Shown here one piece after another: positions 1 to 64,000 of a stretch of 64,000 nt of DNA (the stretch's first letter is position 1; each line of letters opens with the position of its first letter). The notes under the pieces were generated by a model. That model ran no database searches. It was given only the letters and a program-made list of their open reading frames with translations, and was not told where the DNA came from. This stretch comes from an uncultured Gemmatimonadales bacterium (GTDB lineage: Bacteria > Gemmatimonadota > Gemmatimonadetes > Longimicrobiales > RSA9): positions 1,024,001 to 1,088,000 of the forward strand of contig CAVUKA010000001.1 in the NCBI GenBank assembly GCA_963741945.1, given 5' to 3'. Both the position numbers and the translations under genes were made by a program.

Positions 1-673
1 GGTCACGATCCGCGCCGGTGAACGCGCCACGTACGTACCCGAAGAGCTCGGACTCCAGCAGGTTCTCCGGGATGGCGCCGCAGTTCACGGCCACGAACGC
101 GCCCCCGGACCGCTCGCTCTCGTCGTGGATGAGCCGCGCGATGAGCTCCTTCCCGGTCCCGCTCTCGCCGGTCACGAGCACCGTGGACGGGTACCGCGCC
201 ACCTTGGACGCGGTCTCGACGGCCTTCTTCATGGCCGGCGACCGCGCGATGATCCCGGTGAAGCGGCGGTCGACGGTGACCTCCTCGCGGAGGCGACGCA
301 CTTCCTGTCGGAGCGCCTCCCTCTCCTCCGCCTTCTTCAGCGTCAGGACCAGCTCGTCCGCGCTGAACGGCTTGGCGATGTAGTCGTACGCCCCCTTCTT
401 CATGGCTTCCACGGCCAGCTCCGTGCTGCCATAGGCGGTCATGACGATGACCAGCGCTTCCCCGCCCTCCGCCCGGTACCGCTCGAGGAACTCGAGGCCC
501 GGCATGCCCGGCATGCGCACGTCGGTGAGGACCGTGTCCGGGTCGAGGGAGAGCGCCTTCTCCAGGCCTTCCTTTCCGTCCGAGGCGGTGTGGACCTGGT
601 ATCCCTCCTCGGACAGGATCATGGACACCGTCTGGCGCAGACTCGGCTCGTCGTCGATGATCAGCACCTTCAT
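1..673 (-). CDS. Sigma54-dependent response regulator (REC + AAA+), truncated by window edge; PilR2/AtoC-like
   Basis: Minus strand reads [20 protein letters not shown]..., later [19 protein letters not shown] and [33 protein letters not shown] overlap with the upstream kinase. Confidence 0.9.
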
Positions 674-1932
674 GGCGCCAAGGCCTCCGCTGGCTGGTCG
701 GATGCGGGGAGCTGGATCGTGAACTCCGCGCCTTCCTCAGTATTGCATGCCCGGATGGTCCCGTCCATCCCGTCGATCAGCCGCGCGCTCACGGCCAGCC
801 CCAGGCCCGTGCCCTTGCCGGGCTCCTTCGTGGTCATGAACGGCTCGAACAGCCGGGGCAGGACGCTCTCCGGGATCCCGGTGCCGCTGTCCGCCACCGT
901 CAGCTCCACGATCAGCTGGTCGGGCTCGAACGGGTGGAGTCGGGGCACCGGCTCCGGCCGATTGTAACGGCGGCGGTGCGAGTAGTCGATCCCCGGCGGG
1001 TCGTCGCGTCGCCGAGCCGGCGTGTAGATCGGCGCCTCGTACCGGCGGGCGACGGAAGCGATCCGCACGCGCCGGGTCTCCCGGTCCTCCATGGCGTCCG
1101 CGGCGTTCAGCAGCAGGTTCACCAGCACCTGCTCGAGCTGGTACGGGTCGGCGGAGACGGCCGGCAGGTCACCGGAGAGGGAGGTGATGATCTCGACACC
1201 ATTCAGGCGGGGCTGCGACCGGGCCAGCTCCAGCGTCTTCGCCACCACCGCGTCCACGTCGATGGGCCGGACCTTGGGCTCCCGGGCGCGCGAGTAGTCG
1301 ACCAGGCCGCGAACGATCCGATCAATGCGCACCACCTGCTCCAGCGACGCTTCCACCAGCTCCAGCTCCAGCCCCTCCACTCGTCGCTTCAGCAGGTCCA
1401 TGTTCCCCATGATGGCGGCCAGCGGATTGCCGATCTCGTGGGCCACGCCCGCCGCCATCTGCCCCAGCGACGCCATCTTCTCCGCCCGGATCAGCTCGTC
1501 CCTCGCCGCCGTCAGATCCAGGTTCGTCCGCTGCAGCGACTGGACGTTGCGCGAAAGCTCCATCTGGTGGTTGATCAGCCGCTCCGCCATCCGGTTCAGC
1601 GCGTCCGAAAGACGGTCGATCTCCTCCGAGTCGCTGCGCGGCAGCCGACGCGCGTAGTCGCCCTCCGCGATCGCCTCCGCCTCCTCCACCATCCGGTCCA
1701 GCGGGTACAGCACGCGCGTGCGCACGAGCCACCGCCCGAACACGAAGAAGACCGCCAGGTCGGCCACCACCAGCAGAGAGAGATAGAGGAGCCCTTCCAG
1801 CGGTGAGGCGAACGTCGGAAGCAGGAGCGCGGCACCGATCACCGCCACCGCCAGTGCGCCCGCGAACACAATGGCAAACGCCGCGAGAAGCTCGCGGCGC
1901 AGGCTGTTGCGAGACGTGCCGGCCTCCTTCAC
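670..1932 (-). CDS. HAMP-domain sensor histidine kinase (PilS2-like)
   Basis: Two TM helices, HAMP, H-box [11 protein letters not shown]-box [10 protein letters not shown] boxes DSGTG/GTGLGL; GTG start inferred from GTGA overlap with pilin stop. Confidence 0.9.
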
Positions 1933-2339
1933 TGGCAGGTGATCCGCCCTTCCACCGTGGCCGGTCCGGCGCTCCCCTCGGGCACCGTGCCGCGGAAGAC
2001 GCCGCACGTGATGCCGGGGAGCGCCCGGTGCACGGCGGTGGCGGCATACGCCCTTGGCTCCAGGTGCGTGAGCTGCACCGTCACCCCCGACGTCGTGCGG
2101 AAATCATCCAGATCGGCCAGGTCGCCGTAGTGCATTGTGCGCTGATTGACGCTCTCCTCCTCGATCGAGAGCGTCCGGAGGTCGGTCTTCATGGTGGCGA
2201 GATAGGCCCGGTCCGAGACCGGCCGCACCTTCGCGATGGCGATCGTCGCCAGGATACCGAGGATCACCACCACGATCAGCAACTCGATCAGCGTGAAGCC
2301 CGGGCGCCTGATAATCGCCACTTTCCCGCTCCTTGGCAT
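1929..2339 (-). CDS. Type IV pilin (second/minor pilin)
   Basis: Prepilin motif G|FTLIELLIVVVILGILATIAI with E5; C-terminal Cys pair. Confidence 0.9.
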   Translation of the reverse strand: MPRSGKVAIIRRPGFTLIELLIVVVILGILATIAIAKVRPVSDRAYLATMKTDLRTLSIEEESVNQRTMHYGDLADLDDFRTTSGVTVQLTHLEPRAYAATAVHRALPGITCGVFRGTVPEGSAGPATVEGRITCQ

Positions 2340-2413
2340 CGGGATGTCGCACGCGTCGAATGAGAAAGTACTCGCGCCATTCCACCTCGCAAGCGATCAG
2401 CATGTCACAGGCG

Positions 2414-2452
2414 CCAAAACAGAGGGGGTGGGGGGACGTCCCCCACCCCCTC
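2414..2452 (-). terminator. Intrinsic terminator after major pilin
   Basis: Perfect 13-bp stem gagggggtggggg/cccccaccccctc (2422-2434/2440-2452), 5-nt loop, followed by TGTTTT on the minus strand. Confidence 0.8.
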
Positions 2453-2475
2453 CGTTCCGGCTGCTTGACAGTGCG

Positions 2476-2910
2476 TCAGTCGTCGCAGACGGGCGCGCCC
2501 ATCTGAGTCGGATAGGCGACGGCCGTACCGCCGGGTGTCTCTAGGCCCGGATCAGCGGTGAACTCGCCATACCCAATGGCGCAACCCTTACCGTCCAATG
2601 CCATGTGTTCAGCCGTCGCGGTCCACGCCTGGTAGGGCGCAGCGCCTTTCAGAGTGATCGTCAGTGTCACGCCATTGCTATGGCTGAATTCGATGGCCGT
2701 GGTGTCGTTGGTGTACGAGTAGGACCCGCTCGTCTGATAGTACATCTCCTCGGCGCTGCGGAGGCTGTTCAGGTCGGACTTGAGCGTCGTGAAATACGCC
2801 GCCTCACGCGTCTTGCCGAACTTCGGCAGCGCGATCGCCGCCAGGATGCCGATGATCACGACCACGATCAGCAGCTCGATCAGGGTGAAGCCCTTACGGT
2901 TCCGAAGCAT
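2476..2910 (-). CDS. pilA: Major type IVa pilin
   Basis: MLRNRKG|FTLIELLIVVVIIGILAAIALPKF; AGGAG RBS; own sigma54 promoter and terminator; C-terminal Cys pair. Confidence 0.9.
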   Translation of the reverse strand: MLRNRKGFTLIELLIVVVIIGILAAIALPKFGKTREAAYFTTLKSDLNSLRSAEEMYYQTSGSYSYTNDTTAIEFSHSNGVTLTITLKGAAPYQAWTATAEHMALDGKGCAIGYGEFTADPGLETPGGTAVAYPTQMGAPVCDD

Positions 2911-2977
2911 CGTTGCTCCTTGTTGTGTGACAGGCCGGGGAATGGCCACTCGGTTACGAAGTGCCGCGGTAGTGGAG

Positions 2978-2993
2978 TGCAACGCCTGTGCCC
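2978..2993 (-). promoter_or_regulatory. Sigma54 -24/-12 promoter of pilA
   Basis: Minus strand GGGCACAGGCGTTGCA, exact GG-N10-GC with GGCAC and TTGCA, about 70 bp upstream of pilA. Confidence 0.8.
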
Positions 2994-3147
2994 CATCGAG
3001 CATGGCCGGCGCGAGGCAGTACCAAGTTGTTACCCAGCACCAGATTACGTGAGGCGGACGGAGGCAGGAACGGCTCGTCGTCGGCGTTTTTCGGCCTTGC
3101 ATACTGCGAATCGCTTGCACATCACCACGACCGAATGGCGTCGCCGC

Positions 3148-3921
3148 TCAGGCGTCACGGGCCACGCTGCCCACGGGATCGGCGGCGGCGCGGGATGCGG
3201 CGGGGCGGCGGCGGTGGGCGAACACGTTGAAGCGAACGATGTGCCAGAGCGCGGCCACGCCATCCTTCCAGCCGATCTTCTTCCCCTCTGCGTAGGTGCG
3301 GCCGTGATAGCTGATGGGGACCTCGTAGATGCGGGCGCCGGACTGGGCGAGGCGTGCGACGAGCTCCGGTTCGATGCCGAAGCGCTCGGCGCGGAGCGGG
3401 AGCCGCTTGGCCAGGTCCGTGCGCATCATCTTGTAGCAGGTCTCCATGTCCGTGAGGTTCAGGTCGGTGAGCATGTTGGACAGGAGCGTGAGCAGGCCGT
3501 TGCCGATGCTGTGCCAGAAGTAGAGCACGCGGTGGGGGCCGCCGAGGAAGCGGCTGCCGAGCACCGCATCCGCCCGGTCGCGGGCGATGGGGTCGAGGAG
3601 CGCAATGAGCTCGCCGGGGTCGTATTCGAGGTCGGCATCCTGGACCACCACGGCGTCGCCGGACGCGGCCTGGATCCCCGCCCGTACGGCGGCGCCCTTG
3701 CCGCGGTTCGGGTGGTGCCGGATCAGCACGTCCACGAGGCCGCCCGCCTCCAGCGCCCGGAGCACCTCGCCCGTGCCATCGGTGGAGCCATCGTCGATGG
3801 TGATGATCTCCAGGTCGAGGGGGACCTCGCGCACCCGGCGCACCACCTGCTCGACGGTGCCCGCCTCGTTGTAGACGGGGATGATGACGGAGAGGCGGAA
3901 CGGGGAGGTCGGGTCCGTCAT
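3148..3921 (-). CDS. Glycosyltransferase family 2 (DPM1/polyprenol-phosphate glycosyltransferase-like)
   Basis: SVIIPVYNE, DDGSTDGT, NRGKGAA, QDADLEYDP, TDMETCYK motifs. Confidence 0.9.
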   Translation of the reverse strand: MTDPTSPFRLSVIIPVYNEAGTVEQVVRRVREVPLDLEIITIDDGSTDGTGEVLRALEAGGLVDVLIRHHPNRGKGAAVRAGIQAASGDAVVVQDADLEYDPGELIALLDPIARDRADAVLGSRFLGGPHRVLYFWHSIGNGLLTLLSNMLTDLNLTDMETCYKMMRTDLAKRLPLRAERFGIEPELVARLAQSGARIYEVPISYHGRTYAEGKKIGWKDGVAALWHIVRFNVFAHRRRPAASRAAADPVGSVARDA

Positions 3922-5279
3922 TCTGTGACTCCGTAGCGGTTGAGCTTCCGGTAGAGTGTGGACGGGTCGATGCCGAGGACTTCGGCGGCGCGGGCCTTGT
4001 TGCCGCCTTCGGACTGCAGGACCCAGAGGACGTAGGCCCGCTCCACGGCCTCGAGTGTCGGGTTCGTCGGCTCGCGCTCGGAGACCAGGCTCTCGGCCGG
4101 GGGCTCCACCACGCGTTTCGGGAGGTGGTCCCGGCCGATCTCGCCGCCACGGGCGAGCACCGCCGCGCGCTCGAGCGCGTTCTCCAGCTCGCGGACGTTG
4201 CCCGGCCAGTCGTAGCGCCGCAGGCGGTCTCTCGCATCCTCGGAGACCGAGAGCGCCGCGGCGTCGCCGTTGGACGCCGTGCGCTCGAGGAAGTACTCGG
4301 CCAGCAGCACCACGTCATCCGGCCGCTCGCGCAGCGGCGGCATGTGCAGCGAGATGACGTTCAGCCGGTAGTACAGGTCCGTCCGGAACGTGCCCCTCCG
4401 GATCTCGTGCTCGAGGTCCCGGTTCGTGGCGGCGACGACGCGCACGTCGATGTCCACCGGCCGCGTCGAGCCCACGGGCACCACCTCCCGCTCCTGCAAG
4501 GCGCGCAGCAGCTTCACCTGGAGCGCGGCCGACATCTCGCCCACCTCATCGAGGAAGAATGTCCCGCCCCGGGCCGAGACGAGGAGCCCCTCGTTGTCCC
4601 GGACCGCGCCCGTGAAGGAGCCCTTCACGTGGCCGAACAGCTCCGACTCCAGCAGGTTCTCCGGCAGCGCTCCGCAGTTCACCGACACGAACGGGCCATC
4701 GGCGCGCTGCGACAGGGCGTGAAGGTAGCGCGCCAGCACTTCCTTTCCGGTGCCGCTCTCGCCGGTGATGAGGACCGTGGAATCGGTGGGCGCCACGGTC
4801 TCGGCGAGATCGAGGACGTCGAGGAAAGCGCGGTCGCGGCCCACCGGCCGGCCCTCCCGGAAGCTCTCGCGACGCTGGATCTCGCGCCGGAGCGCCACGT
4901 TCTCCCGCTTCAGCGCGCGCGTCTCCGTGGCGCGGCGGCAGAGCGCCACCAGGTCCGCGTTCGGGAACGGCTTCTGGAGGTAGTAGAACGCCCCCTGGTT
5001 CACGGCGTCGATGGCGGATTGCAGTGACGCCTGGGCGGTCATGAGAATGACCGGCAGCTCCGGATCCCGCTCCCGCAGGTCGGAAAGGAGCTGAAGCCCG
5101 CTCGTGCCGGGCATCCGGATGTCGGTGAGCACCAGGTCCGGAGCGAAGGACGGGCACCGCTCCAGCGCCTCCGCGGCGCTGGTGGTCACCGCCACGTCGA
5201 AACCTTCACCGCGCAGGAGGATCTCCAGCGTGTTCAGGATCGACCGCTCGTCGTCCACCACCAGGATCTTCGGCTTCAT
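3918..5279 (-). CDS. pilR: Sigma54-dependent response regulator, PilR-like
   Basis: REC domain, [33 protein letters not shown], Fis-type HTH; lies between a PilS-like kinase and pilA. Confidence 0.8.
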   Translation of the reverse strand: MKPKILVVDDERSILNTLEILLRGEGFDVAVTTSAAEALERCPSFAPDLVLTDIRMPGTSGLQLLSDLRERDPELPVILMTAQASLQSAIDAVNQGAFYYLQKPFPNADLVALCRRATETRALKRENVALRREIQRRESFREGRPVGRDRAFLDVLDLAETVAPTDSTVLITGESGTGKEVLARYLHALSQRADGPFVSVNCGALPENLLESELFGHVKGSFTGAVRDNEGLLVSARGGTFFLDEVGEMSAALQVKLLRALQEREVVPVGSTRPVDIDVRVVAATNRDLEHEIRRGTFRTDLYYRLNVISLHMPPLRERPDDVVLLAEYFLERTASNGDAAALSVSEDARDRLRRYDWPGNVRELENALERAAVLARGGEIGRDHLPKRVVEPPAESLVSEREPTNPTLEAVERAYVLWVLQSEGGNKARAAEVLGIDPSTLYRKLNRYGVTE

Positions 5280-6937
5280 CGTTCCCGCTGCCCCGCGCGC
5301 CTGGGGAGGAAGACCGTGAACGTGGTCCCCTGGCCCGGCTCACTGTCGATCAGGATCATGCCCTCGTGCGCTTCCACGGCCCGGTGCACCAGCGCCAGCC
5401 CGAGTCCGCTCCCACCCTCGCGCGTGGTGAAGAACGGGTCGAACACCCGCGACACGGCCGCCGCGGGGATTCCGGCGCCCGTGTCGCTCACCGCCAGCCT
5501 CACCCCGTCATCGAACCCGGCGCCCGGCGGCAGGTCCCGCTCGCCCGCGGGCCCGACCGAAACACGCACCTCCGCCCCCGGCGGCGAATGCTGGATCGCG
5601 TTCAGCACGAGGTTGAACACCACGCGGTGCAGCAGGTCCGCATCCCCCGCCAGCCCGGCGTCGCCGCCCGCCTCGATGACCACGGGGGCGCCGTTCCGGG
5701 CGTCCGGATGCTGCCGCGCCACGTCCACCACCGATCTCGCCACCGCCGCCAGGTCCACTTCCGTGCGCTCGCGCAGCTCCACGCGGCTGAACTCGATGAA
5801 CCCGGACAGGAGGCGACTCAGGCGATCCGATTCCATCGTCACCAGCTCGCCCAGGACCTTCCGGTCCTCACCCCGGAGCGCGCGGCCGTTGCGCGTAAGC
5901 TGCTCCACCGCGCTCCGGATCGATGCCAGCGGGTTCTTGATCTCGTGCGCCAGCGACGCCGCCAGCTCCGCCACCGCCTCCAGCCGCTCCGCCCTGCGGC
6001 TCGCCGCCTCCGCACGCTTCGTGTCCGTGATGTCCTGCACCGCCAGCGTCACCCAGGGCTGCTCGTCACGCCCCAGCGCCGCCGTGCGGACACCCAGCAC
6101 CCGGACCTCCGGCGTCGCCCGCGTGTGCGTCTCGAACCAGTGCACCGGCCCCCGCGTCAACAGCGTCTCGCGGACCACACGGGACAGTCCGGGCGCCGCA
6201 CGATCCATGGCGTCCAGCGCATCACGACCGAGCCACTCCCCCGCCCGAAGACCGAGAAGGAGCTCCGCGGCCGGGTTGATGTAGACCAGCGCGCCGGCCG
6301 AGTCGACCGTCGCCACCCCCGTGTCCAGCGCACCCAGGATGTCGTCCGTATCCAGCTGCAGCTGCCGCAGCTCCGACTCCACCGTCCCCAGCCGCGTTCC
6401 CGCCCGCCGCAGACGGTCGCCCAGCCACACCGTCACCAGCGCGAGCAGCGCGAACAGCACCAGCCGCGTCAGCACCCCCGGGTCCAGCGGCTCCATGAGC
6501 ACCGCCCCGCCGGAAACCACCGACAGCACGCCCCCCCACACCGCATCCACGAAGTACAGCAGCATCGCCAGCGCAGCCACCAGGAACCCGCCGCGCACCG
6601 GCAGAAGCACCGACGCCTCCGCGATCACCAGCACGAACAGCGGCGCGAAATCACTTTCACCGCGCCCCGTCAGGTGCACCACCAGCGTGGCCACCACCAC
6701 ATCGAAAAGCGCCTGCGCATACAGGAAGTTCGTCGATGGGACCCGGCCAGCCACGTGCGTCTCCCAGTAGCTGACCATCGTGAATCCCAGCGCCGTCACC
6801 AGCAGCAGCGTGGCCACCATCGTGGTCTCGGGCGCCACCAGCGGACGCCGCCAGACCAGCAGCGCTGCCGCGAAAATGCCGCCCGCCAGCGTCAGCCGCG
6901 CCAGGTAGATCCAGCGCAGAAAGGCGGTGGAGAACAT
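5276..6937 (-). CDS. pilS: Membrane sensor histidine kinase, PilS-like
   Basis: Multi-TM N-terminus (LRWIYLARL...HLTG..SDFAPLF), PAS-like region, AHEIKNPL, GSGLGL; ATG 6937 chosen over the longer ORF. Confidence 0.8.
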   Translation of the reverse strand: MFSTAFLRWIYLARLTLAGGIFAAALLVWRRPLVAPETTMVATLLLVTALGFTMVSYWETHVAGRVPSTNFLYAQALFDVVVATLVVHLTGRGESDFAPLFVLVIAEASVLLPVRGGFLVAALAMLLYFVDAVWGGVLSVVSGGAVLMEPLDPGVLTRLVLFALLALVTVWLGDRLRRAGTRLGTVESELRQLQLDTDDILGALDTGVATVDSAGALVYINPAAELLLGLRAGEWLGRDALDAMDRAAPGLSRVVRETLLTRGPVHWFETHTRATPEVRVLGVRTAALGRDEQPWVTLAVQDITDTKRAEAASRRAERLEAVAELAASLAHEIKNPLASIRSAVEQLTRNGRALRGEDRKVLGELVTMESDRLSRLLSGFIEFSRVELRERTEVDLAAVARSVVDVARQHPDARNGAPVVIEAGGDAGLAGDADLLHRVVFNLVLNAIQHSPPGAEVRVSVGPAGERDLPPGAGFDDGVRLAVSDTGAGIPAAAVSRVFDPFFTTREGGSGLGLALVHRAVEAHEGMILIDSEPGQGTTFTVFLPRRAGQRER

Positions 6938-7074
6938 GGCGACAAGGCTAGTGGCCGCTGTTGCAGATTGCAAGCATGCTGGATTGCAAATTCCAAGCGG
7001 CCTCGGGGGAGGGAACGGAAGCGGGGGGGCGGCGGTACTGATTCGGTTGACGGTGGAGGTGAAGGGGGCGGCGG

Positions 7075-7091
7075 TTGGTACACGCTTTGCG
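7075..7091 (+). promoter_or_regulatory. Candidate sigma54 promoter for the Omp85/PD40 gene
   Basis: TTGGTACACGCTTTGCG with GG-N10-GC, about 170 bp upstream of ATG 7260. Confidence 0.6.
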
Positions 7092-7259
7092 CGCAGGCGC
7101 GTTCTTAGAAGCAGGGGGGCGGTCAGCGGCAGGGGGCGGTGAGAAGAGGGGGTCGGTCGGGCGAAGCCAGGGCCGGCGTCAGGACCGGAGAGCGGGCGTG
7201 GGCGGGGCGAGAGCACGGAGCACGCGGTCCCGAGCGGGGGCGCAGCGAGAGGAGACGGG

Positions 7260-10200
7260 ATGGCTGAAGCGAGGGTGAACGAGCGGAGAGCGCGGGCGGG
7301 CGTGGTACTGCTGTCTGCGCTGCTGGTGCTCGGGGTGGTGCCCGCGACGGCGAGCGCGCAGTACTTCGGGCGCAACAAGGTGCAGTACGAGGAGTTCGAC
7401 TGGCGGGAGATGCACACGGACCACTTCGACTTCTACTTCTATCCGCAGGAGCGGGTAGCGGTGGAGGATGCGGGGCGGATGGGGGAGCGGTGGTACGCGC
7501 GGCTGTCGCGGGTGTTCAACCACCAGTTCAGCGGGGAGAAGCCGATCGTCCTGTACGCGAACCACCCGGACTTCCAGCAGACGAACACGACGGAGAGCCA
7601 GGTCGGTGAGGGCACGGGGGGGTTCACGGAATCGGTGAAGAACCGGGTGGTGCTTCCGCTGACGGGGGTGTACGCGGACAACGACCACGTGATCGGGCAT
7701 GAGCTGGTGCACGCGTTCCAGTACGACATCGCGCAGAAGATGGGTGCGATGGGGCAGCAGGGGATGGGGAGTCTGCCGCTGTGGCTGATCGAGGGGATGG
7801 CGGAGTACCTGTCGAAGGGGCGGGACGACCCGTTGACGGCGATGTGGATGCGGGACGCGGCGCTGCGTGGAGACCTGCCGTCGTTCGAGCAGCTGACATC
7901 GGACCGGCGCTTCTTCCCGTATCGGTACGGTCAGGCACTGTGGGCGTACATCGGGGGTCGCTGGGGTGATCGCGCGGTGACGGACCTGTTCAAGGCGTCG
8001 CTGCAGGACGGGTGGGGTGGGGCGGTGCGGCGGGTGCTCCGGACCACGTCGGACCAGCTGAGCCAGGACTGGCTGTCGGCACTGCGCGCGCACTACCTGC
8101 CGCTGATGGAAGGGAAGGAGCGGCCGGGTGAAGTCGCGAAGAAGATCCTGGCCAAGGACATCAATGCCGGGGACATGAACGTGGGCCCGGCGTTGAGCCC
8201 TGATGGTCAGTACGTGGCCTTCTACAGTGAGCGGGCGCTGTTCGAGATCTCTCTCTTCCTGGCGGATGCCCACACGGGGAAGGTCGTGAAGAAGGTGGCG
8301 GACAGTGAGACGAGCCTGCACTTCGACGCGCTGAGCTTCCTGGAGTCGGCGGGTGCGTGGTCGCCGGACGGCACCGAGATGGCGTTCACGGCGTTCGCGG
8401 AGGGGAACGAGGAGCTGGCGGTGATCCGGCTTTCGGACCGGGAGGTGGTGAAGCACATCACGATCGAGGGCGTGGGCGCGCTGAACTCGCCCGCGTGGTC
8501 GCCGGACGGGCGAACAATGGCGGTTTCGGGGAACCGGGGCGGCATCAGCAACCTGTACCTGGTGGACGTGGCGACGGGCCATACGGAGCAGCTGACGGAC
8601 GATCGGTACGCGGAGCTTCAGCCGTCGTGGTCACCGGACGGGCGGACGCTGGCGTTCGTGACGGACCGAGGGGGTACGAACCTTCAGACGCTCGAATACG
8701 GGAACATGCGGATCGGCCTACTGGACGTGGGCACCGGTCAGGTGCGCATGCTGGACCTGTTCGAGGGCGGCAAGCACATCGACCCGCACTTCGGCCCGAA
8801 CGGTGACTGGCTGTACTTCATCAGCGACGCGGACGGGTTCCAGGACGTGTACCGGGTGCGGCTGGCCACGGGCGACATCGAGCGGATCACGCGCATCGCC
8901 ACGGGGGTGAGCGGGATCACGGACCTCTCGCCCGCGCTGACGATCGCGCAGCAGACGGGCGACATCATGTTCTCCGTCTTCAACGAGGGGAACTACACGG
9001 TCTACCGGATGGACGCCGCGCAGGTGGCAGCGCGCGCGGAGGCGGTCCACACGCGTTTCGCGGGCGTGCAGCCGGCGGCGATCCTGCCGCCCGTGGAGGC
9101 CGCGGAGCGCGGGATCGTGGCGTCGTACATGTCCGAGCCGCTCCGCGGGCTGCCCCGGGACACGGTGTTCCCGATCAGCAATTACGGGGCGCGGCTGGGG
9201 CTGGACTACGTGGGCGTGCCCACGCTGGGCGCATCGTTCGGCGGACCGTTCGGCACGATGGTGCAGGGAGCGGTGGCCACGTACTGGAGCGACATGCTGG
9301 GCAACCGGCAGCTCATGGCCGCGGTGCAGGCGAACGGCACGTTCAAGGACGTGGGCGGGCAGGCCCAGTACGTGAACCGCGCCGGCCACCTGAACTGGGG
9401 TGTGCTCGCGGGGCACATCCCGTATCGGCTGGGCTACTACGGGTTCACTCCCGGGTCCAGCTTCAAGGGACAGCCGGCTCTCGAGCAGGACCTCCAGCTG
9501 TTCCGTATCTACCAGGACCAGGCCATGGCGCTGTTCGAGTTCCCGCGCTCGCAGACGCGCCGGTTCGAGGTCAACGCGGGCTACGCCCGCTACGCGTTCG
9601 GGCTGGAGACGCTGCGGGTGTACTACGACCCGGTAACGGGTCGGCAGCTGGGGAGCGAGACGACCACGGACGAGGTCCCCGCGCCGTTCGATCACCCGCT
9701 CAACATGGGGACGGCCACGTTCGCCTACGTGGGCGACTGGTCGAACTTCGGCTTCACCTCCCCCGTCCGGGGCGGCCGGTTCCGGTTCGAAGTCTCGCCC
9801 ATGGTGGGCGACCTGAACGTCGTGAACGCGCTGGCCGACTACCGGCGCTACTTCTGGCGCTATCCGTTCACGTTCGCCGTTCGCGGAATGCACTACGGCC
9901 GCTACGGGCCGGACGCCGAGAGCGGGAACCCGCTCTTCACGCAGCAGCTGTTCCTGGGATACGAGACGCTGGTGCGGGGCTACAACTACAACTCGTTCAA
10001 CCGGAGCGAATGCGTGACGGCCAACGGCTCGGAGGATCCCAACTGCGGGATCTTCGGAAAGCTGTTCGGGTCGAAGGTGGCCGTGGCCAGCGCGGAGCTG
10101 AGGGTGCCGGTCTTCGGCGTCCCGGGCTTCGGGCTGATCAACTTCCCGTTCGTCCCGACCGAGCTGGCGGGGTTCGTGGACGCGGGCGTGGCCTGGAACA

Positions 10201-10427
10201 GCGGGTCGTGCGGCCCGGGCGGCAGCGGCACGGACAGCCAGGGCCTGAGCTGTACCCCGGTCTGGAAGTGGGACGCGCCCGGTCAGCGGACCCCCGTGGT
10301 CAGCGCGGGGATCACGAGCCGCTTCAACGTGCTGGGCTTCGCAGTCCTGGAAGTCTACTACGCGTACCCGTTCCAGCGACCGAAGGAAGGCTGGCACTTC
10401 GGGTTCCAGCTGGCGCCCGGGTGGTAG
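7260..10427 (+). CDS. Outer-membrane protein: N-terminal HExxH peptidase-MA-like domain, PD40/TolB propeller repeats, C-terminal Omp85/BamA-like barrel
   Basis: Signal peptide ending ASA|QYFGRNKVQY; HELVH...WLIEGMAEY; repeated SPDG motifs; LVRGY loop; C-terminal aromatic beta strand ending in W. Confidence 0.8.
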   Translation: MAEARVNERRARAGVVLLSALLVLGVVPATASAQYFGRNKVQYEEFDWREMHTDHFDFYFYPQERVAVEDAGRMGERWYARLSRVFNHQFSGEKPIVLYANHPDFQQTNTTESQVGEGTGGFTESVKNRVVLPLTGVYADNDHVIGHELVHAFQYDIAQKMGAMGQQGMGSLPLWLIEGMAEYLSKGRDDPLTAMWMRDAALRGDLPSFEQLTSDRRFFPYRYGQALWAYIGGRWGDRAVTDLFKASLQDGWGGAVRRVLRTTSDQLSQDWLSALRAHYLPLMEGKERPGEVAKKILAKDINAGDMNVGPALSPDGQYVAFYSERALFEISLFLADAHTGKVVKKVADSETSLHFDALSFLESAGAWSPDGTEMAFTAFAEGNEELAVIRLSDREVVKHITIEGVGALNSPAWSPDGRTMAVSGNRGGISNLYLVDVATGHTEQLTDDRYAELQPSWSPDGRTLAFVTDRGGTNLQTLEYGNMRIGLLDVGTGQVRMLDLFEGGKHIDPHFGPNGDWLYFISDADGFQDVYRVRLATGDIERITRIATGVSGITDLSPALTIAQQTGDIMFSVFNEGNYTVYRMDAAQVAARAEAVHTRFAGVQPAAILPPVEAAERGIVASYMSEPLRGLPRDTVFPISNYGARLGLDYVGVPTLGASFGGPFGTMVQGAVATYWSDMLGNRQLMAAVQANGTFKDVGGQAQYVNRAGHLNWGVLAGHIPYRLGYYGFTPGSSFKGQPALEQDLQLFRIYQDQAMALFEFPRSQTRRFEVNAGYARYAFGLETLRVYYDPVTGRQLGSETTTDEVPAPFDHPLNMGTATFAYVGDWSNFGFTSPVRGGRFRFEVSPMVGDLNVVNALADYRRYFWRYPFTFAVRGMHYGRYGPDAESGNPLFTQQLFLGYETLVRGYNYNSFNRSECVTANGSEDPNCGIFGKLFGSKVAVASAELRVPVFGVPGFGLINFPFVPTELAGFVDAGVAWNSGSCGPGGSGTDSQGLSCTPVWKWDAPGQRTPVVSAGITSRFNVLGFAVLEVYYAYPFQRPKEGWHFGFQLAPGW

Positions 10428-10491
10428 GCGGGCGGCGAGCCTGCTGACAGCGGGCGGCGAGCCTGCTGACAGCGGGCGGCGAGCCTGCTGA
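10428..10491. repeat. 22-bp tandem repeat, about 3 copies
   Basis: gcgggcggcgagcctgctgaca at 10428 and 10450, near-complete at 10472, starting right after the stop codon. Confidence 0.9.
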
Positions 10492-10508
10492 ACGCGGGCG
10501 GATCGAGT

Positions 10509-10540
10509 GGCCGGGCGGGGAGACCTGCCCGGCCGTTCTC
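10509..10540 (+). terminator. GC-rich hairpin, probable terminator
   Basis: ggccgggcggg / cctgcccggcc stem followed by gttctc. Confidence 0.5.
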
Positions 10541-10750
10541 GTTGGCGCTGGCAGCTCCATTGTCGGGCAGCTTCGTTCTGAGCATGGGCCTCCTCCGGCA
10601 CTCGGGTAGTCTCGATCCCCCAATGGTCGACCATCCTGGCGGGATGGTGCCGGGGACGCCGGGGATAGCCAAACGGGGCACTTTCCCCCAGACTTTGGCC
10701 ACCAATACGGACGTGAACGGCTGAAGAGCCGCGAAAGGGATAGCAGGCGC

Positions 10751-12868
10751 ATGTACGAAGACGAGAACCGTACCCTGGATCCGATCCTCCGGCCGCGCAG
10801 CATCGCGGTGATCGGGGCGAGCCGGCGGCCCGGCACCATCGGCTACCAGATCGTGGACAACCTGCTCCGGCACGGCTACGAGGGGGTGGTCTACCCCGTG
10901 AATCCGAACGCGGAGTCCGTCCACTCGATCCCCTCCTATCCGTCGGTCGCCGCGATCCCGAGGGACGTGGACCTGGCGATGGTGGTGGTCCCGAAGCAGT
11001 TCGTCCTCGACGTGGTGGACGAGTGCGGGGCGAAAGGCATCAAGGGGCTGATCGTGATCAGCGCCGGGTTCCGCGAAGTGGGCGGAACCGGGGCGCAGCT
11101 GGAGACCGCGCTGCTGGAGCGGGTCCGCCGCTACGGCATGCGGCTGGTGGGGCCGAACTGCATGGGCGTGCTGAGCACGGCGCCGGAGCTGAAGATGAAT
11201 GCCACGTTCGCCCCCACGATGCCGCCGGCGGGCCCGGTGAGCCTCATGAGCCAGTCGGGAGCGATGGGGGTGACGATCCTGGATTACGCGTCGGAGTACG
11301 GGATCGGGATCAACGATTTCGTGAGCGTCGGCAACAAGCCGGACGTGAGCGGGAACGACCTGATCCAGTACTGGGCGGACGACGAGCGCACGAGCGTGAT
11401 CCTCATGTACCTGGAGAACTTCGGCAATCCGCAGAAGTTCACCCACCTGGCGCGGCGGATCACGAAGAAGAAGCCGATCATCGTGGTGAAGGCGGGGCGC
11501 ACGGGCGTGGGTGCGCGGGCGGCGAGCTCGCACACGGGCGCGCTTGCGGGCGCGGACGTGGCTGTGGACGCGCTGCTGTCACAGTGCGGGGTGATGCGGG
11601 TGGACACGGTGGAGGAGCTGTTCGACCTGGCGATGGCGTTCGACGAGCTGCCGGTGCCCGCCGGGAACCGCGTCGCCATCGTGACGAACGCGGGCGGCCC
11701 GGGGATCATCATCGCGGACGCGTGCGAGTCGCGCGGTCTGGAAGTGGTGCAGCTCTCGGACGAGACGCAGGCGTCGCTGCGCGAGGTGCTGGCGGAAGAG
11801 GCGAGCGTGCGGAACCCGGTGGACATGATCGCATCGGCCACGCCCGAGTCGTACCGCCTGGTGCTGGACCGGGTGCTTCGGGACGAGAACGTGGACGCGG
11901 CCATCGCGGCGTTCGTTCCGCCGCTCGGCGTGCGGCAGGAAGAGGTGGCGCACGCGATCGTGGAAGCGAAGCAGGGGCACCAGAAGCCCGTGCTGGCCGT
12001 GCTCATGGGGCGGGAAGGGCTGCCGCAGGGGCGGGCGGAGCTGCACGAGGCGGGGATGCCCGGCTACATCTTCCCCGAGTCGGCGGCGAAAGCGCTGGCG
12101 GCCATGTACCGGTACCGGAAGTGGCTGGAGCGGCCGGAGGGGACGATCCGTGTGGTGGACGCGGACCGGGAGGCCGTCCGTTCGATCATCGGACGTGCGG
12201 TGGAGAGCGGTACCGATCACCTGGCCGGCCCTGACGCCCTGGCCGTCTTCCGGGCGTACGGGATCCCGGTGCTGGAGTCGCGGATCGTCCGCGACGCGGA
12301 TGCGGCCGCGGCGGCAGCGGAGGAGGTCGGGTTCCCCGTCGTCATGAAGGTGGAGTCCCCGGACGTGGTGCATAAGAGCGACGTGGGTGGCGTTGCCGTG
12401 GACCTGCGCTCCGGCGACGCGGTGCGGCAGGCGTACGAGGTCATGATGACCCGGGTCGGCGAAGCGCTCCCCGACGCTCGGCTCGAGGGCGTGCTGATCC
12501 AGCCGTTCGTTTCGGGGGGGAGGGAGACCATCGTGGGCGGCACCACCGACCCGATGTTCGGCCCGCTCCTCATGTTCGGGCTGGGTGGCGTGTACGTCGA
12601 AGCGCTCAAGGACGTGGTGTTCCGTGTCCACCCGCTGACGGACGTGGACGCCCGGGAGATGGTGGGCTCGATCCGCGCCGTGAAAGTACTCGAGGGGATG
12701 CGCGGTGAGCCGCCCTCGGACCGGGAAGCCATCGCGGACGTGATCCAGCGGGTGTCGCAGCTGATGGGGGAGAACCCGGAAGTCCGGGAGCTGGACATCA
12801 ACCCCTTCCTCGTCCGTGAGAAGGGCGGAGTGGCGCTCGATGCCCGGATCCGCGTGAGCTGCGACTGA
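10751..12868 (+). CDS. Acetate/acyl-CoA ligase (ADP-forming), fused alpha-beta
   Basis: PRSIAVIGAS, GPNCMG, SQSGA, SSHTGALAG (phospho-His), NAGGPG, C-terminal ATP-grasp HKSDVGGV...ELDINP. Confidence 0.9.
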   Translation: MYEDENRTLDPILRPRSIAVIGASRRPGTIGYQIVDNLLRHGYEGVVYPVNPNAESVHSIPSYPSVAAIPRDVDLAMVVVPKQFVLDVVDECGAKGIKGLIVISAGFREVGGTGAQLETALLERVRRYGMRLVGPNCMGVLSTAPELKMNATFAPTMPPAGPVSLMSQSGAMGVTILDYASEYGIGINDFVSVGNKPDVSGNDLIQYWADDERTSVILMYLENFGNPQKFTHLARRITKKKPIIVVKAGRTGVGARAASSHTGALAGADVAVDALLSQCGVMRVDTVEELFDLAMAFDELPVPAGNRVAIVTNAGGPGIIIADACESRGLEVVQLSDETQASLREVLAEEASVRNPVDMIASATPESYRLVLDRVLRDENVDAAIAAFVPPLGVRQEEVAHAIVEAKQGHQKPVLAVLMGREGLPQGRAELHEAGMPGYIFPESAAKALAAMYRYRKWLERPEGTIRVVDADREAVRSIIGRAVESGTDHLAGPDALAVFRAYGIPVLESRIVRDADAAAAAAEEVGFPVVMKVESPDVVHKSDVGGVAVDLRSGDAVRQAYEVMMTRVGEALPDARLEGVLIQPFVSGGRETIVGGTTDPMFGPLLMFGLGGVYVEALKDVVFRVHPLTDVDAREMVGSIRAVKVLEGMRGEPPSDREAIADVIQRVSQLMGENPEVRELDINPFLVREKGGVALDARIRVSCD

Positions 12869-12882
12869 CGGAGCTGCCCCGG

Positions 12883-12912
12883 GCGACGGGCGTCTCCACC
12901 GCCGCCCGTCGC
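12883..12912. terminator. Hairpin between convergent genes
   Basis: gcgacgggcg (12883-12892) / cgcccgtcgc (12903-12912). Confidence 0.5.
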
Positions 12913-12934
12913 GTGTCCGGGGGCGGGATCGGTG

Positions 12935-14242
12935 CTAGAGCAGCCGCGAGGTGAGGGCCCAGAGCTGCTCCTTCGCCCTCTCGCGCACGCTGCGCTGCCG
13001 GAACTGCTCGAGGGACAGCTCGCTGGCGTGCCCGATGTCGGTGCGGAACCGCTCCTCCAGGCGGCCGGCGATCTCCGGAGCGCTGATCATGAGGACCACC
13101 TCGTCGTTCAGCGACATGGAGCGATTGTCGAAATTGGCCGAGCCGATGGCGCACCAGACGCTGTCGGCGCTGAGGGTCTTGGCGTGCACCATGGTGGGGC
13201 TGTACTCGTAGATCCGGATACCGCCCTCCAACAGCTCCTCGTAGTGCTTCCGCGCGGCGTACCAGGTGGACTTCTTGTCGGTGTTCGCACCGGGTGTGAG
13301 GATGCGCACGTCCACGCTGGCGGCGGCCGCTTCCAGGAGGAGGCGGCGGAAGTCGTCATCGGGGACGAAGTAGGCGCTGGTGACCCACAGCCGCTCCCTG
13401 GCGCCGGCGATGGTGACGGCGTAGAAGCGCTCGATGCCGGTGCTCCCGACGGATGGGGAGCCGTAGATGAGACCGGCGGTGTGCGGGCCGTGGCGCTCCA
13501 GCGGCTCGGGCGGGAAGAGGTCGTCGCCCACCAGCAGCTCGCCCGTGGCCTCGGCCCAGTCCCCGGCGAATGCGGCCTGCAGCTGGTGCACGGCCGGGCC
13601 CTCGATCCGGACGCTGGTGTCCCGCCACTGGTGCGGGTGGAGGCCGTCGCCCCGCCAGTCGTCGTGGATGGCGAACCCCCCGGTGTAGCCCACGCTCCCA
13701 TCGATCACCACCGTCCGCATGTGGGTGCGCTTCTGCCACTTGTACATGGTGCTCCACCGGAAGGGGCGGAAGGCGTGCACCTCCGCGCCCGCCTTGCGGA
13801 GCCGCTCCCAGTATTCGTCCTCCACGCCCCAGGAGCCGAAGGCGTCATAGAGCAGCAGCACGCGCACGCCCTCACGCAGGCGACCGATGAGGATTTCAGC
13901 GAGCCGGTCCGCCAGCTCGCCGGGCTTGAACCAGAACACGTGCCAGGTGATGACGGAGCGGGCGTGCTCGAGGTCGGACCACAGGCTCGGGTACACCTCC
14001 TGGCCGTTGAACAGCACGTCCAGCCGGTTCCCCTCCGTGAGCGCCGCGTTCACGTGGCGCTCCATCTGCGCGGTGAACAGCCCCGACGAGACGTTGGGCA
14101 CGCTCTCCTCCCCGCCCACCACCCGCACCCCCTCGACCGGATTTCCGCGCATGACGTAGAAGAAGCCGGCGAGCGCGAAAAAGCCCAGCAGCAACGCCAT
14201 GAGGACGACGAGGCCGAGGAGGGCGACGGTCGTGATGCTCAT
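12935..14242 (-). CDS. cls: Cardiolipin synthase / phospholipase D family
   Basis: N-terminal TM, YDAFGS, two PLD motifs (HMRTVVIDG and HAKTLSAD), WRDT, GSANFDNRS. Confidence 0.85.
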   Translation of the reverse strand: MSITTVALLGLVVLMALLLGFFALAGFFYVMRGNPVEGVRVVGGEESVPNVSSGLFTAQMERHVNAALTEGNRLDVLFNGQEVYPSLWSDLEHARSVITWHVFWFKPGELADRLAEILIGRLREGVRVLLLYDAFGSWGVEDEYWERLRKAGAEVHAFRPFRWSTMYKWQKRTHMRTVVIDGSVGYTGGFAIHDDWRGDGLHPHQWRDTSVRIEGPAVHQLQAAFAGDWAEATGELLVGDDLFPPEPLERHGPHTAGLIYGSPSVGSTGIERFYAVTIAGARERLWVTSAYFVPDDDFRRLLLEAAAASVDVRILTPGANTDKKSTWYAARKHYEELLEGGIRIYEYSPTMVHAKTLSADSVWCAIGSANFDNRSMSLNDEVVLMISAPEIAGRLEERFRTDIGHASELSLEQFRQRSVRERAKEQLWALTSRLL

Positions 14243-14316
14243 GACCGTCGTGGGGCGCAAGGAACGGACCGGCACCCGCACGTGTACCGGCGCGCCGCTT
14301 GCCCTATCTTGCTGCC

Positions 14317-15858
14317 ATGCACTACCACCTGATCGGGATCGCGGGAACGGCCATGGGCTCGCTGGCGGGACTGCTGCGCGCGGCAGGGCACACCGTCACG
14401 GGCTCGGACGAGGGCGTGTACCCGCCCATGTCGACGCTGCTGGATGAGCTGGGGATCACCTACGCCCGCGCGTTCGACGCGGGGAACATCGCGCCGGCGC
14501 CGGACGTGGTGGTGGTGGGGAACGCCATCTCGCGCGGCAACCCGGAGCTGGAAGCGGTGCTGGACCGGCGGCTCCGCTACACCTCGGCGGCGAGCGTCCT
14601 CAAGGAGGAGTTCCTCCGGGACCGGCGCGTACTGGCCGTGGCCGGGACCCACGGCAAGACCACCACCACCTCCCTCCTGGCGTGGCTGCTGGAATCGGCG
14701 GGACTGAAGCCGTCGTTCCTCATCGGCGGCGTGGCGGAGAACTTCGGGACATCGTTCCGGCTCGTGGACGCGGAAGAGTCCGACCTCTTCGTGATCGAAG
14801 CGGACGAGTACGACACGGCCTATTTCGACAAGGGCCCGAAGATGTGGCACTACCTGCCGCACACCGCTGTGGTGACCAACATCGAGTTCGACCATGCCGA
14901 CATCTACCGCGACGACGAAGCCTACCGCTTCGCCTTCTCCCGCTTCATCAATCTCGTCCCGCGCAATGGGACGCTGGTGGCGGGGTGGGAGAGCGCGGTG
15001 GTGCGGTCGCTGGCGCGCCGCTCGTTCGCGCCCGTCGAGAGCTTCGGTCTCGGCAGCGGCCCCGGGGCCGGGGCTGGCGCGGGGGCCGGGGCGGGGGCGC
15101 GGGGCGACGATGGCGCGGAGGACAGGCGGCCGCCGGGCACGGGGGAGGTGCGTGCCGCCGGGTCGGCGGAGCCGGAGGGGTTCGAGGCTTCGCGGGAGCA
15201 CCCGCGCTGGCGCGCGGACGGGATCGAGTACGGCCCGGACGGGACCATCTTCAACGTGTACCACGACGGCGAGTGCCTGGGCGACGTGGTCACGCCGCTC
15301 ACGGGCGCGTTCAACGTCCGGAACGCGCTGGCCGCCATGGCGTCGGCCGTGAGCGTGGGGGCGGAGTGGCCGGGGATCCTGGAAGGGCTGCGGACGTTCC
15401 GGAGCGTGCGGCGTCGCATGGAGATACGGGGGGAAGCCCGCGGAGTCACGGTGATCGACGACTTCGCCCACCACCCCACGGCGGTCCGGGAGACGATCGC
15501 GGCCGTTCGCCAGCGCTTCGGCCAGCGGCGGCTGGTGGCGGTGTTCGAGCCGCGCAGCTACACGGCGCAGCGTCGCGAGTTCCAGGAGCCGTACCGCCGC
15601 GCCCTGGGGAGCGCCGACCGCGTGGTCCTGGGCGGGCTGTTCCACCCGGAGCGATACGACGCCGCCACCGGCATGGACCCGGACGAGCTCGTGGCCGCCA
15701 TCGCCGCCGACGGCACGCCAGCCCGCTACATCGCCGACCCGGGCGCCATCGTGGCGGCGCTGGAGCCGGACCTGCGCGAGGGCGACATCGTGCTGTTCAT
15801 GTCGAACGGCGGGTTCGGCGGCGTGCACGGCAGGCTGCTGGCCGCCCTGGGCGGCTAG
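14317..15858 (+). CDS. mpl: Murein peptide ligase (MurC family)
   Basis: HLIGIAGTAMGSLA, YPPMST, GTHGKTTT, EADEYDTAYFDK, EFDHADIY, DDFAHHPTA, FEPRS, MSNGGFGG. Confidence 0.9.
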   Translation: MHYHLIGIAGTAMGSLAGLLRAAGHTVTGSDEGVYPPMSTLLDELGITYARAFDAGNIAPAPDVVVVGNAISRGNPELEAVLDRRLRYTSAASVLKEEFLRDRRVLAVAGTHGKTTTTSLLAWLLESAGLKPSFLIGGVAENFGTSFRLVDAEESDLFVIEADEYDTAYFDKGPKMWHYLPHTAVVTNIEFDHADIYRDDEAYRFAFSRFINLVPRNGTLVAGWESAVVRSLARRSFAPVESFGLGSGPGAGAGAGAGAGARGDDGAEDRRPPGTGEVRAAGSAEPEGFEASREHPRWRADGIEYGPDGTIFNVYHDGECLGDVVTPLTGAFNVRNALAAMASAVSVGAEWPGILEGLRTFRSVRRRMEIRGEARGVTVIDDFAHHPTAVRETIAAVRQRFGQRRLVAVFEPRSYTAQRREFQEPYRRALGSADRVVLGGLFHPERYDAATGMDPDELVAAIAADGTPARYIADPGAIVAALEPDLREGDIVLFMSNGGFGGVHGRLLAALGG

Positions 15859-15917
15859 CGGCGGCAGCGACTGCGGCCGCGTCGGCGCGCTTTGGGAGGG
15901 CGCATCGCGCGAGGCCC

Positions 15918-15933
15918 TGGCGCGCCCGTTGCA
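15918..15933 (+). promoter_or_regulatory. Sigma54 promoter of multiheme cytochrome gene
   Basis: TGGCGCGCCCGTTGCA, GG-N10-GC, about 90 bp upstream of ATG 16022. Confidence 0.75.
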
Positions 15934-16021
15934 CAGGCGTCCAGCGCTGGCTCCCCGTGAGTTGGCCCCGGCGAAGCCCCGGCGCCCGACGGCGCCCACG
16001 CTGACAAGACCCGGAGGCGGC

Positions 16022-16648
16022 ATGTCCGCGTTTCACCGGCCCACGTCGTGGCTGTTCACCGCCCTGCTGGCCACGGCCGCCCCGGTGGCGGCGCAGGGCG
16101 CTTTCCCGCACGAGGCTCACAAGGGGCTCTTCCCGCTGTGCCAGGGCTGCCACGACATGAGCTCGGGAAAGGCATCGGCACACTACCCCTCACCAGAGCT
16201 CTGCGGCCACTGCCACGACGGCCAGCTGGAGCCGCGCGTGTCCTGGTCGCCGCCCGCATCGCCCGGCTATCCCCACCCGATTCACCCGCGGGGCACAGGC
16301 GTGCGGCCGTCGTGCACGGACTGTCACGGGACGGACGCGACGCTGGTGGTCGACGCTGGGCGGCCCGCGTGCGAGCAGTGCCACGCGCGGCATCACCAGG
16401 CGAAGTCGCAGTGCCGGCTCTGCCACGTCCCGCCGCCTGAAGCGGCGCACGATGCCTCCGCCCATGCCGGATGCAGCGGCTCCGGCTGTCACGCTGCCGC
16501 GCGCGTGAAGGGGCTCGCGTTCACTCGCCCGCTCTGCCTGCTCTGTCACAGTTCGCGGGCCGATCATTTCGCCGCTCGGCAGTGCGTCGACTGCCACCCC
16601 GTGGGACCGGGCCCAGCCGCGGACGGCGACGCGGGCCGGCGACGCTGA
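16022..16648 (+). CDS. Secreted small multiheme c-type cytochrome (7 CxxCH + 1 CX4CH)
   Basis: GGAGG RBS, signal peptide, FPHEAH motif; CQGCH, CGHCH, CTDCH, CEQCH, CRLCH, CSGSGCH, CLLCH, CVDCH. Confidence 0.85.
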   Translation: MSAFHRPTSWLFTALLATAAPVAAQGAFPHEAHKGLFPLCQGCHDMSSGKASAHYPSPELCGHCHDGQLEPRVSWSPPASPGYPHPIHPRGTGVRPSCTDCHGTDATLVVDAGRPACEQCHARHHQAKSQCRLCHVPPPEAAHDASAHAGCSGSGCHAAARVKGLAFTRPLCLLCHSSRADHFAARQCVDCHPVGPGPAADGDAGRRR

Positions 16649-16822
16649 CGGGCGGCCCGCCCCACTCCGCGAACCCATCACTGGAGGGGCCTTCGCCGCT
16701 CCGGCCGGTCCGGTTACATTTCCGCCCGCCGAACGTCGCGCCGCAATGTCGGCGTCGGCAGGGGCGGCGGCCGCGCCGGCCGACCGCGCTCGACAGCCAC
16801 TCCAGCTCACCCCGTGTGCCCC

Positions 16823-18508
16823 ATGGCCCTGGACACGTCGAAGTTCATTTTCGTGATGAAGGATCTCCGCAAGGTGGTCCCGCCCAAGCGGGAGGTCCTG
16901 AAGGGGATCTGGCTGTCGTTCTACCCTGGCGCGAAGATCGGGGTGGTGGGGCCGAACGGGTCCGGCAAGTCCACGGTGCTGCGGATCATGGCGGGTGTGG
17001 ACACGGACTTCCAGGGCGAGGCGTGGCCGATGAAGGGGATCAAGATCGGCTATCTCCCGCAGGAGCCGCAGCTGGACCCGCAGCTGACGGTGAAGGGGAA
17101 CGTGGAGGAGGCGGTGCGCGGGCAGCGGGACGTGCTGCGTCGCTTCGACGAGATCAACGCGAAGTTCTCGGAGCCGATGAGCGATGACGAGATGCAGGCG
17201 CTCATCGACGAGCAGGCGAAGGTGCAGGAGCAGATCGATCACCAGAACCTCTGGGATCTGGACCGGAAGATCGAGATCGCCATGGACGCGCTCCGGCTTC
17301 CCCCTGCGGATGCGGACGTGACCACACTCTCCGGTGGTGAGAAGCGGCGGGTCGCCCTGTGCCGGGTGCTGCTTCAGGAGGCGGACATGCTGCTGCTGGA
17401 CGAGCCGACGAACCACCTGGATGCGGAATCGGTGGCGTGGCTGGAGAACCACCTGGCGGAGTTCGAGGGGACGATCGTGGCGGTGACGCACGACCGCTAT
17501 TTCCTGGACAACGTGGCGAAGTGGATCCTGGAGCTGGACCGCGGCCAGGGCTTCCCGTACGAGGGCAACTACTCCAGCTGGCTGGAGCAGAAGAAGGAGC
17601 GGCTCCGTCTGCAGGAGAAGGAGGAGAGCAGGCGCCAGCAGACGCTCCAGCACGAGCTGGACTGGATCCGCATGGCACCCAAAGCGCGGCACGCCAAGGG
17701 GAAGGCGCGCGTGAACGACTACGAGGCGCTGCTCCAGCAGGACACCCGCGAGCGGATCCGCAGCGCCGAGATCATCATCCCCGCCGGCCCGCGGCTCGGC
17801 GCCGATGTCATCACCGCGAAGGCGCTGACCAAGGGCTACGACGAGAAGCTCCTCATCGACGGCGCCGACTTCAGCATCCCGCCCGGCGCCATCGTGGGAA
17901 TCGTGGGGCCCAACGGCGCGGGCAAGACCACGCTGTTCCGGATGATCGTGGGCGAGGAGGCGCCGGACGGCGGCGAGCTGGCCGTGGGCGGGACGGTGGA
18001 GCTGGCGTACGTGGACCAGAGCCGCGACGCACTGGACGCGGAGAAGACCGTCTACCAGGAGATCAGTGACGGCAGGGACGAGGTCACGCTCGGCAGAGCG
18101 GAAGTCAACGCCCGGGCCTACTGCTCCTGGTTCAACTTCAAGGGCGCGGAACAGCAGAAGCAGGTGGGCGTGCTCTCGGGGGGCGAGCGCAACCGCGTGC
18201 ACCTGGCCAAGCTGCTGAAGAGCGGCGGCAACGTCATCCTGCTGGACGAGCCCACGAACGACCTGGACGTGGACACGCTGCGGGCGCTCGAGGACGCGCT
18301 GCTCGACTTCGCCGGGTGCGTGCTGGTGATCTCCCACGACCGCTGGTTCCTCGACCGCATCTCCACGCACACACTCGCGTTCGAGGGGGACAGCCGCGTG
18401 TTCTTCTATGACGGCCCGTGGAGCGAGTACGAGGCGGATCGGAAGCGGCGGATGGGCGGGGAAGCCGAACAGCCTCACCGGATCCGGTACAGGAAGCTGG
18501 TGCGATAG
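16823..18508 (+). CDS. ettA: ABC-F energy-dependent translational throttle protein
   Basis: [57 protein letters not shown]. Confidence 0.95.
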
Positions 18509-18525
18509 CGCCTGCGCGCGCGCTG

Positions 18526-18635
18526 CGGTCCCGTGCCGCCCGCGTCACCCCGCGGCGGCTTCGGGCGCAACGGCCGGGGCGCTACGGTCCCGTGCCGCCC
18601 GCGTCACCCCGCGGCGGCTTCGGGCGCAACGGCCG
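18526..18635. repeat. Direct repeat with 59-bp period duplicating the 3' end of the MFS gene
   Basis: 51-bp identical copies at 18526-18576 and 18585-18635. Confidence 0.9.
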
Positions 18636-20025
18636 CCGACGCCGCCGCCTGCGCCTCCATGTGTGTCCGCTCGTCCGCGCGGCTCCGGAGCCCGAACGCG
18701 GCCAGCGTCAGCACGGCCATCGCCACGGCCACCAGCAGGAACGCGGCGCCGTAGCTGGCGGTGTTGCCGCCGTGCGATGCGATGATGGCCCCGAGGACTG
18801 CGCTCCCCACCAGCTGACCCACCGAGATGAAGACCGTCAGGATCCCCTGCGCCGCCCCGCGTTCGGAGGCGGGCGCCTCATTGAGCATGAGATAGCGAAG
18901 AGACGACCCGAGCAGGCCGGCCATGCCAAGGCCGATGAGCGTGCCGGCGAAATAGAAGAGGAAGAGCGTGGCGGTGAACGCGCCCACGAGCGCCATGCCC
19001 ACGCCTATCAGCGCCGTGGACACGGTCACGACGGCCCGTGATCCGGCGCGATCGAGCATCCGGCCGAACACGGGCGCGCCGAGGCCGAGGGCAATGACAA
19101 TGGGCAGGAGCATGAACGACGCTTTCGAGACCGTCACGCCGAACGCCGCCACCAGCAGCGCCGGCACGAACACGACGGACGCCTCGCTGAGCCCCGCGCC
19201 GAGGGAGAGCCCGCTGGCGATGACGATCTGGCGGGAGCGGAAGAGGCCGGGCCGGAGCACCGGGTCGTGGGCGCGGCGCTCGACCGCCGGGAAGACCAGG
19301 GCGAGGAGAAGCGCCAGGAGCAGGAGCCCCCAGACGTCCGGGCGGTTCAGGCTCTGGAGCAGGTGCGCGGCGTCCAGGCGGTTGAGCGCGTAGGCAAACG
19401 CACCGAGCATCACGCCCAGCACGGCCATGCCGGCCCAGTCGAACGGGCGGGGCTCGGCCGCGCCGGCGGACGGGAGCACGCGCGCGGCACCGATCACCAC
19501 CACCACGGCGATCGGCAGGTTGACGAGGAACAGCCAGTGCCAGCTCAGCAGGAGGAGCACGCCACCGAGGATCGGGCCGAGGAGGAAGGCCAGCCCGAAG
19601 ACGGCACCGATGAGGCCCAGCGCGGAGCCGCGCTTCTCGGGGGGGAAGACATCCCCGATGACGGCACTGGCCACGGGGAAGACACCGCCAGCCCCGAGTC
19701 CCTGAACCGCGCGTCCTGTCAGCACCCAGCCGAACGTGGGCGCCAGCGCCACGAGCAGCGACCCCGCTCCGAAAATGGTCACGTCCGCCATGTAGATCGA
19801 CCTCCGGCCGTACCGGTCGGAGAGCTTGGCCATCAGCGGAGTGCCGATCAGGTTGAACAGCACGTAGATGCTCAGGATCCAGGCCGCCGCCCGCTCATCG
19901 ATCCCGAACGCCGACCGGACGGCCGGCAGCGCTGGTCCGATGATGGCGATGTCCAGGGCGCCCATGAGCACGCCCGTGAACAGCACGGCCAGGATCCTGT
20001 TCCGTTGCGACTTGGTCACTTCCAC
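18604..20025 (-). CDS. MFS transporter (DHA2-like drug efflux)
   Basis: About 14 TM segments, LSDRYGRR motif A, GRAVQGLGAGG, GPILGG motif C. Confidence 0.9.
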   Translation of the reverse strand: MEVTKSQRNRILAVLFTGVLMGALDIAIIGPALPAVRSAFGIDERAAAWILSIYVLFNLIGTPLMAKLSDRYGRRSIYMADVTIFGAGSLLVALAPTFGWVLTGRAVQGLGAGGVFPVASAVIGDVFPPEKRGSALGLIGAVFGLAFLLGPILGGVLLLLSWHWLFLVNLPIAVVVVIGAARVLPSAGAAEPRPFDWAGMAVLGVMLGAFAYALNRLDAAHLLQSLNRPDVWGLLLLALLLALVFPAVERRAHDPVLRPGLFRSRQIVIASGLSLGAGLSEASVVFVPALLVAAFGVTVSKASFMLLPIVIALGLGAPVFGRMLDRAGSRAVVTVSTALIGVGMALVGAFTATLFLFYFAGTLIGLGMAGLLGSSLRYLMLNEAPASERGAAQGILTVFISVGQLVGSAVLGAIIASHGGNTASYGAAFLLVAVAMAVLTLAAFGLRSRADERTHMEAQAAASAAVAPEAAAG

Positions 20026-20148
20026 TGGCTACTTCCTCCCCGCTTCCGCCTCGCCTGAAGACGGCGAAAGCTCATGGCGAGCTGCTGCTGAAGCAAGGGC
20101 CGAGGCCGCGCCCCCCCCGCGCGAGACCCCGGCCCCTCCGCCCTTCCG

Positions 20149-21612
20149 CTACCGCGGGAGCGGGTCGGGCATGTCGGCGATGACGTAGCTCATGACGGCC
20201 AGGGCCGCAACGCACTCCGCCAGGTCGGCCGGATCCAGCTTGTCGAGCGTGTCGGCGGCGCTGTGGTGATACCAGAAGTACTTCTCGCCCTCGACGTTCA
20301 GCCCCATCCCGGGCACGCCGAGTCGCATCATGGGCCCGATGTCTGCGCCGCCGCCACCGCGCCGGATCTCGCCCGCCTCGATGCGGTCCAGGAGGCTGCC
20401 CACGGTCCGGACCACCTGGAAGGCGGAATCCGAGCCGGTGAAACCGAACCCTTCGGGGTCGAATACACCCTCGTCGGACTCGATCATGAGGACGTGGTCG
20501 CCAGCCTGGTCGGCGTGGTCGCCGGCGTAGGCGCGGCCACCGCGGGTCCCGTTCTCCTCGTTCGTCCAGGCGACGACGCGCACGGTCCGGCGGGGGCGCA
20601 TGCCCAGCTCCTTCATCAGCTTCACGGCCTGCCAGGCCGCGACCACGCCGCCCGCATCGTCCATGGCGCCCTGGCCCACGTCCCAGGAGTCCAGGTGCCC
20701 GCTCACCACCACCACCTCGTCGGGCTTCTCGCTGCCCCGGATCTCGGCGATCACGTTTCGGGACGGGGCGTCGGGCAGGGTTTCCGCGTTCATCTCCAGG
20801 CGAAGCACGGGCGTGACGCCGCGCTCCTGCATCCGGTGCAGCATCTCGGCGTCCTCCACGGCGATGGCGGCGTGCGGGATCTTCGGCACACCGTCCTCGT
20901 AGTGCATTGCGCCCGTGTGCGGGCTGTCCATGGAGAACGACGCCACCGACCGGATCAGGCTCGCAACCGCTCCCGCCTTCGCCGCCTCCACCGCGCCATC
21001 GCTCCGGTAGCGGACGGTCTGGCCGTAGGTGACGAACGGGGCGTCGAAGAGGACGATCTTCCCGCGCGCGTCCGCCGCCCTCTCGTGCAGCTCGTCGAAG
21101 CTGGAGACCACGAGCACGGGCGCCGTGATCCCGCCCGCCGGCGTGGCGACGCTGCCGCCGAGGCCGAGCATGGGCAGCGCCCGATCCCGCGGCTCCACCA
21201 TGCGCAGCGACTCCTCGCCCCGCACCCAGTGCGGCACCATGGCTTCCTCGCCGTGCACGTTCTCGAGTCCGTCCTCCTTCATGCGCGCCATGACCCAGTC
21301 GATGGCGTCCTCGAGCGCCTGCGACCCGCTCAGGCGGGGCCCGAACGTGTCCACCAGCTCGCCCAGCCGCTCGTACGCTGCGCTGTCCCGGAGCGCGGCG
21401 TCGATGAACCGGTCCGCCGACGCGCGGTACGCGGCCACCAGGCCGCCGGTGTCGGGACTCGGTGCGCCGGCCGCAGTGCCGGCCGGTCGGGCAGCCGCGG
21501 CGTGACCGGGCGTCGCGGCACCGGCCTGCGCCGCCAGCGGTGCGGCGGCGGCCGATGTCGCCAGCACGAGGAATGTGGGCAGCGTCGCCCGCAGGATTCG
21601 GTTCTGCTTCAT
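20149..21612 (-). CDS. Secreted M28 metallopeptidase (carboxypeptidase Q-like)
   Basis: Signal peptide, FGPRLSGS, PA domain, GHLDSWDVGQGAMDD, NEENG, YHHSAAD; TGATG coupling to upstream permease. Confidence 0.9.
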   Translation of the reverse strand: MKQNRILRATLPTFLVLATSAAAAPLAAQAGAATPGHAAAARPAGTAAGAPSPDTGGLVAAYRASADRFIDAALRDSAAYERLGELVDTFGPRLSGSQALEDAIDWVMARMKEDGLENVHGEEAMVPHWVRGEESLRMVEPRDRALPMLGLGGSVATPAGGITAPVLVVSSFDELHERAADARGKIVLFDAPFVTYGQTVRYRSDGAVEAAKAGAVASLIRSVASFSMDSPHTGAMHYEDGVPKIPHAAIAVEDAEMLHRMQERGVTPVLRLEMNAETLPDAPSRNVIAEIRGSEKPDEVVVVSGHLDSWDVGQGAMDDAGGVVAAWQAVKLMKELGMRPRRTVRVVAWTNEENGTRGGRAYAGDHADQAGDHVLMIESDEGVFDPEGFGFTGSDSAFQVVRTVGSLLDRIEAGEIRRGGGGADIGPMMRLGVPGMGLNVEGEKYFWYHHSAADTLDKLDPADLAECVAALAVMSYVIADMPDPLPR

Positions 21613-22490
21613 CAGATCTGGCTCACAGGGTTCTTGGAATGAATCACCGGCCCCGGCTCCTCGCGGAGGTGGCTCAGGGTGGCGGGCTTGCGGACACCGA
21701 GCAGCGGCCTGGCCACGAAAGCCACGACCAGCGCGACACCGAACGAAACCACGAGCAGCGGCCCGGTGGTGACGTCCCAGTACACCGAACCGAGGAGGCC
21801 GGCCACGAGGGCCACTGCCCCGCTCGCCCACGCGATCAGGAGTGCGCGGTTGAACCGTCCGGTGAACGTGAACGCGATCACCGACGGGATCACGAGCGTG
21901 CTGAAGATGAGCAGAACACCGGCGAGTGTCACGGAGAAGGTGATGGCGATGCCGAAGGTGAGATAGAAAATGAAGTCCCACAAGCGGATACGGGATACGC
22001 GCTCGGGATGAAACGTAACCGCGCGCATCTTCTCGCGCGTGATGAAGTGAAACAGCCCTATGGCGGCATACGCCGCGGCGACGACGCCGAAGGTGCCCCA
22101 CGTGGCCCAGATCAGCGAGCCCGTCAGCGTCTCCTTCACGTGCTCCGCCCCCTCGGCCGTGAAGCTGGTGAGCAGGATCACGGTCGCGGACGCCACCACA
22201 TAGACGATCCCGATGATGGCTTCCTGCGGGACGAGCGTTTCCTCATGGCTGCGGGTGAAGCTGAAGATCGCGGCGCCCACCAGCGTGAACGCGAACGTCA
22301 GCGCCCAGGAGAGCGGGGTCCCGATGTGGGCGCCGAAGAGGAGCGCGATCGTGCTGCCGACGGCGGCGACCTGGGCGAACGCGAGGTCCACGAATATGAC
22401 CCCGCGCCGGATGATGTGGAGGCCGAAATAGGCGTTCATGGCCACGACCACCAGTCCGACGGCCAGGGGGGCGAGAATGAGGGAGAACAT
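21612..22490 (-). CDS. Metal ABC transporter permease (ZnuB/MntB-like)
   Basis: GLHIIRRGVIFVDLAFAQ, EAIIGIVY, multiple TM helices. Confidence 0.85.
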   Translation of the reverse strand: MFSLILAPLAVGLVVVAMNAYFGLHIIRRGVIFVDLAFAQVAAVGSTIALLFGAHIGTPLSWALTFAFTLVGAAIFSFTRSHEETLVPQEAIIGIVYVVASATVILLTSFTAEGAEHVKETLTGSLIWATWGTFGVVAAAYAAIGLFHFITREKMRAVTFHPERVSRIRLWDFIFYLTFGIAITFSVTLAGVLLIFSTLVIPSVIAFTFTGRFNRALLIAWASGAVALVAGLLGSVYWDVTTGPLLVVSFGVALVVAFVARPLLGVRKPATLSHLREEPGPVIHSKNPVSQI

Positions 22491-22493
22491 GGC

Positions 22494-23663
22494 TCAGCTC
22501 CCCGCGAACGCGGCGGCGAGGGAGCCGACCCAGCGGTCCACCACGTCGAAATAGGTGGGTGTGCCGGGGCCGCCCGGCTGGAGCGGGACGATGACGGCAG
22601 TCCCGCCCGCGCGGGCGGCCACGGCCTTCACCTTCGCGGGATCGAAGTAGTTGGCTGCGAGCAGGACATTGATGCCCTGGTGCTTCATCAGGTCGATGAG
22701 GTCGCCCACGTGTCCCGGCGTGGGCGGGATTCCGGGCTTGGCTTCGACGTAGTCGACGCAGGTGACGCCGAAGCGGTTCTCGAAGTACGCCCAGTTCTTG
22801 TGGTAGCAGACGATCTTCCTGCCGCGAAACGGCTGGGCGGCCCCGAGCCAGCCCCCCAGCCGCGCCGTGAGTGGCTGGCCCTGATAGTCCTGGGCCGCGA
22901 GGAAATCCAGCAGCTTCCCCTGGTGGCTGAGCCGCTCCAGCGTGGCGCCCCCCAGCATGTCGACCAGCGCGTCGCCGTAGAGCCGGCGGTAGAGCCGATC
23001 GGTGTATGCAGCCAGCTTGGCGTCGAACATCGCCGCGTCGCCCGCATCCACGTTCTTGAGCCCGGCCGTGATGTTCCGCGCGATCTGCAGCACGTTCAGC
23101 GGATCGGTAAACAGGTGCGGGTTGCCATAAATGTGGATGTCGCCCTGGGAGCGGTCATGCGAGGTGGGGACGTCGAGCAGCTCGATGCCGGGGTAGGCAG
23201 TGATGTACCCCTGTCCTCCCTCCTTCACTTTCGCGTTCCCCGCCTTGTCCAGGAGGGCGGGTACCCAGAGCTCCAGGTCGAGGCCCGTGGTCACGAAGGC
23301 GTCCGCCTGCCGGATCCTCAGCGCGTAGCTGGGCTTCGGCCGGACGAAATGGGCGTCCTCCGCCGGATCGGCAATGGCCGTGACCTCCACGGCGTCGCCG
23401 GCGATGGTGCGAACCAGCTCGGCGTAGACGGGCAGGGTGGCGACCACGCGGAGGGGCCCAGGGAAGGGCCAGGCTCCAAAATCCGCATTCGGCCGATCGA
23501 GGCATGCTGGCGTCGCGCATGGAAGCGGAAATGGCGTCTCCGCCGGCGCCGGGGCATGGTCGGCCGGGCCGAATGTGGATTTTGGAGCCTGGCCCTGTGG
23601 TTGTGGTTGGGGCGGGGTGGCCAGGGTGACGGCCAGCGCCGCCACCAGATTCAGCATCGTCAT
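22494..23663 (-). CDS. Metal ABC substrate-binding protein (ZnuA/TroA family)
   Basis: VVATLPVY, DAHFVRPKPS, DIHIYGNPH, YHKNWAYF, EAKPGIPPTPGH. Confidence 0.9.
   Translation of the reverse strand: MTMLNLVAALAVTLATPPQPQPQGQAPKSTFGPADHAPAPAETPFPLPCATPACLDRPNADFGAWPFPGPLRVVATLPVYAELVRTIAGDAVEVTAIADPAEDAHFVRPKPSYALRIRQADAFVTTGLDLELWVPALLDKAGNAKVKEGGQGYITAYPGIELLDVPTSHDRSQGDIHIYGNPHLFTDPLNVLQIARNITAGLKNVDAGDAAMFDAKLAAYTDRLYRRLYGDALVDMLGGATLERLSHQGKLLDFLAAQDYQGQPLTARLGGWLGAAQPFRGRKIVCYHKNWAYFENRFGVTCVDYVEAKPGIPPTPGHVGDLIDLMKHQGINVLLAANYFDPAKVKAVAARAGGTAVIVPLQPGGPGTPTYFDVVDRWVGSLAAAFAGS
23465..23596. mobile_element. 132-bp miniature inverted-repeat element inserted in frame in the ZnuA-like gene
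   Basis: 30-bp terminal inverted repeats, 29/30 match: agggccaggctccaaaatccgcattcggcc (23465-23494) and ggccgaatgtggattttggagcctggccct (23567-23596); length is 44 codons. Confidence 0.65.
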
Positions 23664-23682
23664 GTGTGGCTCTCCGTGGTTC

Positions 23683-25065
23683 TCAGTAGGTCTGGTGCTT
23701 GTGGGGTCCCATGGCGAACGTGGTCTGGAGCGTGAGCTGCCTCAGCGTGCCATCCGGCCTGTGCAGGAAGTCCATCTCGGCGCGCAGGCGGACGAACTCG
23801 CTCTGCCAGAACGTGAGCGTCGGGGCGGCGAGCCATGACGACCGTGGCGGATCGAGCGGGTCCTCGGTCCAGCCCCAGCGTCCACCCACCAGCCACCGCG
23901 GTCCCAGGCGCATCTCGGCGTTGGCGAACGCGCCCCAGGCGTTGCCGGGGTCGGGCCCATCCGTCGCTCCGGTGGCCAGCGAGCCGAGCACCGCCCCACC
24001 GCGCAGCGTGATCTCGCGGTAGTGGCCGCGTTCGGGCGGTCGCCAGCTGAGCGTGAAGTCCACACCGCCGACGCGGGTGGCGAAGTCGTCCTCTCCGGTC
24101 CAATCGGGCCCGGCCAGGCCGGTCAGTCCGAGCTCAAAGTAGGTGGAGCGGCTCAGGTCCCAGAACGCGTTCAGGTGCCCGAGGGCGGCGGGGCGGTTGG
24201 CGCCGCCGAAGGCCACCTCGTTCCCGCTGTTCGTCAATTCGGTCCACACCTCCCAGGTGCCCGCTCCGGTCGCGGGCACGAGCCAGTGCACCGACAGCCC
24301 CGTCTCCGCCAGTCCTTCTTCACCGAAGAAGGCGACGTAGGGGAGCGGGAAGCTCTGGCCGGGGAGTGCGTGCGGGTGCCAGCGATTGAGCTGGCCGAAG
24401 CGCTGCCGGAAGCGGCCGAACGTGACGTTCAGCCCACCGGGTAGCCCCGTCCAGAGGATGTATGCCTCTTCCGCGGAGACTTCGGGCCCTTCCTCCGGCG
24501 CGCTCGGATCCTCGAACGGCGCCAGGCCGCCGGCCGGGCGGCCGAAGCTCAGATTGACCTTGGCCAGCGCATACGGATCGAGATTGGACTGGAAGCCCAC
24601 CTCGATCTCACGGGCCACGAACGACTGGTGGCCGGGGTCATCCAAGTCCATGAAGCCGAACAGGTCGCCGGTGACCGTCAGCTCCGGGTTGAGCGCCTGC
24701 AGGTTGCGCTGACGGCCGACGAACGCCGGCTGCGCGGGCTCCTGGGCGGGCGATGCGCCGGTGGTGTCTTCCGCTCCCCCCGCCGCGGCAGCGGCCGCGG
24801 CCCGGAGCGCGGCGAGAGTGTCCCCGGGAGTCTCGCCGGCCTGACCTGGCGCGGCCTGTGAGCCGGCGGCCTGAAGCGCCTTCACCATGCGGGTGAGGCT
24901 GTCCAGGGTGGCGCGGACGCGCGCCACCTCGCGGCGCAGGGAGTCGACTGGCGGCCGGGGCGACGGCTGCTGTGCCGCGAGCGAAGCGGGCGCCGCAAGC
25001 GCCAGGATCGCGGCCGACACGAGCGCGTGGACGGCGCCCGGGCGCCGCCTCGATGTCCATTTCAA
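23683..25065 (-). CDS. Outer-membrane beta-barrel/porin associated with metal uptake
   Basis: GGAGG + TTG start, signal peptide, coiled coil, NPELTVTGD, EEAY, LNRWHPH, SEFVRLR, His-rich C-terminus GPHKHQTY. Confidence 0.7.
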   Translation of the reverse strand: MKWTSRRRPGAVHALVSAAILALAAPASLAAQQPSPRPPVDSLRREVARVRATLDSLTRMVKALQAAGSQAAPGQAGETPGDTLAALRAAAAAAAGGAEDTTGASPAQEPAQPAFVGRQRNLQALNPELTVTGDLFGFMDLDDPGHQSFVAREIEVGFQSNLDPYALAKVNLSFGRPAGGLAPFEDPSAPEEGPEVSAEEAYILWTGLPGGLNVTFGRFRQRFGQLNRWHPHALPGQSFPLPYVAFFGEEGLAETGLSVHWLVPATGAGTWEVWTELTNSGNEVAFGGANRPAALGHLNAFWDLSRSTYFELGLTGLAGPDWTGEDDFATRVGGVDFTLSWRPPERGHYREITLRGGAVLGSLATGATDGPDPGNAWGAFANAEMRLGPRWLVGGRWGWTEDPLDPPRSSWLAAPTLTFWQSEFVRLRAEMDFLHRPDGTLRQLTLQTTFAMGPHKHQTY

Positions 25066-25134
25066 GGGTTCCTCCGCCGATGTGGGTGATCATCCCCGCG
25101 CCACTGCTGTGGCACGGGCGCCGAAGACGGGGCT

Positions 25135-25464
25135 TCAGCCGGTGGGTGGGGCCCTGGAGCGATACGGTGGGTGGAGGAGCAGCTCGGCCGGCGAGCCCGC
25201 GTCCGCGACGGTCGCGGCCTCGTGGATCCGTTGCGCGAGCGGCGGCGGCGAGGATGTGGGCGGGGCCCAGGGTGTAGCGCCGAAGGAGAGGCAGAGGTGG
25301 TGATCGTGAGCCAGCCAGCCGGGCTGGGTCGGCTTCGCATCAATGGCGAGCCTGTGGAGTTCGGTCCCCACGTCCAGCAGCGGCACGGCCAGCATCGACG
25401 TGCCGAGAAGCACCGCCACGATGAGGCTGATGAGCCGGCGTGGACTTCTGGACCGGAGGGGCAT
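25135..25464 (-). CDS. DUF2946/CruR-like upstream regulatory ORF with RAPP arrest motif
   Basis: N-terminal hydrophobic helix, HDHHLC metal-binding patch, Pro-rich linker, C-terminal RSRAPPTG; 70 bp upstream of the porin gene. Confidence 0.7.
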   Translation of the reverse strand: MPLRSRSPRRLISLIVAVLLGTSMLAVPLLDVGTELHRLAIDAKPTQPGWLAHDHHLCLSFGATPWAPPTSSPPPLAQRIHEAATVADAGSPAELLLHPPYRSRAPPTG

Positions 25465-25635
25465 GGTACGGAGGTTCGTGGACGGACACCGGGTCTGTCA
25501 AGGAAACGTCCGGGCCGGCCCACACCGGAAGCGGAGCGCGGCGCCCCGGGCGGCGGGGCGGGACTTGCGAGCGGAGCGTCGAGCGGCCAGCATCCGCCGG
25601 GTCGGAACCACGGACCCGGAGTGCAAAGGAACCGC

Positions 25636-27024
25636 GTGAAGACCATCATCGAGCCTTTCAAGATCAAGGCAGTGGAGCCGATCCGCATGACCACGCGCGA
25701 GGAGCGCATGGAGTGGCTGGCGGAAGCGGGATACAACGTATTCCTCCTGAAGTCGGACATGGTGCTCATCGACCTGCTGACGGACAGCGGCACGTCGGCA
25801 ATGAGCGCGGAGCAGTGGGCCGCCATCATGCGGGGCGACGAGGCGTACGCGGGCTCCCGGTCCTTCTACAGGCTGGAGAAGCGGGTGAAGGAGCTGTTCG
25901 GGTTCAAGCACCTGATCCCGACGCACCAGGGGCGCGCGGCCGAGCGCATCCTGTTCAGCACCATGTGCCAGGCCGGGGACGTGGTCCCGAACAACACGCA
26001 TTTCGACACCACGCGGGCGAACATCGAAGCGCGAGGCGCGCAGGCGGTGGACCTGCCGACGCCCAGGGCGAAGAACCGGCAGGAGCCGGCGCCGTTCAAG
26101 GGGGACATGGACGTGGACGGGCTGCGTCGCCTGATCGGAGAGGTGGGCGCGGACAGGATCCCGCTCTGCATGGTGACGGTGACGAACAATTCCGGGGGCG
26201 GGCAGCCGGTGTCGCTGGCGAACATGCGTGAGATCAGCGACGTGTGCCGCGAGCACGGCATCCCCTTCTACATCGACGCCTGCCGGTTCGCGGAGAACGC
26301 GTACCTGATCAAGAGGAACGAGGAAGGTCAGGCCGGGCGGACCGTGGAGGAGATCGCGCGGGAGATGTTCTCCTACGCCGATGGCTGCACGTTCAGCGCG
26401 AAGAAGGATGGCCTGGCCAACATCGGCGGGTTCGTGGCCACGAACGACGACCGTCTGGCCGAGCAGGAGAAGGACCTGCTGATCCTGACGGAAGGCTTCC
26501 CCACGTACGGCGGGCTGGCCGGGCGCGACCTGGAAGCGATCGCGGTGGGTCTCGAGGAAGTCGTGCAGGAGGACTACCTCGAGTACCGGCTCGCTTCCGT
26601 GCGATACCTGGGCGAGCACATCGCCCGGGAGGGCGTCCCCATCATCCAGCCTCCGGGCGGGCACGCCGTCTACCTGGATGCGGCCGCGTTCCTGCCGCAC
26701 GTGGCACCGCTCCAGCTGCCGGGGCAGGCGCTGGTGTCGGAGTTGTACGTGGCGGGCGGGATCCGTGGCGTGGAGATCGGGACGGTCATGTTCGGGCGGC
26801 GGGACCCGGAGACGGGCAAGGAGGAGCCCGGACCCATGGAGCTGGTGCGGCTCACGATCCCGCGGCGCGTCTACACGCAGAGTCACATCGACTACGTGAT
26901 CGAGGTCATCCTCGAAGTGTTCCGGCGCCGCGAGTCCATCGGCGGGTTCAGGATCACGCGCCAGGCGCCGGTCCTGCGGCATTTCACCGCCCGCTTCGAG
27001 CCGCTGTACGCGTTCGGGAGCTGA
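25636..27024 (+). CDS. tnaA: Tryptophanase (beta-eliminating lyase)
   Basis: EPFKIKAVE, DLLTDSGT, HQGRAAE, SAKKD (PLP lysine); HFDTT and VEIG residues match tryptophanase rather than tyrosine phenol-lyase. Confidence 0.85.
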   Translation: MKTIIEPFKIKAVEPIRMTTREERMEWLAEAGYNVFLLKSDMVLIDLLTDSGTSAMSAEQWAAIMRGDEAYAGSRSFYRLEKRVKELFGFKHLIPTHQGRAAERILFSTMCQAGDVVPNNTHFDTTRANIEARGAQAVDLPTPRAKNRQEPAPFKGDMDVDGLRRLIGEVGADRIPLCMVTVTNNSGGGQPVSLANMREISDVCREHGIPFYIDACRFAENAYLIKRNEEGQAGRTVEEIAREMFSYADGCTFSAKKDGLANIGGFVATNDDRLAEQEKDLLILTEGFPTYGGLAGRDLEAIAVGLEEVVQEDYLEYRLASVRYLGEHIAREGVPIIQPPGGHAVYLDAAAFLPHVAPLQLPGQALVSELYVAGGIRGVEIGTVMFGRRDPETGKEEPGPMELVRLTIPRRVYTQSHIDYVIEVILEVFRRRESIGGFRITRQAPVLRHFTARFEPLYAFGS

Positions 27025-27044
27025 GAGCCACGACGAACCACGCG

Positions 27045-27656
27045 CTGGACTTCGATTACATCACCAGGCGCCATTCCTTCCGCGCGGTGCGGCAGCTGGC
27101 GGAAGCGTCGTATGGCGCCGAGCCCCGTGCCACCATGATGGACGAAGAGATGTGGCGCGCGTTCCCCCGTGGCTACGTGGGCGCCTGGAATGAAGCGGAG
27201 CTGACCGGGTGCATCCAGCTCTGGCCGCTGGATGGGATGCGGGCGGGGGACTTTCTCATCGGCGCCCGCTCCGAGGACCACCTCACGGTGGAGGACCTTT
27301 CGGCCGCCTGCAACAGCGGCCGGACTGTCTGGTACTTCGCGGGCCTGCTCGTGGCCACCGCGTGGCGGGGACGCGGGCTGGGTGCCCACCTGTTCGCGGA
27401 AGCCATGGTGCGCTGGCACCGGGACCTGCCGTGGCGGGCGCCGATCCGGTTTGCGGCGCTGGGCGCCAGTCGGGAGGGGATGTCGTTCATCCAGGGGCTC
27501 GGCATGAGCCTGCTGCGGCCGGAGTCCGAGACGGTGGACGGGCACCCGCTCTTCGCGCGCACTTTCGCCTCGGAACGCGAGCTGATCGAGGTGGTGAGTG
27601 CCGCGCGCGCCGCGGCGGACCGCAAGGGTCGGCTGCTCACGGCCGACCGCGTCTGA
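27045..27656 (+). CDS. Hypothetical protein, GNAT-like
   Basis: WYFAGLLVATAWRGRGLG resembles GNAT motif A; start uncertain (CTG 27045 or ATG 27135). Confidence 0.55.
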   Translation: MDFDYITRRHSFRAVRQLAEASYGAEPRATMMDEEMWRAFPRGYVGAWNEAELTGCIQLWPLDGMRAGDFLIGARSEDHLTVEDLSAACNSGRTVWYFAGLLVATAWRGRGLGAHLFAEAMVRWHRDLPWRAPIRFAALGASREGMSFIQGLGMSLLRPESETVDGHPLFARTFASERELIEVVSAARAAADRKGRLLTADRV

Positions 27657-27673
27657 CGGCGGGCGGGGCTCCC

Positions 27674-28438
27674 CTGGACGCGCCGTCCACGCTCGCCGAG
27701 AAGTTCCACGCAGCCCGGAGCGAACGGGGGCTCGCGGTGATCGAAGGGCTCCACGCCCTCAAGCACGCCCTCCGCTTCCACGCCCGCGTGCTCGAGGTGT
27801 GGACCCCCGACCCGGCCGCCGTGGGGCGGCTGGCAGAGGAGCTCGCTCCGGATGTGGCGGACGAGATCCGTCGCCTGGCCCGACCACTGGATCGAGATGC
27901 GTTCGGTCGGCTGGCGCCATCGCCGCACCCCACCGGCATCATCGCGCTGGCCGAGCGCGCGACGTGGGGAGCACGGAGCGACGTCGGCGCAGAGGCGGCG
28001 CTCGGCCCGCCCGGACCCGCCCCCGTGGTCTTCCTCGATCGCCCGACCCACCACGGGAACATCGGCGCGGTGGTGCGGGTCGCGGCGGCCGCAGGGGCGG
28101 CGGGGGTGCTGGTGAGCGGCACGCACGACCCGTGGCATCCGGCAGCGCTGCGCGGCGGCGCGGGGCTCCAGTACGCGCTGCCCGTCACACGGGTGGACAC
28201 GCTGCCTGCCAGCGACCGCCCAATCGTGGCGCTGGATCCGGCCGGCGAGCCGCTGTCGGCGCCGCTACCGCCGCGGGCGGTGCTCGTGTTCGGCTCGGAG
28301 CGCACGGGCATCTCGCCCGCACTGCTGGAGCGGGCCGGGCGCGCGGTTTCCATCCCCATGCGCGCCGGCGTCTCCAGCCTCAACCTCGCCACGTCCGTGG
28401 CCGTGGTCCTCTACACCGGGTTCCGGATCGAGCCGTGA
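27674..28438 (+). CDS. TrmH/SpoU family RNA methyltransferase
   Basis: IEGLHALKHA, GNIGAVVR, FGSERTG, IPMRAGVSSLNLATS; start uncertain. Confidence 0.85.
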   Translation: MDAPSTLAEKFHAARSERGLAVIEGLHALKHALRFHARVLEVWTPDPAAVGRLAEELAPDVADEIRRLARPLDRDAFGRLAPSPHPTGIIALAERATWGARSDVGAEAALGPPGPAPVVFLDRPTHHGNIGAVVRVAAAAGAAGVLVSGTHDPWHPAALRGGAGLQYALPVTRVDTLPASDRPIVALDPAGEPLSAPLPPRAVLVFGSERTGISPALLERAGRAVSIPMRAGVSSLNLATSVAVVLYTGFRIEP

Positions 28439-28442
28439 GGCG

Positions 28443-30884
28443 TCATTCCGTCTTGAGCGCCCGGACCGGGTCCACGGACGCGGCGCGGCGCGCGGGCAGC
28501 CACGTGGCCAGGCCGGCGGCGCCGAGAAGGACCGCGACGACCACGGCGAACGCCAGCGGGTCGGCGCCCGAGCCGCTGTAAAGGAGGCCACCCACCACGC
28601 GCGCGGCCGCCATGGCCAGGGCGAGCCCCACAACGGCGCCCAGGGCCACGATGGTCATCCCCTGCCGGACGACGAGCATCACCACCTGCCGCCTCGCCGC
28701 GCCCAGTGCAACGCGGATCCCGATCTCCCGGGTGCGCTGCGCCACGGAGTACGCCATGACGCCGTAGATGCCGATGGCGGCCAGGAACAGCCCCAGCAGC
28801 CCGAAGATCCCGAGGACGATCCCGCCCACACGCGCGGGGAGCATCGCGTAGCTGAGGTGCGCGCTCATGGTGCGGACGTCGTAGAGCGGGAGTGTGGGAT
28901 CGAGGTCGCGGACCAGCGTCCGCAGCCGTGGAGCCAGCGGCTCGGGCGGTCCGGCCGTTCGCACGTGCAGCACCAGCTCGGTCTCGTGGTACTGCGGGAG
29001 CGCCAGGTACATGTAGGAGAGCGGGTCCTCCCCCAGCCGCCGGTACTTCCCGTTCGGCACGACGCCCACGACCTCGTGGTCCCCCCGATCGCCGATCTCG
29101 AGCCGTTTCCCGACGGCGTCCTCGCCCGGCCAGAAGCGGGAGGCGAAGCGCTCGTTGACCACCACCACCGCGGGCGCGGCCTCGTCGTCCTGAGCCTCGA
29201 TGCCGCGGCCCCGGAGGATCGGGATGCCCATGGCCTCGAAGTAGCCGTCGCTTACCACATTGAAATCGATGGACAGGAACTCGCCCGGCGCGGGCTCGTA
29301 GCCCGGCACCGCGATGTCCCGCTGCTGGGAGGAGAGGCCCATGGGCACGACCTCCGCCAGCCCCGCCGCCTGCACCTCGGGCCACGTCCGGACGCGCTGG
29401 AGCAGGTCGTGGAAGAACGCGTCACTCCTCGCCTGCGGGTAGCCCTGGAGGCCGGGGTCCATGCCCGCGAGGAGCAGGTTGTCGGCCTGGAATCCCTTGT
29501 CCAGCGATGTCGCCTGCTGGAGGTTGTGCAGGAACAGACCCGCGCTCACGAGCAGGACCAGCGAGAGGGCCACCTGGATGCCCACGAGGGTGCGGGTGGC
29601 CCGGGAGCGGGAGGCGCCCCGTCGCCCGGCATCCCCCTTGAGGGCCGTGACCAGGGAGGGGCGCGACGCGACCACGGCGGGTGCGAGCCCGAAGAGCACG
29701 CCGGTGATCACGGCCGCGGCCAGCGTGAACAGGAGCACGGGCGCGCTCAGGGTGATCCCGAACTCCACGGGGAAGTCGGTGGGCAGCCGGATGCCGTTGA
29801 GCACCCGGACCGTGATCCACGCGAGGACGAGGCCGGCCAACCCGGCCATGAGGGAGAACAGGAGCGCCTCGGTGAGCAGCTGGCGAATGATCCGTCCGCG
29901 GGGCGCGCCGATGCTCAGCCGGATTCCCATCTCCCGCTCCCTGTCCCGGGCGCGGGCCAGGAACAGGTTGGCCACGTTGACGCAGGCCAGCAGCAGGAGC
30001 ATGGCGACCACGCCCATGATGAGCATGGGCATGGTCCGCTGGGCGTCGCCGAGTCCCGGGTGGATGACCACGTCCGACTGGGGCACCACCAGGATCCCGT
30101 TGTTCTCGTAGCTGTCCGGGTAGCGCTCGCGGAGGCCGGCGACGAGCGTTTCCATGGCCGCCCGGGTCTGGCCGACCGTGACGCCGGGCTTCAGCCGGGC
30201 CACCACCGTGAGGAAGTTCCAGCCGCGCTTCTGGATCGCGTTTGTGCCCGGCATCAGCGCCGGCTGCATCATGAGCGGCGCATAGAGATCGGGCGAAATG
30301 GCGGGCATGGCGCCGCGGAAGCCGGCTGGCGCCACGCCCACGACCTGGTAGACGCGGCCATTGACCGTGATCTCCCGCCCCACCACGCCGGGATCCGACG
30401 CGAAGCGGCGCCGCCAGAGCCCATGCCCCAGGACCACGACCGGGTGCTCCCCCTCCCCGACATCTTCCTCCGGCAGGAATCCGCGCCCGGGCGCCGGGCG
30501 GACGCCGAACACCCGGAAGAAGTCCGCCGAGACCAGCGCCCCCATGACCCGCTCGTTCTCCCCGCCCGCGCTCAGGCTCATGGGGATGAACGTCCAGGCG
30601 GTGACATCGCTGAAGACCTGGCTCTCTTCCTTGATGCTGAAGAAGTGCGGGATCGAGCTGGAGCCGTAGGGCAGGTCGTCGCCCCACTGGCGGTAGAGCT
30701 GGACCAGGCGGTCGGGGGCTTCCGCGCCGGGGAGCGGCCGGAGCACCAGCGCCCAGATGGCGCTGAACACGGCGGTGTTCAGCCCGATGCCCAGGGCGAG
30801 GGTGAGGACGGCGGCGGCGGTGAAGCCGACATTCTTCCGCAGCATGCGGAGGGCGAAGCGCACATCGTGCCGCAGCGCGTTCAT
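28443..30884 (-). CDS. ADOP/MacB-like duplicated ABC permease
   Basis: DVRFALRMLRKN.GFT, LLLACVNVANL, QRTREIGIRVALGA, PARRAASVDP. Confidence 0.9.
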   Translation of the reverse strand: MNALRHDVRFALRMLRKNVGFTAAAVLTLALGIGLNTAVFSAIWALVLRPLPGAEAPDRLVQLYRQWGDDLPYGSSSIPHFFSIKEESQVFSDVTAWTFIPMSLSAGGENERVMGALVSADFFRVFGVRPAPGRGFLPEEDVGEGEHPVVVLGHGLWRRRFASDPGVVGREITVNGRVYQVVGVAPAGFRGAMPAISPDLYAPLMMQPALMPGTNAIQKRGWNFLTVVARLKPGVTVGQTRAAMETLVAGLRERYPDSYENNGILVVPQSDVVIHPGLGDAQRTMPMLIMGVVAMLLLLACVNVANLFLARARDREREMGIRLSIGAPRGRIIRQLLTEALLFSLMAGLAGLVLAWITVRVLNGIRLPTDFPVEFGITLSAPVLLFTLAAAVITGVLFGLAPAVVASRPSLVTALKGDAGRRGASRSRATRTLVGIQVALSLVLLVSAGLFLHNLQQATSLDKGFQADNLLLAGMDPGLQGYPQARSDAFFHDLLQRVRTWPEVQAAGLAEVVPMGLSSQQRDIAVPGYEPAPGEFLSIDFNVVSDGYFEAMGIPILRGRGIEAQDDEAAPAVVVVNERFASRFWPGEDAVGKRLEIGDRGDHEVVGVVPNGKYRRLGEDPLSYMYLALPQYHETELVLHVRTAGPPEPLAPRLRTLVRDLDPTLPLYDVRTMSAHLSYAMLPARVGGIVLGIFGLLGLFLAAIGIYGVMAYSVAQRTREIGIRVALGAARRQVVMLVVRQGMTIVALGAVVGLALAMAAARVVGGLLYSGSGADPLAFAVVVAVLLGAAGLATWLPARRAASVDPVRALKTE

Positions 30885-31069
30885 GGGTCACGTCGCAGAG
30901 AAAGGGAGCTGCCAGGCTGCCGTTGCCGGGACTCCCTACGTGGGGGCGCGGCGGGAAGATTCGCCCGGTGCGGGCATGGGGCCAACGGGCGGCCGCCGGC
31001 CTCCAGGTTGCATGGGCCACGCTGGCGGAGTGAAGCGCCGGACCGTCGACCCGAACCGTGAGCGCGAAC

Positions 31070-32038
31070 ATGGGAAGCAGGAACCGGAGCCCGTCGATGC
31101 TGATCCTCCTGCTGGCGGCCGCTGTCCCCGCGGCGTGCGGCGGCGACACCGGGGGCGGGGCGGCCACTCCCGCCAGCGACACCGCGGCCGGTGCGAGCAC
31201 GAATGACACGCCCGGTGAGTCCATCACCATCGAGGATGTGGGGTTCGAGACGCCCGAGTCCGTCCTCTACGACGAGGAGGCCGGCGTGTACCTGGTCTCC
31301 AACGTGAACGGTGGGCCGCTGGACCACGACGACAACGGGTTCATCTCGCGCGTGGATCCGGACGGCACGGTGAAGGAGCTGCGCTGGGTGGACGCCCAGG
31401 CGCGGGAGGACGTGCGGCTGGACGCGCCCAAGGGAATGGTGTTGAAAGGCGACACCCTGTTCGTGGCGGACATCGACACGGTGCGGGCGTTTCAGCGCGA
31501 GACCGGCGATCCGCTGACCGCCCGGGCGGTGCCCGGGGCGACGTTCCTGAACGACATGGCCGCGGGGCCCGACGGGACGGTCTACGTGTCGGACAGCGGC
31601 GCAGGCTCGGACTCCGCCGGCTCCGGCGCGGGTGCGATCTGGGCCATGGAGTCCACGGGCCCGCGTGAGGTGGTCAGCGGCGCGGGACTGGCGCGCCCCA
31701 ATGGCATCACGGTGGCCGCGGACACCCTCTTCTACGTCACCATGGCGGCAGCCGAGCTCCGTCGCGTGCCCACGGCCGGCGGCGCCGCGCCGGAGGTCGT
31801 GGCCACGCTGCCGGGTGGGCAGCTGGATGGATTGGTCCGGCTGGACGACGGCTCGTTCCTGATCTCGAGCTGGGAAGCGCAGGCGGTGTTCCGCGTACGG
31901 GAGAGCGGCGGAGCGCCGGAGCGCGTGGTGGACGACGTGCCATCCCCGGCCGGGATCGGCTGGGACGGAAGGCGCAGCCGGGTGCTCATCCCGATCTTCA
32001 CCGGCGACCGCGTGGAGATCCGGACGCTGCCGCGCTGA
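31070..32038 (+). CDS. SMP-30/gluconolactonase-like beta-propeller lipoprotein
   Basis: Lipobox PAAC, TPESVLYD, APKGM, FLNDM, PNGI, LDGL. Confidence 0.8.
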   Translation: MGSRNRSPSMLILLLAAAVPAACGGDTGGGAATPASDTAAGASTNDTPGESITIEDVGFETPESVLYDEEAGVYLVSNVNGGPLDHDDNGFISRVDPDGTVKELRWVDAQAREDVRLDAPKGMVLKGDTLFVADIDTVRAFQRETGDPLTARAVPGATFLNDMAAGPDGTVYVSDSGAGSDSAGSGAGAIWAMESTGPREVVSGAGLARPNGITVAADTLFYVTMAAAELRRVPTAGGAAPEVVATLPGGQLDGLVRLDDGSFLISSWEAQAVFRVRESGGAPERVVDDVPSPAGIGWDGRRSRVLIPIFTGDRVEIRTLPR

Positions 32039-32114
32039 TCCCGGGCGACACGCCTGCGGCGGCCGCGGGCGGTGTGCGGCTCGCGAGGGCCTCTGCGGCA
32101 CGTGGGGCCGGCCG

Positions 32115-33434
32115 TCAGGTATGGAACCCTCGGGCGCCTCCCGCACCGGTCACCCGCGCCGGCGCTGAGGCGGGGGACGCGAAGAACGCGGCGGATCCGC
32201 GCTCCGGGAACGCTTCGCGGTATGCGCGCTCCCATTCGATGAGGAAGTCGCCGGCATCCGGTTCCCGGACCAGCGCCCAGACCGAGCCGCCGAACCCCGC
32301 GCCGAACGGGGATGCGGCCGGAGCGCCGATCCGGCGGGCGAGTGCGGTCAGCGCCACGGTCTCCGCGACCTGGTTCCCGAGGAGCTCGGCACCCACGACG
32401 GCAGAGTGGTTGACCGCGTCCGCGAACGCCGCCAGGTCCCGGGCTTCCAGCGCCCGGAAAGCCGCCCGCACGAGTCCGCACTCCTCCAGGAAGTGCCCGG
32501 CCCGGCGGAGGAGCGGACGTTCGTCGAGGCCCAGCCGGGGCGCGCCGTGGCGGATCGCTTCCAGCACGGAAGCCGCGTCCTCGCCGGCTTCCAGCGCGCT
32601 TCCGAGCGACCATGCATTCCTTGCCCCGGCCTCACCGCCACCCCGGACCCGCACGCTGCCGTCGCCCGTTCCCGTGGGGAGCGCGTCCGCGTCGACGCGA
32701 CCGCTCCCCACCGCCCACGCCAGCCCGGCGTCGGCGGCCATGTCGCTGAGGCGGTTGAACCGCTGCCGCACGGCGCCGCCCTTGTCCGCCACGACACCGC
32801 TCACCCCCACGGCGAACAGCCATCCTTCGGGCACGGGCGCACTGTCCAGACCGCGGAAGGGAGCCAGCCCGAAGCGCACGACATGGCCCGCCCGGGCGCA
32901 CAGGATCGCCGTGTGGTCCTCGCTCCCGCCGCGCGTGCCCACCTCCCCGCCCCGCTCCACGCTCGCCAGCCACCCCGCCAGCGCTTCCCGGTCCGGCACG
33001 GCCGCGCGGAAGTCCGGCCGCTCCGAAACGGCCCAGACTTCGTCCAGGCCGAGGAACACCGCCGTCAGGAGAGCGCTCGAGCTGCCCAGCCCGGCGGCGG
33101 GGGGAAGGGACGAGCGGAAGCTCAGCCGGGCACCGCCGGCCGGCGCATCGCCGAGGGCGGCGAGCAGCCCCGACACCACGGCTTCCACGTACCGGGACCA
33201 GCCCGGCCCCGCTCCGGCCGGGCGAGCAGCGGCGGGGGCGGCGCCACGCACGAGGACCACGCGGACTTCCTCGCCGCTCTCTTCCGCCCGTACCATGACC
33301 GCGCGACCATCCGCCGGCTCGGCCTCCAGGGTGAATCCGCGGTCCACGGCCACGAGCAGCGCCGGGCCGCCCGCGTAGTCCGTGTGCTTGCCGAGGAGCT
33401 CGATGCGCCCGGGCACGATGACGCGGGCGCTCAC
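32115..33434 (-). CDS. Galactokinase-family (GHMP) sugar kinase
   Basis: PGRIELLGKHTDY, PPAAGLGSSSA, FGAGFGGS; GTGA coupling. Confidence 0.85.
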   Translation of the reverse strand: MSARVIVPGRIELLGKHTDYAGGPALLVAVDRGFTLEAEPADGRAVMVRAEESGEEVRVVLVRGAAPAAARPAGAGPGWSRYVEAVVSGLLAALGDAPAGGARLSFRSSLPPAAGLGSSSALLTAVFLGLDEVWAVSERPDFRAAVPDREALAGWLASVERGGEVGTRGGSEDHTAILCARAGHVVRFGLAPFRGLDSAPVPEGWLFAVGVSGVVADKGGAVRQRFNRLSDMAADAGLAWAVGSGRVDADALPTGTGDGSVRVRGGGEAGARNAWSLGSALEAGEDAASVLEAIRHGAPRLGLDERPLLRRAGHFLEECGLVRAAFRALEARDLAAFADAVNHSAVVGAELLGNQVAETVALTALARRIGAPAASPFGAGFGGSVWALVREPDAGDFLIEWERAYREAFPERGSAAFFASPASAPARVTGAGGARGFHT

Positions 33435-34231
33435 GGGCCGGTCGCCAGCAGGCGCTCCAGCGCGGGGATGTCCTGGCGGCGGGAAAGGTCCAGCACGCCA
33501 GCGCGCACGTGGAGCACCCGAAACAGCGCGCCACGAGACATGGCGAGCGCCACCGCGTCGGGCAGCTCGAGTTCTCCGCGGGGCGAAGGGCCGATCTGGC
33601 GGCACGCGTCGAAAATGGAGTGGTCGAACCTCCACGCCGTCATGCTCACCGGCGCGGCGGCCATCCGCGCTGCCACGTCCGGCCCGGGCTTCTCGACGAT
33701 CTCGACCAGGACGCCATCGCGCTCCTCGATGAGCGCGAACGCCGCAACGCGGCCGGCCGGGATGTTCGATTCCCGCACCAGAGTCTCCCGGTCGAATGCG
33801 GCCAGGCCCGGGCCACCGAGCTCGCGCAGACCGCGCAGGACACTGGCCGGGTAGAGGTTGTCGGCGTTGATGACGACGAAGGGCGCCCCGCCCACCACCG
33901 CCTCCGCCGCGAGCACGGCGTCCGCTCCGCCCCGCGGCTCCGCCTGCACGGCGAACCGGAGCCGGAGCGGCGTCTGGAGAGCTTCTGCCGCCCGGCGGAC
34001 CGGGTCGGCGTCGCCGGGCTGATCAGGCCCGACCACCAGGCACGCCTCGTCGAATCCCGCGGCGACCGCCTCGCCCAGGACATGGGCGAGGAACGGTCTC
34101 CCGCCGAGCGGAACCAGCGTCTTCAGCCCCCGTTCCGCCGCCGCGGCCTGCGCCGCCGTGAGCGGGACATCGGCGGCCTCCCGCATACGCGTTCCGCGGC
34201 CGGCGGCGAGCACCACCAGCATGGGGCTCAC
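33431..34231 (-). CDS. Sugar-1-phosphate nucleotidyltransferase family
   Basis: LAAGRGTRMR, QAEPRGGADAV, INADN, EKP, SPRGELELPDAV. Confidence 0.85.
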   Translation of the reverse strand: MSPMLVVLAAGRGTRMREAADVPLTAAQAAAAERGLKTLVPLGGRPFLAHVLGEAVAAGFDEACLVVGPDQPGDADPVRRAAEALQTPLRLRFAVQAEPRGGADAVLAAEAVVGGAPFVVINADNLYPASVLRGLRELGGPGLAAFDRETLVRESNIPAGRVAAFALIEERDGVLVEIVEKPGPDVAARMAAAPVSMTAWRFDHSIFDACRQIGPSPRGELELPDAVALAMSRGALFRVLHVRAGVLDLSRRQDIPALERLLATGP

Positions 34232-36099
34232 CCGTCCTCCGCCCCCGGGATCCGACCGTTCGGGGGGCCTTCCCCGCCGGGCGGCGGCCCCCATCGCTCC
34301 GGTCCACCCCGCCCCGCGACCGACCCCCAGATGCGGGCCAGTGCTATGCCGCTCATGATCGCCACCAGCGTGAGCACCGAAGCCGGGACCGAACGGCCGT
34401 AGATCCAGTAACCCACGGCGAACAGGGCCGAGTACACCGTCAGACAGCCAGCCACCATGGCAAGGATGCCGCGCGGAACGGTCCAGTCTCCATCCGGGTC
34501 CGGGAGCGGCTCGCCGGCCGCCGCCGCGCGTTCGGCCACCGCCCGCCACCCGGGTCCGCCGGGGCGGGCGATCCGATAGAAGCGACGCAGCGTGGCGTCG
34601 CCGGTGGGGCGGGTCGCGAACGTCACCAGCACCCACGCCGCAGTGGTGATGAGCACGCCCGCCACGAGCTTGAGCGAGGGCGCGACCACGAGCCCGGGGA
34701 TGAGCCGGGGCTGGATGATCTCGAACCAGAGCGCGACGGCGAAGCTCACGACCATGGCCGTGATCTCGCCGTACGCGTTGATGCGCCACCAGAACCAGCG
34801 GAGGATGAAGAGCAGGCCCGTTCCAGCGCCCACCTGCAGGAGTATCTGGAAAGCCCGATACGCGTTCTGGAGCCAGAGCGTGAGTGCGGCGGCGAGGACC
34901 ATGAGGAGGACCGTCGTCGCCCGACCCACGGTCACGAGCGTCCGTTCGCTCGCCTCCGGGTCGACGAACCGGCGCCAGAAGTCGTTGACGACGTAGCTGG
35001 AGCCCCAGTTCAGGTGCGTGGACATGGTGGACATGTACGCCGCAGCCAACGACGCCACGACGAGTCCCAGGAGCCCGGCCGGCAGGAAAGTGAGCATGGC
35101 CGGGTAGCCCAGGTCGTGCCCGAGGATGCCCGGCTCGATGGCCGGGAACGCCTGCTGGATGGAGTCCAGCGTCGGGAACACCACCAGCGACGCGAGCCCC
35201 ACCAGGATCCACGGCCATGGCCGGAGCGCGTAGTGCGCCGCGTTGAAGAAGAGCGTGGCCGCCGTGGCATCCGTCTCATCGCGCGCGGAGAGCATCCGCT
35301 GCGCGATGTAGCCACCGCCGCCGGGCTCGGAGCCGGGATACCACACGCTCCACCACTGCACCGCGAGCGGGATCACGAACAGCGGAACGAACGCGGTCGG
35401 ATCGTGGAAGTCCGGGAGGATGGACAGGCGCGTGGCGACAGCCGGGTTCGCGAACAGGCCGTGCAACCCGCCCACCTGCGGGAGCCGCACCGCCACCACG
35501 GCGGCGGCCACCGATCCTGCCATGGCGGTGATGAACAGGAGGAAATCGGTGAGCAGCACCCCCGTCAGCCCGCCCAGAGCGCTGAACAGCACGGTCACGC
35601 CCCCCGCCACCACCAGGGTCATGACCGGGGACACCCCCAGCAGCACGCGCCCGATCTTCACCGCGGCCAGTGAGACCGTGGCCATGATCATCACGTTGAA
35701 GAACACGCCCAGGTAGAGGGCGCGGAAGCCACGCAGGAACGCCGCGGGCGCGCCGCCGTAGCGGATCTCGTAGAACTCCAGGTCCGTCATGACGCCCGCG
35801 CGCCGCCACAGCTTGGCGTAGACGAAGACGGTGAGCATCCCCGTGAGCAGGAACGCCCACCACACCCAGTTCCCCGACACGCCCCCCTGACGGACGATGT
35901 CCGTCACCAGGTTCGGCGTGTCCGTGGAGAACGTGGTGGCCACCATGGACGTCCCGAGCAGCCACCACGGCATGCTGCGGCCGGAAAGGAAGAACTCGCC
36001 GGTGTCGCGGCCGGCTCGCCGTGCCGCCCACAGCCCGATGGCCAGAGCGATGGCGAAGTAGAGGGCGACAATGAGCCAGTCGAGGGGGGCGAGGCGCAT
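34228..36099 (-). CDS. Sodium:solute symporter
   Basis: FFLSGRSMPWWLLGTSMVATTF, QRMLSAR, AAYMSTMST. Confidence 0.9.
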   Translation of the reverse strand: MRLAPLDWLIVALYFAIALAIGLWAARRAGRDTGEFFLSGRSMPWWLLGTSMVATTFSTDTPNLVTDIVRQGGVSGNWVWWAFLLTGMLTVFVYAKLWRRAGVMTDLEFYEIRYGGAPAAFLRGFRALYLGVFFNVMIMATVSLAAVKIGRVLLGVSPVMTLVVAGGVTVLFSALGGLTGVLLTDFLLFITAMAGSVAAAVVAVRLPQVGGLHGLFANPAVATRLSILPDFHDPTAFVPLFVIPLAVQWWSVWYPGSEPGGGGYIAQRMLSARDETDATAATLFFNAAHYALRPWPWILVGLASLVVFPTLDSIQQAFPAIEPGILGHDLGYPAMLTFLPAGLLGLVVASLAAAYMSTMSTHLNWGSSYVVNDFWRRFVDPEASERTLVTVGRATTVLLMVLAAALTLWLQNAYRAFQILLQVGAGTGLLFILRWFWWRINAYGEITAMVVSFAVALWFEIIQPRLIPGLVVAPSLKLVAGVLITTAAWVLVTFATRPTGDATLRRFYRIARPGGPGWRAVAERAAAAGEPLPDPDGDWTVPRGILAMVAGCLTVYSALFAVGYWIYGRSVPASVLTLVAIMSGIALARIWGSVAGRGGPERWGPPPGGEGPPNGRIPGAEDG

Positions 36100-36182
36100 G
36101 GGGGTGCAGTTTCGGCGGCGGCGGGCGTTGGCGCAACGGCTTCGAGGGTCGATCCGCCCGCCGGCTGGGGCGCGAGGGGCCT

Positions 36183-37280
36183 TTACGGGCCGGTGCGGGT
36201 GTCCACGTCCTCGAGGAACCGGATCAGGCCGGTGAACCAGGTGGCCTGATCGTCGTACATGTCGAGGTGGCTGCCGTTCGGCGCGTACAGGAACCGCCCG
36301 TGCTGCACCTGCCCCGCCATCCACCTCATGTAGTCCGGGTCCATGGTGTCGTAGCGGGAGCCGATCACGAGCGTGGGGACGCGGATGTCCTGCAGGTCGG
36401 CGGAGCGGTCCCAGTCCTCGAGCGTGCCGCTGATTCCCAGCTCGCTGGGGCCCTGCATGCGCACGTAGATGTCGGGGTTGAGGTGGCTCATGGCCCGCAT
36501 CACCGGCTCGGGCCACTGGTCGGGCGGCATGCGCAGCACGTGTTTCGTGTAGTGGCTGGGCATGAGGAGCGCCATGTAGCGCGGGTCGTCCGTCCGGCCG
36601 GACTCCTCGAGCGCCAGGATCTGCCGGAGCGTGTCCTGGTTCATGGCCGGCATCAGGACCTCGTGGGCGTAGCGGTCGTACGCCGGCGCGCTGGCCATCA
36701 TGTTGGAGATGATCAGCCCCTTCAGGTTCTTCTGGTACTTGAGCGCGTACTCCATGGCCAGGATGCCGCCCCAGGAGTGGCCCAGGAGGAAGAAGTTCGT
36801 GGAGTCGAGACCGAGCGCCTTCCGCACCTGCTCCACCTCCTCCACGAAGCGCGGGATGTTCCAGAGCGTGGTGTCATCGGGCTGGTCGCTGTACGCCGAG
36901 CCCAGCTGGTCGTAGTAGTAGTATTCAACCCCCGCCGTCGGCAGCCAGGAATCGGCGCCCTCGAAGTACTCGTGCGTGAGCCCCGGGCCGCCGTGCAGGA
37001 GCAGCAGCTTGATCCGGGGGTTGTTCCCCACCCGCTTGGTCCACACGCGGAACGTACCCGACGGCGTCTCGATGGGGATCATCCGCACGCCGCCACCCAG
37101 GACGGCCGAGTGCGGCTGCCCCGCAGTGTCGAAGTACTCGTGGAGCGTGGGCGGCGACGCCGGGCCGGGCCGGCCTCCGGCCTGCGCGGCCGCCGGGGCC
37201 GCGCCGGGCAGCGGGGCGAGGACGGTGGCGGCGCCCACAATGGCCGTCCGGATGAGCGCGCGGAGGTGCGAGCGGTGCAC
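36183..37280 (-). CDS. Secreted proline iminopeptidase-family (S33) hydrolase
   Basis: Signal peptide, LHGGPG, YDQLG, GHSWGG. Confidence 0.9.
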   Translation of the reverse strand: MHRSHLRALIRTAIVGAATVLAPLPGAAPAAAQAGGRPGPASPPTLHEYFDTAGQPHSAVLGGGVRMIPIETPSGTFRVWTKRVGNNPRIKLLLLHGGPGLTHEYFEGADSWLPTAGVEYYYYDQLGSAYSDQPDDTTLWNIPRFVEEVEQVRKALGLDSTNFFLLGHSWGGILAMEYALKYQKNLKGLIISNMMASAPAYDRYAHEVLMPAMNQDTLRQILALEESGRTDDPRYMALLMPSHYTKHVLRMPPDQWPEPVMRAMSHLNPDIYVRMQGPSELGISGTLEDWDRSADLQDIRVPTLVIGSRYDTMDPDYMRWMAGQVQHGRFLYAPNGSHLDMYDDQATWFTGLIRFLEDVDTRTGP

Positions 37281-37538
37281 GGCTGGACTCCGGCTAGAGG
37301 GAGAGAGGTGTGCCGTTTCAGACTAGGCCCGGCGCGCGGGAGCCGGCAAGTGCGGGCTTCGTGGCTCCGTGGCTTCATGTGAGCCTCCGGTGGCCCTGCG
37401 CGGTCCTCAGCGCCCCACGGACCGCCCGACCGACCGGCGGCACCCTTCCCGGCGGCACTTCCTTGCGCGCGCGCCCCCGGGTCGGCAACCTACGCGACGA
37501 GCCATCGAAATCCCGTCCCGGACAAACGGATAGACGCC

Positions 37539-39677
37539 ATGTTTACGCGCGCAAAAGGCCGGCTGCTGCTCCCGGCGCTGCTCCTCCTTGCGGCCCCGGC
37601 CGCCGCCCAGACGGTGGAGATCGACACGATCCCCGGGCGCTTCGACTTCGGGAAGATGTGGACGTACGAATACCCGCCCATGCAGTACTTCACGGAGACG
37701 TACGGCTTCCAGGCGGACCAGGCGTGGTTCGACCGCGTGCGAATGAGCGTGCTGCGGATCCCCGGGTGCTCGGCCTCGTTCGTTTCCCCGAACGGGCTCG
37801 TCGCGACGAACCATCACTGCGTCCGCGGGCGGCTGCAGTCGGTCCAGCGGGATGGGGAGTCGCTGCTGGACAATGGCTTCTACGCCCGTACGCTGGACGA
37901 GGAACGTCGCATACCGGGGTACTACGCGGACCGGCTGATCGCAGCGCGGGACGTGAGCGACGCGGTGCTTTCGGCCGTGGACGCCGCGGCAGGCACCGAG
38001 GCGAAAGCGGCCGCCCGGGATTCGGCCGTGGCCCGGGTCCGGCGCGACCTGCAGCAGGAGTTCGGCGACGTGCACGTGGAAGTGCGGGCGCTGTATCACG
38101 GAGGCCGCTACTCCGCGTATGTGTTCCGCCGCTTCACGGACGTCCGGCTGGTGGCGGCGGTGGAGCTCCAGATGGGCTTCTTCGGCGGCGACGCGGACAA
38201 CTTCACGTACCCGCGCTACGCCCTCGATTTCGCGTTCCTGCGCGTCTACGACGATGACGGCAGGCCGTTCCAGAGCGAGCAGCACCTGGGCTGGAGTCTG
38301 GACGGCGTGGAGGAAGGAAGCACGGTCTTCGTGGTGGGCAATCCCGGGCCCACGAGCCGGCTCCTGACCATGGCGCAGCTGGGATTCAGCCGCGACGTGG
38401 TGACGCCGTTCACCGTTCGCGCGCTGAACGAGCGGCTGGATGCGATGCACGCGTTCTACGAGGCCGAGCCGGGGCTGGGCGAGGCGATGGACCTGCGCAA
38501 TGTCATGTTCGGACTGAGCAACTCGCTGAAAGCGTACGCGGGCCGGCTGGATGCGCTCCGGACGCCGGAGATCATGGCGCGGAAGCGGCTCGCCGAGGAG
38601 CGGTTCCTGGATTCCATCGCGACGGACCCCGAGCTGAGCCGGCAGTTCGGCGACGTGGTGGACCGGATCGCCGCGCTGCAGGCGGAGAAGCGGGAGCTGG
38701 CCACTTCGTACGGCGCGTTCCGTCTCTTCGGTAGCCCGCGCGCCTCTTCGGCCATGCTGCTGCGCGCGCTCTACGTCGCGCAGATGCTGCAGGCCCGGGC
38801 TGCGGGAAACGGCGAGCAGGCGGCGGTGCTTCAGCGGCGGGCGCTGGAAGTGGAGGACCTGCCGGCACAGTTGGAGCACGCGCTCCTGTCGCTGCGACTC
38901 CAGGATTTCCAGCACTACTTCGGGGCGGATGACCCGCTCACGCACCAGGCGCTCCAGGAGCTGACGCCGGCCGAGGCCGCCACCGCGCTCCTGGAAGGGA
39001 GCCAGCTTTCGGACAGGGCCACGGCGGCCACGCTGGTGGAGTCGGGCGACCCCGCCGCGGACCCGGCGGTGCAGCTCGCGATGGCGGTTCTGCCCCGCTT
39101 CGACGCATACCAGGAGGGGTGGCGCCAGGTGTCGGAGCGCGAGGACGAGCTGGCCGCGGAGCTGGGGCGGGCGCGCTTCGAAGTGTACGGGACGAGCGTG
39201 CCGCCGGACGCGACGTCGTCGCCCCGGATCACCGATGGGGTGGTTCGGCCCTACGAGTACAACGGCACGATCGCTCCGGTCTACACCACGTTCTACGGCA
39301 TGTACGACCACTACTGGTCGTACGGGCAGAACTCGGACTGGGCCCTCCCCTCCCGCTGGCTGCCGCCGCCCGCGGGACTGGACCTGAACACGCCGCTCGA
39401 CTTCATTTCGACCGCCGACACCTACGGCGGCAACTCGGGCTCTCCGGCGATCACGCCGGCCGTGGAGATGGTGGGGCTGAACTTCGACCGCAACATCGAG
39501 GGGCTCTCCCGCGACTTCATCTACCTGCCCCAGCGGGGCCGCAACATCATGGTGGACGTGCGCGCCATCACCGAAGCGCTGGACGACGTCTACGATGCGG
39601 ACCGGATCGTGGAAGAGCTGATCACGGGGAAGCTGGTCCCACGGGAGAAGGATGCGAACGAAGCCATCCGGCGATAG
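37539..39677 (+). CDS. S46 dipeptidyl-peptidase (DPP7/11 family)
   Basis: GKMWT, CSASFVS..GLVATNHHC, DNFTYPR, GGNSGSP, FDRN. Confidence 0.9.
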   Translation: MFTRAKGRLLLPALLLLAAPAAAQTVEIDTIPGRFDFGKMWTYEYPPMQYFTETYGFQADQAWFDRVRMSVLRIPGCSASFVSPNGLVATNHHCVRGRLQSVQRDGESLLDNGFYARTLDEERRIPGYYADRLIAARDVSDAVLSAVDAAAGTEAKAAARDSAVARVRRDLQQEFGDVHVEVRALYHGGRYSAYVFRRFTDVRLVAAVELQMGFFGGDADNFTYPRYALDFAFLRVYDDDGRPFQSEQHLGWSLDGVEEGSTVFVVGNPGPTSRLLTMAQLGFSRDVVTPFTVRALNERLDAMHAFYEAEPGLGEAMDLRNVMFGLSNSLKAYAGRLDALRTPEIMARKRLAEERFLDSIATDPELSRQFGDVVDRIAALQAEKRELATSYGAFRLFGSPRASSAMLLRALYVAQMLQARAAGNGEQAAVLQRRALEVEDLPAQLEHALLSLRLQDFQHYFGADDPLTHQALQELTPAEAATALLEGSQLSDRATAATLVESGDPAADPAVQLAMAVLPRFDAYQEGWRQVSEREDELAAELGRARFEVYGTSVPPDATSSPRITDGVVRPYEYNGTIAPVYTTFYGMYDHYWSYGQNSDWALPSRWLPPPAGLDLNTPLDFISTADTYGGNSGSPAITPAVEMVGLNFDRNIEGLSRDFIYLPQRGRNIMVDVRAITEALDDVYDADRIVEELITGKLVPREKDANEAIRR

Positions 39678-40650
39678 CCCGGCGGAGGTCGCCGCCGGAC
39701 CGAAGCGGACGCCGCCGCCCGGTCTCGGGCGCGCGGCGCCGTACCCGGAGGCTGGCGGCTCGCGCGCCGGGCGGTGGCTCGTGGGCGGTTGGCTGGTGGC
39801 GACGGCTGTGGTTCTGTCGCTTCCCGGTCCGAACCATCCGCTCCGGCTGGCGCTGGTGGTGCTCCACCTGGCGCTGGCACACCTGCTGTTCGAGCGTCCG
39901 TTCCCGGGCGGCGCGGCCCTGACCGGCAATCGGTCTTCCGCTGCGGTCGCGGACTGGGCGCCGCTCCTCATCGCTCCGATCTTCTACTGGGAGGCGCCGC
40001 TCCTCGCCAGCGTTCTGCACGGGCCGCTCGTCTTCGATGCCGTGGTCGAGCATTGGGACCAGGTGCTGTTCCATACCCAGCCGAGCCAGTGGCTGACTGC
40101 GACGTGGCCGTCGCCCTGGATTTCGGAGCCGCTGCACGCCGCCTACCTGTCGTATTACCTGTTCGTCGCGCTGCCGCCGCTCGCCCTCTACTTCTCCGGG
40201 CGCCTGGAGGGGTTCCGACGCGTCGGCTTCACCCTCGCCCTCGCCTTCATCATCCATTCGGCCATATTCGCGATCTTCCCGGTCCTCGGTCCGCGATACC
40301 TGTTCCCCGCGCCGCAGGGACCGCTGGACAGGGGCCTATTCTATCAACTCGCGCACCGGCTGCTCGAAGCGGCATCCAGCCCCGGGACGGCATTCCCGTC
40401 CAGCCACGTGGGACTGGCCGCCGCCATCACCGTCTCGCTGCACCGGGAGATGCCCAGGATCACACCCTGGGCCGCCGCCCTCGCCGCGGCTCTCGCCCTC
40501 GGCACCGTCTATGGCGGCTTCCATTACGGCGCGGACGCGCTGGCCGGCGCAGTCCTCGGTACCACGCTCGGGGTGGTGGCCCCCTCACTGAGGGACCTGC
40601 TGTCCGGCGTCAGCGTGCCAGTTCCGCACTCGCCGCCCGTGCGCCCCTGA
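39652..40650 (+). CDS. PAP2-family membrane phosphatase/phosphotransferase
   Basis: TM segments, GPRY, AFPSSH, HYGAD; start uncertain. Confidence 0.75.
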   Translation: MRTKPSGDSPAEVAAGPKRTPPPGLGRAAPYPEAGGSRAGRWLVGGWLVATAVVLSLPGPNHPLRLALVVLHLALAHLLFERPFPGGAALTGNRSSAAVADWAPLLIAPIFYWEAPLLASVLHGPLVFDAVVEHWDQVLFHTQPSQWLTATWPSPWISEPLHAAYLSYYLFVALPPLALYFSGRLEGFRRVGFTLALAFIIHSAIFAIFPVLGPRYLFPAPQGPLDRGLFYQLAHRLLEAASSPGTAFPSSHVGLAAAITVSLHREMPRITPWAAALAAALALGTVYGGFHYGADALAGAVLGTTLGVVAPSLRDLLSGVSVPVPHSPPVRP

Positions 40651-41083
40651 GGGCCACCGCATCTTCGACGAGCGCCAGCGTAATCCCGCTCAGGCCCACC
40701 CCGCCGACGCGCGTGCGCAACACCCAGCCCGCGAACGCGGCCGCGACGGCAGCGCCCGAGCCAATGGCGGCGCCGAGCGCCCGCGCTTCCTCGCCCCCGG
40801 CCAGCGCCCCGAGCGTGCCCCCGATGGCTGCACGCCCGAGCAGTGGGCCCGGGGTGATCCGGCCGGGGACCCCCGGAAGCTTGTCCACCAGCAGCTCCCC
40901 GGCGGCGCAAACCGCGAGCGTGGTGGCGACGGTGTCGCGGGCCAGCCACCGCTCGAGGCGAGTCCAGCGCCGGCGTGGCCGACGACGCGAGGCCAGCTGC
41001 CGGGCGGTCCACGCCAGCCCGCTCATGCTCCGCAGCCCCGTCACCGCTCCGAGCGCTGCGGCCGTGGTCAACGAACGATCCAT
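40610..41083 (-). CDS. DUF4126-like membrane protein
   Basis: GGAGG RBS, GLRSMS, GELLVDKLPGVPGRI, EDAVA. Confidence 0.7.
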   Translation of the reverse strand: MDRSLTTAAALGAVTGLRSMSGLAWTARQLASRRRPRRRWTRLERWLARDTVATTLAVCAAGELLVDKLPGVPGRITPGPLLGRAAIGGTLGALAGGEEARALGAAIGSGAAVAAAFAGWVLRTRVGGVGLSGITLALVEDAVALRGARAASAELAR

Positions 41084-41138
41084 GAATCCTCCGTATTCTC
41101 GGGTTCCCCTGGGCGAACCCCGTTGCGATCTTCCTGCC

Positions 41139-41567
41139 ATGCTCGACGAGTATCCCCACCCGCCCACCCGTGTGATGCTCGCCCGCGCACTCCGGCGCCG
41201 TTGTCCGCTGTGCGGCTCGGAAGGGCTGTTCCGGGGGTGGGTGGACCCGCGGCATGAATGCCCGCGGTGTGAGCTGAAGCTGAATCGCGGCGAGGGGGAC
41301 TTCTTCCTCGGGGCGTACACGCTCAACTTCATCGCCGTGGAGCTTCTCCTGGTGGTGTTCCTCGGCCTGGGCGTGATCTTCACCTGGCCGGACGTACCAT
41401 GGCAATGGCTGGCGTGGATCGGCGTGCCGCTCATGGTTCTCGCTCCCATCGCCTTCTACCCGCTCTCCCGCCTGATCTGGCTGGCCCTGGACCTCTCCAT
41501 GCGCCCGCCCACACCCAGGGACTTCCCCGAGCCCGGGCTGCCGCACGACGACGACCGGATCTCCTGA
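41139..41567 (+). CDS. DUF983-like Zn-finger membrane protein
   Basis: RRCPLCG...CPRC, EGDFFLGA, two TM helices, WLALDL. Confidence 0.75.
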   Translation: MLDEYPHPPTRVMLARALRRRCPLCGSEGLFRGWVDPRHECPRCELKLNRGEGDFFLGAYTLNFIAVELLLVVFLGLGVIFTWPDVPWQWLAWIGVPLMVLAPIAFYPLSRLIWLALDLSMRPPTPRDFPEPGLPHDDDRIS

Positions 41568-41691
41568 GCCGCCGAAGCCGCGGCGATGGGGCCCGCGCCT
41601 GGACGCGCGGGCGGAACAGTTCCTGCCCTGACCACTTCCCGTCCCTGGCCACGCCTGTGGCCGCAGGCGGAACCGACAGCGGGAGCATGAC

Positions 41692-42534
41692 ATGGGAAGC
41701 GCCGACATTGCGCCCGGGGGCGCCGAAGCGCAGGCCCGGCAGGCCAGAGAAGCCGCGGCACCCTGGGTCGAGCGATTGGCTCGCCTCGGGTACGGCGCGA
41801 AAGGGTTCGTGTACCTCCTGGTCGGAGCACTGGCGGTGGGGGTCGCCTGGCAGGGGGGCGGGAACGCCCCGGGCTCGCACGGCGCGCTGGAATGGCTCGA
41901 TGGCTCGGGATGGGGCCGGGTGCTCCTCGGCCTGGTCGCCCTCGGCCTGCTCGGCTACGTGGTCTGGCAGGCTTTCCGGTTGATCGCCAACCCGGAAAAC
42001 GATAGCGCGGGAAAGCGCGCCTTCTACGGCATCACCGGCGCCATCTACGCGGGGCTCGGTCTCGAAGCGGCCCGTCTCGCCATCGACAGCGGCGCCAGCT
42101 CGGGGTCCGGGAGCGGTGGGGGCGGTGCCCGGCACTGGTCGGCCGAGATCCTGTCCGCCCCGGGCGGGCGCTGGATCCTGCTCGGCGTCGGCGTGATCAT
42201 CATCCTCTACGGAGCTCAGCAGCTGTGGTCCAGCTGGCGAGTGGACCTGGACGACCAGCTGTCGCTGGGAGCACTGTCCGCCCGCGCCCGCCGCTGGGTG
42301 GTCCGCATCAGCCGCTTCGGCCTGGCCGCGCGCGGAGTGGTCCTGGGCATCATCGGCGCCTTTTTCGTGATCGCCGGGGTCCGGACCAGCCCGTCCCAGG
42401 CCCGGGGACTGAATGGCGCTCTGGACCTGCTGGCAGGCCTCCCGTGGCTCCTCGGCGTCGTGGCCGCCGGGCTGGCGGCGTACGGAGTGTACAACCTGGT
42501 GCGCGCCCGGTTCCGGGTGATCCGGGCCGGCTGA
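41692..42534 (+). CDS. DUF1206 membrane protein
   Basis: LARLGYGAKGFVY, GLAARGVV, GLNGAL repeats. Confidence 0.85.
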   Translation: MGSADIAPGGAEAQARQAREAAAPWVERLARLGYGAKGFVYLLVGALAVGVAWQGGGNAPGSHGALEWLDGSGWGRVLLGLVALGLLGYVVWQAFRLIANPENDSAGKRAFYGITGAIYAGLGLEAARLAIDSGASSGSGSGGGGARHWSAEILSAPGGRWILLGVGVIIILYGAQQLWSSWRVDLDDQLSLGALSARARRWVVRISRFGLAARGVVLGIIGAFFVIAGVRTSPSQARGLNGALDLLAGLPWLLGVVAAGLAAYGVYNLVRARFRVIRAG

Positions 42535-42637
42535 GGGGGAGCGCGGCTCGGCCGCCTTGACCCGGGCGCATGGGCGCGTGTAGCGTTCATGCGTCCCCCG
42601 GGCGCGCCGGAATGCGGAGCGGCGGGGTCGACCCACC

Positions 42638-43642
42638 ATGCGAATCCTCTACGCCGCCCCCGTGCTGATGGCCGCCCTCGCGGTCAATGGAAGCGCCGCT
42701 GCCCGCGCGCAATGCCCGGACCCGACCCTGGCGGGGCGGGTGACCGCCGATGCCGCGCCGGTGGAGGGGGCGGACGTGGTGGCGTACTGGCTCGCCCCGG
42801 ACTCGACGCGTGCGGAGATCCGGCTGACCACGGACGGCACGGGGAGATTCCGCTACTGCGGGCGCCTCCCGGCGTCCAGGTTCCTTTTGCGCGCGCACCT
42901 GCGCGACCGGACCAGTGCCCCTGTGCGGCTGGGGCCGCCCGGTGATGCACCGCTGCGCGCCGATCTCGCGCTCGACCGTCGCTCCGTGCCGTTCCTTCCG
43001 GGATACATCACCAATGCATCCTCCGGTAAGCCCGTGGAGGGCGCACTGGTGCGCGTGCGCGAGGCGGATGGCTGGGCACTGAGCGCGAAGGACGGGAGCT
43101 TCGCGCTCCATGACGTGGAGATCGGGCGTCGCACGCTCGTGGTGAGCCACATCTCGTTCGGCGCCCTGGCCCACGACTTCCTGGTGGGTGCGTCGGAGAA
43201 CCAGCTCGTGGATGTCCGGGTGGACCCGAAGCCGCTGGTCCTGGAGCCGCTGACGGTCACCGTCGCCCGTCGCTTCACCACCCCCGGAATGGCCGCGTTC
43301 TACGACCGGATGGAAAAGGGGACGGGGTACTTCGTCGATCGCGAGGACATCCAGCGGACTTCGCCCTCGAGCATGCTGGACCTGGTCCGCGGGATTCCGG
43401 GGATCCGCTACTACTGCGAGCGCGGTGAGTGCGCCCTGATGGTGAATCGGGCCGCTGCGTGCGACATGATGCTGTTCGTGGACGGATCGCCGTGGGACAT
43501 CCGCGCCCTTCAGGTGTTCGACCCCAGAGACGTCGAAGGCGTGGAGGTCTACCTCCACGTGGGCCAGATCCCCAGCCGCTACCGCGGCGCGGGGGCCGAA
43601 TGCGGGATCGTCGGGATCTGGCTGCGCCCCCGGCGGCCGTAG
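42638..43642 (+). CDS. Secreted protein with carboxypeptidase-regulatory-like domains and TonB plug-like C-terminus
   Basis: Signal peptide, two PVEGA..V domains, FYDRM..GTGYF, DVEGVEVY...CGIVGIW. Confidence 0.7.
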   Translation: MRILYAAPVLMAALAVNGSAAARAQCPDPTLAGRVTADAAPVEGADVVAYWLAPDSTRAEIRLTTDGTGRFRYCGRLPASRFLLRAHLRDRTSAPVRLGPPGDAPLRADLALDRRSVPFLPGYITNASSGKPVEGALVRVREADGWALSAKDGSFALHDVEIGRRTLVVSHISFGALAHDFLVGASENQLVDVRVDPKPLVLEPLTVTVARRFTTPGMAAFYDRMEKGTGYFVDREDIQRTSPSSMLDLVRGIPGIRYYCERGECALMVNRAAACDMMLFVDGSPWDIRALQVFDPRDVEGVEVYLHVGQIPSRYRGAGAECGIVGIWLRPRRP

Positions 43643-43709
43643 GGTCCGCCAAGGTGCCAACGATCCGGCAGGTCTTCAGCCCGCGTTTCAGAGGCCGGCC
43701 GCTCCCGGA

Positions 43710-44708
43710 TCACCAGCGGATCGCCGCGCTCGCCCAGGTGAACCCGCTCCCGAACGCGGTGAGCATCAGCAGGTCACCACGGTTCAGCCGCCCCATCTGC
43801 ACCGACTCGGCGATGCAGATGGGGATGGTGCCCGCCGTCGTGTTCCCGTAGCGCTGGATGTTGCTGAACACCTTCTCCGGCGGAATCCCCAGTCCCTTCC
43901 CCACCGCCTCGGTGATCCGCTGGTTCGCCTGGTGCGGGATCAGGAGGTCGATGTCCTCCACCGCGAGATCGTTCGCCTCCAGCGCCGCTCGCACCGACTG
44001 CGGCATCCGCACCACCGCGTGCTTGAACACTTCCCGCCCTTCCATGCGCGCGTAGTGCCGCCCCTCGTCCAGGTCTTCGTGGGTGATGCGCGGGAACCGG
44101 GCGGAAGCGCCCGACTCGCACCACAGCTTCTCCGCGAACCGACCGTCCGCCCACAGGTGCGTGGAGAGGATGCCCCGGTCCGGATCGTCGGTCGGGCCCA
44201 GGATCACGGCGCCCGCGCCATCACCGAAAAGCACGCTCAGGTCGCGGCCCTCGGGGCCGAAATCCATGCCCGTGGAATGCACTTCCGCGCCCACCAGCAG
44301 GATGCGGCGATACTGTCCCGTGCGGATCCACGCATCGGCCACGGAGAGGCCGTAGATGAAGCCGCTGCACTGGTTGCGCACGTCGAGGGCCGGAATGCCC
44401 CGGGCGCCCAGCTTCCGCTGCAGGAAGACGCCGCCGCCCGGGAAGAAGTAGTCCGGTGAGAGCGTCGCGTAGACGATGCAGTCGAGCTCGGAAGCGTCCA
44501 TGGAAGCGGCTTCCAGCGCGCGCTCCGTGGCCTTGAGCGCCAGGTCCGAGCCCGCCTCCTTGCCCGGCTCCACCCAGTGTCGCTCCTCGATCCCCGTCCG
44601 CTCCCGGATCCACTCGTCGGACGTGTCCCACCATCGCGTCAGCTCTTCGTTCCTGAAAACCCGCTCCGGAACGTGGAAACCCGCGCTGATGAATTCGGTC
44701 CTCGGCAT
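43710..44708 (-). CDS. fabH: 3-oxoacyl-ACP synthase III
   Basis: TSDEWIRERTGI, NQCSGF, LFGDGAGA, PHQAN, YGNT, FGSGFTW. Confidence 0.9.
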   Translation of the reverse strand: MPRTEFISAGFHVPERVFRNEELTRWWDTSDEWIRERTGIEERHWVEPGKEAGSDLALKATERALEAASMDASELDCIVYATLSPDYFFPGGGVFLQRKLGARGIPALDVRNQCSGFIYGLSVADAWIRTGQYRRILLVGAEVHSTGMDFGPEGRDLSVLFGDGAGAVILGPTDDPDRGILSTHLWADGRFAEKLWCESGASARFPRITHEDLDEGRHYARMEGREVFKHAVVRMPQSVRAALEANDLAVEDIDLLIPHQANQRITEAVGKGLGIPPEKVFSNIQRYGNTTAGTIPICIAESVQMGRLNRGDLLMLTAFGSGFTWASAAIRW

Positions 44709-44802
44709 CGTCGCCTCGCTGCTGGAAGTGGCCCCCGGGATATGGTTCGGCAATCCCATGATGCTACGGCGACGGCCGGTCCGGCAACCTCATCCGGCGG
44801 CG

Positions 44803-44818
44803 TGGCACCCGGCTTGCT
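44803..44818 (+). promoter_or_regulatory. Sigma54 promoter of PRC-barrel operon
   Basis: TGGCACCCGGCTTGCT, near-perfect consensus, about 40 bp upstream of ATG 44857. Confidence 0.85.
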
Positions 44819-44856
44819 CCTCTTTCCCGGCAGGCGGCACCAGAACAGGAGGAACG

Positions 44857-45777
44857 ATGGCACTGAGACCGATCTCGCGCGTGTCCGACTACGCGTTCCC
44901 GGACGGGGCGTGGGACGTGCGCGGGTGGCGCGTCCGGACGGGCGAGGACGCCGAAAAGGTGGGCAAGGTCGACGACATGCTCCTCGACGGGAGCGGCGCC
45001 CTCCGATACCTCGATGTGGATCTCGGGCTTCTGAAGAAGCACATCCTCGTGCCCCTGGAGCACGCCCGCGCGGACGCCGAAGAGAAGACCGTGTGGGTGG
45101 ATGGGCTCACGCAGGAGCAGCTCGAGGAGGTGCCGGAGTACGCGCTGGAACCCGAGGCGCTCGACACCGACTTCGAGCGCCGCCTGGACGCGGTGTACGG
45201 CGGCAGCTCCGCCCGGGCCCACCGCGACCTGGTCGCTCCGGAGGACCACCCGGATGGCAACCTGGACCTGCGCCGCATGGCGGACCTGGAGAAGGACTAC
45301 CGCGTGGCGGGCGAGGACCCGCGCGGCTGGACCGTGGTGGCCGCGGACGGGAACCACATCGGCCGGGTCGCGGGGCTGCTCATGGACCCGTCGGAGATGC
45401 GCGCCCGCTTCCTGGACGTGGCGGTGGATGAGGAGAAGCTCGACCTGGAGCCCGTGGATCGGCACATCCTGCTCCCGGTTGACCGCATCCGGCTGGCGCG
45501 GAGCAAGAAGCGCGTCATCGTGGGCGGCCTCCTCGCGGGGGACCTGGCGGATTACCCGCAGTACGGCGGTCTTCCCGTGAGCCGACGCACCGAGCCCGAG
45601 CTGAACGCGATCTTCGCCCGCGCCGGGATGGCCGACACGGCCGGCGCTGGCGGCGCCGGGCGAGAGGAGGCGGACGCGCGCGAGCTCCCCGACTGGCGGA
45701 CCACCGCGCTTCAGCGATTCTATGGGCCGGCTGCCCGCCCGCGCACCCGAACCACGGAGGAGGAGCGACATGGCTGA
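44857..45777 (+). CDS. Tandem PRC-barrel domain protein
   Basis: Two repeats D.RGW.V...DG...G.V..LL.D....RYLDV; AGGAGG RBS. Confidence 0.85.
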   Translation: MALRPISRVSDYAFPDGAWDVRGWRVRTGEDAEKVGKVDDMLLDGSGALRYLDVDLGLLKKHILVPLEHARADAEEKTVWVDGLTQEQLEEVPEYALEPEALDTDFERRLDAVYGGSSARAHRDLVAPEDHPDGNLDLRRMADLEKDYRVAGEDPRGWTVVAADGNHIGRVAGLLMDPSEMRARFLDVAVDEEKLDLEPVDRHILLPVDRIRLARSKKRVIVGGLLAGDLADYPQYGGLPVSRRTEPELNAIFARAGMADTAGAGGAGREEADARELPDWRTTALQRFYGPAARPRTRTTEEERHG

Positions 45778-46072
45778 GATCGAGATGGAGCGGCGCCCGC
45801 GTCGCCACGTCTGGCGATGGGTGGTGATCGCCCTGGTGATCGTGGCAGTGGGGGTCGGGGCGTGGATTCTCTGGGGCGGCTCGGACCGCTACGGCAGCGC
45901 GACTCCGGCCGCCGAGACCACTACCGCGCCCGCCACCGGAACGGCCAACCCCGGGGCTGAAGGGGCAGCGGTCGGACCCGGAACGCAGCCGGCGACCGGA
46001 CCACGGACGCCGCCGACCGGGCAGATCCAGGACACGCCGTCCCGGGAGATGGGGGGCATTCCGAAGCCGTAG
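45770..46072 (+). CDS. Small single-TM protein with Pro/Thr-rich tail
   Basis: GGAGGAG RBS, MAEIEMERRPRRHVWRWVVIAL; overlaps upstream stop. Confidence 0.7.
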   Translation: MAEIEMERRPRRHVWRWVVIALVIVAVGVGAWILWGGSDRYGSATPAAETTTAPATGTANPGAEGAAVGPGTQPATGPRTPPTGQIQDTPSREMGGIPKP

Positions 46073-46075
46073 CCG

Positions 46076-47098
46076 TCAGGTGGGAGTCACCACGCTCCGG
46101 ATGGATGCCCCGCTGCGCAGGAAGTCGAACGCGTCGTCGATCTCGTCCAGGGTGAAGCGGCGGTTCACCAGTTCGGTGACCCTGACACGGCCCTGGCGCA
46201 CGAGATCGATGACGCGCGGGTAGTCCACCGGCCGGCACCCCAGCGATCCCACGATCTCGAGCTCCCGGAACATGACCCGGCCGGCGTTGAGCTCCATGGC
46301 TTTCGGGCTGTAGCCCACGAAGACCACGCGCCCGCCGGTCTTCACCGCGTCCACGGCCAGCGCCTGCGTGTCGGGGCGACCCACGGCCTCGAACGCCACG
46401 TCGGCGCCGCCATCCGTGAGCGCGCGGAGCGCCTTGTCCGGGCGCTCCACGCTGTTCGGGTTCAGCGTGGCCTCCGCGCCCAGGCGCTCGGCCCACGCCA
46501 GCTTCTCGGGCGACACGTCCACGCCCACGACGCGGGCGCCCACCACGGCGGCCATCTGCACGACGTTCAGTCCGACCCCGCCACACCCCACCACCACCAC
46601 CCGGTCACCCGGCCGGACGCGGCCGCGGTTCATCACCGCGTGGAACGGGGTGGTGAGGGCGTCGGCGATGATGGAGCCCTCCACGAGCGGGATCTCGTCC
46701 GGGAGTCGGAACACGTCCCGTGCGGGGACGGCGACGTACTCGGCGTACCCTCCGTCGATGTTGTTGCCCAGCATGATCCCGTTCCGGCAGATGTTCTCGC
46801 GGCCCGTCCGGCATGCATCGCAGTGGCCGCACGACAGCACCGCCGGGAGGAGCACGTGATCGCCCTCCAGCAGCCGCCCCGTCGGGTCGGGGCTGGCCAG
46901 CGTGCCCGCGATCTCGTGGCCGAGCACCATCGGCGGATTCTTGAAGGTGGGCGTGCCGTGGTCGAGGTAGTGGAGGTCGGTGTGGCACACCCCGCAGGCC
47001 GCCACCTTCACGAGCACCTCGCCGGCGCCCGGCTCCGGCACGGGGATGTCCTCGATGGTGAGCGGGCGGTTGGCGCCATGGAAGAGAGCGGCCTTCAT
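46076..47098 (-). CDS. had: 6-hydroxycyclohex-1-ene-1-carbonyl-CoA dehydrogenase (Zn-dependent MDR)
   Basis: CGVCHTDL, GHE, CGHCDAC..GRENIC, ADALTTPF, LGCRPVDYP; last gene of the bcr operon. Confidence 0.8.
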   Translation of the reverse strand: MKAALFHGANRPLTIEDIPVPEPGAGEVLVKVAACGVCHTDLHYLDHGTPTFKNPPMVLGHEIAGTLASPDPTGRLLEGDHVLLPAVLSCGHCDACRTGRENICRNGIMLGNNIDGGYAEYVAVPARDVFRLPDEIPLVEGSIIADALTTPFHAVMNRGRVRPGDRVVVVGCGGVGLNVVQMAAVVGARVVGVDVSPEKLAWAERLGAEATLNPNSVERPDKALRALTDGGADVAFEAVGRPDTQALAVDAVKTGGRVVFVGYSPKAMELNAGRVMFRELEIVGSLGCRPVDYPRVIDLVRQGRVRVTELVNRRFTLDEIDDAFDFLRSGASIRSVVTPT

Positions 47099-47361
47099 CG
47101 GGGCATCCTCGTGTAGACAACGCGAAAGAGGGAGAGGGCGAGCGTGCACCCGGCGCACTCGTGCGCCAGGTCATCGTCCTCCAGGGGCTCGAGCAGCACC
47201 TCCCGACCCACCGAGCGGTAGAGCGCCGCCATCTCCCCAAGACGGGGCGGGGCGCCGATGAAGCGTCGCGTCCAGCCGGCCCGCGCCAGGACCTCGTCGC
47301 GCTCCCGGACGCGCGCGCTGGCGGCCGGCCCGATGTCGAGCGCGGGCACCGGCGCGCTCAC
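47095..47361 (-). CDS. Small conserved-looking CxxC protein within the bcr operon
   Basis: 88 aa, GWTRRFIGAPPRLGEMAALYRSVGREV...ECAGC...FRVVYTR; coupled on both sides (GTGA and ATGA overlaps). Confidence 0.7.
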   Translation of the reverse strand: MSAPVPALDIGPAASARVRERDEVLARAGWTRRFIGAPPRLGEMAALYRSVGREVLLEPLEDDDLAHECAGCTLALSLFRVVYTRMPR

Positions 47362-48179
47362 GCGGCCGCGGCCTCGGCGTCCTCGGCTTCGAGCTTCTCC
47401 AGCCGGCGCCGTGCGAGGATCGCGGCGCCGATTGCGCCGGTGTACTGGACCAGCGGCTCGGGCGGCACGTTGACGCCCTCCGCCAGGTGCTCGCGCATGA
47501 CGCGCACCATGGTGGGAAAGCGCATGATCCCGCCCACCAGCGTGAACTCGGGCTCCATCTGCACGCGCTTCATGAGCCGCACGCTCTTCTCGATGAGCGA
47601 CTCCATGGCGCCCAGCATGATCTCGCCGGGCTGGCTCCCGTTGCTCACGTGATTGATCACCTCCGACTCGGCGAACACCGCGCAAACTCCGCTGATGGGC
47701 ACCGACGCCTGCGCGCCCTGGACCAGCATCCCGATCTCCTCGAGGCCATAGCCGAGATAGCGGGCCGTCTTCTCCAGGAACGCGCCCGTGCCCGCGGCGC
47801 ACTTGTCGTTCAGACGGAACGAGCGGACCTTCCCCGCGTCATCGACGCGCATCGCCTTCATCGTCTGCCCGCCAATGTCCAGCACCGTGCGGGTCGACGG
47901 AAAGAACCAGCGCGTGCCCCACGACTGCGCCGTCAGGTCGGTGGCCTGGACGTCCCGGAACGCCACCTGGTTGCGGCCGTAGCCGGTGGTGGCGGTGTAG
48001 ACCACGTCCGCGGCCGTCACGCCCGCCTCGGCCAGCGCGGAATCCAGCGCCGCGCGCGCCGCCGCTTCCAGGCGATATCCGGTCGGCACCATGCTCCGGG
48101 CCAGCAGCTGGCCGGCCTCGTCCAGGATCGCGGCCTTCGTGTACGTCGAGCCGACGTCCACTCCCACCGTGCAGGTCAT
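47358..48179 (-). CDS. Class I benzoyl-CoA reductase ATP-binding activase subunit (BcrD/BzdP-like)
   Basis: [43 protein letters not shown]. Confidence 0.85.
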
Positions 48180-49042
48180 GCCACCTCCCGCGCTGTGGCG
48201 CAGCCCCGGCCCGCATCGCCGTCCGCGGCCGCACCGGTGAGATCCCCCGCCGGGATGAGCGCTCCCTCCGCCCGCTCGAGCGCGAACAGGGCCGCGCCCA
48301 GAGCGCCGATGAAGTGGGACTCGGCCCCCACGTTCATCTCCGTGCCGAGCAGCTCGTTCAGCACGTGCACCATGGCCGGGTTCTTCGTCACCCCGCCCGT
48401 GAAGGTCACTTCCTCCTCCACGCCCACCCGCTTGAGGAGACCGAACGAGCGCTTGGCGATGGACTGATGCACGCCCAGCAGGATGTCCTCGAGCTTCCGG
48501 CCGCGCGCCAGCCACGACAGCACTTCCGACTCCGCGAATACGGTGCACGTGGTGCTGATCGGCACCGGCCGCCGGCCCCGGAGCGCCGTGGGCCCGAGGT
48601 CCGCCAGGTCCAGCTCCAGCGCCGCCGCCGCCGACTGGAGGAAGCGGCCGGTGCCCGCCGAGCACTTGTCGTTCATGCAGAAGTCCAGCACCTGGCCGCC
48701 GGCCTGCACCCGGATCGCCTTGGTGTCCTGGCCACCCATGTCCAGCACGGTCCGCGTGCCGGGGAACATCTCCGCCGCCCCGCGGGCGTGGCACACGATC
48801 TCCGTCACCTGCGTGTCGCCGAACTCCACCTTGTAGCGGCCGTACCCCGTGCCGATGACGAAGTCCACGTCGCGCCGCGCGAGCCCGGCCTCGGCCAGCG
48901 CCAGCGCGAACGCGTTCTCCGCGGCCTCCACCACGTTTGCGCCCGTGTCGATGAGGCTGCGCCCGACGATGCGACGGTCGCCGTCCACCACCACGGCCTT
49001 GGTCTGGGTCGAACCGACATCCACTCCGCCCGCGTGTCTCAT
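48176..49042 (-). CDS. Class I benzoyl-CoA reductase ATP-binding activase subunit (BcrA/BzdQ-like)
   Basis: [51 protein letters not shown]. Confidence 0.85.
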
Positions 49043-50382
49043 GCGACCTCCTCCCTTGCGGCGGCACCGCTGCCGGCGATCGCGCCGTTCATCCGCAGCT
49101 TGCGACTCTCCAGCCCCTCGAAGAACGCGTCGATGCGGTTCTTCAGCTGCGCTTCCGAGACCACGCGCTTGTCCATCATGTCGCTCTCGATGTAGAGGGC
49201 CAGGACATCGCGCTCGGCCAGGAGCACCCGCCGGCTGTCGGCCAGGCTCGTCGAGACCGTGCGGCAGCTCTTCACGGGGTGGTAGACCACGCCGTCCGCG
49301 CCGTAGCGGTCCACCGCTTCCAGGAGCAGCCGGTCCTGGAAGAGCATGGCGTCGGTGGCCCGGCGCACGCTGCGCAGGACTCCTTCGGCCAGGCTCACCA
49401 GCGGGCGCGACAGGTCATACTCGAAATCCAGGTCCAGGCCGCCGGAGGCGAACCACAGGTAGGTGGAGCTCACGAATGCGCCGCCCCACTCGCTGAACAT
49501 TGCGTGGAAGCGCGAGAAGATCGGATAGCAGGGGACGCCCACGAAGATCAGGCGGTGCCGCTCGGGCGTCTCACCCAGGGCCCCGCGGCCCTCGGCCAGG
49601 CGCAGCTCCAGCTCCTCGGCCAGGTCGCGGAAGTAGTCCGCGCCCTCCTGCGTGCCGCGCAGCGCGTTCGCCACACCCAGGTACATGGTGCCCTCGAGCA
49701 CCGCGTCGAACGCGGCGGGGGCGCGGGCGTTCAGCGCCAGCACGCGGCGGTAGTGCCGGCCCATCTCGTTGGCGTGGCCCAGCACCTCGCGAAAGCGGTC
49801 GATGTCGAAGCGCCTGCCCGTGAGCGACTCCAGCACCTGGATGAGCTCCCGCAGCTGGTTCTCCACGTACGAGAGGTCCGCGGCCGAGCCGACGCCCGTG
49901 GCGCTGTCCAGGACCGAGCGCGACTGCGGCACGTCCACCGTGAAGACCGGGACGTCGTACATCCGCTCCCAGATCTCGGCCCATTTGAGGTAGGTGTTGC
50001 ACGCGTTCGTCAGCACCGCGATGGACGGTGGCGGGATCATTCCGCGCGGGTGCTCGCCGTTGCGGCGCTGGAGCGCATAGTCGGCCTTCACGTAGCCGCA
50101 CACGTCCGGGGAGAAGCCTTCGTCCTCGGCCTGGCTCAGGTACCCGTCCGAGACCTTCTTCACCGCCGTCTGGAGCGAGTTGATCTCGGGGAAGACCGTG
50201 TGCAGGCCGAACGTGCGCAGGATCTCCGTGAGACTCCCCATGACGAAGACATACGCGGCCTGCTCCCCGGCCGAGTGGGCGTGCGTGAGCTCCTCATACC
50301 ACCGGTCGAACAGCTGCCTGCCGTGCCGGAAGGCGCGTCCGTGGATGAGCTCCGAAGTCACTGGATTCATGGGCCGCCTCAT
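49039..50382 (-). CDS. bcrB: Benzoyl-CoA reductase subunit B (2-hydroxyacyl-CoA dehydratase family)
   Basis: [54 protein letters not shown]; start 50382 or 50370. Confidence 0.8.
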
Positions 50383-51572
50383 TCGAACAGCAGGTTCTCG
50401 ACGAAGGTCTCGAGCTGGATCTGCAGGTGATCGTACGCCGTCATGTTCTCCTCGAACTCCGTCACGAAGTACGGGATCTTCTCCCGGTCCAGCGCCTGTG
50501 AGTACGCCACCTGCTCGTCCAGGCCGGGCTCGCACATCTTGGCCGCGGCCACGATCGCCGCCTCCGCCGAGGCCGCGCGGATGCGGCGAAGCAGCATCTG
50601 CTCCTTCGGCTTCCGGAGGTCGTGCTGGACCGGGCTGTACGACGATCGCTCCAGGTACGCCTCCGCCAGCCTGCCCACGGGATCCCCCGCCAGATCCACG
50701 TCCTCGGTGATCCAGCGCAGGCCGATCAGGAGGTCGTCATCCACCACGTAGACGAACTGCGCGATGGAGCGGAGCAGGTCGAGCGGCGGCTGCTCGCAGA
50801 AGCCGCCCTCGAACACCACGCGCATGCGGTCCTGCCGGCGGGCGTCACGCTCCCGGATGCGGGGAATGAGCGCGCGCAGGAGGTGATTGTGCTCCTCGCG
50901 CGTGACCAGCCCCGCCAGCGCCACCAGCGCGTACGCCTCGTCCACCGGCAACCGCCACGGCTCCTCCCGCTTGATGGTGTAGAGCTCCCGCAGCAGACGA
51001 CGATTCTCATTGAACACTGCGATGGCATCGCGGATCTCGTCGTCGCCCACGGTGCGGCCGACCACCGCTTCGATCTCGACCAGCACGCGTCGGTACTCCG
51101 CGGTCAGGAACTCGGCCGAGAAGCGGGAGTTGGGGTTCTGCGGGAAGTACAGGATCTGCGCGGGCGTGCTCACGTTCCGCTCCCAGATCCCGGCCAGGTT
51201 GCGAGCCACGTCGCAGATCGGGTGGGTGACGAACAGATCCGGCACCAGCGTCCCGTTCATGGCCAGCTCGAGCGTGGTCCGCGGAATGGAGCAGATGGCG
51301 GAGCCGAAGCGAGAATCGGCTTCCCGGCGATCCACCTGGCCGCCGCGGATCTTCACCGGGAGCATCCCCGCCGCGTGGGCCAGCTCTTCGGGGAAGTAGA
51401 CCTGGAAATGGCCCAGCACCTTGCCGCCACCCTCCCGCCACTTCCGCACGGTTGGGTACTCGACGTCCTCCACCACCTCGCGGCAGCGGGCCAGCACGTG
51501 GTCGAGCGGGTCCGAGAGATCGATGTCCAGCAACCGCTCGGGGGGTGGGATCTCGCGCCTGGGTGTCGCCAT
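50379..51572 (-). CDS. bcrC: Benzoyl-CoA reductase subunit C
   Basis: VYFPEELAHAAGMLP, ICSIPRTTLEL, ICDVARNLAGIW, GGFCEQPPL, KMCEPGL. Confidence 0.8.
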   Translation of the reverse strand: MATPRREIPPPERLLDIDLSDPLDHVLARCREVVEDVEYPTVRKWREGGGKVLGHFQVYFPEELAHAAGMLPVKIRGGQVDRREADSRFGSAICSIPRTTLELAMNGTLVPDLFVTHPICDVARNLAGIWERNVSTPAQILYFPQNPNSRFSAEFLTAEYRRVLVEIEAVVGRTVGDDEIRDAIAVFNENRRLLRELYTIKREEPWRLPVDEAYALVALAGLVTREEHNHLLRALIPRIRERDARRQDRMRVVFEGGFCEQPPLDLLRSIAQFVYVVDDDLLIGLRWITEDVDLAGDPVGRLAEAYLERSSYSPVQHDLRKPKEQMLLRRIRAASAEAAIVAAAKMCEPGLDEQVAYSQALDREKIPYFVTEFEENMTAYDHLQIQLETFVENLLFE

Positions 51573-51573
51573 G

Positions 51574-52341
51574 CTATGCGTCGCTCCAGACCGGCGCGCG
51601 CTTCTCCATGAACGCCGCCAGTCCCTCGTGAGGATCGTGCAGGGCCATCAGCTCGTCGAGGTACAGCGCGTCCGCACCCGCCAGCGCCGCCGACAGCGGG
51701 CGGTCCAGCCCCTCGAGCACGGCGCGCTTGGCCAGCGCCAGCACCGGCCGACTGAGCCCGGCGAGCGGCGCCACGTACTCGCTCACGGCCTCGCCGAACG
51801 CGTCCGCCGGGAGCACGGCCGTGACCAGACCCATCACCTGCGCCTCCTCAGCCAGGATGGTCCGGCCGGTCAGCACCAGGTCCAGCGCCCGCTGCACCCC
51901 CACCCGGCGGGGGAGGAGCGCGGCCGCCGCCGGGGGAAAGACGCCGAGGCGGATCTCCGGCTGGCCAAGCTTGGCGCCGGAACGCGCCAGGACCACGTCG
52001 CAGGCCAGCGCCAGCTCGAGGCCGCCCCCCAGCGCGGCGCCGTTCAGCGCCGCCACGACAGGGAGGTCCACCGCCAGCAGCGCACGGATGGCGCGGGAGA
52101 ACGACTCGATCATCCCCCCCACGCGCTCGGTGGTGTGGTCTGCCACGTCCACCCCGGCGCAGAACGCGCTGCCCTCGCCCGTGAGCACCACTGCGCGTGT
52201 CGCCGGATCCGCATTTGCGACCCCCACTGCCCCGGCCAGCTCGTCCAGCATCTCCGTGGTCAGGACGTTCAGCGGAGGACGGTTCAGGACCACGCGGGCG
52301 ATTGCGGTGCCGAAGTCGACGCGAAGGTGCCGGTACGCCAC
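51574..52341 (-). CDS. dch: Cyclohexa-1,5-diene-1-carbonyl-CoA hydratase (crotonase family)
   Basis: LNRPPLNVL, FCAGVDVADH, LGGGLELA, GQPEIRLGVFPP, YLDELM..D..EGL.AF; directly upstream of bcrC. Confidence 0.8.
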   Translation of the reverse strand: MAYRHLRVDFGTAIARVVLNRPPLNVLTTEMLDELAGAVGVANADPATRAVVLTGEGSAFCAGVDVADHTTERVGGMIESFSRAIRALLAVDLPVVAALNGAALGGGLELALACDVVLARSGAKLGQPEIRLGVFPPAAAALLPRRVGVQRALDLVLTGRTILAEEAQVMGLVTAVLPADAFGEAVSEYVAPLAGLSRPVLALAKRAVLEGLDRPLSAALAGADALYLDELMALHDPHEGLAAFMEKRAPVWSDA

Positions 52342-52342
52342 T

Positions 52343-53452
52343 TCACCCTCCCGCCGTGGCTTTCGCGGCATCCCCGGTTTCGACCGTCTCCACGTCGACT
52401 CCGTCGGTCCCCAGCCCGGCCCCGCACGCGCCACAGAACTGGAAATCGGCTGGAATCCCTTCCGCGCCGCACGCCGGACAGTCACGGTTCGGCGCGCCCC
52501 ACAGGAATTCGCTGGAGCCCCCGCTCGCCGCGCGCTCGCGGAGCTCCATGTAGCGCGGCTTCCGCTTCTGAACGAAAGCGCGCATTCCCTCCCACGGCTC
52601 GAGGGAGGAGTAGTGGAGCGCCAGCCAGTCGCCCGCATGGCCCACGGTCTGGCTCCAGCTGAGCTCCTTCCAGAAGTTCACCTGCTGCTTCGTGTAACGC
52701 GTGCACTCCGGGAACTGCTGCAGCAGCACCTGAACCAGCTCGTCCACCGCCTCGTCCAGCTTCTCCAGCGAGATCGCGTAGCCGTCCTCTGCGTTCTGTG
52801 CCCTCGCGATCTGTTCCGGCGACGCCCCGTCGATGAACGCTCCGTCCTTCACCACGCTCGGCACGACCCGGTTCACCAGCCCCCAGTCCAGGCATTGCCG
52901 CGGCGGGATCCGGCCGTTGACCATGAGGATCTCGCGGGCGCGGCGGTCGCCGACCAGGAGCGGAAGCCACTGCGTGGCACCGCCGGCCGCCACGCTCCCG
53001 ACGCGCGTCCCTACCTGGCCGATGTAGGCGTGCTCGGCCATCACGGCGAGGTCGCACGCCATCTGGCTCTCGTTGCCTCCGCCGACGGCCATGCCGTTCA
53101 GGCGCGCGATCGTGGGCTTCCCCAGTTGAACGATGCTTTCGATATACTCCCGGAACAGCCGCATGTATTTCCAGTAGTCTCGCGGCCGTTGCGTGTACTC
53201 GGCCTCGTACTCCTTCACGTCGCCGCCCGTGCAGAACGCCTTCGTCCCCGCGCCCGTGTAGACCACCACCCCCACCCCATCGTCGAACGCCGCGTCATGG
53301 AACGCGGTGGTCAGCTCACGCAGCGCTTCCGTGGAGTACGCGTTGTAGTTGTGGGGACGGTTCAGCGTGACGCGCGCCACCCAGTCGGCCTTCTCGTACC
53401 GGATCTCCCGGAAGTCGTACGACTCGGCGGGACGCGGCTCAAACTTCGGCAT
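52343..53452 (-). CDS. oah: 6-oxocyclohex-1-ene-1-carbonyl-CoA hydrolase with C-terminal zinc ribbon
   Basis: YNAYST, AFCTGGDVKEY..Y...P.DY..YMRLF, NGMAVGGG, GGATQWLP; tail CPACG...FCGACG. Confidence 0.8.
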   Translation of the reverse strand: MPKFEPRPAESYDFREIRYEKADWVARVTLNRPHNYNAYSTEALRELTTAFHDAAFDDGVGVVVYTGAGTKAFCTGGDVKEYEAEYTQRPRDYWKYMRLFREYIESIVQLGKPTIARLNGMAVGGGNESQMACDLAVMAEHAYIGQVGTRVGSVAAGGATQWLPLLVGDRRAREILMVNGRIPPRQCLDWGLVNRVVPSVVKDGAFIDGASPEQIARAQNAEDGYAISLEKLDEAVDELVQVLLQQFPECTRYTKQQVNFWKELSWSQTVGHAGDWLALHYSSLEPWEGMRAFVQKRKPRYMELRERAASGGSSEFLWGAPNRDCPACGAEGIPADFQFCGACGAGLGTDGVDVETVETGDAAKATAGG

Positions 53453-53503
53453 GCTCGGCTCCTTGTCAGACCATGGCACGACGGCCACCTGGGAAAACGA
53501 AAG

Positions 53504-54370
53504 TCACGAAACGGACGACCGCTCCTCACCCGCCACACCCACGGCGGATCCGGCGGCTTCGAAGCGCGGCTCCACGAACCGGTCGGCCGGCTCCGCCAAC
53601 AGCTCGTGGTAATAGTTGAACAGGCTCAGCGCGCACTCCCCCGCCCAGTCCTCCGGCTGCAACGCCCCGGGGAGGAACGGGTCCTGGAGCGGGAACTCCC
53701 GGTACTCGTGCACCAGCCGGAAGCGCCGGACGTACGCGTCCCGCGGCTCGATCGACCCCGGACCCTCCTCCTTCAGCGCCACGCACGCGTCCAGATGACG
53801 CTCTATGAACGCCTCGTAGCGCGCGTTCAGCCCGGCCAGGTCCCAGCAGCGGCCCACCAGCTCACGGGCGTCGCCAAACCCCAGGTGCGGTCCGCGGAAC
53901 ACCTCCACGTACTCCCTCACTTCCAGATCGTCCGCGATCTCACGCACAGGGCCGACGACATCGTGCGGCGTAATCCACAGCCCGTTCCCCAGCGACCCGA
54001 ACCCGAGCCACTCCAGGCGAACCCGCAGGCGGTCCCGCTGCCCCCGCTGCTCCTCCGGAATCGAATACGCCAGCAGCGTCCACTCCCCATCCCACCCCTC
54101 CGCCCCACGCGGCCGGTAGATCCGCGTCTCCCCTTCCTCCAGCAGCCGTCGGCCCCGACCCGTCAGCGCATAGTAGCTGCGACGACCCTCGCGCTCCGCT
54201 TCCAGCCACCCCTTCCCCACCATCCGCGACAGCACCGTCCGCACGTTCGTCTCGCTCAGCCCCAGCGGCTCCAGCAGCCCGATCAGGCTCCCCACCCACA
54301 CCGGTGATGGCCGGTGCAGCAGGAAATCGCCGAACAGCGTGAACACCAGGTCCTGGGGTCGTGCGGCCAT
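53504..54370 (-). CDS. paaX: PaaX-family transcriptional regulator
   Basis: LVFTLFGD, VRTVLSRM..KGWL, GRRSYYALT..G, WDGEW, LEWLGFG, CWDL, DPFLP..L.P.DW.G. Confidence 0.85.
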   Translation of the reverse strand: MAARPQDLVFTLFGDFLLHRPSPVWVGSLIGLLEPLGLSETNVRTVLSRMVGKGWLEAEREGRRSYYALTGRGRRLLEEGETRIYRPRGAEGWDGEWTLLAYSIPEEQRGQRDRLRVRLEWLGFGSLGNGLWITPHDVVGPVREIADDLEVREYVEVFRGPHLGFGDARELVGRCWDLAGLNARYEAFIERHLDACVALKEEGPGSIEPRDAYVRRFRLVHEYREFPLQDPFLPGALQPEDWAGECALSLFNYYHELLAEPADRFVEPRFEAAGSAVGVAGEERSSVS

Positions 54371-54373
54371 CTC

Positions 54374-54438
54374 TTGTCACAAATGGTTAACGATCGTAGT
54401 CTTGCTGCAATACATTGCCGGCCCGACGCCGGTGTCAA
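54374..54438. promoter_or_regulatory. AT-rich divergent promoter/operator region between paaX and maoC
   Basis: Short palindromes TTGTcACAA (54374-82), ACGATCGT (54390-97), GCAATacATTGC (54407-18); TTGACA on the minus strand at 54433-38. Confidence 0.5.
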
Positions 54439-54506
54439 GGGTCTTCATGCGGAGGCCCCGGGAACATCGGCGGACCGAGCGCCCTCGCGGATCCGGGAGG
54501 CGGACG

Positions 54507-54977
54507 ATGACGGAGGAATCCCTGACGTTCGATGACTTCGAGGTGGGGCGCACCTACCGGACGGAGAGCCGTGTGGTGACGCAGGCGGACGTGGAGGCGT
54601 TCGCGGCGGTGTCGGGGGATGCGAACCCGCTGCACCTGGACGAGGCGTACGCGGCGCAGACGGTGTTCGGCGGCCGGGTGGCGCACGGTGCGCTGGGGCT
54701 GGCGGTCGCGACGGGGCTGCTGAACCGGCGTGGGCTGACGCGGGGGACGTTGATCGCCTTTCTGGGGCTGACCTGGGACTTCGTCGCCCCGCTGGTGCCG
54801 GAGTCGGAGGTGCACGTGGCGCTGGAGGTATCATCGAAGCGGGTTTCGCGCCGCGCGGACCGGGGCGTGGTGGCCTTCTCGGCGGAGCTGCGGTCGGGCT
54901 CTGAAGTGATCCAGGCCGGGGAGCTCCGGTTCCTGGTGCGGCGGCGCGGAGCGGCCGGTGGCGTGGCGGGGACGTAG
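54507..54977 (+). CDS. MaoC/PaaZ C-terminal-like hot-dog dehydratase
   Basis: FDDFEVG, FAAVSGDANPLHLD, RVAHG; GGAGG RBS. Confidence 0.85.
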   Translation: MTEESLTFDDFEVGRTYRTESRVVTQADVEAFAAVSGDANPLHLDEAYAAQTVFGGRVAHGALGLAVATGLLNRRGLTRGTLIAFLGLTWDFVAPLVPESEVHVALEVSSKRVSRRADRGVVAFSAELRSGSEVIQAGELRFLVRRRGAAGGVAGT

Positions 54978-55164
54978 ACGTCCCTGCTCTCGCGCGGGCG
55001 GGCGCGCGGGTGCCCGCGGGCGAAACCCCTACGCGTCAAGGGGGGAAACTCCCGATACATGGCGCAGGTAAATCAGTGAATCCCCGATTGTACGGCTGAG
55101 CGTGCGGGGTAGCTTTTCAGGTGCAGGGCGGGGACACCCGGGCAGCAACTCCGGAGCGAGCCGG

Positions 55165-58100
55165 ATGATGGATAAAGGGGCCGCAGCGCGGCCAGAGAGG
55201 CAGGAGCGCGCGTCGGCGGTGCGTGAAGCCGGCGGGGCATCCAGGGGGCGGCGCCTCCTGCTTTCGGGGAACCAGGCCATCGCCCGTGGGGCGTGGGAGG
55301 CGGGGGTGCGAGTGGGCGCAGGCTACCCCGGCACGCCGAGCACGGAGATCCTGGAAGCGCTGTCGCACCTGGATGGCGTCGACTGCGAGTGGTCGCCGAA
55401 CGAGAAGGTGGCGCTGGAAGTGGCCGTGGGCGCGTCGCTGGGGGGCGCGCGGGCGCTGGCCACGATGAAGCACGTGGGCGTGAACGTCGCCGCCGACCCG
55501 CTCTTCTCGGCCGCGTACATGGGTGTGAACGGCGGGCTCGTGGTCGTGAGTGCCGACGACCCCGGCATGCACTCGTCGCAGAACGAGCAGGACAACCGTC
55601 TATTCGCCCGCCACGCCCGGCTTCCGCTGCTGGAGCCGTCCACGCCGGCGGACGCGCGTCGGTTCACCACGGCGGCGTTCGCGGTCTCGGAGCGCTACGA
55701 CACGCCGGTGCTGCTGCGGACCACGACTCGCCTGAGTCACGGTACCGGCCCGGTCGAGGCGGGTGAGCGGGAAGCAGTGGGGCTGCGGGCATACCACAAG
55801 GACCGCCAGAAGAACGTGGTCCTCCCGGCGCACGGCCGCGTCCGCCACCGCTGGATCGAGGAGGAGCGGATGCCGGCGCTCGCCGCGGAAGCGGAGCGGT
55901 GGGCGGAAGCGGAGCCGGGCGACGGCGACGTCGCCTTCATCACCGCGGGCATTCCCTACCTGTACGTCCGGGAGGCCTTCCCGGCGGCCCCGGTGCTCCG
56001 CCTCGGGATGACGTATCCGCTCCCGGAGATCGCGGTCCGGCGGTTCGCGGAGGAGCACGCGGGGAAGCGGCTCTACGTGGTGGAGGAGCTGGAGCCGTTC
56101 CTGGAGGAGCAGATCCGGGCGCTCGGGCTGGCGCTGGAAGCGCGCACCTGGCCCCGGTACGGCGAGCTGACCGTGCGGCTCCTGCGTCGCGCGGCAGGGG
56201 CTCCCGAGGAGGGCACCGCGGAGGAGACGGCCGCGAACGCGAAGGGTGCGGTCGGTGATGCGCCCCCGGTGCTGCCGTCGCGACCGCCGGCGCTGTGCCC
56301 CGGGTGCGCCCATCGTGGCGTGTTCCACGCCCTGGGACGCATGGACGCCATCGTGAGCGGCGACATCGGCTGCTATACGCTGGGTGCGCTCGCGCCGCTG
56401 GACGCCATGGACGCGTGCATGAACATGGGGGCCTCCATCGGCATGGCGCATGGCATGGAGAAGGTGCTGCCGCCGGATGAAGGGAAGCGTGTGGTGAGCG
56501 TGATCGGCGACTCCACGTTCTACCATTCGGGCGTGACGGGACTGATGGACGTGGTCTACAACCGGGGCAAGGGGACGGTGGTGGTGCTGGACAACCGGAC
56601 CACGGCCATGACGGGGCATCAGGACCACCCGGGCACGGGCCACACGCTCGGCAACGCCGAAGCGCCGCGCATCGACATCGGCGGGATCGCGCGGGCGGTG
56701 GGCGTGGACGACGTGCGCAGCGTGGACCCGTACGATCTCCTGGGCGCGTGGCGCACGCTGGACGACGCGACCCGCACGCAGGCGCCCTCGGTGGTGGTGG
56801 CCGGGAAGCCGTGCGTGCTGAAGGAGAAGGTCTCGTTCGGCGATCCGGTGTTCCTGGACGCGGACCGGTGCACCGAGTGCTTCGCGTGCACGCGGCTGGG
56901 GTGCCCGGCCATCGAGGAGAGCGATGGGCGTCTCGCGGTGAACGACCTGCTCTGCAACGGCTGCACGCTGTGCCAGCAGGTCTGCGCCGACTGCAACGCG
57001 GGGATCGACGTCTCGCTCATGCTCGAGCTGGTGGACCAGGGGCGGCTCTCGGACGCGCTCGAGCTGGTGCTGCGCTCGAACCCGCTGCCCGCCGTCTCCG
57101 CGCGCGTCTGTCCGCACCCCTGCGACCACGACGTGAACGCCCTCGGGTTCCCGCAGGCGGCTACCTATGCGGCCCGGCACCCGTCGCTCGTGGAGCGCTT
57201 CCCCGACGGCGCCAGGAAGATTTCGGTGCGTGCGGTGGAGCAGTTCCTGGGCGACTGGGCCATCGAGAACTACCCGGCCGACGCGCTTTCCCCCGCGGAG
57301 GAGATGGGCCGCTCCGTGGCGGTGGTCGGATCCGGGCCGGCCGGCCTGTCGGCGGCGTGGCACCTCCGGCGCAAGGGGTGGCGCGTCACCGTGTTCGAAG
57401 CCGACGAAGCCCCGGGCGGCATGCTGCGGAGCGGGATCCCCCCGTTCCGGCTGGCGCGGGAAGTACTGGACGCAGAGCTGGGCCGGTTCACCGCTATCGG
57501 CATCGAGTTCCGCACGGCGGCCAGGATCGGTCGGGACATCACGGTGGCAGAGCTGTCCGAGGAGCATGACGCCGTCATCATCGCAGTGGGCCGGCACGCG
57601 CCGCGGACCATCCCGCTGGAAGGGGCCGAGGCGTACGGCTCGTCCGTGCTGGGCGGCCTGGAATTCCTGCGGCGTTTCAACGCAGGCGAGGCGGTGCCGC
57701 TGGGTCGCCGTGTCACGGTGATCGGAGGGGGGAACACGGCCATCGACTGCGCGCGCGCCGCGCGCCGGCTCGGTGCCACCGTGGACGTGGTGTACCGGCG
57801 GACAGAAGCCGAGATGCCGGCCATCCCCGACGAGGTGGAGGAAGCGCGGGAGGAAGGCGTGACGTTCCGGTTCCAGAGGAGCCCCGTGCGGGCGCTGGGA
57901 GAGGGCGGTCGCCTGACGTCGCTGGAAACCATCGCCATGGCGCAGGGCGACCCGGACGAGAGCGGTCGGCGGCGCCCGGACCCGGTGGCGGAGAGCGAGG
58001 AGGTCGAGCCCTGCGACGCGGTGATCCTGGCCGTGGGCGAGGACACCGACCTGGCGTTGCTGGCAGGGAGCGGCATCCGGGCGGGCGACCGGATCGACGT

Positions 58101-58254
58101 CAACTTCGCCGGTGCCACATCGGTGCCCGGCGTGTTCGCGTGCGGTGATGCGGCGTTCGGCCACGGCACGGTGACGCAGGCGGTGGCCACGGGCCGCCGC
58201 GCGGCCGAGCTGGCGAGCAACCCGTTGAAGAAAGGGGCGACCCGTGAGCGATAA
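55165..58254 (+). CDS. iorA: Indolepyruvate:ferredoxin oxidoreductase alpha subunit fused to a GltD-like FAD/NAD(P)H oxidoreductase
   Basis: GNQAIARG, YPGTPSTEI, MKHVGVNVAAD, SSQNEQD, LCPGCAH, GDIGCY, GDSTF, two ferredoxin motifs; then NPLPAVSARVCPHPC, GSGPAG, IGGGNTAIDCAR, YRR, GDAAFG. Confidence 0.85.
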   Translation: MMDKGAAARPERQERASAVREAGGASRGRRLLLSGNQAIARGAWEAGVRVGAGYPGTPSTEILEALSHLDGVDCEWSPNEKVALEVAVGASLGGARALATMKHVGVNVAADPLFSAAYMGVNGGLVVVSADDPGMHSSQNEQDNRLFARHARLPLLEPSTPADARRFTTAAFAVSERYDTPVLLRTTTRLSHGTGPVEAGEREAVGLRAYHKDRQKNVVLPAHGRVRHRWIEEERMPALAAEAERWAEAEPGDGDVAFITAGIPYLYVREAFPAAPVLRLGMTYPLPEIAVRRFAEEHAGKRLYVVEELEPFLEEQIRALGLALEARTWPRYGELTVRLLRRAAGAPEEGTAEETAANAKGAVGDAPPVLPSRPPALCPGCAHRGVFHALGRMDAIVSGDIGCYTLGALAPLDAMDACMNMGASIGMAHGMEKVLPPDEGKRVVSVIGDSTFYHSGVTGLMDVVYNRGKGTVVVLDNRTTAMTGHQDHPGTGHTLGNAEAPRIDIGGIARAVGVDDVRSVDPYDLLGAWRTLDDATRTQAPSVVVAGKPCVLKEKVSFGDPVFLDADRCTECFACTRLGCPAIEESDGRLAVNDLLCNGCTLCQQVCADCNAGIDVSLMLELVDQGRLSDALELVLRSNPLPAVSARVCPHPCDHDVNALGFPQAATYAARHPSLVERFPDGARKISVRAVEQFLGDWAIENYPADALSPAEEMGRSVAVVGSGPAGLSAAWHLRRKGWRVTVFEADEAPGGMLRSGIPPFRLAREVLDAELGRFTAIGIEFRTAARIGRDITVAELSEEHDAVIIAVGRHAPRTIPLEGAEAYGSSVLGGLEFLRRFNAGEAVPLGRRVTVIGGGNTAIDCARAARRLGATVDVVYRRTEAEMPAIPDEVEEAREEGVTFRFQRSPVRALGEGGRLTSLETIAMAQGDPDESGRRRPDPVAESEEVEPCDAVILAVGEDTDLALLAGSGIRAGDRIDVNFAGATSVPGVFACGDAAFGHGTVTQAVATGRRAAELASNPLKKGATRER

Positions 58255-58981
58255 GACGAGGGAGTCGGGATCCGGGGACCCGCAGGTCGCGGCCACGGCC
58301 GTGGAAGAAGCCGGCGCGGACGCCGCAGCTCGCTCCGAGCGGGTGTCCGACCGCAGCGGCGGCCTCCCCCCCACCGGCCACGGCGATGTGATGAACATCG
58401 TGCTTGCGGGCGTTGGCGGTCAGGGCTCCGTCCTCGCCACCCGGGTGCTGGCCACGGCGGCGGCGATCGCGGGGCACCAGGTCGTGACCTCGGAAGTGCA
58501 CGGCATGTCGCAGCGCGGCGGAACGGTTCTGACCACGGTGCGCTTCGGCGACTCGGTTCTGTCCTCCTCCATCCCGGAGGGCGAAGCCGACTTCCTGGTG
58601 GCCTTCGAGCGCCTCGAGGCCGCGCGGCACCTGTCCCTGGTGGAACCCGGCGGGATCGTGCTGGTGAACGACCAGCGCATCGCGCCGAGCATCGAATCGC
58701 TGAAGACCGCCGGCTACCCCCGCGACCTCGAGCCGAGTGCGGAGGCGCGCGGCATCACGCTGCTGACCTTCCCGGCGCTGGCGCTGGCCAGGGAGCTGGG
58801 AAACGAGAAGCTGTCCAGCACGATCATGCTGGGCGCGCTGTCGAACTACCTGTTCATTGCCCGGGAGCAGTGGCTGGAAGCGATCCGGCGGACGGTCCCG
58901 CCGAGGACGGTGGAAGCGAACGAAGCCGCGTTCGACACGGGCGCCGAGTGGATGGTGGGCCCCGCGGCGTTCAGCTTCTGA
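58244..58981 (+). CDS. iorB: Indolepyruvate:ferredoxin oxidoreductase beta subunit
   Basis: GVGGQG, SEVHGMSQRGG, FERLEAAR; start may instead be ATG 58391. Confidence 0.85.
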   Translation: MSDKTRESGSGDPQVAATAVEEAGADAAARSERVSDRSGGLPPTGHGDVMNIVLAGVGGQGSVLATRVLATAAAIAGHQVVTSEVHGMSQRGGTVLTTVRFGDSVLSSSIPEGEADFLVAFERLEAARHLSLVEPGGIVLVNDQRIAPSIESLKTAGYPRDLEPSAEARGITLLTFPALALARELGNEKLSSTIMLGALSNYLFIAREQWLEAIRRTVPPRTVEANEAAFDTGAEWMVGPAAFSF

Positions 58982-60077
58982 CCCTGGAGATCGGCGCCTC
59001 GTAGTCCCTCGCCCTCTCCATCCCGGCCAGCACCCGCGCGGCCCCTTCGGCCAGCGCCCGCAGCTCGTCTTCGCCGGGGTAGACCCGGACGTCCGCGATC
59101 CAGGTCAGCGCATCCGCGAGCCCGCCCGTCAGCGCCCGGCTGCGCGCCATTCCACCAGTGAGGAGAACGGCGTCGACGCGGCCGCCGAGCGCGGCGGCCA
59201 TGGCGCCGATCTCCTTGCGGATCTGGTAGGACATGGCGAGGAGAACGACGCGAGCATGATCGTCGCCGGCGGCGATGCGCGCTTCCACCTCCCTGAGGTC
59301 CCGGGTGCCGAGATAGGACACGAGACCGCCCTCGCGGAAGAGCCGGCGGTCCGCCTCGGCCATGGTCCAATCCTCCTCCAGGGCGCGCTCCATGAGGCGC
59401 ATCACCGGCACGCTGCCGGCCCGCTCGGTGGAAAACGGCCCTTCCTCCCGGGGGTTGTTCACGTCGACCATGCGCCCGCCCCGGTGTGCCGACACGCTCA
59501 CGCCGCTCCCGAGATGGGCCACCACCAGGCGCAGCTCGTCGTACGAACGACCCACCTCGGCGGCGTAGCGCTTCGCCACGGCCTTGGTGTTGAGCGCGTG
59601 GGAGAGGCAGACGCGATCCAGCCCCGCCAGTCCCGAAAGCCGGGCCACGTCATCCCACTCGTCCACGCTCACGGGGTCCACGATGAATGCCGGGCACCCG
59701 GCCTCGTCGGCCAGTCGGCGAGCCAGGAACGCGCCCAGATTGGACGCGTGCTCGCCCCGCCCCGCCGCGCGCAGGTCCTCCAACATGGCATCGGTCACGC
59801 GGTACGTCCCGCTGGCCAGCGGGCGCAGCAGTCCACCCCGCCCCACCACCGCGTCCATGTCGCCAGGTTCCACGCCGTGCCGTGACAGGGCCCCGCGCAC
59901 CGCATCCAGGCGCATGTCCTGCTGCTCCAGGATCGGCCGCCCACGGAACCCCGCCAGCACCGCGTCATCGTGGGTGGCCGCGTGCTCGAACACCACCGCG
60001 TCGCCGGAGAAGACCGCCAGCTTCGTGCTGGTCGACCCGGGATTGAGAGCCAGAATCAAGAACTCCTCCGCTGCCAT
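58971..60077 (-). CDS. buk: Butyrate/branched-chain carboxylate kinase
   Basis: LNPGSTSTK, VGRGGLLRP, HASNLG, DPVSVDE, HALNTKAVA, GPFSTERAG, YPGEDE. Confidence 0.9.
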   Translation of the reverse strand: MAAEEFLILALNPGSTSTKLAVFSGDAVVFEHAATHDDAVLAGFRGRPILEQQDMRLDAVRGALSRHGVEPGDMDAVVGRGGLLRPLASGTYRVTDAMLEDLRAAGRGEHASNLGAFLARRLADEAGCPAFIVDPVSVDEWDDVARLSGLAGLDRVCLSHALNTKAVAKRYAAEVGRSYDELRLVVAHLGSGVSVSAHRGGRMVDVNNPREEGPFSTERAGSVPVMRLMERALEEDWTMAEADRRLFREGGLVSYLGTRDLREVEARIAAGDDHARVVLLAMSYQIRKEIGAMAAALGGRVDAVLLTGGMARSRALTGGLADALTWIADVRVYPGEDELRALAEGAARVLAGMERARDYEAPISRVRS

Positions 60078-60108
60078 GACGCGTCCCCGCCTCCCTCGCA
60101 TGCCCGCC

Positions 60109-61038
60109 TCATCCCGCCCGTCCGACCAGTGCACCCAGGGCGATGGAGTGCAGCTTGTCTTCCGCGCTTTCAACGCGCGACGGGATCAGGATCGGCACCG
60201 CGGCGCCCGTGACCACGTGGGCCGTGATCGAACCGCCGAAGTACTTGACCCCTTTGCCCAGGATGTTCCCCGCATCGATCCCGGGGGTGACCATGATGTC
60301 GGCGGCCCCCGCCACCGGACCCGTGATCCCCTTCGCCCGGGCTGCCGAAGGGAGCAGCGCGTTGTCGAGGGCCAGCGGCCCGGCGACGTCGGCGTTCGGC
60401 AGCGCCCGCGCAGCCCACTCGGCGGTGTCGCGGGCGAGCACGGTGGAGGGGACGGCATCGGTGACCACTTCGGTGGCGCTGAGGAGAGCCACGCGCGGCC
60501 GCTCGTAGCCGAGGGCGCGGAACACCGCCACGGCGTTGGCCACGATCTCCCGCAGCGCCGCCGCATCCGGGGCGGGCGTGATCCCGCCGTCCGTGACCCC
60601 CACCAGCCGCACTGAGCCGGAGAGCGCGTCCTCGTAGAGGAGAACATCGGAGAGCAGTCGGCCCGTCCGCAGCCCGCGCTCCCGACGGAGCGCCGCCTTC
60701 AGGAGCTGGTCCGTCCGCAGCGCACCTTTGAGCAGGATGCCCACCTCTCGCGTCACGGCCAGCTCCACCGCCGCGGCCGCGGCCTCCTCCGGAGTTGCAG
60801 CCCTCACCCAGCGGGCGTGGTCCAGCCCGCGGATCGACCCGGCCTCGATGACCGCGCGGATCCGATCCGCATCGCCCACCAGGACGGGCGAGGCGATCCC
60901 CTCCGTCGCGGCCGCCCCGACCGCGGCCAGCGCCGACGCGCTGTCAGCGGCCACTACCGCCACGGAAACGGGCCGGGATTCCCTGGCCCGTGCCCGGAGC
61001 TCAGCGAAGGAACGGATCGGTGCTGTGAGCGTCGGCAT
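60109..61038 (-). CDS. ptb: Phosphate butyryl/acyltransferase
   Basis: LKGALRT, LLSDV, TDGG, GPLALDNA, GNILGK, SRVESAEDK; upstream of buk. Confidence 0.85.
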   Translation of the reverse strand: MPTLTAPIRSFAELRARARESRPVSVAVVAADSASALAAVGAAATEGIASPVLVGDADRIRAVIEAGSIRGLDHARWVRAATPEEAAAAAVELAVTREVGILLKGALRTDQLLKAALRRERGLRTGRLLSDVLLYEDALSGSVRLVGVTDGGITPAPDAAALREIVANAVAVFRALGYERPRVALLSATEVVTDAVPSTVLARDTAEWAARALPNADVAGPLALDNALLPSAARAKGITGPVAGAADIMVTPGIDAGNILGKGVKYFGGSITAHVVTGAAVPILIPSRVESAEDKLHSIALGALVGRAG

Positions 61039-61205
61039 GCCGGCAATATGCCCGCGCGGGGAATCGGGTGCCAGTCAGGCCCGGTCTACCGGCGGGTAAG
61101 GGATTTCCCCGCCCCGTCGCGGTGAATCCTCCTGATTGCCGCTCGCACGCACGGGAGCTTAGGCTGCCAGCACGGCCAGAACCGAACCAAGCGAGGGTAC
61201 CTCTT

Positions 61206-62543
61206 ATGGGCCGGACACGGACATTGATTCTTGGAGCCGCCGGACGCGACTTCCACAACTTCAACGTACTTTACAGGAACGACCCCGACACCGAGGTGGT
61301 GGGATTCACAGCCGAGCAGATCCCCCACATCGACGATCGCCGCTATCCGCCCGAGCTCGCGGGCGAGCTTTACCCGAACGGGATTCCGATCCACCCGGAG
61401 CGCCAGCTGGAAGAGCTGATCGCCGAGCTCGATGTCGAGCGCTGCATCATGGCGTACTCGGACGTCTCCTACGCCTACGTCATGGGGCTGGCGGCCCGGG
61501 TCAATACGGCTGGCGCGGATTTCACAATGCTGGGCGCCGAGCCCACCATGGTGAAGTCCACCAAGCCGGTGGTGGCCGTCTGCGCATCCCGCACGGGCGC
61601 CGGAAAGAGCCAGACCAGCCGCGCCGTGGTCCGGCTGCTGCGCGACGCGGGGAAGAAGGTGGCGGTGATCCGGCACCCCATGCCGTACGGCGACCTGGTC
61701 AAGCAGCGCGTCCAGCGCTTCGCGACCGAGGAGGACCTTGTTCGGCACGAGGTCACCATCGAGGAGCGCGAGGAGTACGAGCCGCACATGGCGGCGGGCA
61801 GCGTGGTGTTCGCCGGCGTGGACTACGAGGCGATCCTGCGCGAGGCGGAGAAGGAAGCGGACGTCATCCTCTGGGATGGCGGCAACAACGACTTCTCCTT
61901 CTACAAGCCGGACGTGTACATCACCCTCGTGGACCCGCACCGCGCCGGGCACGAGCTCAGCTATTATCCCGGTGAGATCAACGTCCGTCTGGCGGACGCG
62001 GTCCTGGTGAACAAAGTTGATACGGCGTCCATGGACGATGTGCTCCAGGTCGAGGACAACGTCCGGAAGGTGAATCCGGGAGCGGTTCTCCTGGAAGGCG
62101 CTTCGCCTCTCTTCCTCGACGACCCGGACGTGCTCCGCGGACGTCGCGTCCTGTGCATCGAGGACGGGCCGACGCTGACGCACGGCGGGATGACCTACGG
62201 CGCCGCGGTGATCGGCGCGCGCAAGGCCGGCGCCGCGGAGCTGGTCGACGCTCGGCCGTTCGCCGTGGGCGAGATCGCGAGCACGTTCCAGCGCTATCCC
62301 GGAATCGGCACCCTGCTCCCCGCCATGGGGTACGGTGAGCAGCAGGTGAAGGATCTCGAGGCGACGCTGCGCAAGGCCGCCGAAGGTGGCGTCGAGGCCG
62401 TTGCCATCGGCACGCCCATCAACCTCGCGCGGCTCGTGGACATTCCGGTGCCGTACACGCGCGTCCGCTACGAGCTCCAGGTGATCGGGAGCCCGACCCT
62501 GCGTGACGTGCTGGCGCCGGTGCTCGGGACGTCGCCGAAGTAG
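61206..62543 (+). CDS. cDPG-synthetase-like P-loop NTPase, ArcE (arginine synthetase)-like
   Basis: ILGAAGRDFHNFN, QIPHID.R.YP.ELAG.LYP.GIPI, RTGAGKSQT, RHPMPYG, TIEEREEYE, WDGGNND, EDGPTLTHG. Confidence 0.7.
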   Translation: MGRTRTLILGAAGRDFHNFNVLYRNDPDTEVVGFTAEQIPHIDDRRYPPELAGELYPNGIPIHPERQLEELIAELDVERCIMAYSDVSYAYVMGLAARVNTAGADFTMLGAEPTMVKSTKPVVAVCASRTGAGKSQTSRAVVRLLRDAGKKVAVIRHPMPYGDLVKQRVQRFATEEDLVRHEVTIEEREEYEPHMAAGSVVFAGVDYEAILREAEKEADVILWDGGNNDFSFYKPDVYITLVDPHRAGHELSYYPGEINVRLADAVLVNKVDTASMDDVLQVEDNVRKVNPGAVLLEGASPLFLDDPDVLRGRRVLCIEDGPTLTHGGMTYGAAVIGARKAGAAELVDARPFAVGEIASTFQRYPGIGTLLPAMGYGEQQVKDLEATLRKAAEGGVEAVAIGTPINLARLVDIPVPYTRVRYELQVIGSPTLRDVLAPVLGTSPK

Positions 62544-62594
62544 AAGAGGGGCCGAGCCGGTCGGGGCCCGAGAAGTCCGCGGGACCCGGGAACG

Positions 62595-62626
62595 GCGGCC
62601 ACCGACCCCGGTCGGTGGCCGCTTTC
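62595..62626 (+). terminator. Intrinsic terminator-like hairpin
   Basis: gcggccaccgac / gtcggtggccgc perfect stem followed by tttc. Confidence 0.65.
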
Positions 62627-62711
62627 GCGGGCCTGCCGCGTGTTCGTTCTGGCGTCTTTCCCCGCCGGGGGTCGGAAAGACGTTCATTCACGAGGTAGAG
62701 GAGGGAATGCC

Positions 62712-63191
62712 ATGCGACGAATCGCACCACTGGCGGCCATTGCCGCCGCGCTCGCCATTGCTGCATGCGGAAAGGAAGAAGCCCCGCCGGTGCGATCGCA
62801 GCAGGCACAGGTGGACACGGCGGCTCAGGCGTACAATCCCGTCATGTTCGATACCGTGAAGTGGGCCAGCGAGAGCGAAGCCATCGCGCGCGGGCGCGAC
62901 ATCTTCAAGTGGGCTTGCGCCGAATGCCATGGCCCCGAGGGCCTCGGCGACGGCGGCCGCGTCATCGACGGGGACACCCTCCATCCCCCCTCGTTCCGGC
63001 AGCCCGGCTGGCGCTTCGCCAACGATCCCGCGGCGCTGCAGAAGCAGGTGTTCGTGGGCAATACGCTCGGCATGCCGCACTGGGGGCTGCGCGAGATGCG
63101 CCCGCGGGACATCGTCGCGGTGGAGAAGTACATCCGGCTGGAGCTGATCCGGGGCGGCGCTTCCCAGAGTGGCACGCCAGGAGCGGAGTAG
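62712..63191 (+). CDS. Monoheme c-type cytochrome lipoprotein
   Basis: Lipobox IAAC, CAECHG..G.GDG, distal Met in GMPHW. Confidence 0.85.
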   Translation: MRRIAPLAAIAAALAIAACGKEEAPPVRSQQAQVDTAAQAYNPVMFDTVKWASESEAIARGRDIFKWACAECHGPEGLGDGGRVIDGDTLHPPSFRQPGWRFANDPAALQKQVFVGNTLGMPHWGLREMRPRDIVAVEKYIRLELIRGGASQSGTPGAE

Positions 63192-63216
63192 TCCCGGGAG
63201 CGGAGAGCGTCGCCGG

Positions 63217-64000
63217 CTGAATATACCCGCCGGCGATGCCGTGGCCGGGGTGAGCATGGCATTCATCCTCATCCCGCAGGCGCTGGCGTATGCCCAGGTG
63301 GCGGGCATGCCGGCTCACGTGGGCCTCTACGCCGCCGCCCTGCCACCGCTCGCGGCAGCGTTCTTCGCCTCATCGCCATGGCTCCAGACGGGGCCCTCGG
63401 CCGTCACCGCGATCCTGACGGCGGGGGCCCTCGCGCCGCTGGCCGTGCCGGGAACGCCCGAGTACGTTCGGCTCGGCGCGCTCCTGGCGCTGGCGGTGGG
63501 CGTGATCCGGATCGCGTTCGGCGCACTGCGCGCGGGGCGGATCGTCTTCCTCATGTCCGAGCCCGTGCTGCGCGGGTTCACCGTGGGCGCTGCGATCCTG
63601 ATCCTTCTCTCCCAGATCCCGTCGGTGCTGGGGCTCGCGCCGAGTGATGCCGGGATCGGGGCGGCGCTCGCGGCCGCGACCCGTGTATCCGAGTGGAACC
63701 CGCAGGCGCTGGGGCTGGCCGCCGGCACCATCATCATCGTGGCCGTGGCCCGACGGATCCACCCGCTGGTTCCGGCGATCGTGGTGGTGACCGCGGGCGG
63801 GATCTGGCTCAGCGCCCGCGGCCTGTACCACGGCCCGACCATCGGCGCGGTGCCCGAGGGACTCCCGCCGCTCGGGCTGTCCTTCCCCTGGCGATCCACG
63901 CCCTGGCTGCTGCTTCCCGGCGTGGTCATCGCGCTGGCCGGGTTCTCGGAAGCGGCGTCCATCGCCCGGACATACGCGGCGAAGGAGCGGCAGCGCTGGG
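63217..64000 (+). CDS. SulP-family anion transporter, truncated by window edge
   Basis: DAVAGVSMAFILIPQALAYAQVAGMP..VGLYAA, QTGPSA, SEPVLRGF; start uncertain. Confidence 0.85.
   Translation, partial: MNIPAGDAVAGVSMAFILIPQALAYAQVAGMPAHVGLYAAALPPLAAAFFASSPWLQTGPSAVTAILTAGALAPLAVPGTPEYVRLGALLALAVGVIRIAFGALRAGRIVFLMSEPVLRGFTVGAAILILLSQIPSVLGLAPSDAGIGAALAAATRVSEWNPQALGLAAGTIIIVAVARRIHPLVPAIVVVTAGGIWLSARGLYHGPTIGAVPEGLPPLGLSFPWRSTPWLLLPGVVIALAGFSEAASIARTYAAKERQRW

Follow-up and report, generated by a model that had tools for sequence, protein, structure and literature searches.

Described systems related to the operon

ATP-driven electron activation is a principle common to benzoyl-CoA reductases and 2-hydroxyacyl-CoA dehydratases (PMC11971306). 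[quoted passage not shown] For Azoarcus sp. CIB the part of PMC4424350 drawn on here describes two gene sets, bzd for benzoate and mbd for 3-methylbenzoate. The mbd genes adjoin genes for a hydratase, a dehydrogenase and a hydrolase (MbdW, X, Y), and their regulator is the TetR-type MbdR (same part of PMC4424350).

The window, the whole stretch of 64,000 nt that was analysed, harbours an operon whose products, judged from homology, probably include a class I, ATP-dependent reductase that dearomatises aryl-CoA and is of the methyl-benzoyl-CoA reductase (MBR, Mbd) type, together with three kinds of ring-opening enzymes. A known close relative of this reductase, likewise ATP-driven, dearomatises benzoate-like compounds in the absence of oxygen. 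A preliminary description of this DNA had weighed only the bcr, bzd and bad clusters, and the known MBR type, to which the enzyme belongs, was overlooked. Neither bcr nor bzd nor bad is the type of this reductase.

Organisation of the operon

Gene calling within the window revealed nine genes on the minus strand (46076-54370) forming a single tightly packed operon, in the following order:

53504-54370, minus strand: PaaX-family transcriptional regulator, first gene of the operon, 288 aa (Pfam PaaX, PaaX_M, PaaX_C)
52343-53488, minus strand: Oah-like ring-hydrolase-type crotonase with a C-terminal zinc ribbon, 381 aa (NCBIfam TIGR03200)
51574-52341, minus strand: Dch-like enoyl-CoA hydratase, 255 aa from a GTG start (Pfam ECH_1)
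50379-51572, minus strand: MbdN-like gamma subunit of the reductase ('bcrC'), 397 aa (solved-structure match MbdN)
49039-50382, minus strand: MbdO-like beta (catalytic) subunit of the reductase ('bcrB'), 447 aa (solved-structure match MbdO)
48176-49042, minus strand: MbdQ-like ATPase alpha subunit, 288 aa (Pfam BcrAD_BadFG and solved-structure match MbdQ)
47358-48179, minus strand: MbdP-like ATPase delta subunit, 273 aa (Pfam BcrAD_BadFG and solved-structure match MbdP)
47095-47358, minus strand: small conserved CxxC protein, 87 aa, GTG start (alignment of 35 sequences)
46076-47098, minus strand: Had-like Zn-dependent alcohol dehydrogenase, 340 aa (Pfam ADH_N and ADH_zinc_N)

Five junctions (gamma/beta, beta/alpha, alpha/delta, delta/small and small/had) are 4-nt ATGA or GTGA overlaps, the oah/dch and dch/gamma junctions have 1-nt spacers and the paaX-oah gap measures 15 nt. 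The start of the Dch-like gene, a GTG behind GGGAGG, was picked from the junction sequence. The operon genes are translationally coupled, and place, strand, gene order and tight coupling agree with what had been described preliminarily, all junctions being 4-nt overlaps or 1-15-nt spacers.

For all seven enzymes the top NCBIfam match is a model from the benzoyl-CoA pathway, and the family matches of the operon proteins have E values of 1e-38 to 1e-153. Chance is excluded by these family scores and by the same gene order being kept in other genomes. Every NCBIfam equivalog model (BcrA-D, Dch, Had and Oah) scored under its curated cut-off, which counts against the main reading.

The reductase

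The type of the reductase was set by the scores of matches to solved structures, in which dehydratase and Bzd chains overall reach 78-225 bits. Each of the N-, O-, Q- and P-like proteins has as its top match its counterpart among the chains of the solved 3-methylbenzoyl-CoA reductase, and subunit lengths (397, 447, 288 and 273 aa) resemble those of the solved Mbd chains (388, 445, 269 and 273 aa). The gamma subunit scores 514 bits with MbdN (9g87_B, E 2.6e-153), against 124.3 with HadC and 101.8 with BzdN. For the beta subunit these values are 449 bits with MbdO (9g87_A), 121.4 with HadB and 78.4 with BzdO. Clustering of these B- and C-like subunits with dehydratases had been named beforehand as the outcome that would speak against a benzoyl-CoA reductase; they group with the benzoyl-CoA reductases instead. 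The alpha subunit matches MbdQ (9gai_D) with 370.8 bits, compared to 224.8 for HadI, 210.8 for HgdC and 176 for MbdP, and the delta subunit matches MbdP (9gai_C) with 283.6 bits, compared to 181.1 for MbdQ and 167 for the best dehydratase or activator chain. Two different ATPase subunits are thus present, confirming the class I-like pair that had been proposed.

The printed alignments show cysteines common to the window and Mbd chains. All five cysteines of the gamma subunit occur in the MbdN chain, whereas BzdN uses six for its [8Fe-9S] cluster (PMC11971306). Cys95, Cys128 and Cys373 of the beta subunit align with the catalytic [4Fe-4S] ligands Cys95, Cys128 and Cys380 of BzdO (PMC11971306), and Cys127 and Cys166 are invariant in both ATPase subunits (21 sequences each). 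The position of the acid/base His131 of BzdO is occupied by Tyr in the window beta subunit and by Phe in the solved MbdO chain, which counts against the main reading; this Tyr131 is invariant in 74 of 74 orthologues.

With BcrCBAD of Thauera aromatica (TIGR02259-02263) the operon shares the order C-B-then-ATPases and the top NCBIfam matches of the gamma and beta subunits. Scores however stay far under the cut-offs: 273.2 of 421.15 bits for gamma (TIGR02263, BcrC), 204.5 of 486.55 for beta (TIGR02260, BcrB), 203 of 578 for alpha (BcrA) and 142 of 313 for delta (BcrD). Furthermore, at 288 aa the alpha subunit is short and aligns only with the C-terminal part of the BcrA model (230-432 of 432 positions). 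BzdNOPQ (solved BzdNO, 8s02) is also a member of the BCR/HAD family of radical enzymes but is matched with only 102 and 78 bits, and a Bzd-type set stands separately in a Gemmatimonadota metagenome-assembled genome (MAG; locus L068, see below).

Neither in the window nor in any of 53 loci was a ferredoxin-motif ORF found close to the reductase, whereas MbdM is the ferredoxin of the mbd operon. No description of the absence of a ferredoxin gene from such a cassette was found. An AMP-forming CoA ligase was not seen in the window either, and both absences count against the main reading.

Ring-opening enzymes

As in the mbd region, where the part of PMC4424350 drawn on here places hydratase, dehydrogenase and hydrolase genes beside the reductase, the reductase of the window is accompanied by the three enzyme classes Dch, Had and Oah, each of which is the top NCBIfam match of one gene. 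The window proteins stay under all three cut-offs. The Dch-like protein scores 181.4 bits (TIGR03189, cut-off 292.5), barely above generic enoyl-CoA hydratase models (172.2), which counts against the main reading. The Had-like protein scores 259.7 bits (TIGR03201, cut-off 338.65), with IolM (211.3) as runner-up model, and the Oah-like protein 202.8 bits (TIGR03200, cut-off 464.45), followed by BadI (162.7) and MenB (162.5). Its nearest solved structures are of MenB and match the N-terminal 190 residues only. Its identity to a bona fide Oah (L044:5400-6533) amounts to 30 % (100/333), again counting against the main reading. Two CxxC motifs in the tail characterise 40 of 41 Oah-like orthologues and none of 45 other crotonase matches; the Oah-like protein represents a separate subfamily with a zinc ribbon. 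With all equivalog cut-offs missed and an Oah-like protein of such low identity, the 'complete upper benzoyl-CoA pathway' claimed earlier becomes an interpretation, and benzoyl-CoA as the natural substrate is unproven.

PaaX-type regulator and candidate operator

The regulator has the three PaaX Pfam domains (PaaX, PaaX_M and PaaX_C), all above gathering scores, and reaches 251.4 bits with TIGR02277 (cut-off 264.55). PaaX is a phenylacetyl-CoA-responsive repressor of aerobic phenylacetate catabolism, whereas the window regulator heads an operon for an anaerobic-type reductase. It also differs from the TetR-type MbdR given for strain CIB in the cited part of PMC4424350. A paaX gene lies upstream of the cassette in 29 of the 48 Gemmatimonadota loci with enough flank. 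Between paaX and maoC the following element was found:

54375-54412, no strand assigned: candidate operator, imperfect palindrome with arms TGTCAC and GCAATA

On the plus strand the arms lie 10 nt to each side of the core ACGATCGT (54390-54397). Upstream regions were scanned for TGTCAC-N8/10-CGNNCG-N8/10-GTGACA with at least 8 of 12 arm matches; the motif was found upstream of paaX in 30 of the 40 regions scanned, compared to a mean of 0.81 and a maximum of 4 regions in 200 shuffles. The window element scores 9 of 12. It resembles the PaaX box TGATTC-N27-GAATCA, as given in the part of PMC9493321 consulted, in having two far-apart hexamer arms, but these are TGTCAC/GTGACA around a CGNNCG core. 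The E. coli PaaX box itself is absent from the paaX/maoC intergenic region. The PaaX-like protein may bind this palindrome. No description of a PaaX-type regulator with a conserved upstream palindrome was found for such a cassette.

Small CxxC protein

The small ORF shares a GTGA with the stop of the mbdP-like gene at its start, and an ATGA with the start of the had-like gene at its stop. It is a real gene, conserved across 34 fetched loci, with G28, W29, R32, Y47, G51, C68, C71 and R84 as invariant residues. In 24 of 35 Gemmatimonadota loci it comes after mbdP. No Pfam or NCBIfam family was matched; an AlphaFold model (pLDDT 82.8) gave a top Foldseek match against the PDB with E = 0.63. The family comprises 977 representative clusters at E <= 1e-3, the best 150 of which are all 66-132 aa long. 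A description of this conserved 87-aa protein, which falls outside curated families, was not found. The small gene, the zinc ribbon of the Oah-like protein, the Tyr at beta position 131 and the Gemmatimonadota host further distinguish the operon from mbd.

Flanking genes

On the plus strand, beyond paaX, three genes were found:

54507-54977, plus strand: MaoC-type (R)-hydratase, divergent from paaX (Pfam MaoC_dehydratas)
55102-58254, plus strand: IorA-GltD-like fusion (TIGR03336 and NF009410), start codon uncertain
58229-58981, plus strand: IorB, beta subunit of the same oxidoreductase (stop-to-stop frame, family match from residue 53)

The MaoC-type protein has the C-terminal part of PaaZ as top NCBIfam match (69.4 bits), and its gene is placed in this divergent way in 15 of the 48 Gemmatimonadota loci. 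Residues 52-629 of the fusion represent the alpha subunit of an indolepyruvate-type 2-oxoacid:ferredoxin oxidoreductase (TIGR03336, 647.4 bits, cut-off 650.9) and residues 629-1042 a GltD-like NAD(P)H/FAD/FeS part (NF009410, 359.6 bits). IorB scores 202.4 bits with NF005322 (cut-off 237) and 151.5 with TIGR03334 (cut-off 205.8). In 9 of 80 loci IorA-type genes are found no more than 10 kb from the reductase, and their arrangement takes several different forms. The fusion, of which no description in this neighbourhood was found, is possibly linked to the operon as electron or substrate supply.

Host and distribution

All 27 organism-labelled EttA matches are from Gemmatimonadota, and in the reductase tree the window gamma subunit nests among Gemmatimonadota sequences. 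The genome belongs, as had been supposed, to Gemmatimonadota, probably to Longimicrobiales (EttA and reductase tree), and not to a studied proteobacterial degrader. In the literature searched, the trait is mentioned for this phylum only in passing and no study of it was found, in line with the preliminary description of it as uncharacterised there.

The cluster is neither rare nor unannotated. Homologues are abundant in MAGs, JGI labels such homologues benzoyl-CoA reductase subunit C, and at least 590 relatives were found in species genomes. The best 80 loci comprise 56 Gemmatimonadota MAGs and 16 from Chloroflexota, besides Acidobacteriota, Binatota and others. Genes O-Q-P follow N in every one of the 35 Gemmatimonadota loci that have enough flank. 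All nine genes stand in the same order in 14 of the 30 loci from Gemmatimonadota for which both flanks are available, and in none of 13 from other phyla. Six of the 56 Gemmatimonadota loci have the MBR-type reductase beside a second, distant reductase set; in one of these six, L068, which was annotated, BzdN, BzdO and BzdQ score above the equivalog cut-offs. This adjoining set is a hint of a possible other substrate for the MBR-type enzyme and counts against the main reading.

Proposed mechanism

The following enzymatic steps are extrapolated from the family. The MbdQ- and MbdP-like proteins would form a heterodimer bridged by a [4Fe-4S] cluster, with Cys127 and Cys166 of both chains as ligands, in which ATP hydrolysis would lower the potential of an electron from a low-potential donor. 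By way of the MbdN-like subunit this electron would reach the [4Fe-4S] cluster held by Cys95, Cys128 and Cys373 in the MbdO-like subunit, where benzoyl-CoA or a ring-substituted analogue would be reduced to a cyclic dienoyl-CoA. Water addition by the Dch-like, alcohol oxidation by the Had-like and ring cleavage by the zinc-ribbon Oah-like enzyme would then yield (substituted) 3-hydroxypimelyl-CoA. Autorepression of the operon by the PaaX-like protein is probable, with the palindrome immediately upstream of paaX as its site and an aryl-CoA thioester as the effector that releases it.

Alternative explanations

The enzyme may be a class I reductase with a natural substrate other than benzoyl-CoA, such as a substituted (methyl, hydroxy, halo) or another or partly reduced aryl-CoA, with divergent Dch-, Had- and Oah-like enzymes tailored to a substituted ring. 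This is considered a real possibility, although the less probable one. The paired reductase sets of the six Gemmatimonadota loci, Bzd-type in L068, mirror the bzd/mbd split of Azoarcus sp. CIB as far as this is described in the part of PMC4424350 used here. Among characterised enzymes the closest bears the name 3-methylbenzoyl-CoA reductase, the three ring-opening enzymes all miss the cut-offs of the benzoyl-CoA pathway models, the Oah-like protein forms a subfamily of its own, and the active-site Tyr is conserved throughout the orthologues where MbdO has Phe. On the other hand, Tiedt et al. in 2018 termed the MBR enzyme 'catalytically versatile' in their title. The enzyme is reported to reduce benzoyl-CoA as well. 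Moreover, a second reductase is not visible in the window, and the substrate cannot be fixed from sequence alone.

That the genes encode instead a 2-hydroxyacyl-CoA dehydratase with its activator, serving amino-acid fermentation with the neighbouring IorAB, phosphate butyryltransferase (ptb) and butyrate kinase (buk), is very improbable. NCBI does name close homologues '2-hydroxyacyl-CoA dehydratase', and Pfam shows only the HGD-D and BcrAD_BadFG families shared with HadBC/HadI and HgdAB/HgdC. These systems however reach only 121-225 bits (HadB 121 and HadC 124, versus 449 for MbdO and 514 for MbdN) and have other neighbours. Dehydratases of this kind are known to use one homodimeric activator, while the window has two differing ATPase genes, each orthologous to another Mbd ATPase chain. 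The cassette contains Dch-, Had- and Oah-like genes, without a CoA-transferase or 2-hydroxyacid dehydrogenase. Slightly less probable still than a dehydratase is a horizontally acquired or decaying remnant, functionless in its present host. Relatives occur in several phyla, which implies movement of the gene family from lineage to lineage. Against a remnant, none of the nine frames is broken and their starts and stops are coupled, the GC content of the operon (0.685-0.71) is like that of the rest of the window (0.66-0.75), the gamma subunit nests within the host phylum, and the gene order is kept in nearly half of the Gemmatimonadota loci with both flanks.

Operon organization

The G+C content of the window is ~70% throughout. 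The region 46076-54370 contains nine intact genes on the minus strand, as seen from the ORF listing and the G+C content per codon position. Their order, paaX, oah, dch, four reductase genes, a small ORF with a CxxC motif and had, and their tight packing had been proposed in the preliminary description; both were confirmed by the ORFs, the codon-position G+C and the junction sequences. The gamma/beta, beta/alpha, alpha/delta, delta/small ORF and small ORF/had junctions are 4-nt ATGA/GTGA overlaps, spacers of 1 nt are present at oah/dch and dch/gamma, and 15 nt separate paaX and oah. The most likely start codon of the dch-like gene is the GTG at 52341, which lies downstream of a GGGAGG box, and not an upstream ATG. 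A scan for sigma-70 promoters returned no sites, a terminator scan returned 4 sites versus 2.4 expected, none of them directly after had, and scans for Rfam families and tRNAs gave no matches in the window. The reductase genes and the small gene following them are:

50379-51572, minus strand, gamma subunit (MbdN-like), HGD-D family
49039-50382, minus strand, beta subunit (MbdO-like), HGD-D family
48176-49042, minus strand, ATPase alpha (MbdQ-like), BcrAD_BadFG family
47358-48179, minus strand, ATPase delta (MbdP-like), BcrAD_BadFG family
47095-47358, minus strand, small CxxC protein of 87 amino acids, overlapping the mbdP-like stop and the had start

Type of the reductase

Class I benzoyl-CoA reductases have been named in three types, BCR, MBR (methyl-BCR) and BZD (PMC11971306). 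The window probably encodes an enzyme of this class, with four adjoining genes for two HGD-D proteins and two different BcrAD_BadFG ATPases (Pfam, NCBIfam). Pfam returns only these shared families, each twice. Clear differences appeared in phmmer searches against PDB chains. The gamma subunit matched MbdN with 514 bits (E 2.6e-153), HadC with 124 and BzdN with 102, and the beta subunit matched MbdO with 449 bits, HadB with 121 and BzdO with 78. Scores for alpha were 371 bits with MbdQ and 225 with HadI, and for delta 284 bits with MbdP and 181 with MbdQ. By score, every subunit is thus nearest to its corresponding Mbd subunit and not to Bzd, dehydratase or double-cubane proteins. The best-matching chains are those of the 3-methylbenzoyl-CoA reductase whose structure has been solved (entries 9g87, 9gai, 9gal and 9gba), and the lengths of the four proteins agree with those of the solved chains.

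The best equivalog NCBIfam models for gamma, beta, alpha and delta are benzoyl-CoA reductase subunits C, B, A and D, at scores far below the cut-offs. For both ATPases a generic acyl-CoA dehydratase-activase domain model outscores the BcrA and BcrD equivalogs. The BCR type of Thauera was rejected on these models (TIGR02259-02263), as gamma, beta, alpha and delta reach 273.2, 204.5, 202.8 and 141.9 against cut-offs of 421.15, 486.55, 578 and 312.85. Models of the BZD type and of (R)-2-hydroxyisocaproyl-CoA dehydratase rank lower still. For the BZD type, TIGR03190-03192 give 97.2, 81.4 and 197.1 against cut-offs of 453.8, 448.6 and 380.2; these models do recognize their targets, since BzdN, BzdO and BzdQ of L068, one of the homologous loci fetched from other genomes, pass. 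A 2-hydroxyacyl-CoA dehydratase is contradicted by the HadB and HadC models (146 and 156 bits versus cut-offs of 750 and 700) and by the presence of two distinct ATPase genes. A reductase acting on the ring of phenylacetyl-CoA was set aside by reasoning, as a thioester that is unconjugated with the ring should not support such chemistry. A tblastn search of plasmids for named reference reductases gave matches of at most 31% identity only.

On the basis of its sequence the reductase is placed with the MBR type, the comparison with solved structures being decisive; this assignment derives from scores with the solved chains and with NCBIfam models, not from a tree with named references of Thauera, Rhodopseudomonas or Azoarcus. 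The class I reading of the preliminary description stands, but its comparison with bcr, bzd and bad clusters overlooked the MBR type. Public names for homologous subunits differ, '2-hydroxyacyl-CoA dehydratase' at NCBI and 'benzoyl-CoA reductase subunit C' at JGI; the choice between the two is settled by how well the subunits match the solved Mbd chains.

Cysteine residues are in agreement with this assignment. Cys95, Cys128 and Cys373 of the beta subunit align with Cys95, Cys128 and Cys380 of BzdO, three residues that coordinate the catalytic aqua-[4Fe-4S] cluster (PMC11971306). In the printed alignment, the MbdN chain has a cysteine at each of the five positions where the gamma subunit has one. 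Cys127 and Cys166 are invariant in both ATPases (21 aligned sequences each), at positions which we take to be those of the bridging-cluster ligands in HgdC. Residue 131 of beta, aligned with the acid/base His131 of BzdO, is Tyr in the window and in 74/74 orthologues of the fetched loci, whereas the solved MbdO chain has Phe at this position. Judged from this residue, proton delivery or the fit of the substrate may not be the same in the environmental clade as in the studied MBR.

Predicted ring-opening enzymes

The best NCBIfam matches of the three remaining enzymes are Dch, Had and Oah, and none of them reaches its equivalog cut-off.

NCBIfam scores of the predicted ring-opening enzymes
Dch-like: TIGR03189, 181.4 versus cut-off 292.5
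Had-like: TIGR03201, 259.7 versus cut-off 338.65
Oah-like: TIGR03200 (Oah/BamA), 202.8 versus cut-off 464.45

Generic enoyl-CoA hydratase models reach 172.2 on the Dch-like protein, hardly below its TIGR03189 score, while for the Had-like protein TIGR03201 leads the next NCBIfam model by 48 bits. The Oah-like protein shares 30% identity (100/333 columns) with a protein from a Chloroflexota locus (L044) that passes the Oah cut-off at 557 bits, and its nearest solved relatives are MenB enzymes, matching the N-terminal 190 residues only. A C-terminal CxxC...CxxC zinc ribbon is present in 40/41 orthologues and in 0/45 other crotonase matches; the single orthologue lacking it looks like a frame read-through in extraction. 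The complete upper benzoyl-CoA pathway claimed in the preliminary description fits the enzyme classes, but equivalence does not follow: with the three cut-offs missed and Oah identity at 30%, it is a reasonable reading at the level of class and not a demonstrated equivalence. Its core holds, and as far as sequence can tell the window carries an ATP-dependent aryl-CoA dearomatising operon in Gemmatimonadota.

Taxonomic placement and conservation of the cassette

Placement of the contig in Gemmatimonadota, suggested previously, is supported by EttA, by the gamma homologues and by a gamma tree. Among the best 120 matches of EttA (16850-18508) 27 carry an organism label, and 27/27 are Gemmatimonadota, Longimicrobiales or Longimicrobiaceae; the top match is 89% identical. 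The closest gamma homologues (119 listed besides that of the window itself) are 72-88% identical, and those listed with an organism label are Gemmatimonadetes, Gemmatimonadota or Longimicrobiales MAGs, with the exception of one 'soil metagenome'. In a quick maximum-likelihood tree of gamma (85 rows, with six distant BzdN-like sequences from the fetched loci as outgroup) the window groups with L002, L001 and L005 from Gemmatimonadaceae and Longimicrobiales MAGs (SH-aLRT 87, under the star threshold). According to EttA and the gamma tree, the contig does not derive from a known proteobacterial degrader.

When species were scanned with one genome each, at least 590 stretches encoding a relative were detected. 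The best 80 of these loci, all from MAGs, comprise 56 Gemmatimonadota, 16 Chloroflexota, 2 Acidobacteriota, 1 Binatota, 1 Pseudomonadota, 1 Bacteroidota and 3 unlabelled ones. Conservation of the cassette was counted by tblastn of the window proteins against these 80 loci, using Gemmatimonadota loci with enough flank.

Conservation of the cassette in Gemmatimonadota loci
mbdO-, mbdQ- and mbdP-like genes after the mbdN-like gene: 35/35
small ORF after the reductase: 24/35
had after the reductase: 25/35
dch upstream: 40/48
zinc-ribbon oah upstream: 33/48
paaX upstream: 29/48
divergent maoC: 15/48
whole nine-gene order: 14/30 (0/13 in other phyla)

The arrangement in the window is typical for the phylum and no oddity. 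The cassette is common among Gemmatimonadota MAGs and has in part been recognized already by automatic annotation. The accessory set is swapped between phyla. The Chloroflexota locus L044 pairs the same MBR-type reductase with a canonical Oah (557 bits versus cut-off 464), an SDR instead of the Zn-dependent Had and a PaaI-type thioesterase (accessory genes in L044:5400-7369 and 18110-18607). In six Gemmatimonadota MAG loci (L049, L050, L053, L061, L068 and L070) the MBR-type set is immediately preceded by another, distantly related reductase set (e.g. L068:1852-9780, then 9941-14097 for the MBR type). In L068, the only annotated one of the six, BzdN, BzdO and BzdQ of this second set pass the equivalog cut-offs, followed by a GltD-like/HoxU-like (BzdV-like) protein of 880 amino acids. 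Such loci indicate that two class I types can adjoin in one genome.

PaaX-like regulator

All three Pfam domains of PaaX pass in the product of the first operon gene, which scores 251.4 with TIGR02277 against a cut-off of 264.55. PaaX is a repressor that responds to phenylacetyl-CoA. The E. coli PaaX operator was described as TGATTC-N27-GAATCA, and the inducer as the first CoA-thioester intermediate of the pathway (PMC9493321). The E. coli box, allowing up to 3 mismatches, was found 9 times in the window versus 8.1 expected, and 0 times in the paaX/maoC intergenic region (54371-54506). Comparison across loci revealed a composite palindrome, TGTCAC-N8/10-CGNNCG-N8/10-GTGACA, common to the regions upstream of paaX. 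With at least 8/12 arm matches it occurs in 30/40 upstream regions, versus a mean of 0.81 and a maximum of 4 regions in 200 shuffles, an enrichment that is somewhat circular because the motif was found by eye on part of the same sequences. The candidate site in the window (54375-54412, 9/12 arm matches; core ACGATCGT, 54390-54397) stops a few bases short of the start codon of paaX. The PaaX-like protein would act as an autoregulated, aryl-CoA-responsive repressor at this site. The papers listed for PaaX together with benzoyl-CoA reductase were on the aerobic phenylacetate pathway.

Possible electron supply and neighbouring genes

A ferredoxin gene is part of each of the bcr, bzd, bad and mbd clusters. 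For the mbd operon, MbdM is among the products mentioned (PMC4424350). A ferredoxin-type ORF with a CxxCxxCxxxC-P-like motif was found neither in the 44-62 kb part of the window nor near the reductase in other loci (0/53). Divergently from paaX a MaoC hydratase is encoded, together with the following two genes:

55102-58254, plus strand, IorA-GltD-like fusion of 1050 amino acids (TIGR03336, 647.4 versus cut-off 650.9) with a GltD-like NAD(P)H/FAD/FeS module
58229-58981, plus strand, IorB, after the IorA-GltD fusion

IorA is unfused (601-633 amino acids) in two other annotated loci (L044 and L068), whereas it is fused in the window. In 9/80 loci genes of the IorA type are found no more than 10 kb from the reductase, and their arrangement takes at least four forms; L044 has a gene for a PaaI-type thioesterase between iorA and iorB. 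In Thauera and Azoarcus low-potential electrons are supplied by 2-oxoglutarate oxidoreductases, and by analogy the Ior oxidoreductase may supply such electrons to the reductase. Alternatively, it may supply aryl-CoA esters from aromatic 2-oxoacids.

Convergent with iorAB are a butyrate kinase gene (58971-60185, minus strand; TIGR02707, 440.6 versus cut-off 289.1) and a phosphate butyryltransferase-like gene (60109-61074, minus strand), a pair that suggests substrate-level phosphorylation from acyl-CoA esters. A gene of the tryptophanase/tyrosine-phenol-lyase family (25090-27024, plus strand) is located 19 kb from the operon, and in another fetched locus a similar gene is found 2 kb downstream from the cassette (L012:16445-18013). 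A link of the cassette to aromatic amino-acid breakdown through these genes is possible. The only CoA-ligase-like gene in the window encodes an ADP-forming acyl-CoA synthetase (10610-12868, plus strand; TIGR02717, 558.8 versus cut-off 567.15); an AMP-forming benzoate-CoA ligase was not found in the window.

Small CxxC protein

The small ORF is conserved in 34 loci, with the motif GWxRRF...LYxxLGxEV...CxxC...V(I/V)YTR. Pfam searches at E <= 1 gave no recurring match (best family 2/35 members), NCBIfam gave none, and the best score against a protein atlas was 0.89, with unnamed clusters. In the AlphaFold model, which is confident (pLDDT 82.8), three strands alternate with helices; Foldseek against PDB found no relative at E <= 0.001 (best E = 0.63). 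When a profile was run against 1.84 billion representative proteins, 977 representative clusters fell into the family at E <= 1e-3, and 599 did so at E <= 1e-10. The best 150 members (P0241-P0390) are all stand-alone proteins of 66-132 amino acids, and there are no informative fusions among them. The small gene follows mbdP even in loci without had (e.g. L011 and L049), so the protein goes with the reductase. A complex prediction for the MbdQ-like, MbdP-like and small proteins, run without controls, reached 0.30 versus a mark of 0.32, a value that speaks neither for binding nor against it.

Replacement of the ferredoxin gene by the small gene was considered on the basis of complementary occurrence and rejected. 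An ORF with a 2x[4Fe-4S] motif within 1.5 kb downstream of mbdP was found in 0/29 loci with the small gene and in 0/24 loci without it; being absent from both, such ORFs display no complementary pattern. It seems improbable to us that Gemmatimonadota own a self-contained ATP-driven dearomatising system in which the CxxC protein is a fifth component, which could be an electron carrier or assembly factor standing in for ferredoxin, and in which the PaaX-like repressor and the IorA-GltD protein tie ring reduction to aryl-CoA esters from aromatic amino acids. If true, the phylum would be widespread in soils and sediments as an overlooked consumer of aromatic carbon under anaerobic conditions.

Aromatic degradation in Gemmatimonadota

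Studies of class I benzoyl-CoA reductases have dealt almost exclusively with denitrifying Proteobacteria (PMC11971306). One Gemmatimonadota MAG was among 49 with near-complete gene sets for lignin-monomer mineralisation, and the phylum was termed 'rarely reported on this function' (PMC11704145). A 2025 preprint mentions at least one benzoyl-CoA pathway gene in most Gemmatimonadota MAGs. Neither bcr nor bam is reported in 37 genomes of the FCB superphylum, Longimicrobium terrae included (PMC10936416). The literature searches retrieved no study of anaerobic aromatic degradation in Gemmatimonadota, and among work on benzoyl-CoA reductase in Gemmatimonadota or Gemmatimonadetes none on the cassette, its type or its accessory genes. 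The present data show a conserved, phylum-typical MBR-type cassette in Gemmatimonadota, which are abundant in soils and sediments. Provided that the cassette is active, these bacteria join the anoxic turnover of aromatics derived from lignin, amino acids or pollutants. Handles for biochemistry are offered by the small CxxC protein, by the hydrolase with its zinc ribbon and by the PaaX-type regulator together with the palindrome.

Other features of the window

The highest G+C content of the window is found in 32000-36200 (0.75 at 32-34 kb), where four candidate frames (32169-33854, 33422-34402, 34580-34996 and 35312-35716) gave no Pfam match. A protein of 433 amino acids with a PRC-barrel domain is encoded at 44476-45777 on the plus strand. 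Its best NCBIfam match is photosynthetic reaction-centre subunit H, at 98 bits versus a cut-off of 200, and it is probably a PRC-barrel protein and not PuhA.

Follow-up and report, generated by a model that had tools for sequence, protein, structure and literature searches.

Among 2-oxoacid:ferredoxin oxidoreductases (OFORs), systems are known in which a flavoprotein allows NAD(P)+ to replace ferredoxin as acceptor: the pyruvate:NADP+ oxidoreductase (PNO) of Euglena and Cryptosporidium, the phenylglyoxylate:NAD+ oxidoreductase PadEFGHI and, in Azoarcus, the 2-oxoglutarate:NADP+ oxidoreductase and BzdV. Enzymes of the IorAB type convert arylpyruvates to arylacetyl-CoA, not to benzoyl-CoA. In the stretch of DNA analysed here (the window, 64,000 nucleotides from an uncultured Gemmatimonadales bacterium), IorA itself is joined within one reading frame to a flavin module of the GltD class, an arrangement of which our literature search found no description.

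The fusion gene occupies positions 55165..58254 of the plus strand and encodes 1029 residues from the ATG at 55165. An alternative GTG start at 55102 extends the product to 1050 residues, and residue numbers are counted from this GTG; homologues of 985-1064 residues start near residue 22-50. The IorA part (residues 52-629; 55255..56988) comprises POR_N, TPP_enzyme_C and an 8Fe ferredoxin-type domain, and is complete down to the two ferredoxin-type Cys motifs of the C-terminal domain. It matches TIGR03336 (IOR_alpha) with 647.4 bits (E 1.8e-194; residues 52-629, model positions 3-591 of 595), missing the equivalog cut-off of 650.9 by 3.5 bits. Residues 613/629-1042 match PRK12771, gltA and GltD-type models, and Pfam adds Fer4_20 (621-676) and Pyr_redox_2 (738-1031); the Fer4_20 match spans only positions 24-83 of the 113 in the model. 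The junction is no assembly artefact, since 96 of the 120 homologues listed are at least 940 residues long and share the identical architecture: the fusion is genuine and common in relatives. A Logan contig of 412 nt also spans 56801-57212 with one differing letter and no gaps, from a run that is possibly the sample behind the window's own assembly and so does not count as independent support for the junction.

Conservation was assessed over 97 full-length sequences, leaving out the 24 of the 120 listed homologues shorter than 940 residues. All 15 Cys of the fusion are invariant in this set. Four of them, C399, C402, C424 and C571 (56296..56814), we take from general knowledge of OFORs to be the ligands of the TPP-proximal [4Fe-4S] cluster. 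The first ferredoxin motif, CTECFACTRLGCP (C590, C593, C596, C601; 56869..56907), is followed by the junction, CNGCTLCQQVCADC (C618-C631; 56953..56994), where the second ferredoxin motif (C618, C621, C624, C628) directly abuts C631. In phmmer alignments to the solved NfnL/GltD chains 4ylf_B, 9n5u_A and 2vdc_G, C631 falls on the 'CP' motif Cys, with which the ligands of the NfnL-type proximal cluster begin. C670 and C674, within CPHPCDHDV (C670-V678; 57109..57135), are predicted to be further ligands of this cluster, and E713 in V-E-Q-F (57238..57240; Glu in 96/97) aligns with its fourth ligand, Glu117 of NfnB. The equivalences to T. maritima NfnB are C631=C51, C670=C90, C674~C96, E713=E117 and V678=C100, with ligand roles as given in PMC7596348. 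The FAD-proximal [4Fe-4S] ligand set of the GltD/NfnL class, three Cys plus Glu, is complete in the fusion; according to PMC8097209, it is the cluster with a Gln/Glu ligand that adjoins FAD in DPD and GltS. The distal four-Cys cluster of the class (NfnB C39, C42, C47 and C100) is not kept. V678 aligns with Cys100, the last Cys of CPxxCxxxC; this residue is V, T, I, R, L or A in all 97 sequences and Cys in none, and none has a Cys at position 666. The N-terminal Cys at the distal-cluster site belong to the IorA ferredoxin motif, and by sequence the IorA ferredoxin domain appears to occupy the place of the missing cluster. These profile matches and alignments bear out the structural claims of the sequence-only reading, which had described a single ORF uniting a complete IorA with a GltD-type module, a second ferredoxin motif running into the GltD N-terminal Cys motif, and a GltD CxxxC that has lost its last Cys (CDHDV).

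The flavin module retains both nucleotide sites. The FAD-binding Rossmann motif GSGPAG lies at 57328..57345 (Pyr_redox_2, NAD_binding_8; G743 and G745 in 97/97, G748 in 96/97), and the second, NAD(P) Rossmann motif, GGGNTA, lies together with Y898-R899-R900 at 57724..57801 (Pyr_redox; alignment to 4ylf_B). Y898 and R899 are present in all 97 sequences and R900 in 96. In NfnB the YRR residues hold the 2'-phosphate of NADP, as PMC7596348 describes, and the motif points to NADP(H) as the nucleotide of the fusion. Among solved structures, the NfnL-like domain of NfnA in NfnABC (9n5u_A; 42% identity, Foldseek E 2e-41) comes closest to the C-terminal half; according to PMC12018979, the FAD of that domain is non-bifurcating and swaps electrons with an Fe-S chain. 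Against NfnI-L (5jca_L) the flavin module gives a TM score of 0.78, normalised to NfnI-L.

Directly 3' of the fusion lies iorB (58244..58981, plus strand; conserved part from the ATG at 58391), encoding a POR gamma-type subunit (PF01558, E 2e-41) that scores below its equivalog cut-off and reaches 36 bits against the PadE model (cut-off 300). It holds this position in every locus, whether from genomes (9/9) or from metagenomes (20/20). On the minus strand follow buk (58971..60173), a butyrate-kinase family acyl kinase (NF002834, 468.6 bits, cut-off 222) whose family match begins at residue 38 of the ORF, and ptb (60109..61038), a phosphate acyltransferase (PTA_PTB) that scores about 224-232 bits with phosphate butyryltransferase models, under their cut-offs. 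Both flank the fusion in 9/9 Longimicrobiales-type loci. Across 101 genomes of the order, a butyrate kinase occurs in all ten fusion genomes versus 1/91 others, although the genomes are related and the fusion falls in seven genera, such that these counts overstate independence. Among 20 metagenome loci with the junction motif, many of them short, buk is found in two; no ptb-buk pair was seen beside the fusion outside the high-GC lineage in these loci, and one carries an ATP-grasp_5 gene (ADP-forming acyl-CoA synthetase type) near the fusion instead. GltD-like genes adjoin or lie within OFOR operons in the source genome and in other lineages alike.

On balance, we favour the view that the fusion and IorB constitute a ferredoxin-independent 2-oxoacid:NADP+ oxidoreductase that passes acyl-CoA to Ptb-Buk for ATP. 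The enzyme is likely to be CoA-acylating, acting on arylpyruvates and perhaps other amino-acid-derived 2-oxoacids, and its purpose is probably to burn such keto acids without ferredoxin. Electrons would pass from TPP to the proximal [4Fe-4S] cluster (C399/C402/C424/C571), on to the two clusters of the IorA 8Fe ferredoxin domain, then to the one retained NfnL-type [4Fe-4S] (C631/C670/C674/E713), and finally through FAD to NADP+. The distal cluster of GltD/NfnL would have been abandoned and its place taken over by the ferredoxin domain, with C628 and C631, three residues apart, joining the ferredoxin-domain and NfnL-type clusters in the manner of Cys47 and Cys51 of NfnB. Ptb and Buk, inherited together with the fusion, would convert the acyl-CoA to acyl-phosphate and then to the acid and ATP. 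The oxidative direction would be favoured because the 2-oxoacid/acyl-CoA couple lies near -500 mV and NADP at -320 mV. The same proteins could conceivably run the other way, with Buk and Ptb activating imported aryl or branched-chain acids and the fusion using NADPH for the reductive carboxylation of the acyl-CoA to 2-oxoacids for amino-acid synthesis. The gene set would be identical, and some anaerobes do run IOR-type enzymes reductively; however, NADPH could not push a couple of so low a potential without extra energy input, and the conserved cassette encodes no second, high-potential exit from FAD, which makes anabolic operation very improbable.

The sequence-only reading had instead tied the fusion to the ring-reducing enzyme BCR, as a source of both substrate and reductant. 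A BCR-like island does lie upstream on the minus strand (46076-53488). It encodes Oah-like (52343-53488), Dch-like (51574-52638), BcrC-like (50379-51572; 273.2 bits, cut-off 421.15), BcrB-like (49039-50535; 204.5 bits, cut-off 486.55), BcrA-like (48176-49042; 202.8 bits, cut-off 578), BcrD-like (about 47358-48200; 141.9 bits, cut-off 312.85) and Had-like (46076-47158) proteins. Their best NCBIfam matches are benzoyl-CoA pathway models, all scoring below the equivalog cut-offs, the four class I BCR subunit-like genes included. The first gene of the island encodes a PaaX-family regulator (53504..54370, minus strand; TIGR02277, 251.4 bits, cut-off 264.55), and a MaoC-like dehydratase gene, whose real start is probably later, lies at 54339..54977 on the plus strand. 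The order MaoC|PaaX-Oah-Dch-BcrCBAD-Had is kept in five further genomes (G021, G036, G039, G081 and G069; tblastn rows below 38% identity left out), and by this comparison the MaoC-like gene appears to be part of the BCR island rather than of the ior cassette.

That the fusion makes an aryl-CoA and also feeds the adjacent ferredoxin-less class I BCR-like enzyme with electrons of low potential, drawn from the 2-oxoacid or NAD(P)H, is attractive in several respects. In line with the sequence-only reading, no ferredoxin gene was found in the window: in a six-frame scan for CxxCxxCxxxC-type motifs the fusion ORF is the sole match in a coding-like frame, the other match (32635-33639, minus strand) having a GC3 of 0.63 versus about 0.9 for genes. 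Between bcrC and the start of the fusion there are 3.6 kb in the source genome and a congener (G096), and in a third genome (G075) the fusion lies 5.5 kb from BCR genes, differently arranged; a table in PMC6849830 sets GltD-like oxidoreductases of the BzdV type, and likewise MaoC-like genes, next to the genes of class I aryl-CoA reductases. The source genome also gave no PaaK or PaaA match over the cut-off, such that Ior could supply arylacetyl-CoA. However, co-inheritance fails. In the order sample, 4/10 fusion genomes versus 12/91 others gave a BcrC-like gene, so that most of its carriers (12 of 16) are without the fusion; no BCR gene occurs in the 20 junction-motif metagenome loci, 12 of which are shorter than 7 kb. 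Nor was the fusion found in the five genomes that conserve the island, where the island loci likewise contain no classical ferredoxin-motif ORF. In a fourth genome (G090) the two modules lie on separate contigs, each flanked by about 20 kb of unrelated sequence, and elsewhere the source genome encodes a PFOR, two more OFORs and a ferredoxin of 80 residues. The fusion is thus widespread without BCR, an outcome that the sequence-only reading had itself named as counting against it, and travels with the ATP-yielding kinase pair, not with the neighbouring ring-reducing enzyme, and a role as BCR electron donor is unlikely. The earlier proposal keeps its enzymatic half, a CoA-acylating 2-oxoacid oxidoreductase with NAD(P) wiring, on the strength of the TPP domains, the 15 Cys and the FAD/NADP motifs, and loses the routing to BCR; its product name, 'aroyl-CoA', was imprecise because IorAB-type enzymes yield arylacetyl-CoA. 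In two of the three genera holding both modules, less than 6 kb separates the two, in differing arrangements, a residual hint of a local metabolic link in the source genus. NADP+ reduction by the fusion would leave its nearness to BCR-like genes as coincidence or a shared catabolic island.

A third arrangement would combine both acceptors, the NfnL-like FAD and an exposed cluster of the ferredoxin domain using ferredoxin and NADP(H) together in a branched or bifurcating manner. Such an enzyme might, for instance, oxidise a 2-oxoacid with reduction of both acceptors, or generate low-potential electrons at the expense of NADPH. The flavin module is of the NfnL/GltD class and keeps a Glu-ligated proximal cluster like the one beside the bifurcating FAD of NfnSL; R783, the Arg of GIPxFRL, is kept in 96/97, and the ligands of both ferredoxin-domain clusters are retained. 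Yet PMC8097209 also gives the Glu ligand for non-bifurcating GltD, the identical Arg motif aligns in NfnA, which is non-bifurcating (PMC12018979), and no NfnS/PyrK-like partner gene that might provide a second exit from FAD was seen in the conserved neighbourhood of the fusion in genome and metagenome loci. We regard such branching as distinctly unlikely, and as very doubtful the further step by which, in those genera where the cassette abuts a ferredoxin-less BCR-like island, a branched wire between ferredoxin partners and NADP(H) would serve aromatic ring reduction, either supplying low-potential electrons from within the cassette or acting as a bifurcating/confurcating hub.

The preferred 2-oxoacid:NADP+ oxidoreductase can be set against each described system. 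With IorAB (TIGR03336 / TIGR03334) it shares the IorA domains in full length, the two ferredoxin motifs and an adjoining iorB; unlike IorAB, it has some 420 additional C-terminal residues with FAD and NADP sites, only two residues separate its last ferredoxin Cys from another cluster ligand, and NADP+, not free ferredoxin, is predicted as its acceptor. PNO, PadEFGHI and the Azoarcus systems differ in that the flavin module is of another kind (CPR-like in PNO) or the subunits are separate. NfnL/GltD modules (4ylf_B, 5jca_L, 2vdc_G, 9n5u_A) have the same fold, FAD/NADP motifs, YRR and Cys3Glu proximal ligands, except that NfnA has Lys at the Glu position; the fusion lacks their distal cluster site (V678 for Cys100) and carries an 8Fe ferredoxin domain directly upstream. 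Dihydropyrimidine dehydrogenase likewise links a GltD-like module to an 8Fe ferredoxin-like domain, along the path FAD, nFeS2, nFeS1, 8Fe domain (PMC8097209), but retains both N-terminal clusters where the fusion drops one, and the other subunit contributes its ferredoxin-like domain, whereas that of the fusion lies in cis. A second type of IorA-GltD-ferredoxin fusion (e.g. 1186 residues in a Deferrisomatales MAG, L025) also combines the IorA TPP part and a GltD-like module in one chain with iorB downstream; these proteins are 34-44% identical to the window's fusion and differ in their C-terminal ferredoxin domains, an intact CxxxC, and Lys (LKRF) in place of Glu.

The iorA-gltD gene is a single ORF on the + strand of the window, running from GTG at 55102 or ATG at 55165 to 58254 (residues of its product, P0001, are numbered from the GTG). 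It lies in DNA of approximately 70% G+C, within a 4.09-Mb genome of 8 contigs (G000). Residues 52-629 match the IorA model TIGR03336 (IOR_alpha) end to end (E 1.8e-194; 647.4 bits, just short of the 650.9 cut-off), and GltD-type models cover residues 613/629-1042 (PRK12771 with 359.6 bits, also gltA and gltD_gamma_fam). The Pfam domains comprise POR_N, TPP_enzyme_C, Fer4_20 (621-676, model positions 24-83 of 113) and Pyr_redox_2 (738-1031). The fusion is followed by iorB (58244-58981), the conserved part of which begins at ATG 58391. The sequence-only reading had described the second IorA ferredoxin motif as running into the GltD N-terminal Cys motif, and the CxxxC after CPHP as having lost its last Cys (CDHDV); both descriptions are literally true of the sequence. 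Its remark that the window holds no ferredoxin gene was likewise borne out, as a motif scan found the classical motif in no other ORF with a coding-like frame. Beside the fusion lie genes of the butyrate-kinase acyl kinase (buk) and phosphate acyltransferase (ptb) families. Family and tblastn matches to the buk ORF (58971-60173, - strand) begin near residue 36-40, and several relatives carry a stop inside its first part; the true start probably lies ~110 nt beyond the TTG of the ORF. A 491-aa ORF adjoining ptb (61068-62543, + strand) keeps its place beside ptb in five other loci (L111-L114 and L140), and gave no family match at E 1e-10, only a weak cobW-like stretch.

The same domains, in proteins of at least 940 aa, are found in 96 of the 120 best homologues listed, which their sources name 'indolepyruvate ferredoxin oxidoreductase alpha subunit' or 'FAD-dependent oxidoreductase'. 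Those with an organism name come from Longimicrobiales, other Gemmatimonadota and Bipolaricaulota/Acetothermia, with MAGs of Longimicrobiales (Gemmatimonadota) supplying the best-matching named proteins and loci. A 412-nt Logan contig spans 56801-57212 without a gap, although its run may be the window's own source sample and it is thus not independent support; among RNA data, none was listed as containing this stretch. An assembly artefact at the junction is ruled out by the full-length homologues of identical architecture, the conserved cysteines and this junction-spanning contig. When collapsed at 50% identity, this type 1 form leaves a single representative (P0049), and a contig search with the alignment returned mostly unfused IorA, with one type 1 locus (L001) and one of a second type (L025) among 80. 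In one metagenome contig (L147:463-1693) the GltD part is split across several frames, reflecting either a broken copy or sequencing errors.

To assess conservation, P0001 and the 96 full-length homologues (n=97; the 24 below 940 aa set aside) were aligned with MAFFT. All 15 Cys are invariant (97/97), E713 is Glu in 96/97 and the YRR motif (898-900) is kept in 96/97; no sequence has Cys at position 666 or 678 (0/97). In phmmer alignments to Thermotoga maritima NfnB (4ylf_B) and to NfnA (9n5u_A), C631 is equivalent to NfnB Cys51, C670 to Cys90, E713 to Glu117 and V678 to Cys100, while C674 approximately corresponds to Cys96, with CPxxC spacing as in 9n5u_A. In the published account of NfnB, the FAD-proximal cluster is bound by Cys51, Cys90, Cys96 and Glu117, the distal cluster by Cys39, Cys42, Cys47 and Cys100, and YRR holds the NADP phosphate (PMC7596348). 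Together, the ligand equivalences and their conservation indicate at the sequence level that the flavin-proximal cluster site is kept across the fusion family, and that the distal site is missing at least one ligand. Of the related enzymes, DPD is described as passing electrons from FAD to a Gln-ligated cluster, nFeS2, and on to nFeS1, the Gln ligand being Glu in GltS (PMC8097209).

The other N-terminal Cys make up an ordinary second ferredoxin motif. Since each motif of an 8Fe ferredoxin lends its fourth Cys to the other cluster, C628 would be a ligand of the C590/593/596 cluster. C628 and C631 would then link that cluster to the NfnL-type cluster, much like Cys47 and Cys51 in NfnB, and the predicted cofactors are four [4Fe-4S] clusters plus a single FAD and a single TPP. 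An AF2 model (mean pLDDT 82, pTM 0.73) has block-mean pLDDT values of 74-93 across the junction (residues 581-700), and NfnL-type chains can be superposed on the C-terminal half of the model.

To determine which genes travel with the fusion, we drew 101 genomes from the order, with G000 among them; the unpublished G030, G078 and G002 count only as genomes without finds. The full-length fusion was detected in nine (G000, G096, G006, G066, G033, G054, G075, G090 and G087), and a tenth (G084) holds a piece cut by a contig end; all ten belong to family f1. Buk is present in 11/101 genomes, comprising 10/10 with the fusion and 1/91 others, and a BcrC-like gene in 16/101, comprising 4/10 with the fusion (G000, G096, G075 and G090) and 12/91 others. 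As the genomes are kin and the fusion occurs in seven genera, these numbers describe the sample rather than test it statistically. In tblastn searches of ~20-kb stretches with the window's proteins, iorA-gltD, iorB, buk and ptb occur together in 9/9 loci (L111-L118 and L001), only two of which contain BCR genes (L111 of G096 and L116 of G075). Metagenome contigs with the junction motif carry the fusion followed by iorB in 20/20 cases, buk in 2/20 and a BCR gene in 0/20, only 8/20 being longer than 7 kb. In G022, the only Buk genome of the sample without a fusion found, a GltD-like gene, buk and ptb stand in a row (L157 = G022:C9, 9514-13894) with no IorA-like gene nearby.

Related gene arrangements were also observed. 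Three lower-GC contigs (L130, L137 and L142) carry a second 2-oxoacid:ferredoxin oxidoreductase (OFOR) operon immediately preceding the type 1 fusion, in the order gamma, GltD-like, alpha, beta. The delta (ferredoxin) subunit gene often lies between OFOR gamma and alpha genes; in L130 (7780-11260, - strand), L137 and L142 it is the GltD-like gene that lies there. All three contigs have a superoxide dismutase gene downstream of iorB, and another, L132, has an ATP-grasp_5 gene like those of ADP-forming acyl-CoA synthetases. In G000 itself, 39 nt separate a GltD-like gene, whose product ends in a 2x[4Fe-4S] domain (571-aa frame), from a further OFOR alpha gene downstream of it (C3:659165-661578, - strand), and a similar GltD-ferredoxin gene is found at C6:165966-167645.

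The sequence-only reading had proposed that the fusion supplies both substrate and reductant to the adjoining class I benzoyl-CoA reductase (BCR). The BCR island (46076-54977) contains BcrB-, BcrC-, Dch-, Oah- and Had-like genes whose best matches are benzoyl-CoA pathway models, although every BCR-pathway score falls below the equivalog cut-off. A 569-aa ATPase ORF (47358-49067, - strand) proved to be a high-GC artefact covering two ATPase genes in different frames, BcrA-like (48176-49042, - strand) and BcrD-like (~47358-48200, - strand). A PaaX-family regulator leads the island, and in G000 neither PaaK nor PaaA gave a match above cut-off. The order MaoC | PaaX-Oah-Dch-BcrC-B-A-D-Had recurs in five genomes where the fusion was not found (G021, G036, G039, G081 and G069; rows below 38% identity left out), and none of these five loci contains a ferredoxin-motif ORF. 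PaaX and MaoC thus belong to the BCR island, and PaaX was dropped as a sign of a phenylpyruvate substrate.

At least six genera of the family possess the island (loci L149-L152 and L154 among them), and a ferredoxin gene is absent from 7/8 of the island loci examined; the ferredoxin-less state is general to the island rather than specific to the genus with the fusion next door. Three genera hold both fusion and island. In two of these genera both lie within 6 kb of each other, in differing arrangements (G000/G096 and G075), which speaks for some link, and in G090 they lie on different contigs. With a BcrC-like gene in only four of the ten fusion genomes, and the island kept without the fusion, we consider it unlikely that the fusion supplies substrate and reductant to BCR; frequent occurrence of the fusion without BCR is the outcome that the sequence-only reading had itself named as a refutation. 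A PFOR and two additional OFORs are encoded elsewhere in G000, as is an 80-aa ferredoxin. The fusion does not explain the electron source of the family's BCR-like enzymes.

The best-supported reading, which we judge somewhat probable, is that the fusion and IorB constitute a predicted ferredoxin-independent 2-oxoacid:NADP+ oxidoreductase, the acyl-CoA product of which would pass to Ptb and Buk for substrate-level phosphorylation. Among solved structures, the flavin module is closest to the NfnL-like NfnA domains of NfnABC and StnABC; next come NfnI-L, NfnB, GltD and DPD. In T. sibiricus NfnABC, the non-bifurcating FAD of this domain is reported to take the NADPH hydride and feed a [4Fe-4S] chain, with Lys instead of the Glu of NfnL as a ligand of the FAD-proximal cluster (PMC12018979). 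This case is a precedent for a module that simply connects NADP(H) to an Fe-S chain. A branched or bifurcating enzyme could be suspected from R783, the conserved Arg of the GIPxFRL motif, but this residue is common to bifurcating and non-bifurcating relatives and so decides nothing; we regard such a mechanism and an anabolic role for the fusion alike as improbable. If the oxidoreductase reading is true, automatic names of these proteins would be corrected, and metabolic reconstructions of Longimicrobiales- and Bipolaricaulota-type genomes would have NADPH rather than reduced ferredoxin as the product of amino-acid oxidation. It would further represent a compact bacterial solution of a recurrent problem, the use of a ferredoxin-type, oxygen-sensitive 2-oxoacid oxidoreductase where the cell runs no ferredoxin economy; an NADPH flavoprotein would be spliced to the ferredoxin domain of the enzyme itself, with the loss of one Fe-S cluster.

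Both halves are matched at 35-44% identity in 33 more of the best 150 representatives (980-1384 aa). Eight of these were inspected (P0133, P0135-P0138, P0145, P0170 and P0195), and together with locus L025 (9983-13540, + strand) they show a second architecture of ~1100-1190 aa; in P0145 (1384 aa) IorB appears to be fused on too. Unlike type 1, type 2 has C-terminal ferredoxin domains, an intact CxxxC motif and LKRF in place of VEQF, thereby sharing with NfnABC a Lys at the proximal-cluster position. If the oxidoreductase reading holds, type 1 would be a defined natural example of GltD/NfnL 'plug' modules grafted onto other Fe-S enzymes. Searches of the open Creative-Commons PMC and bioRxiv literature yielded no account of an IorA-GltD fusion, or of a splice in which the IorA ferredoxin domain replaces one NfnL cluster. 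Pairing an OFOR with an NAD(P) flavoprotein is an established principle, with PNO, PadEFGHI and the 2-oxoglutarate:NADP+ enzyme of Azoarcus as examples.
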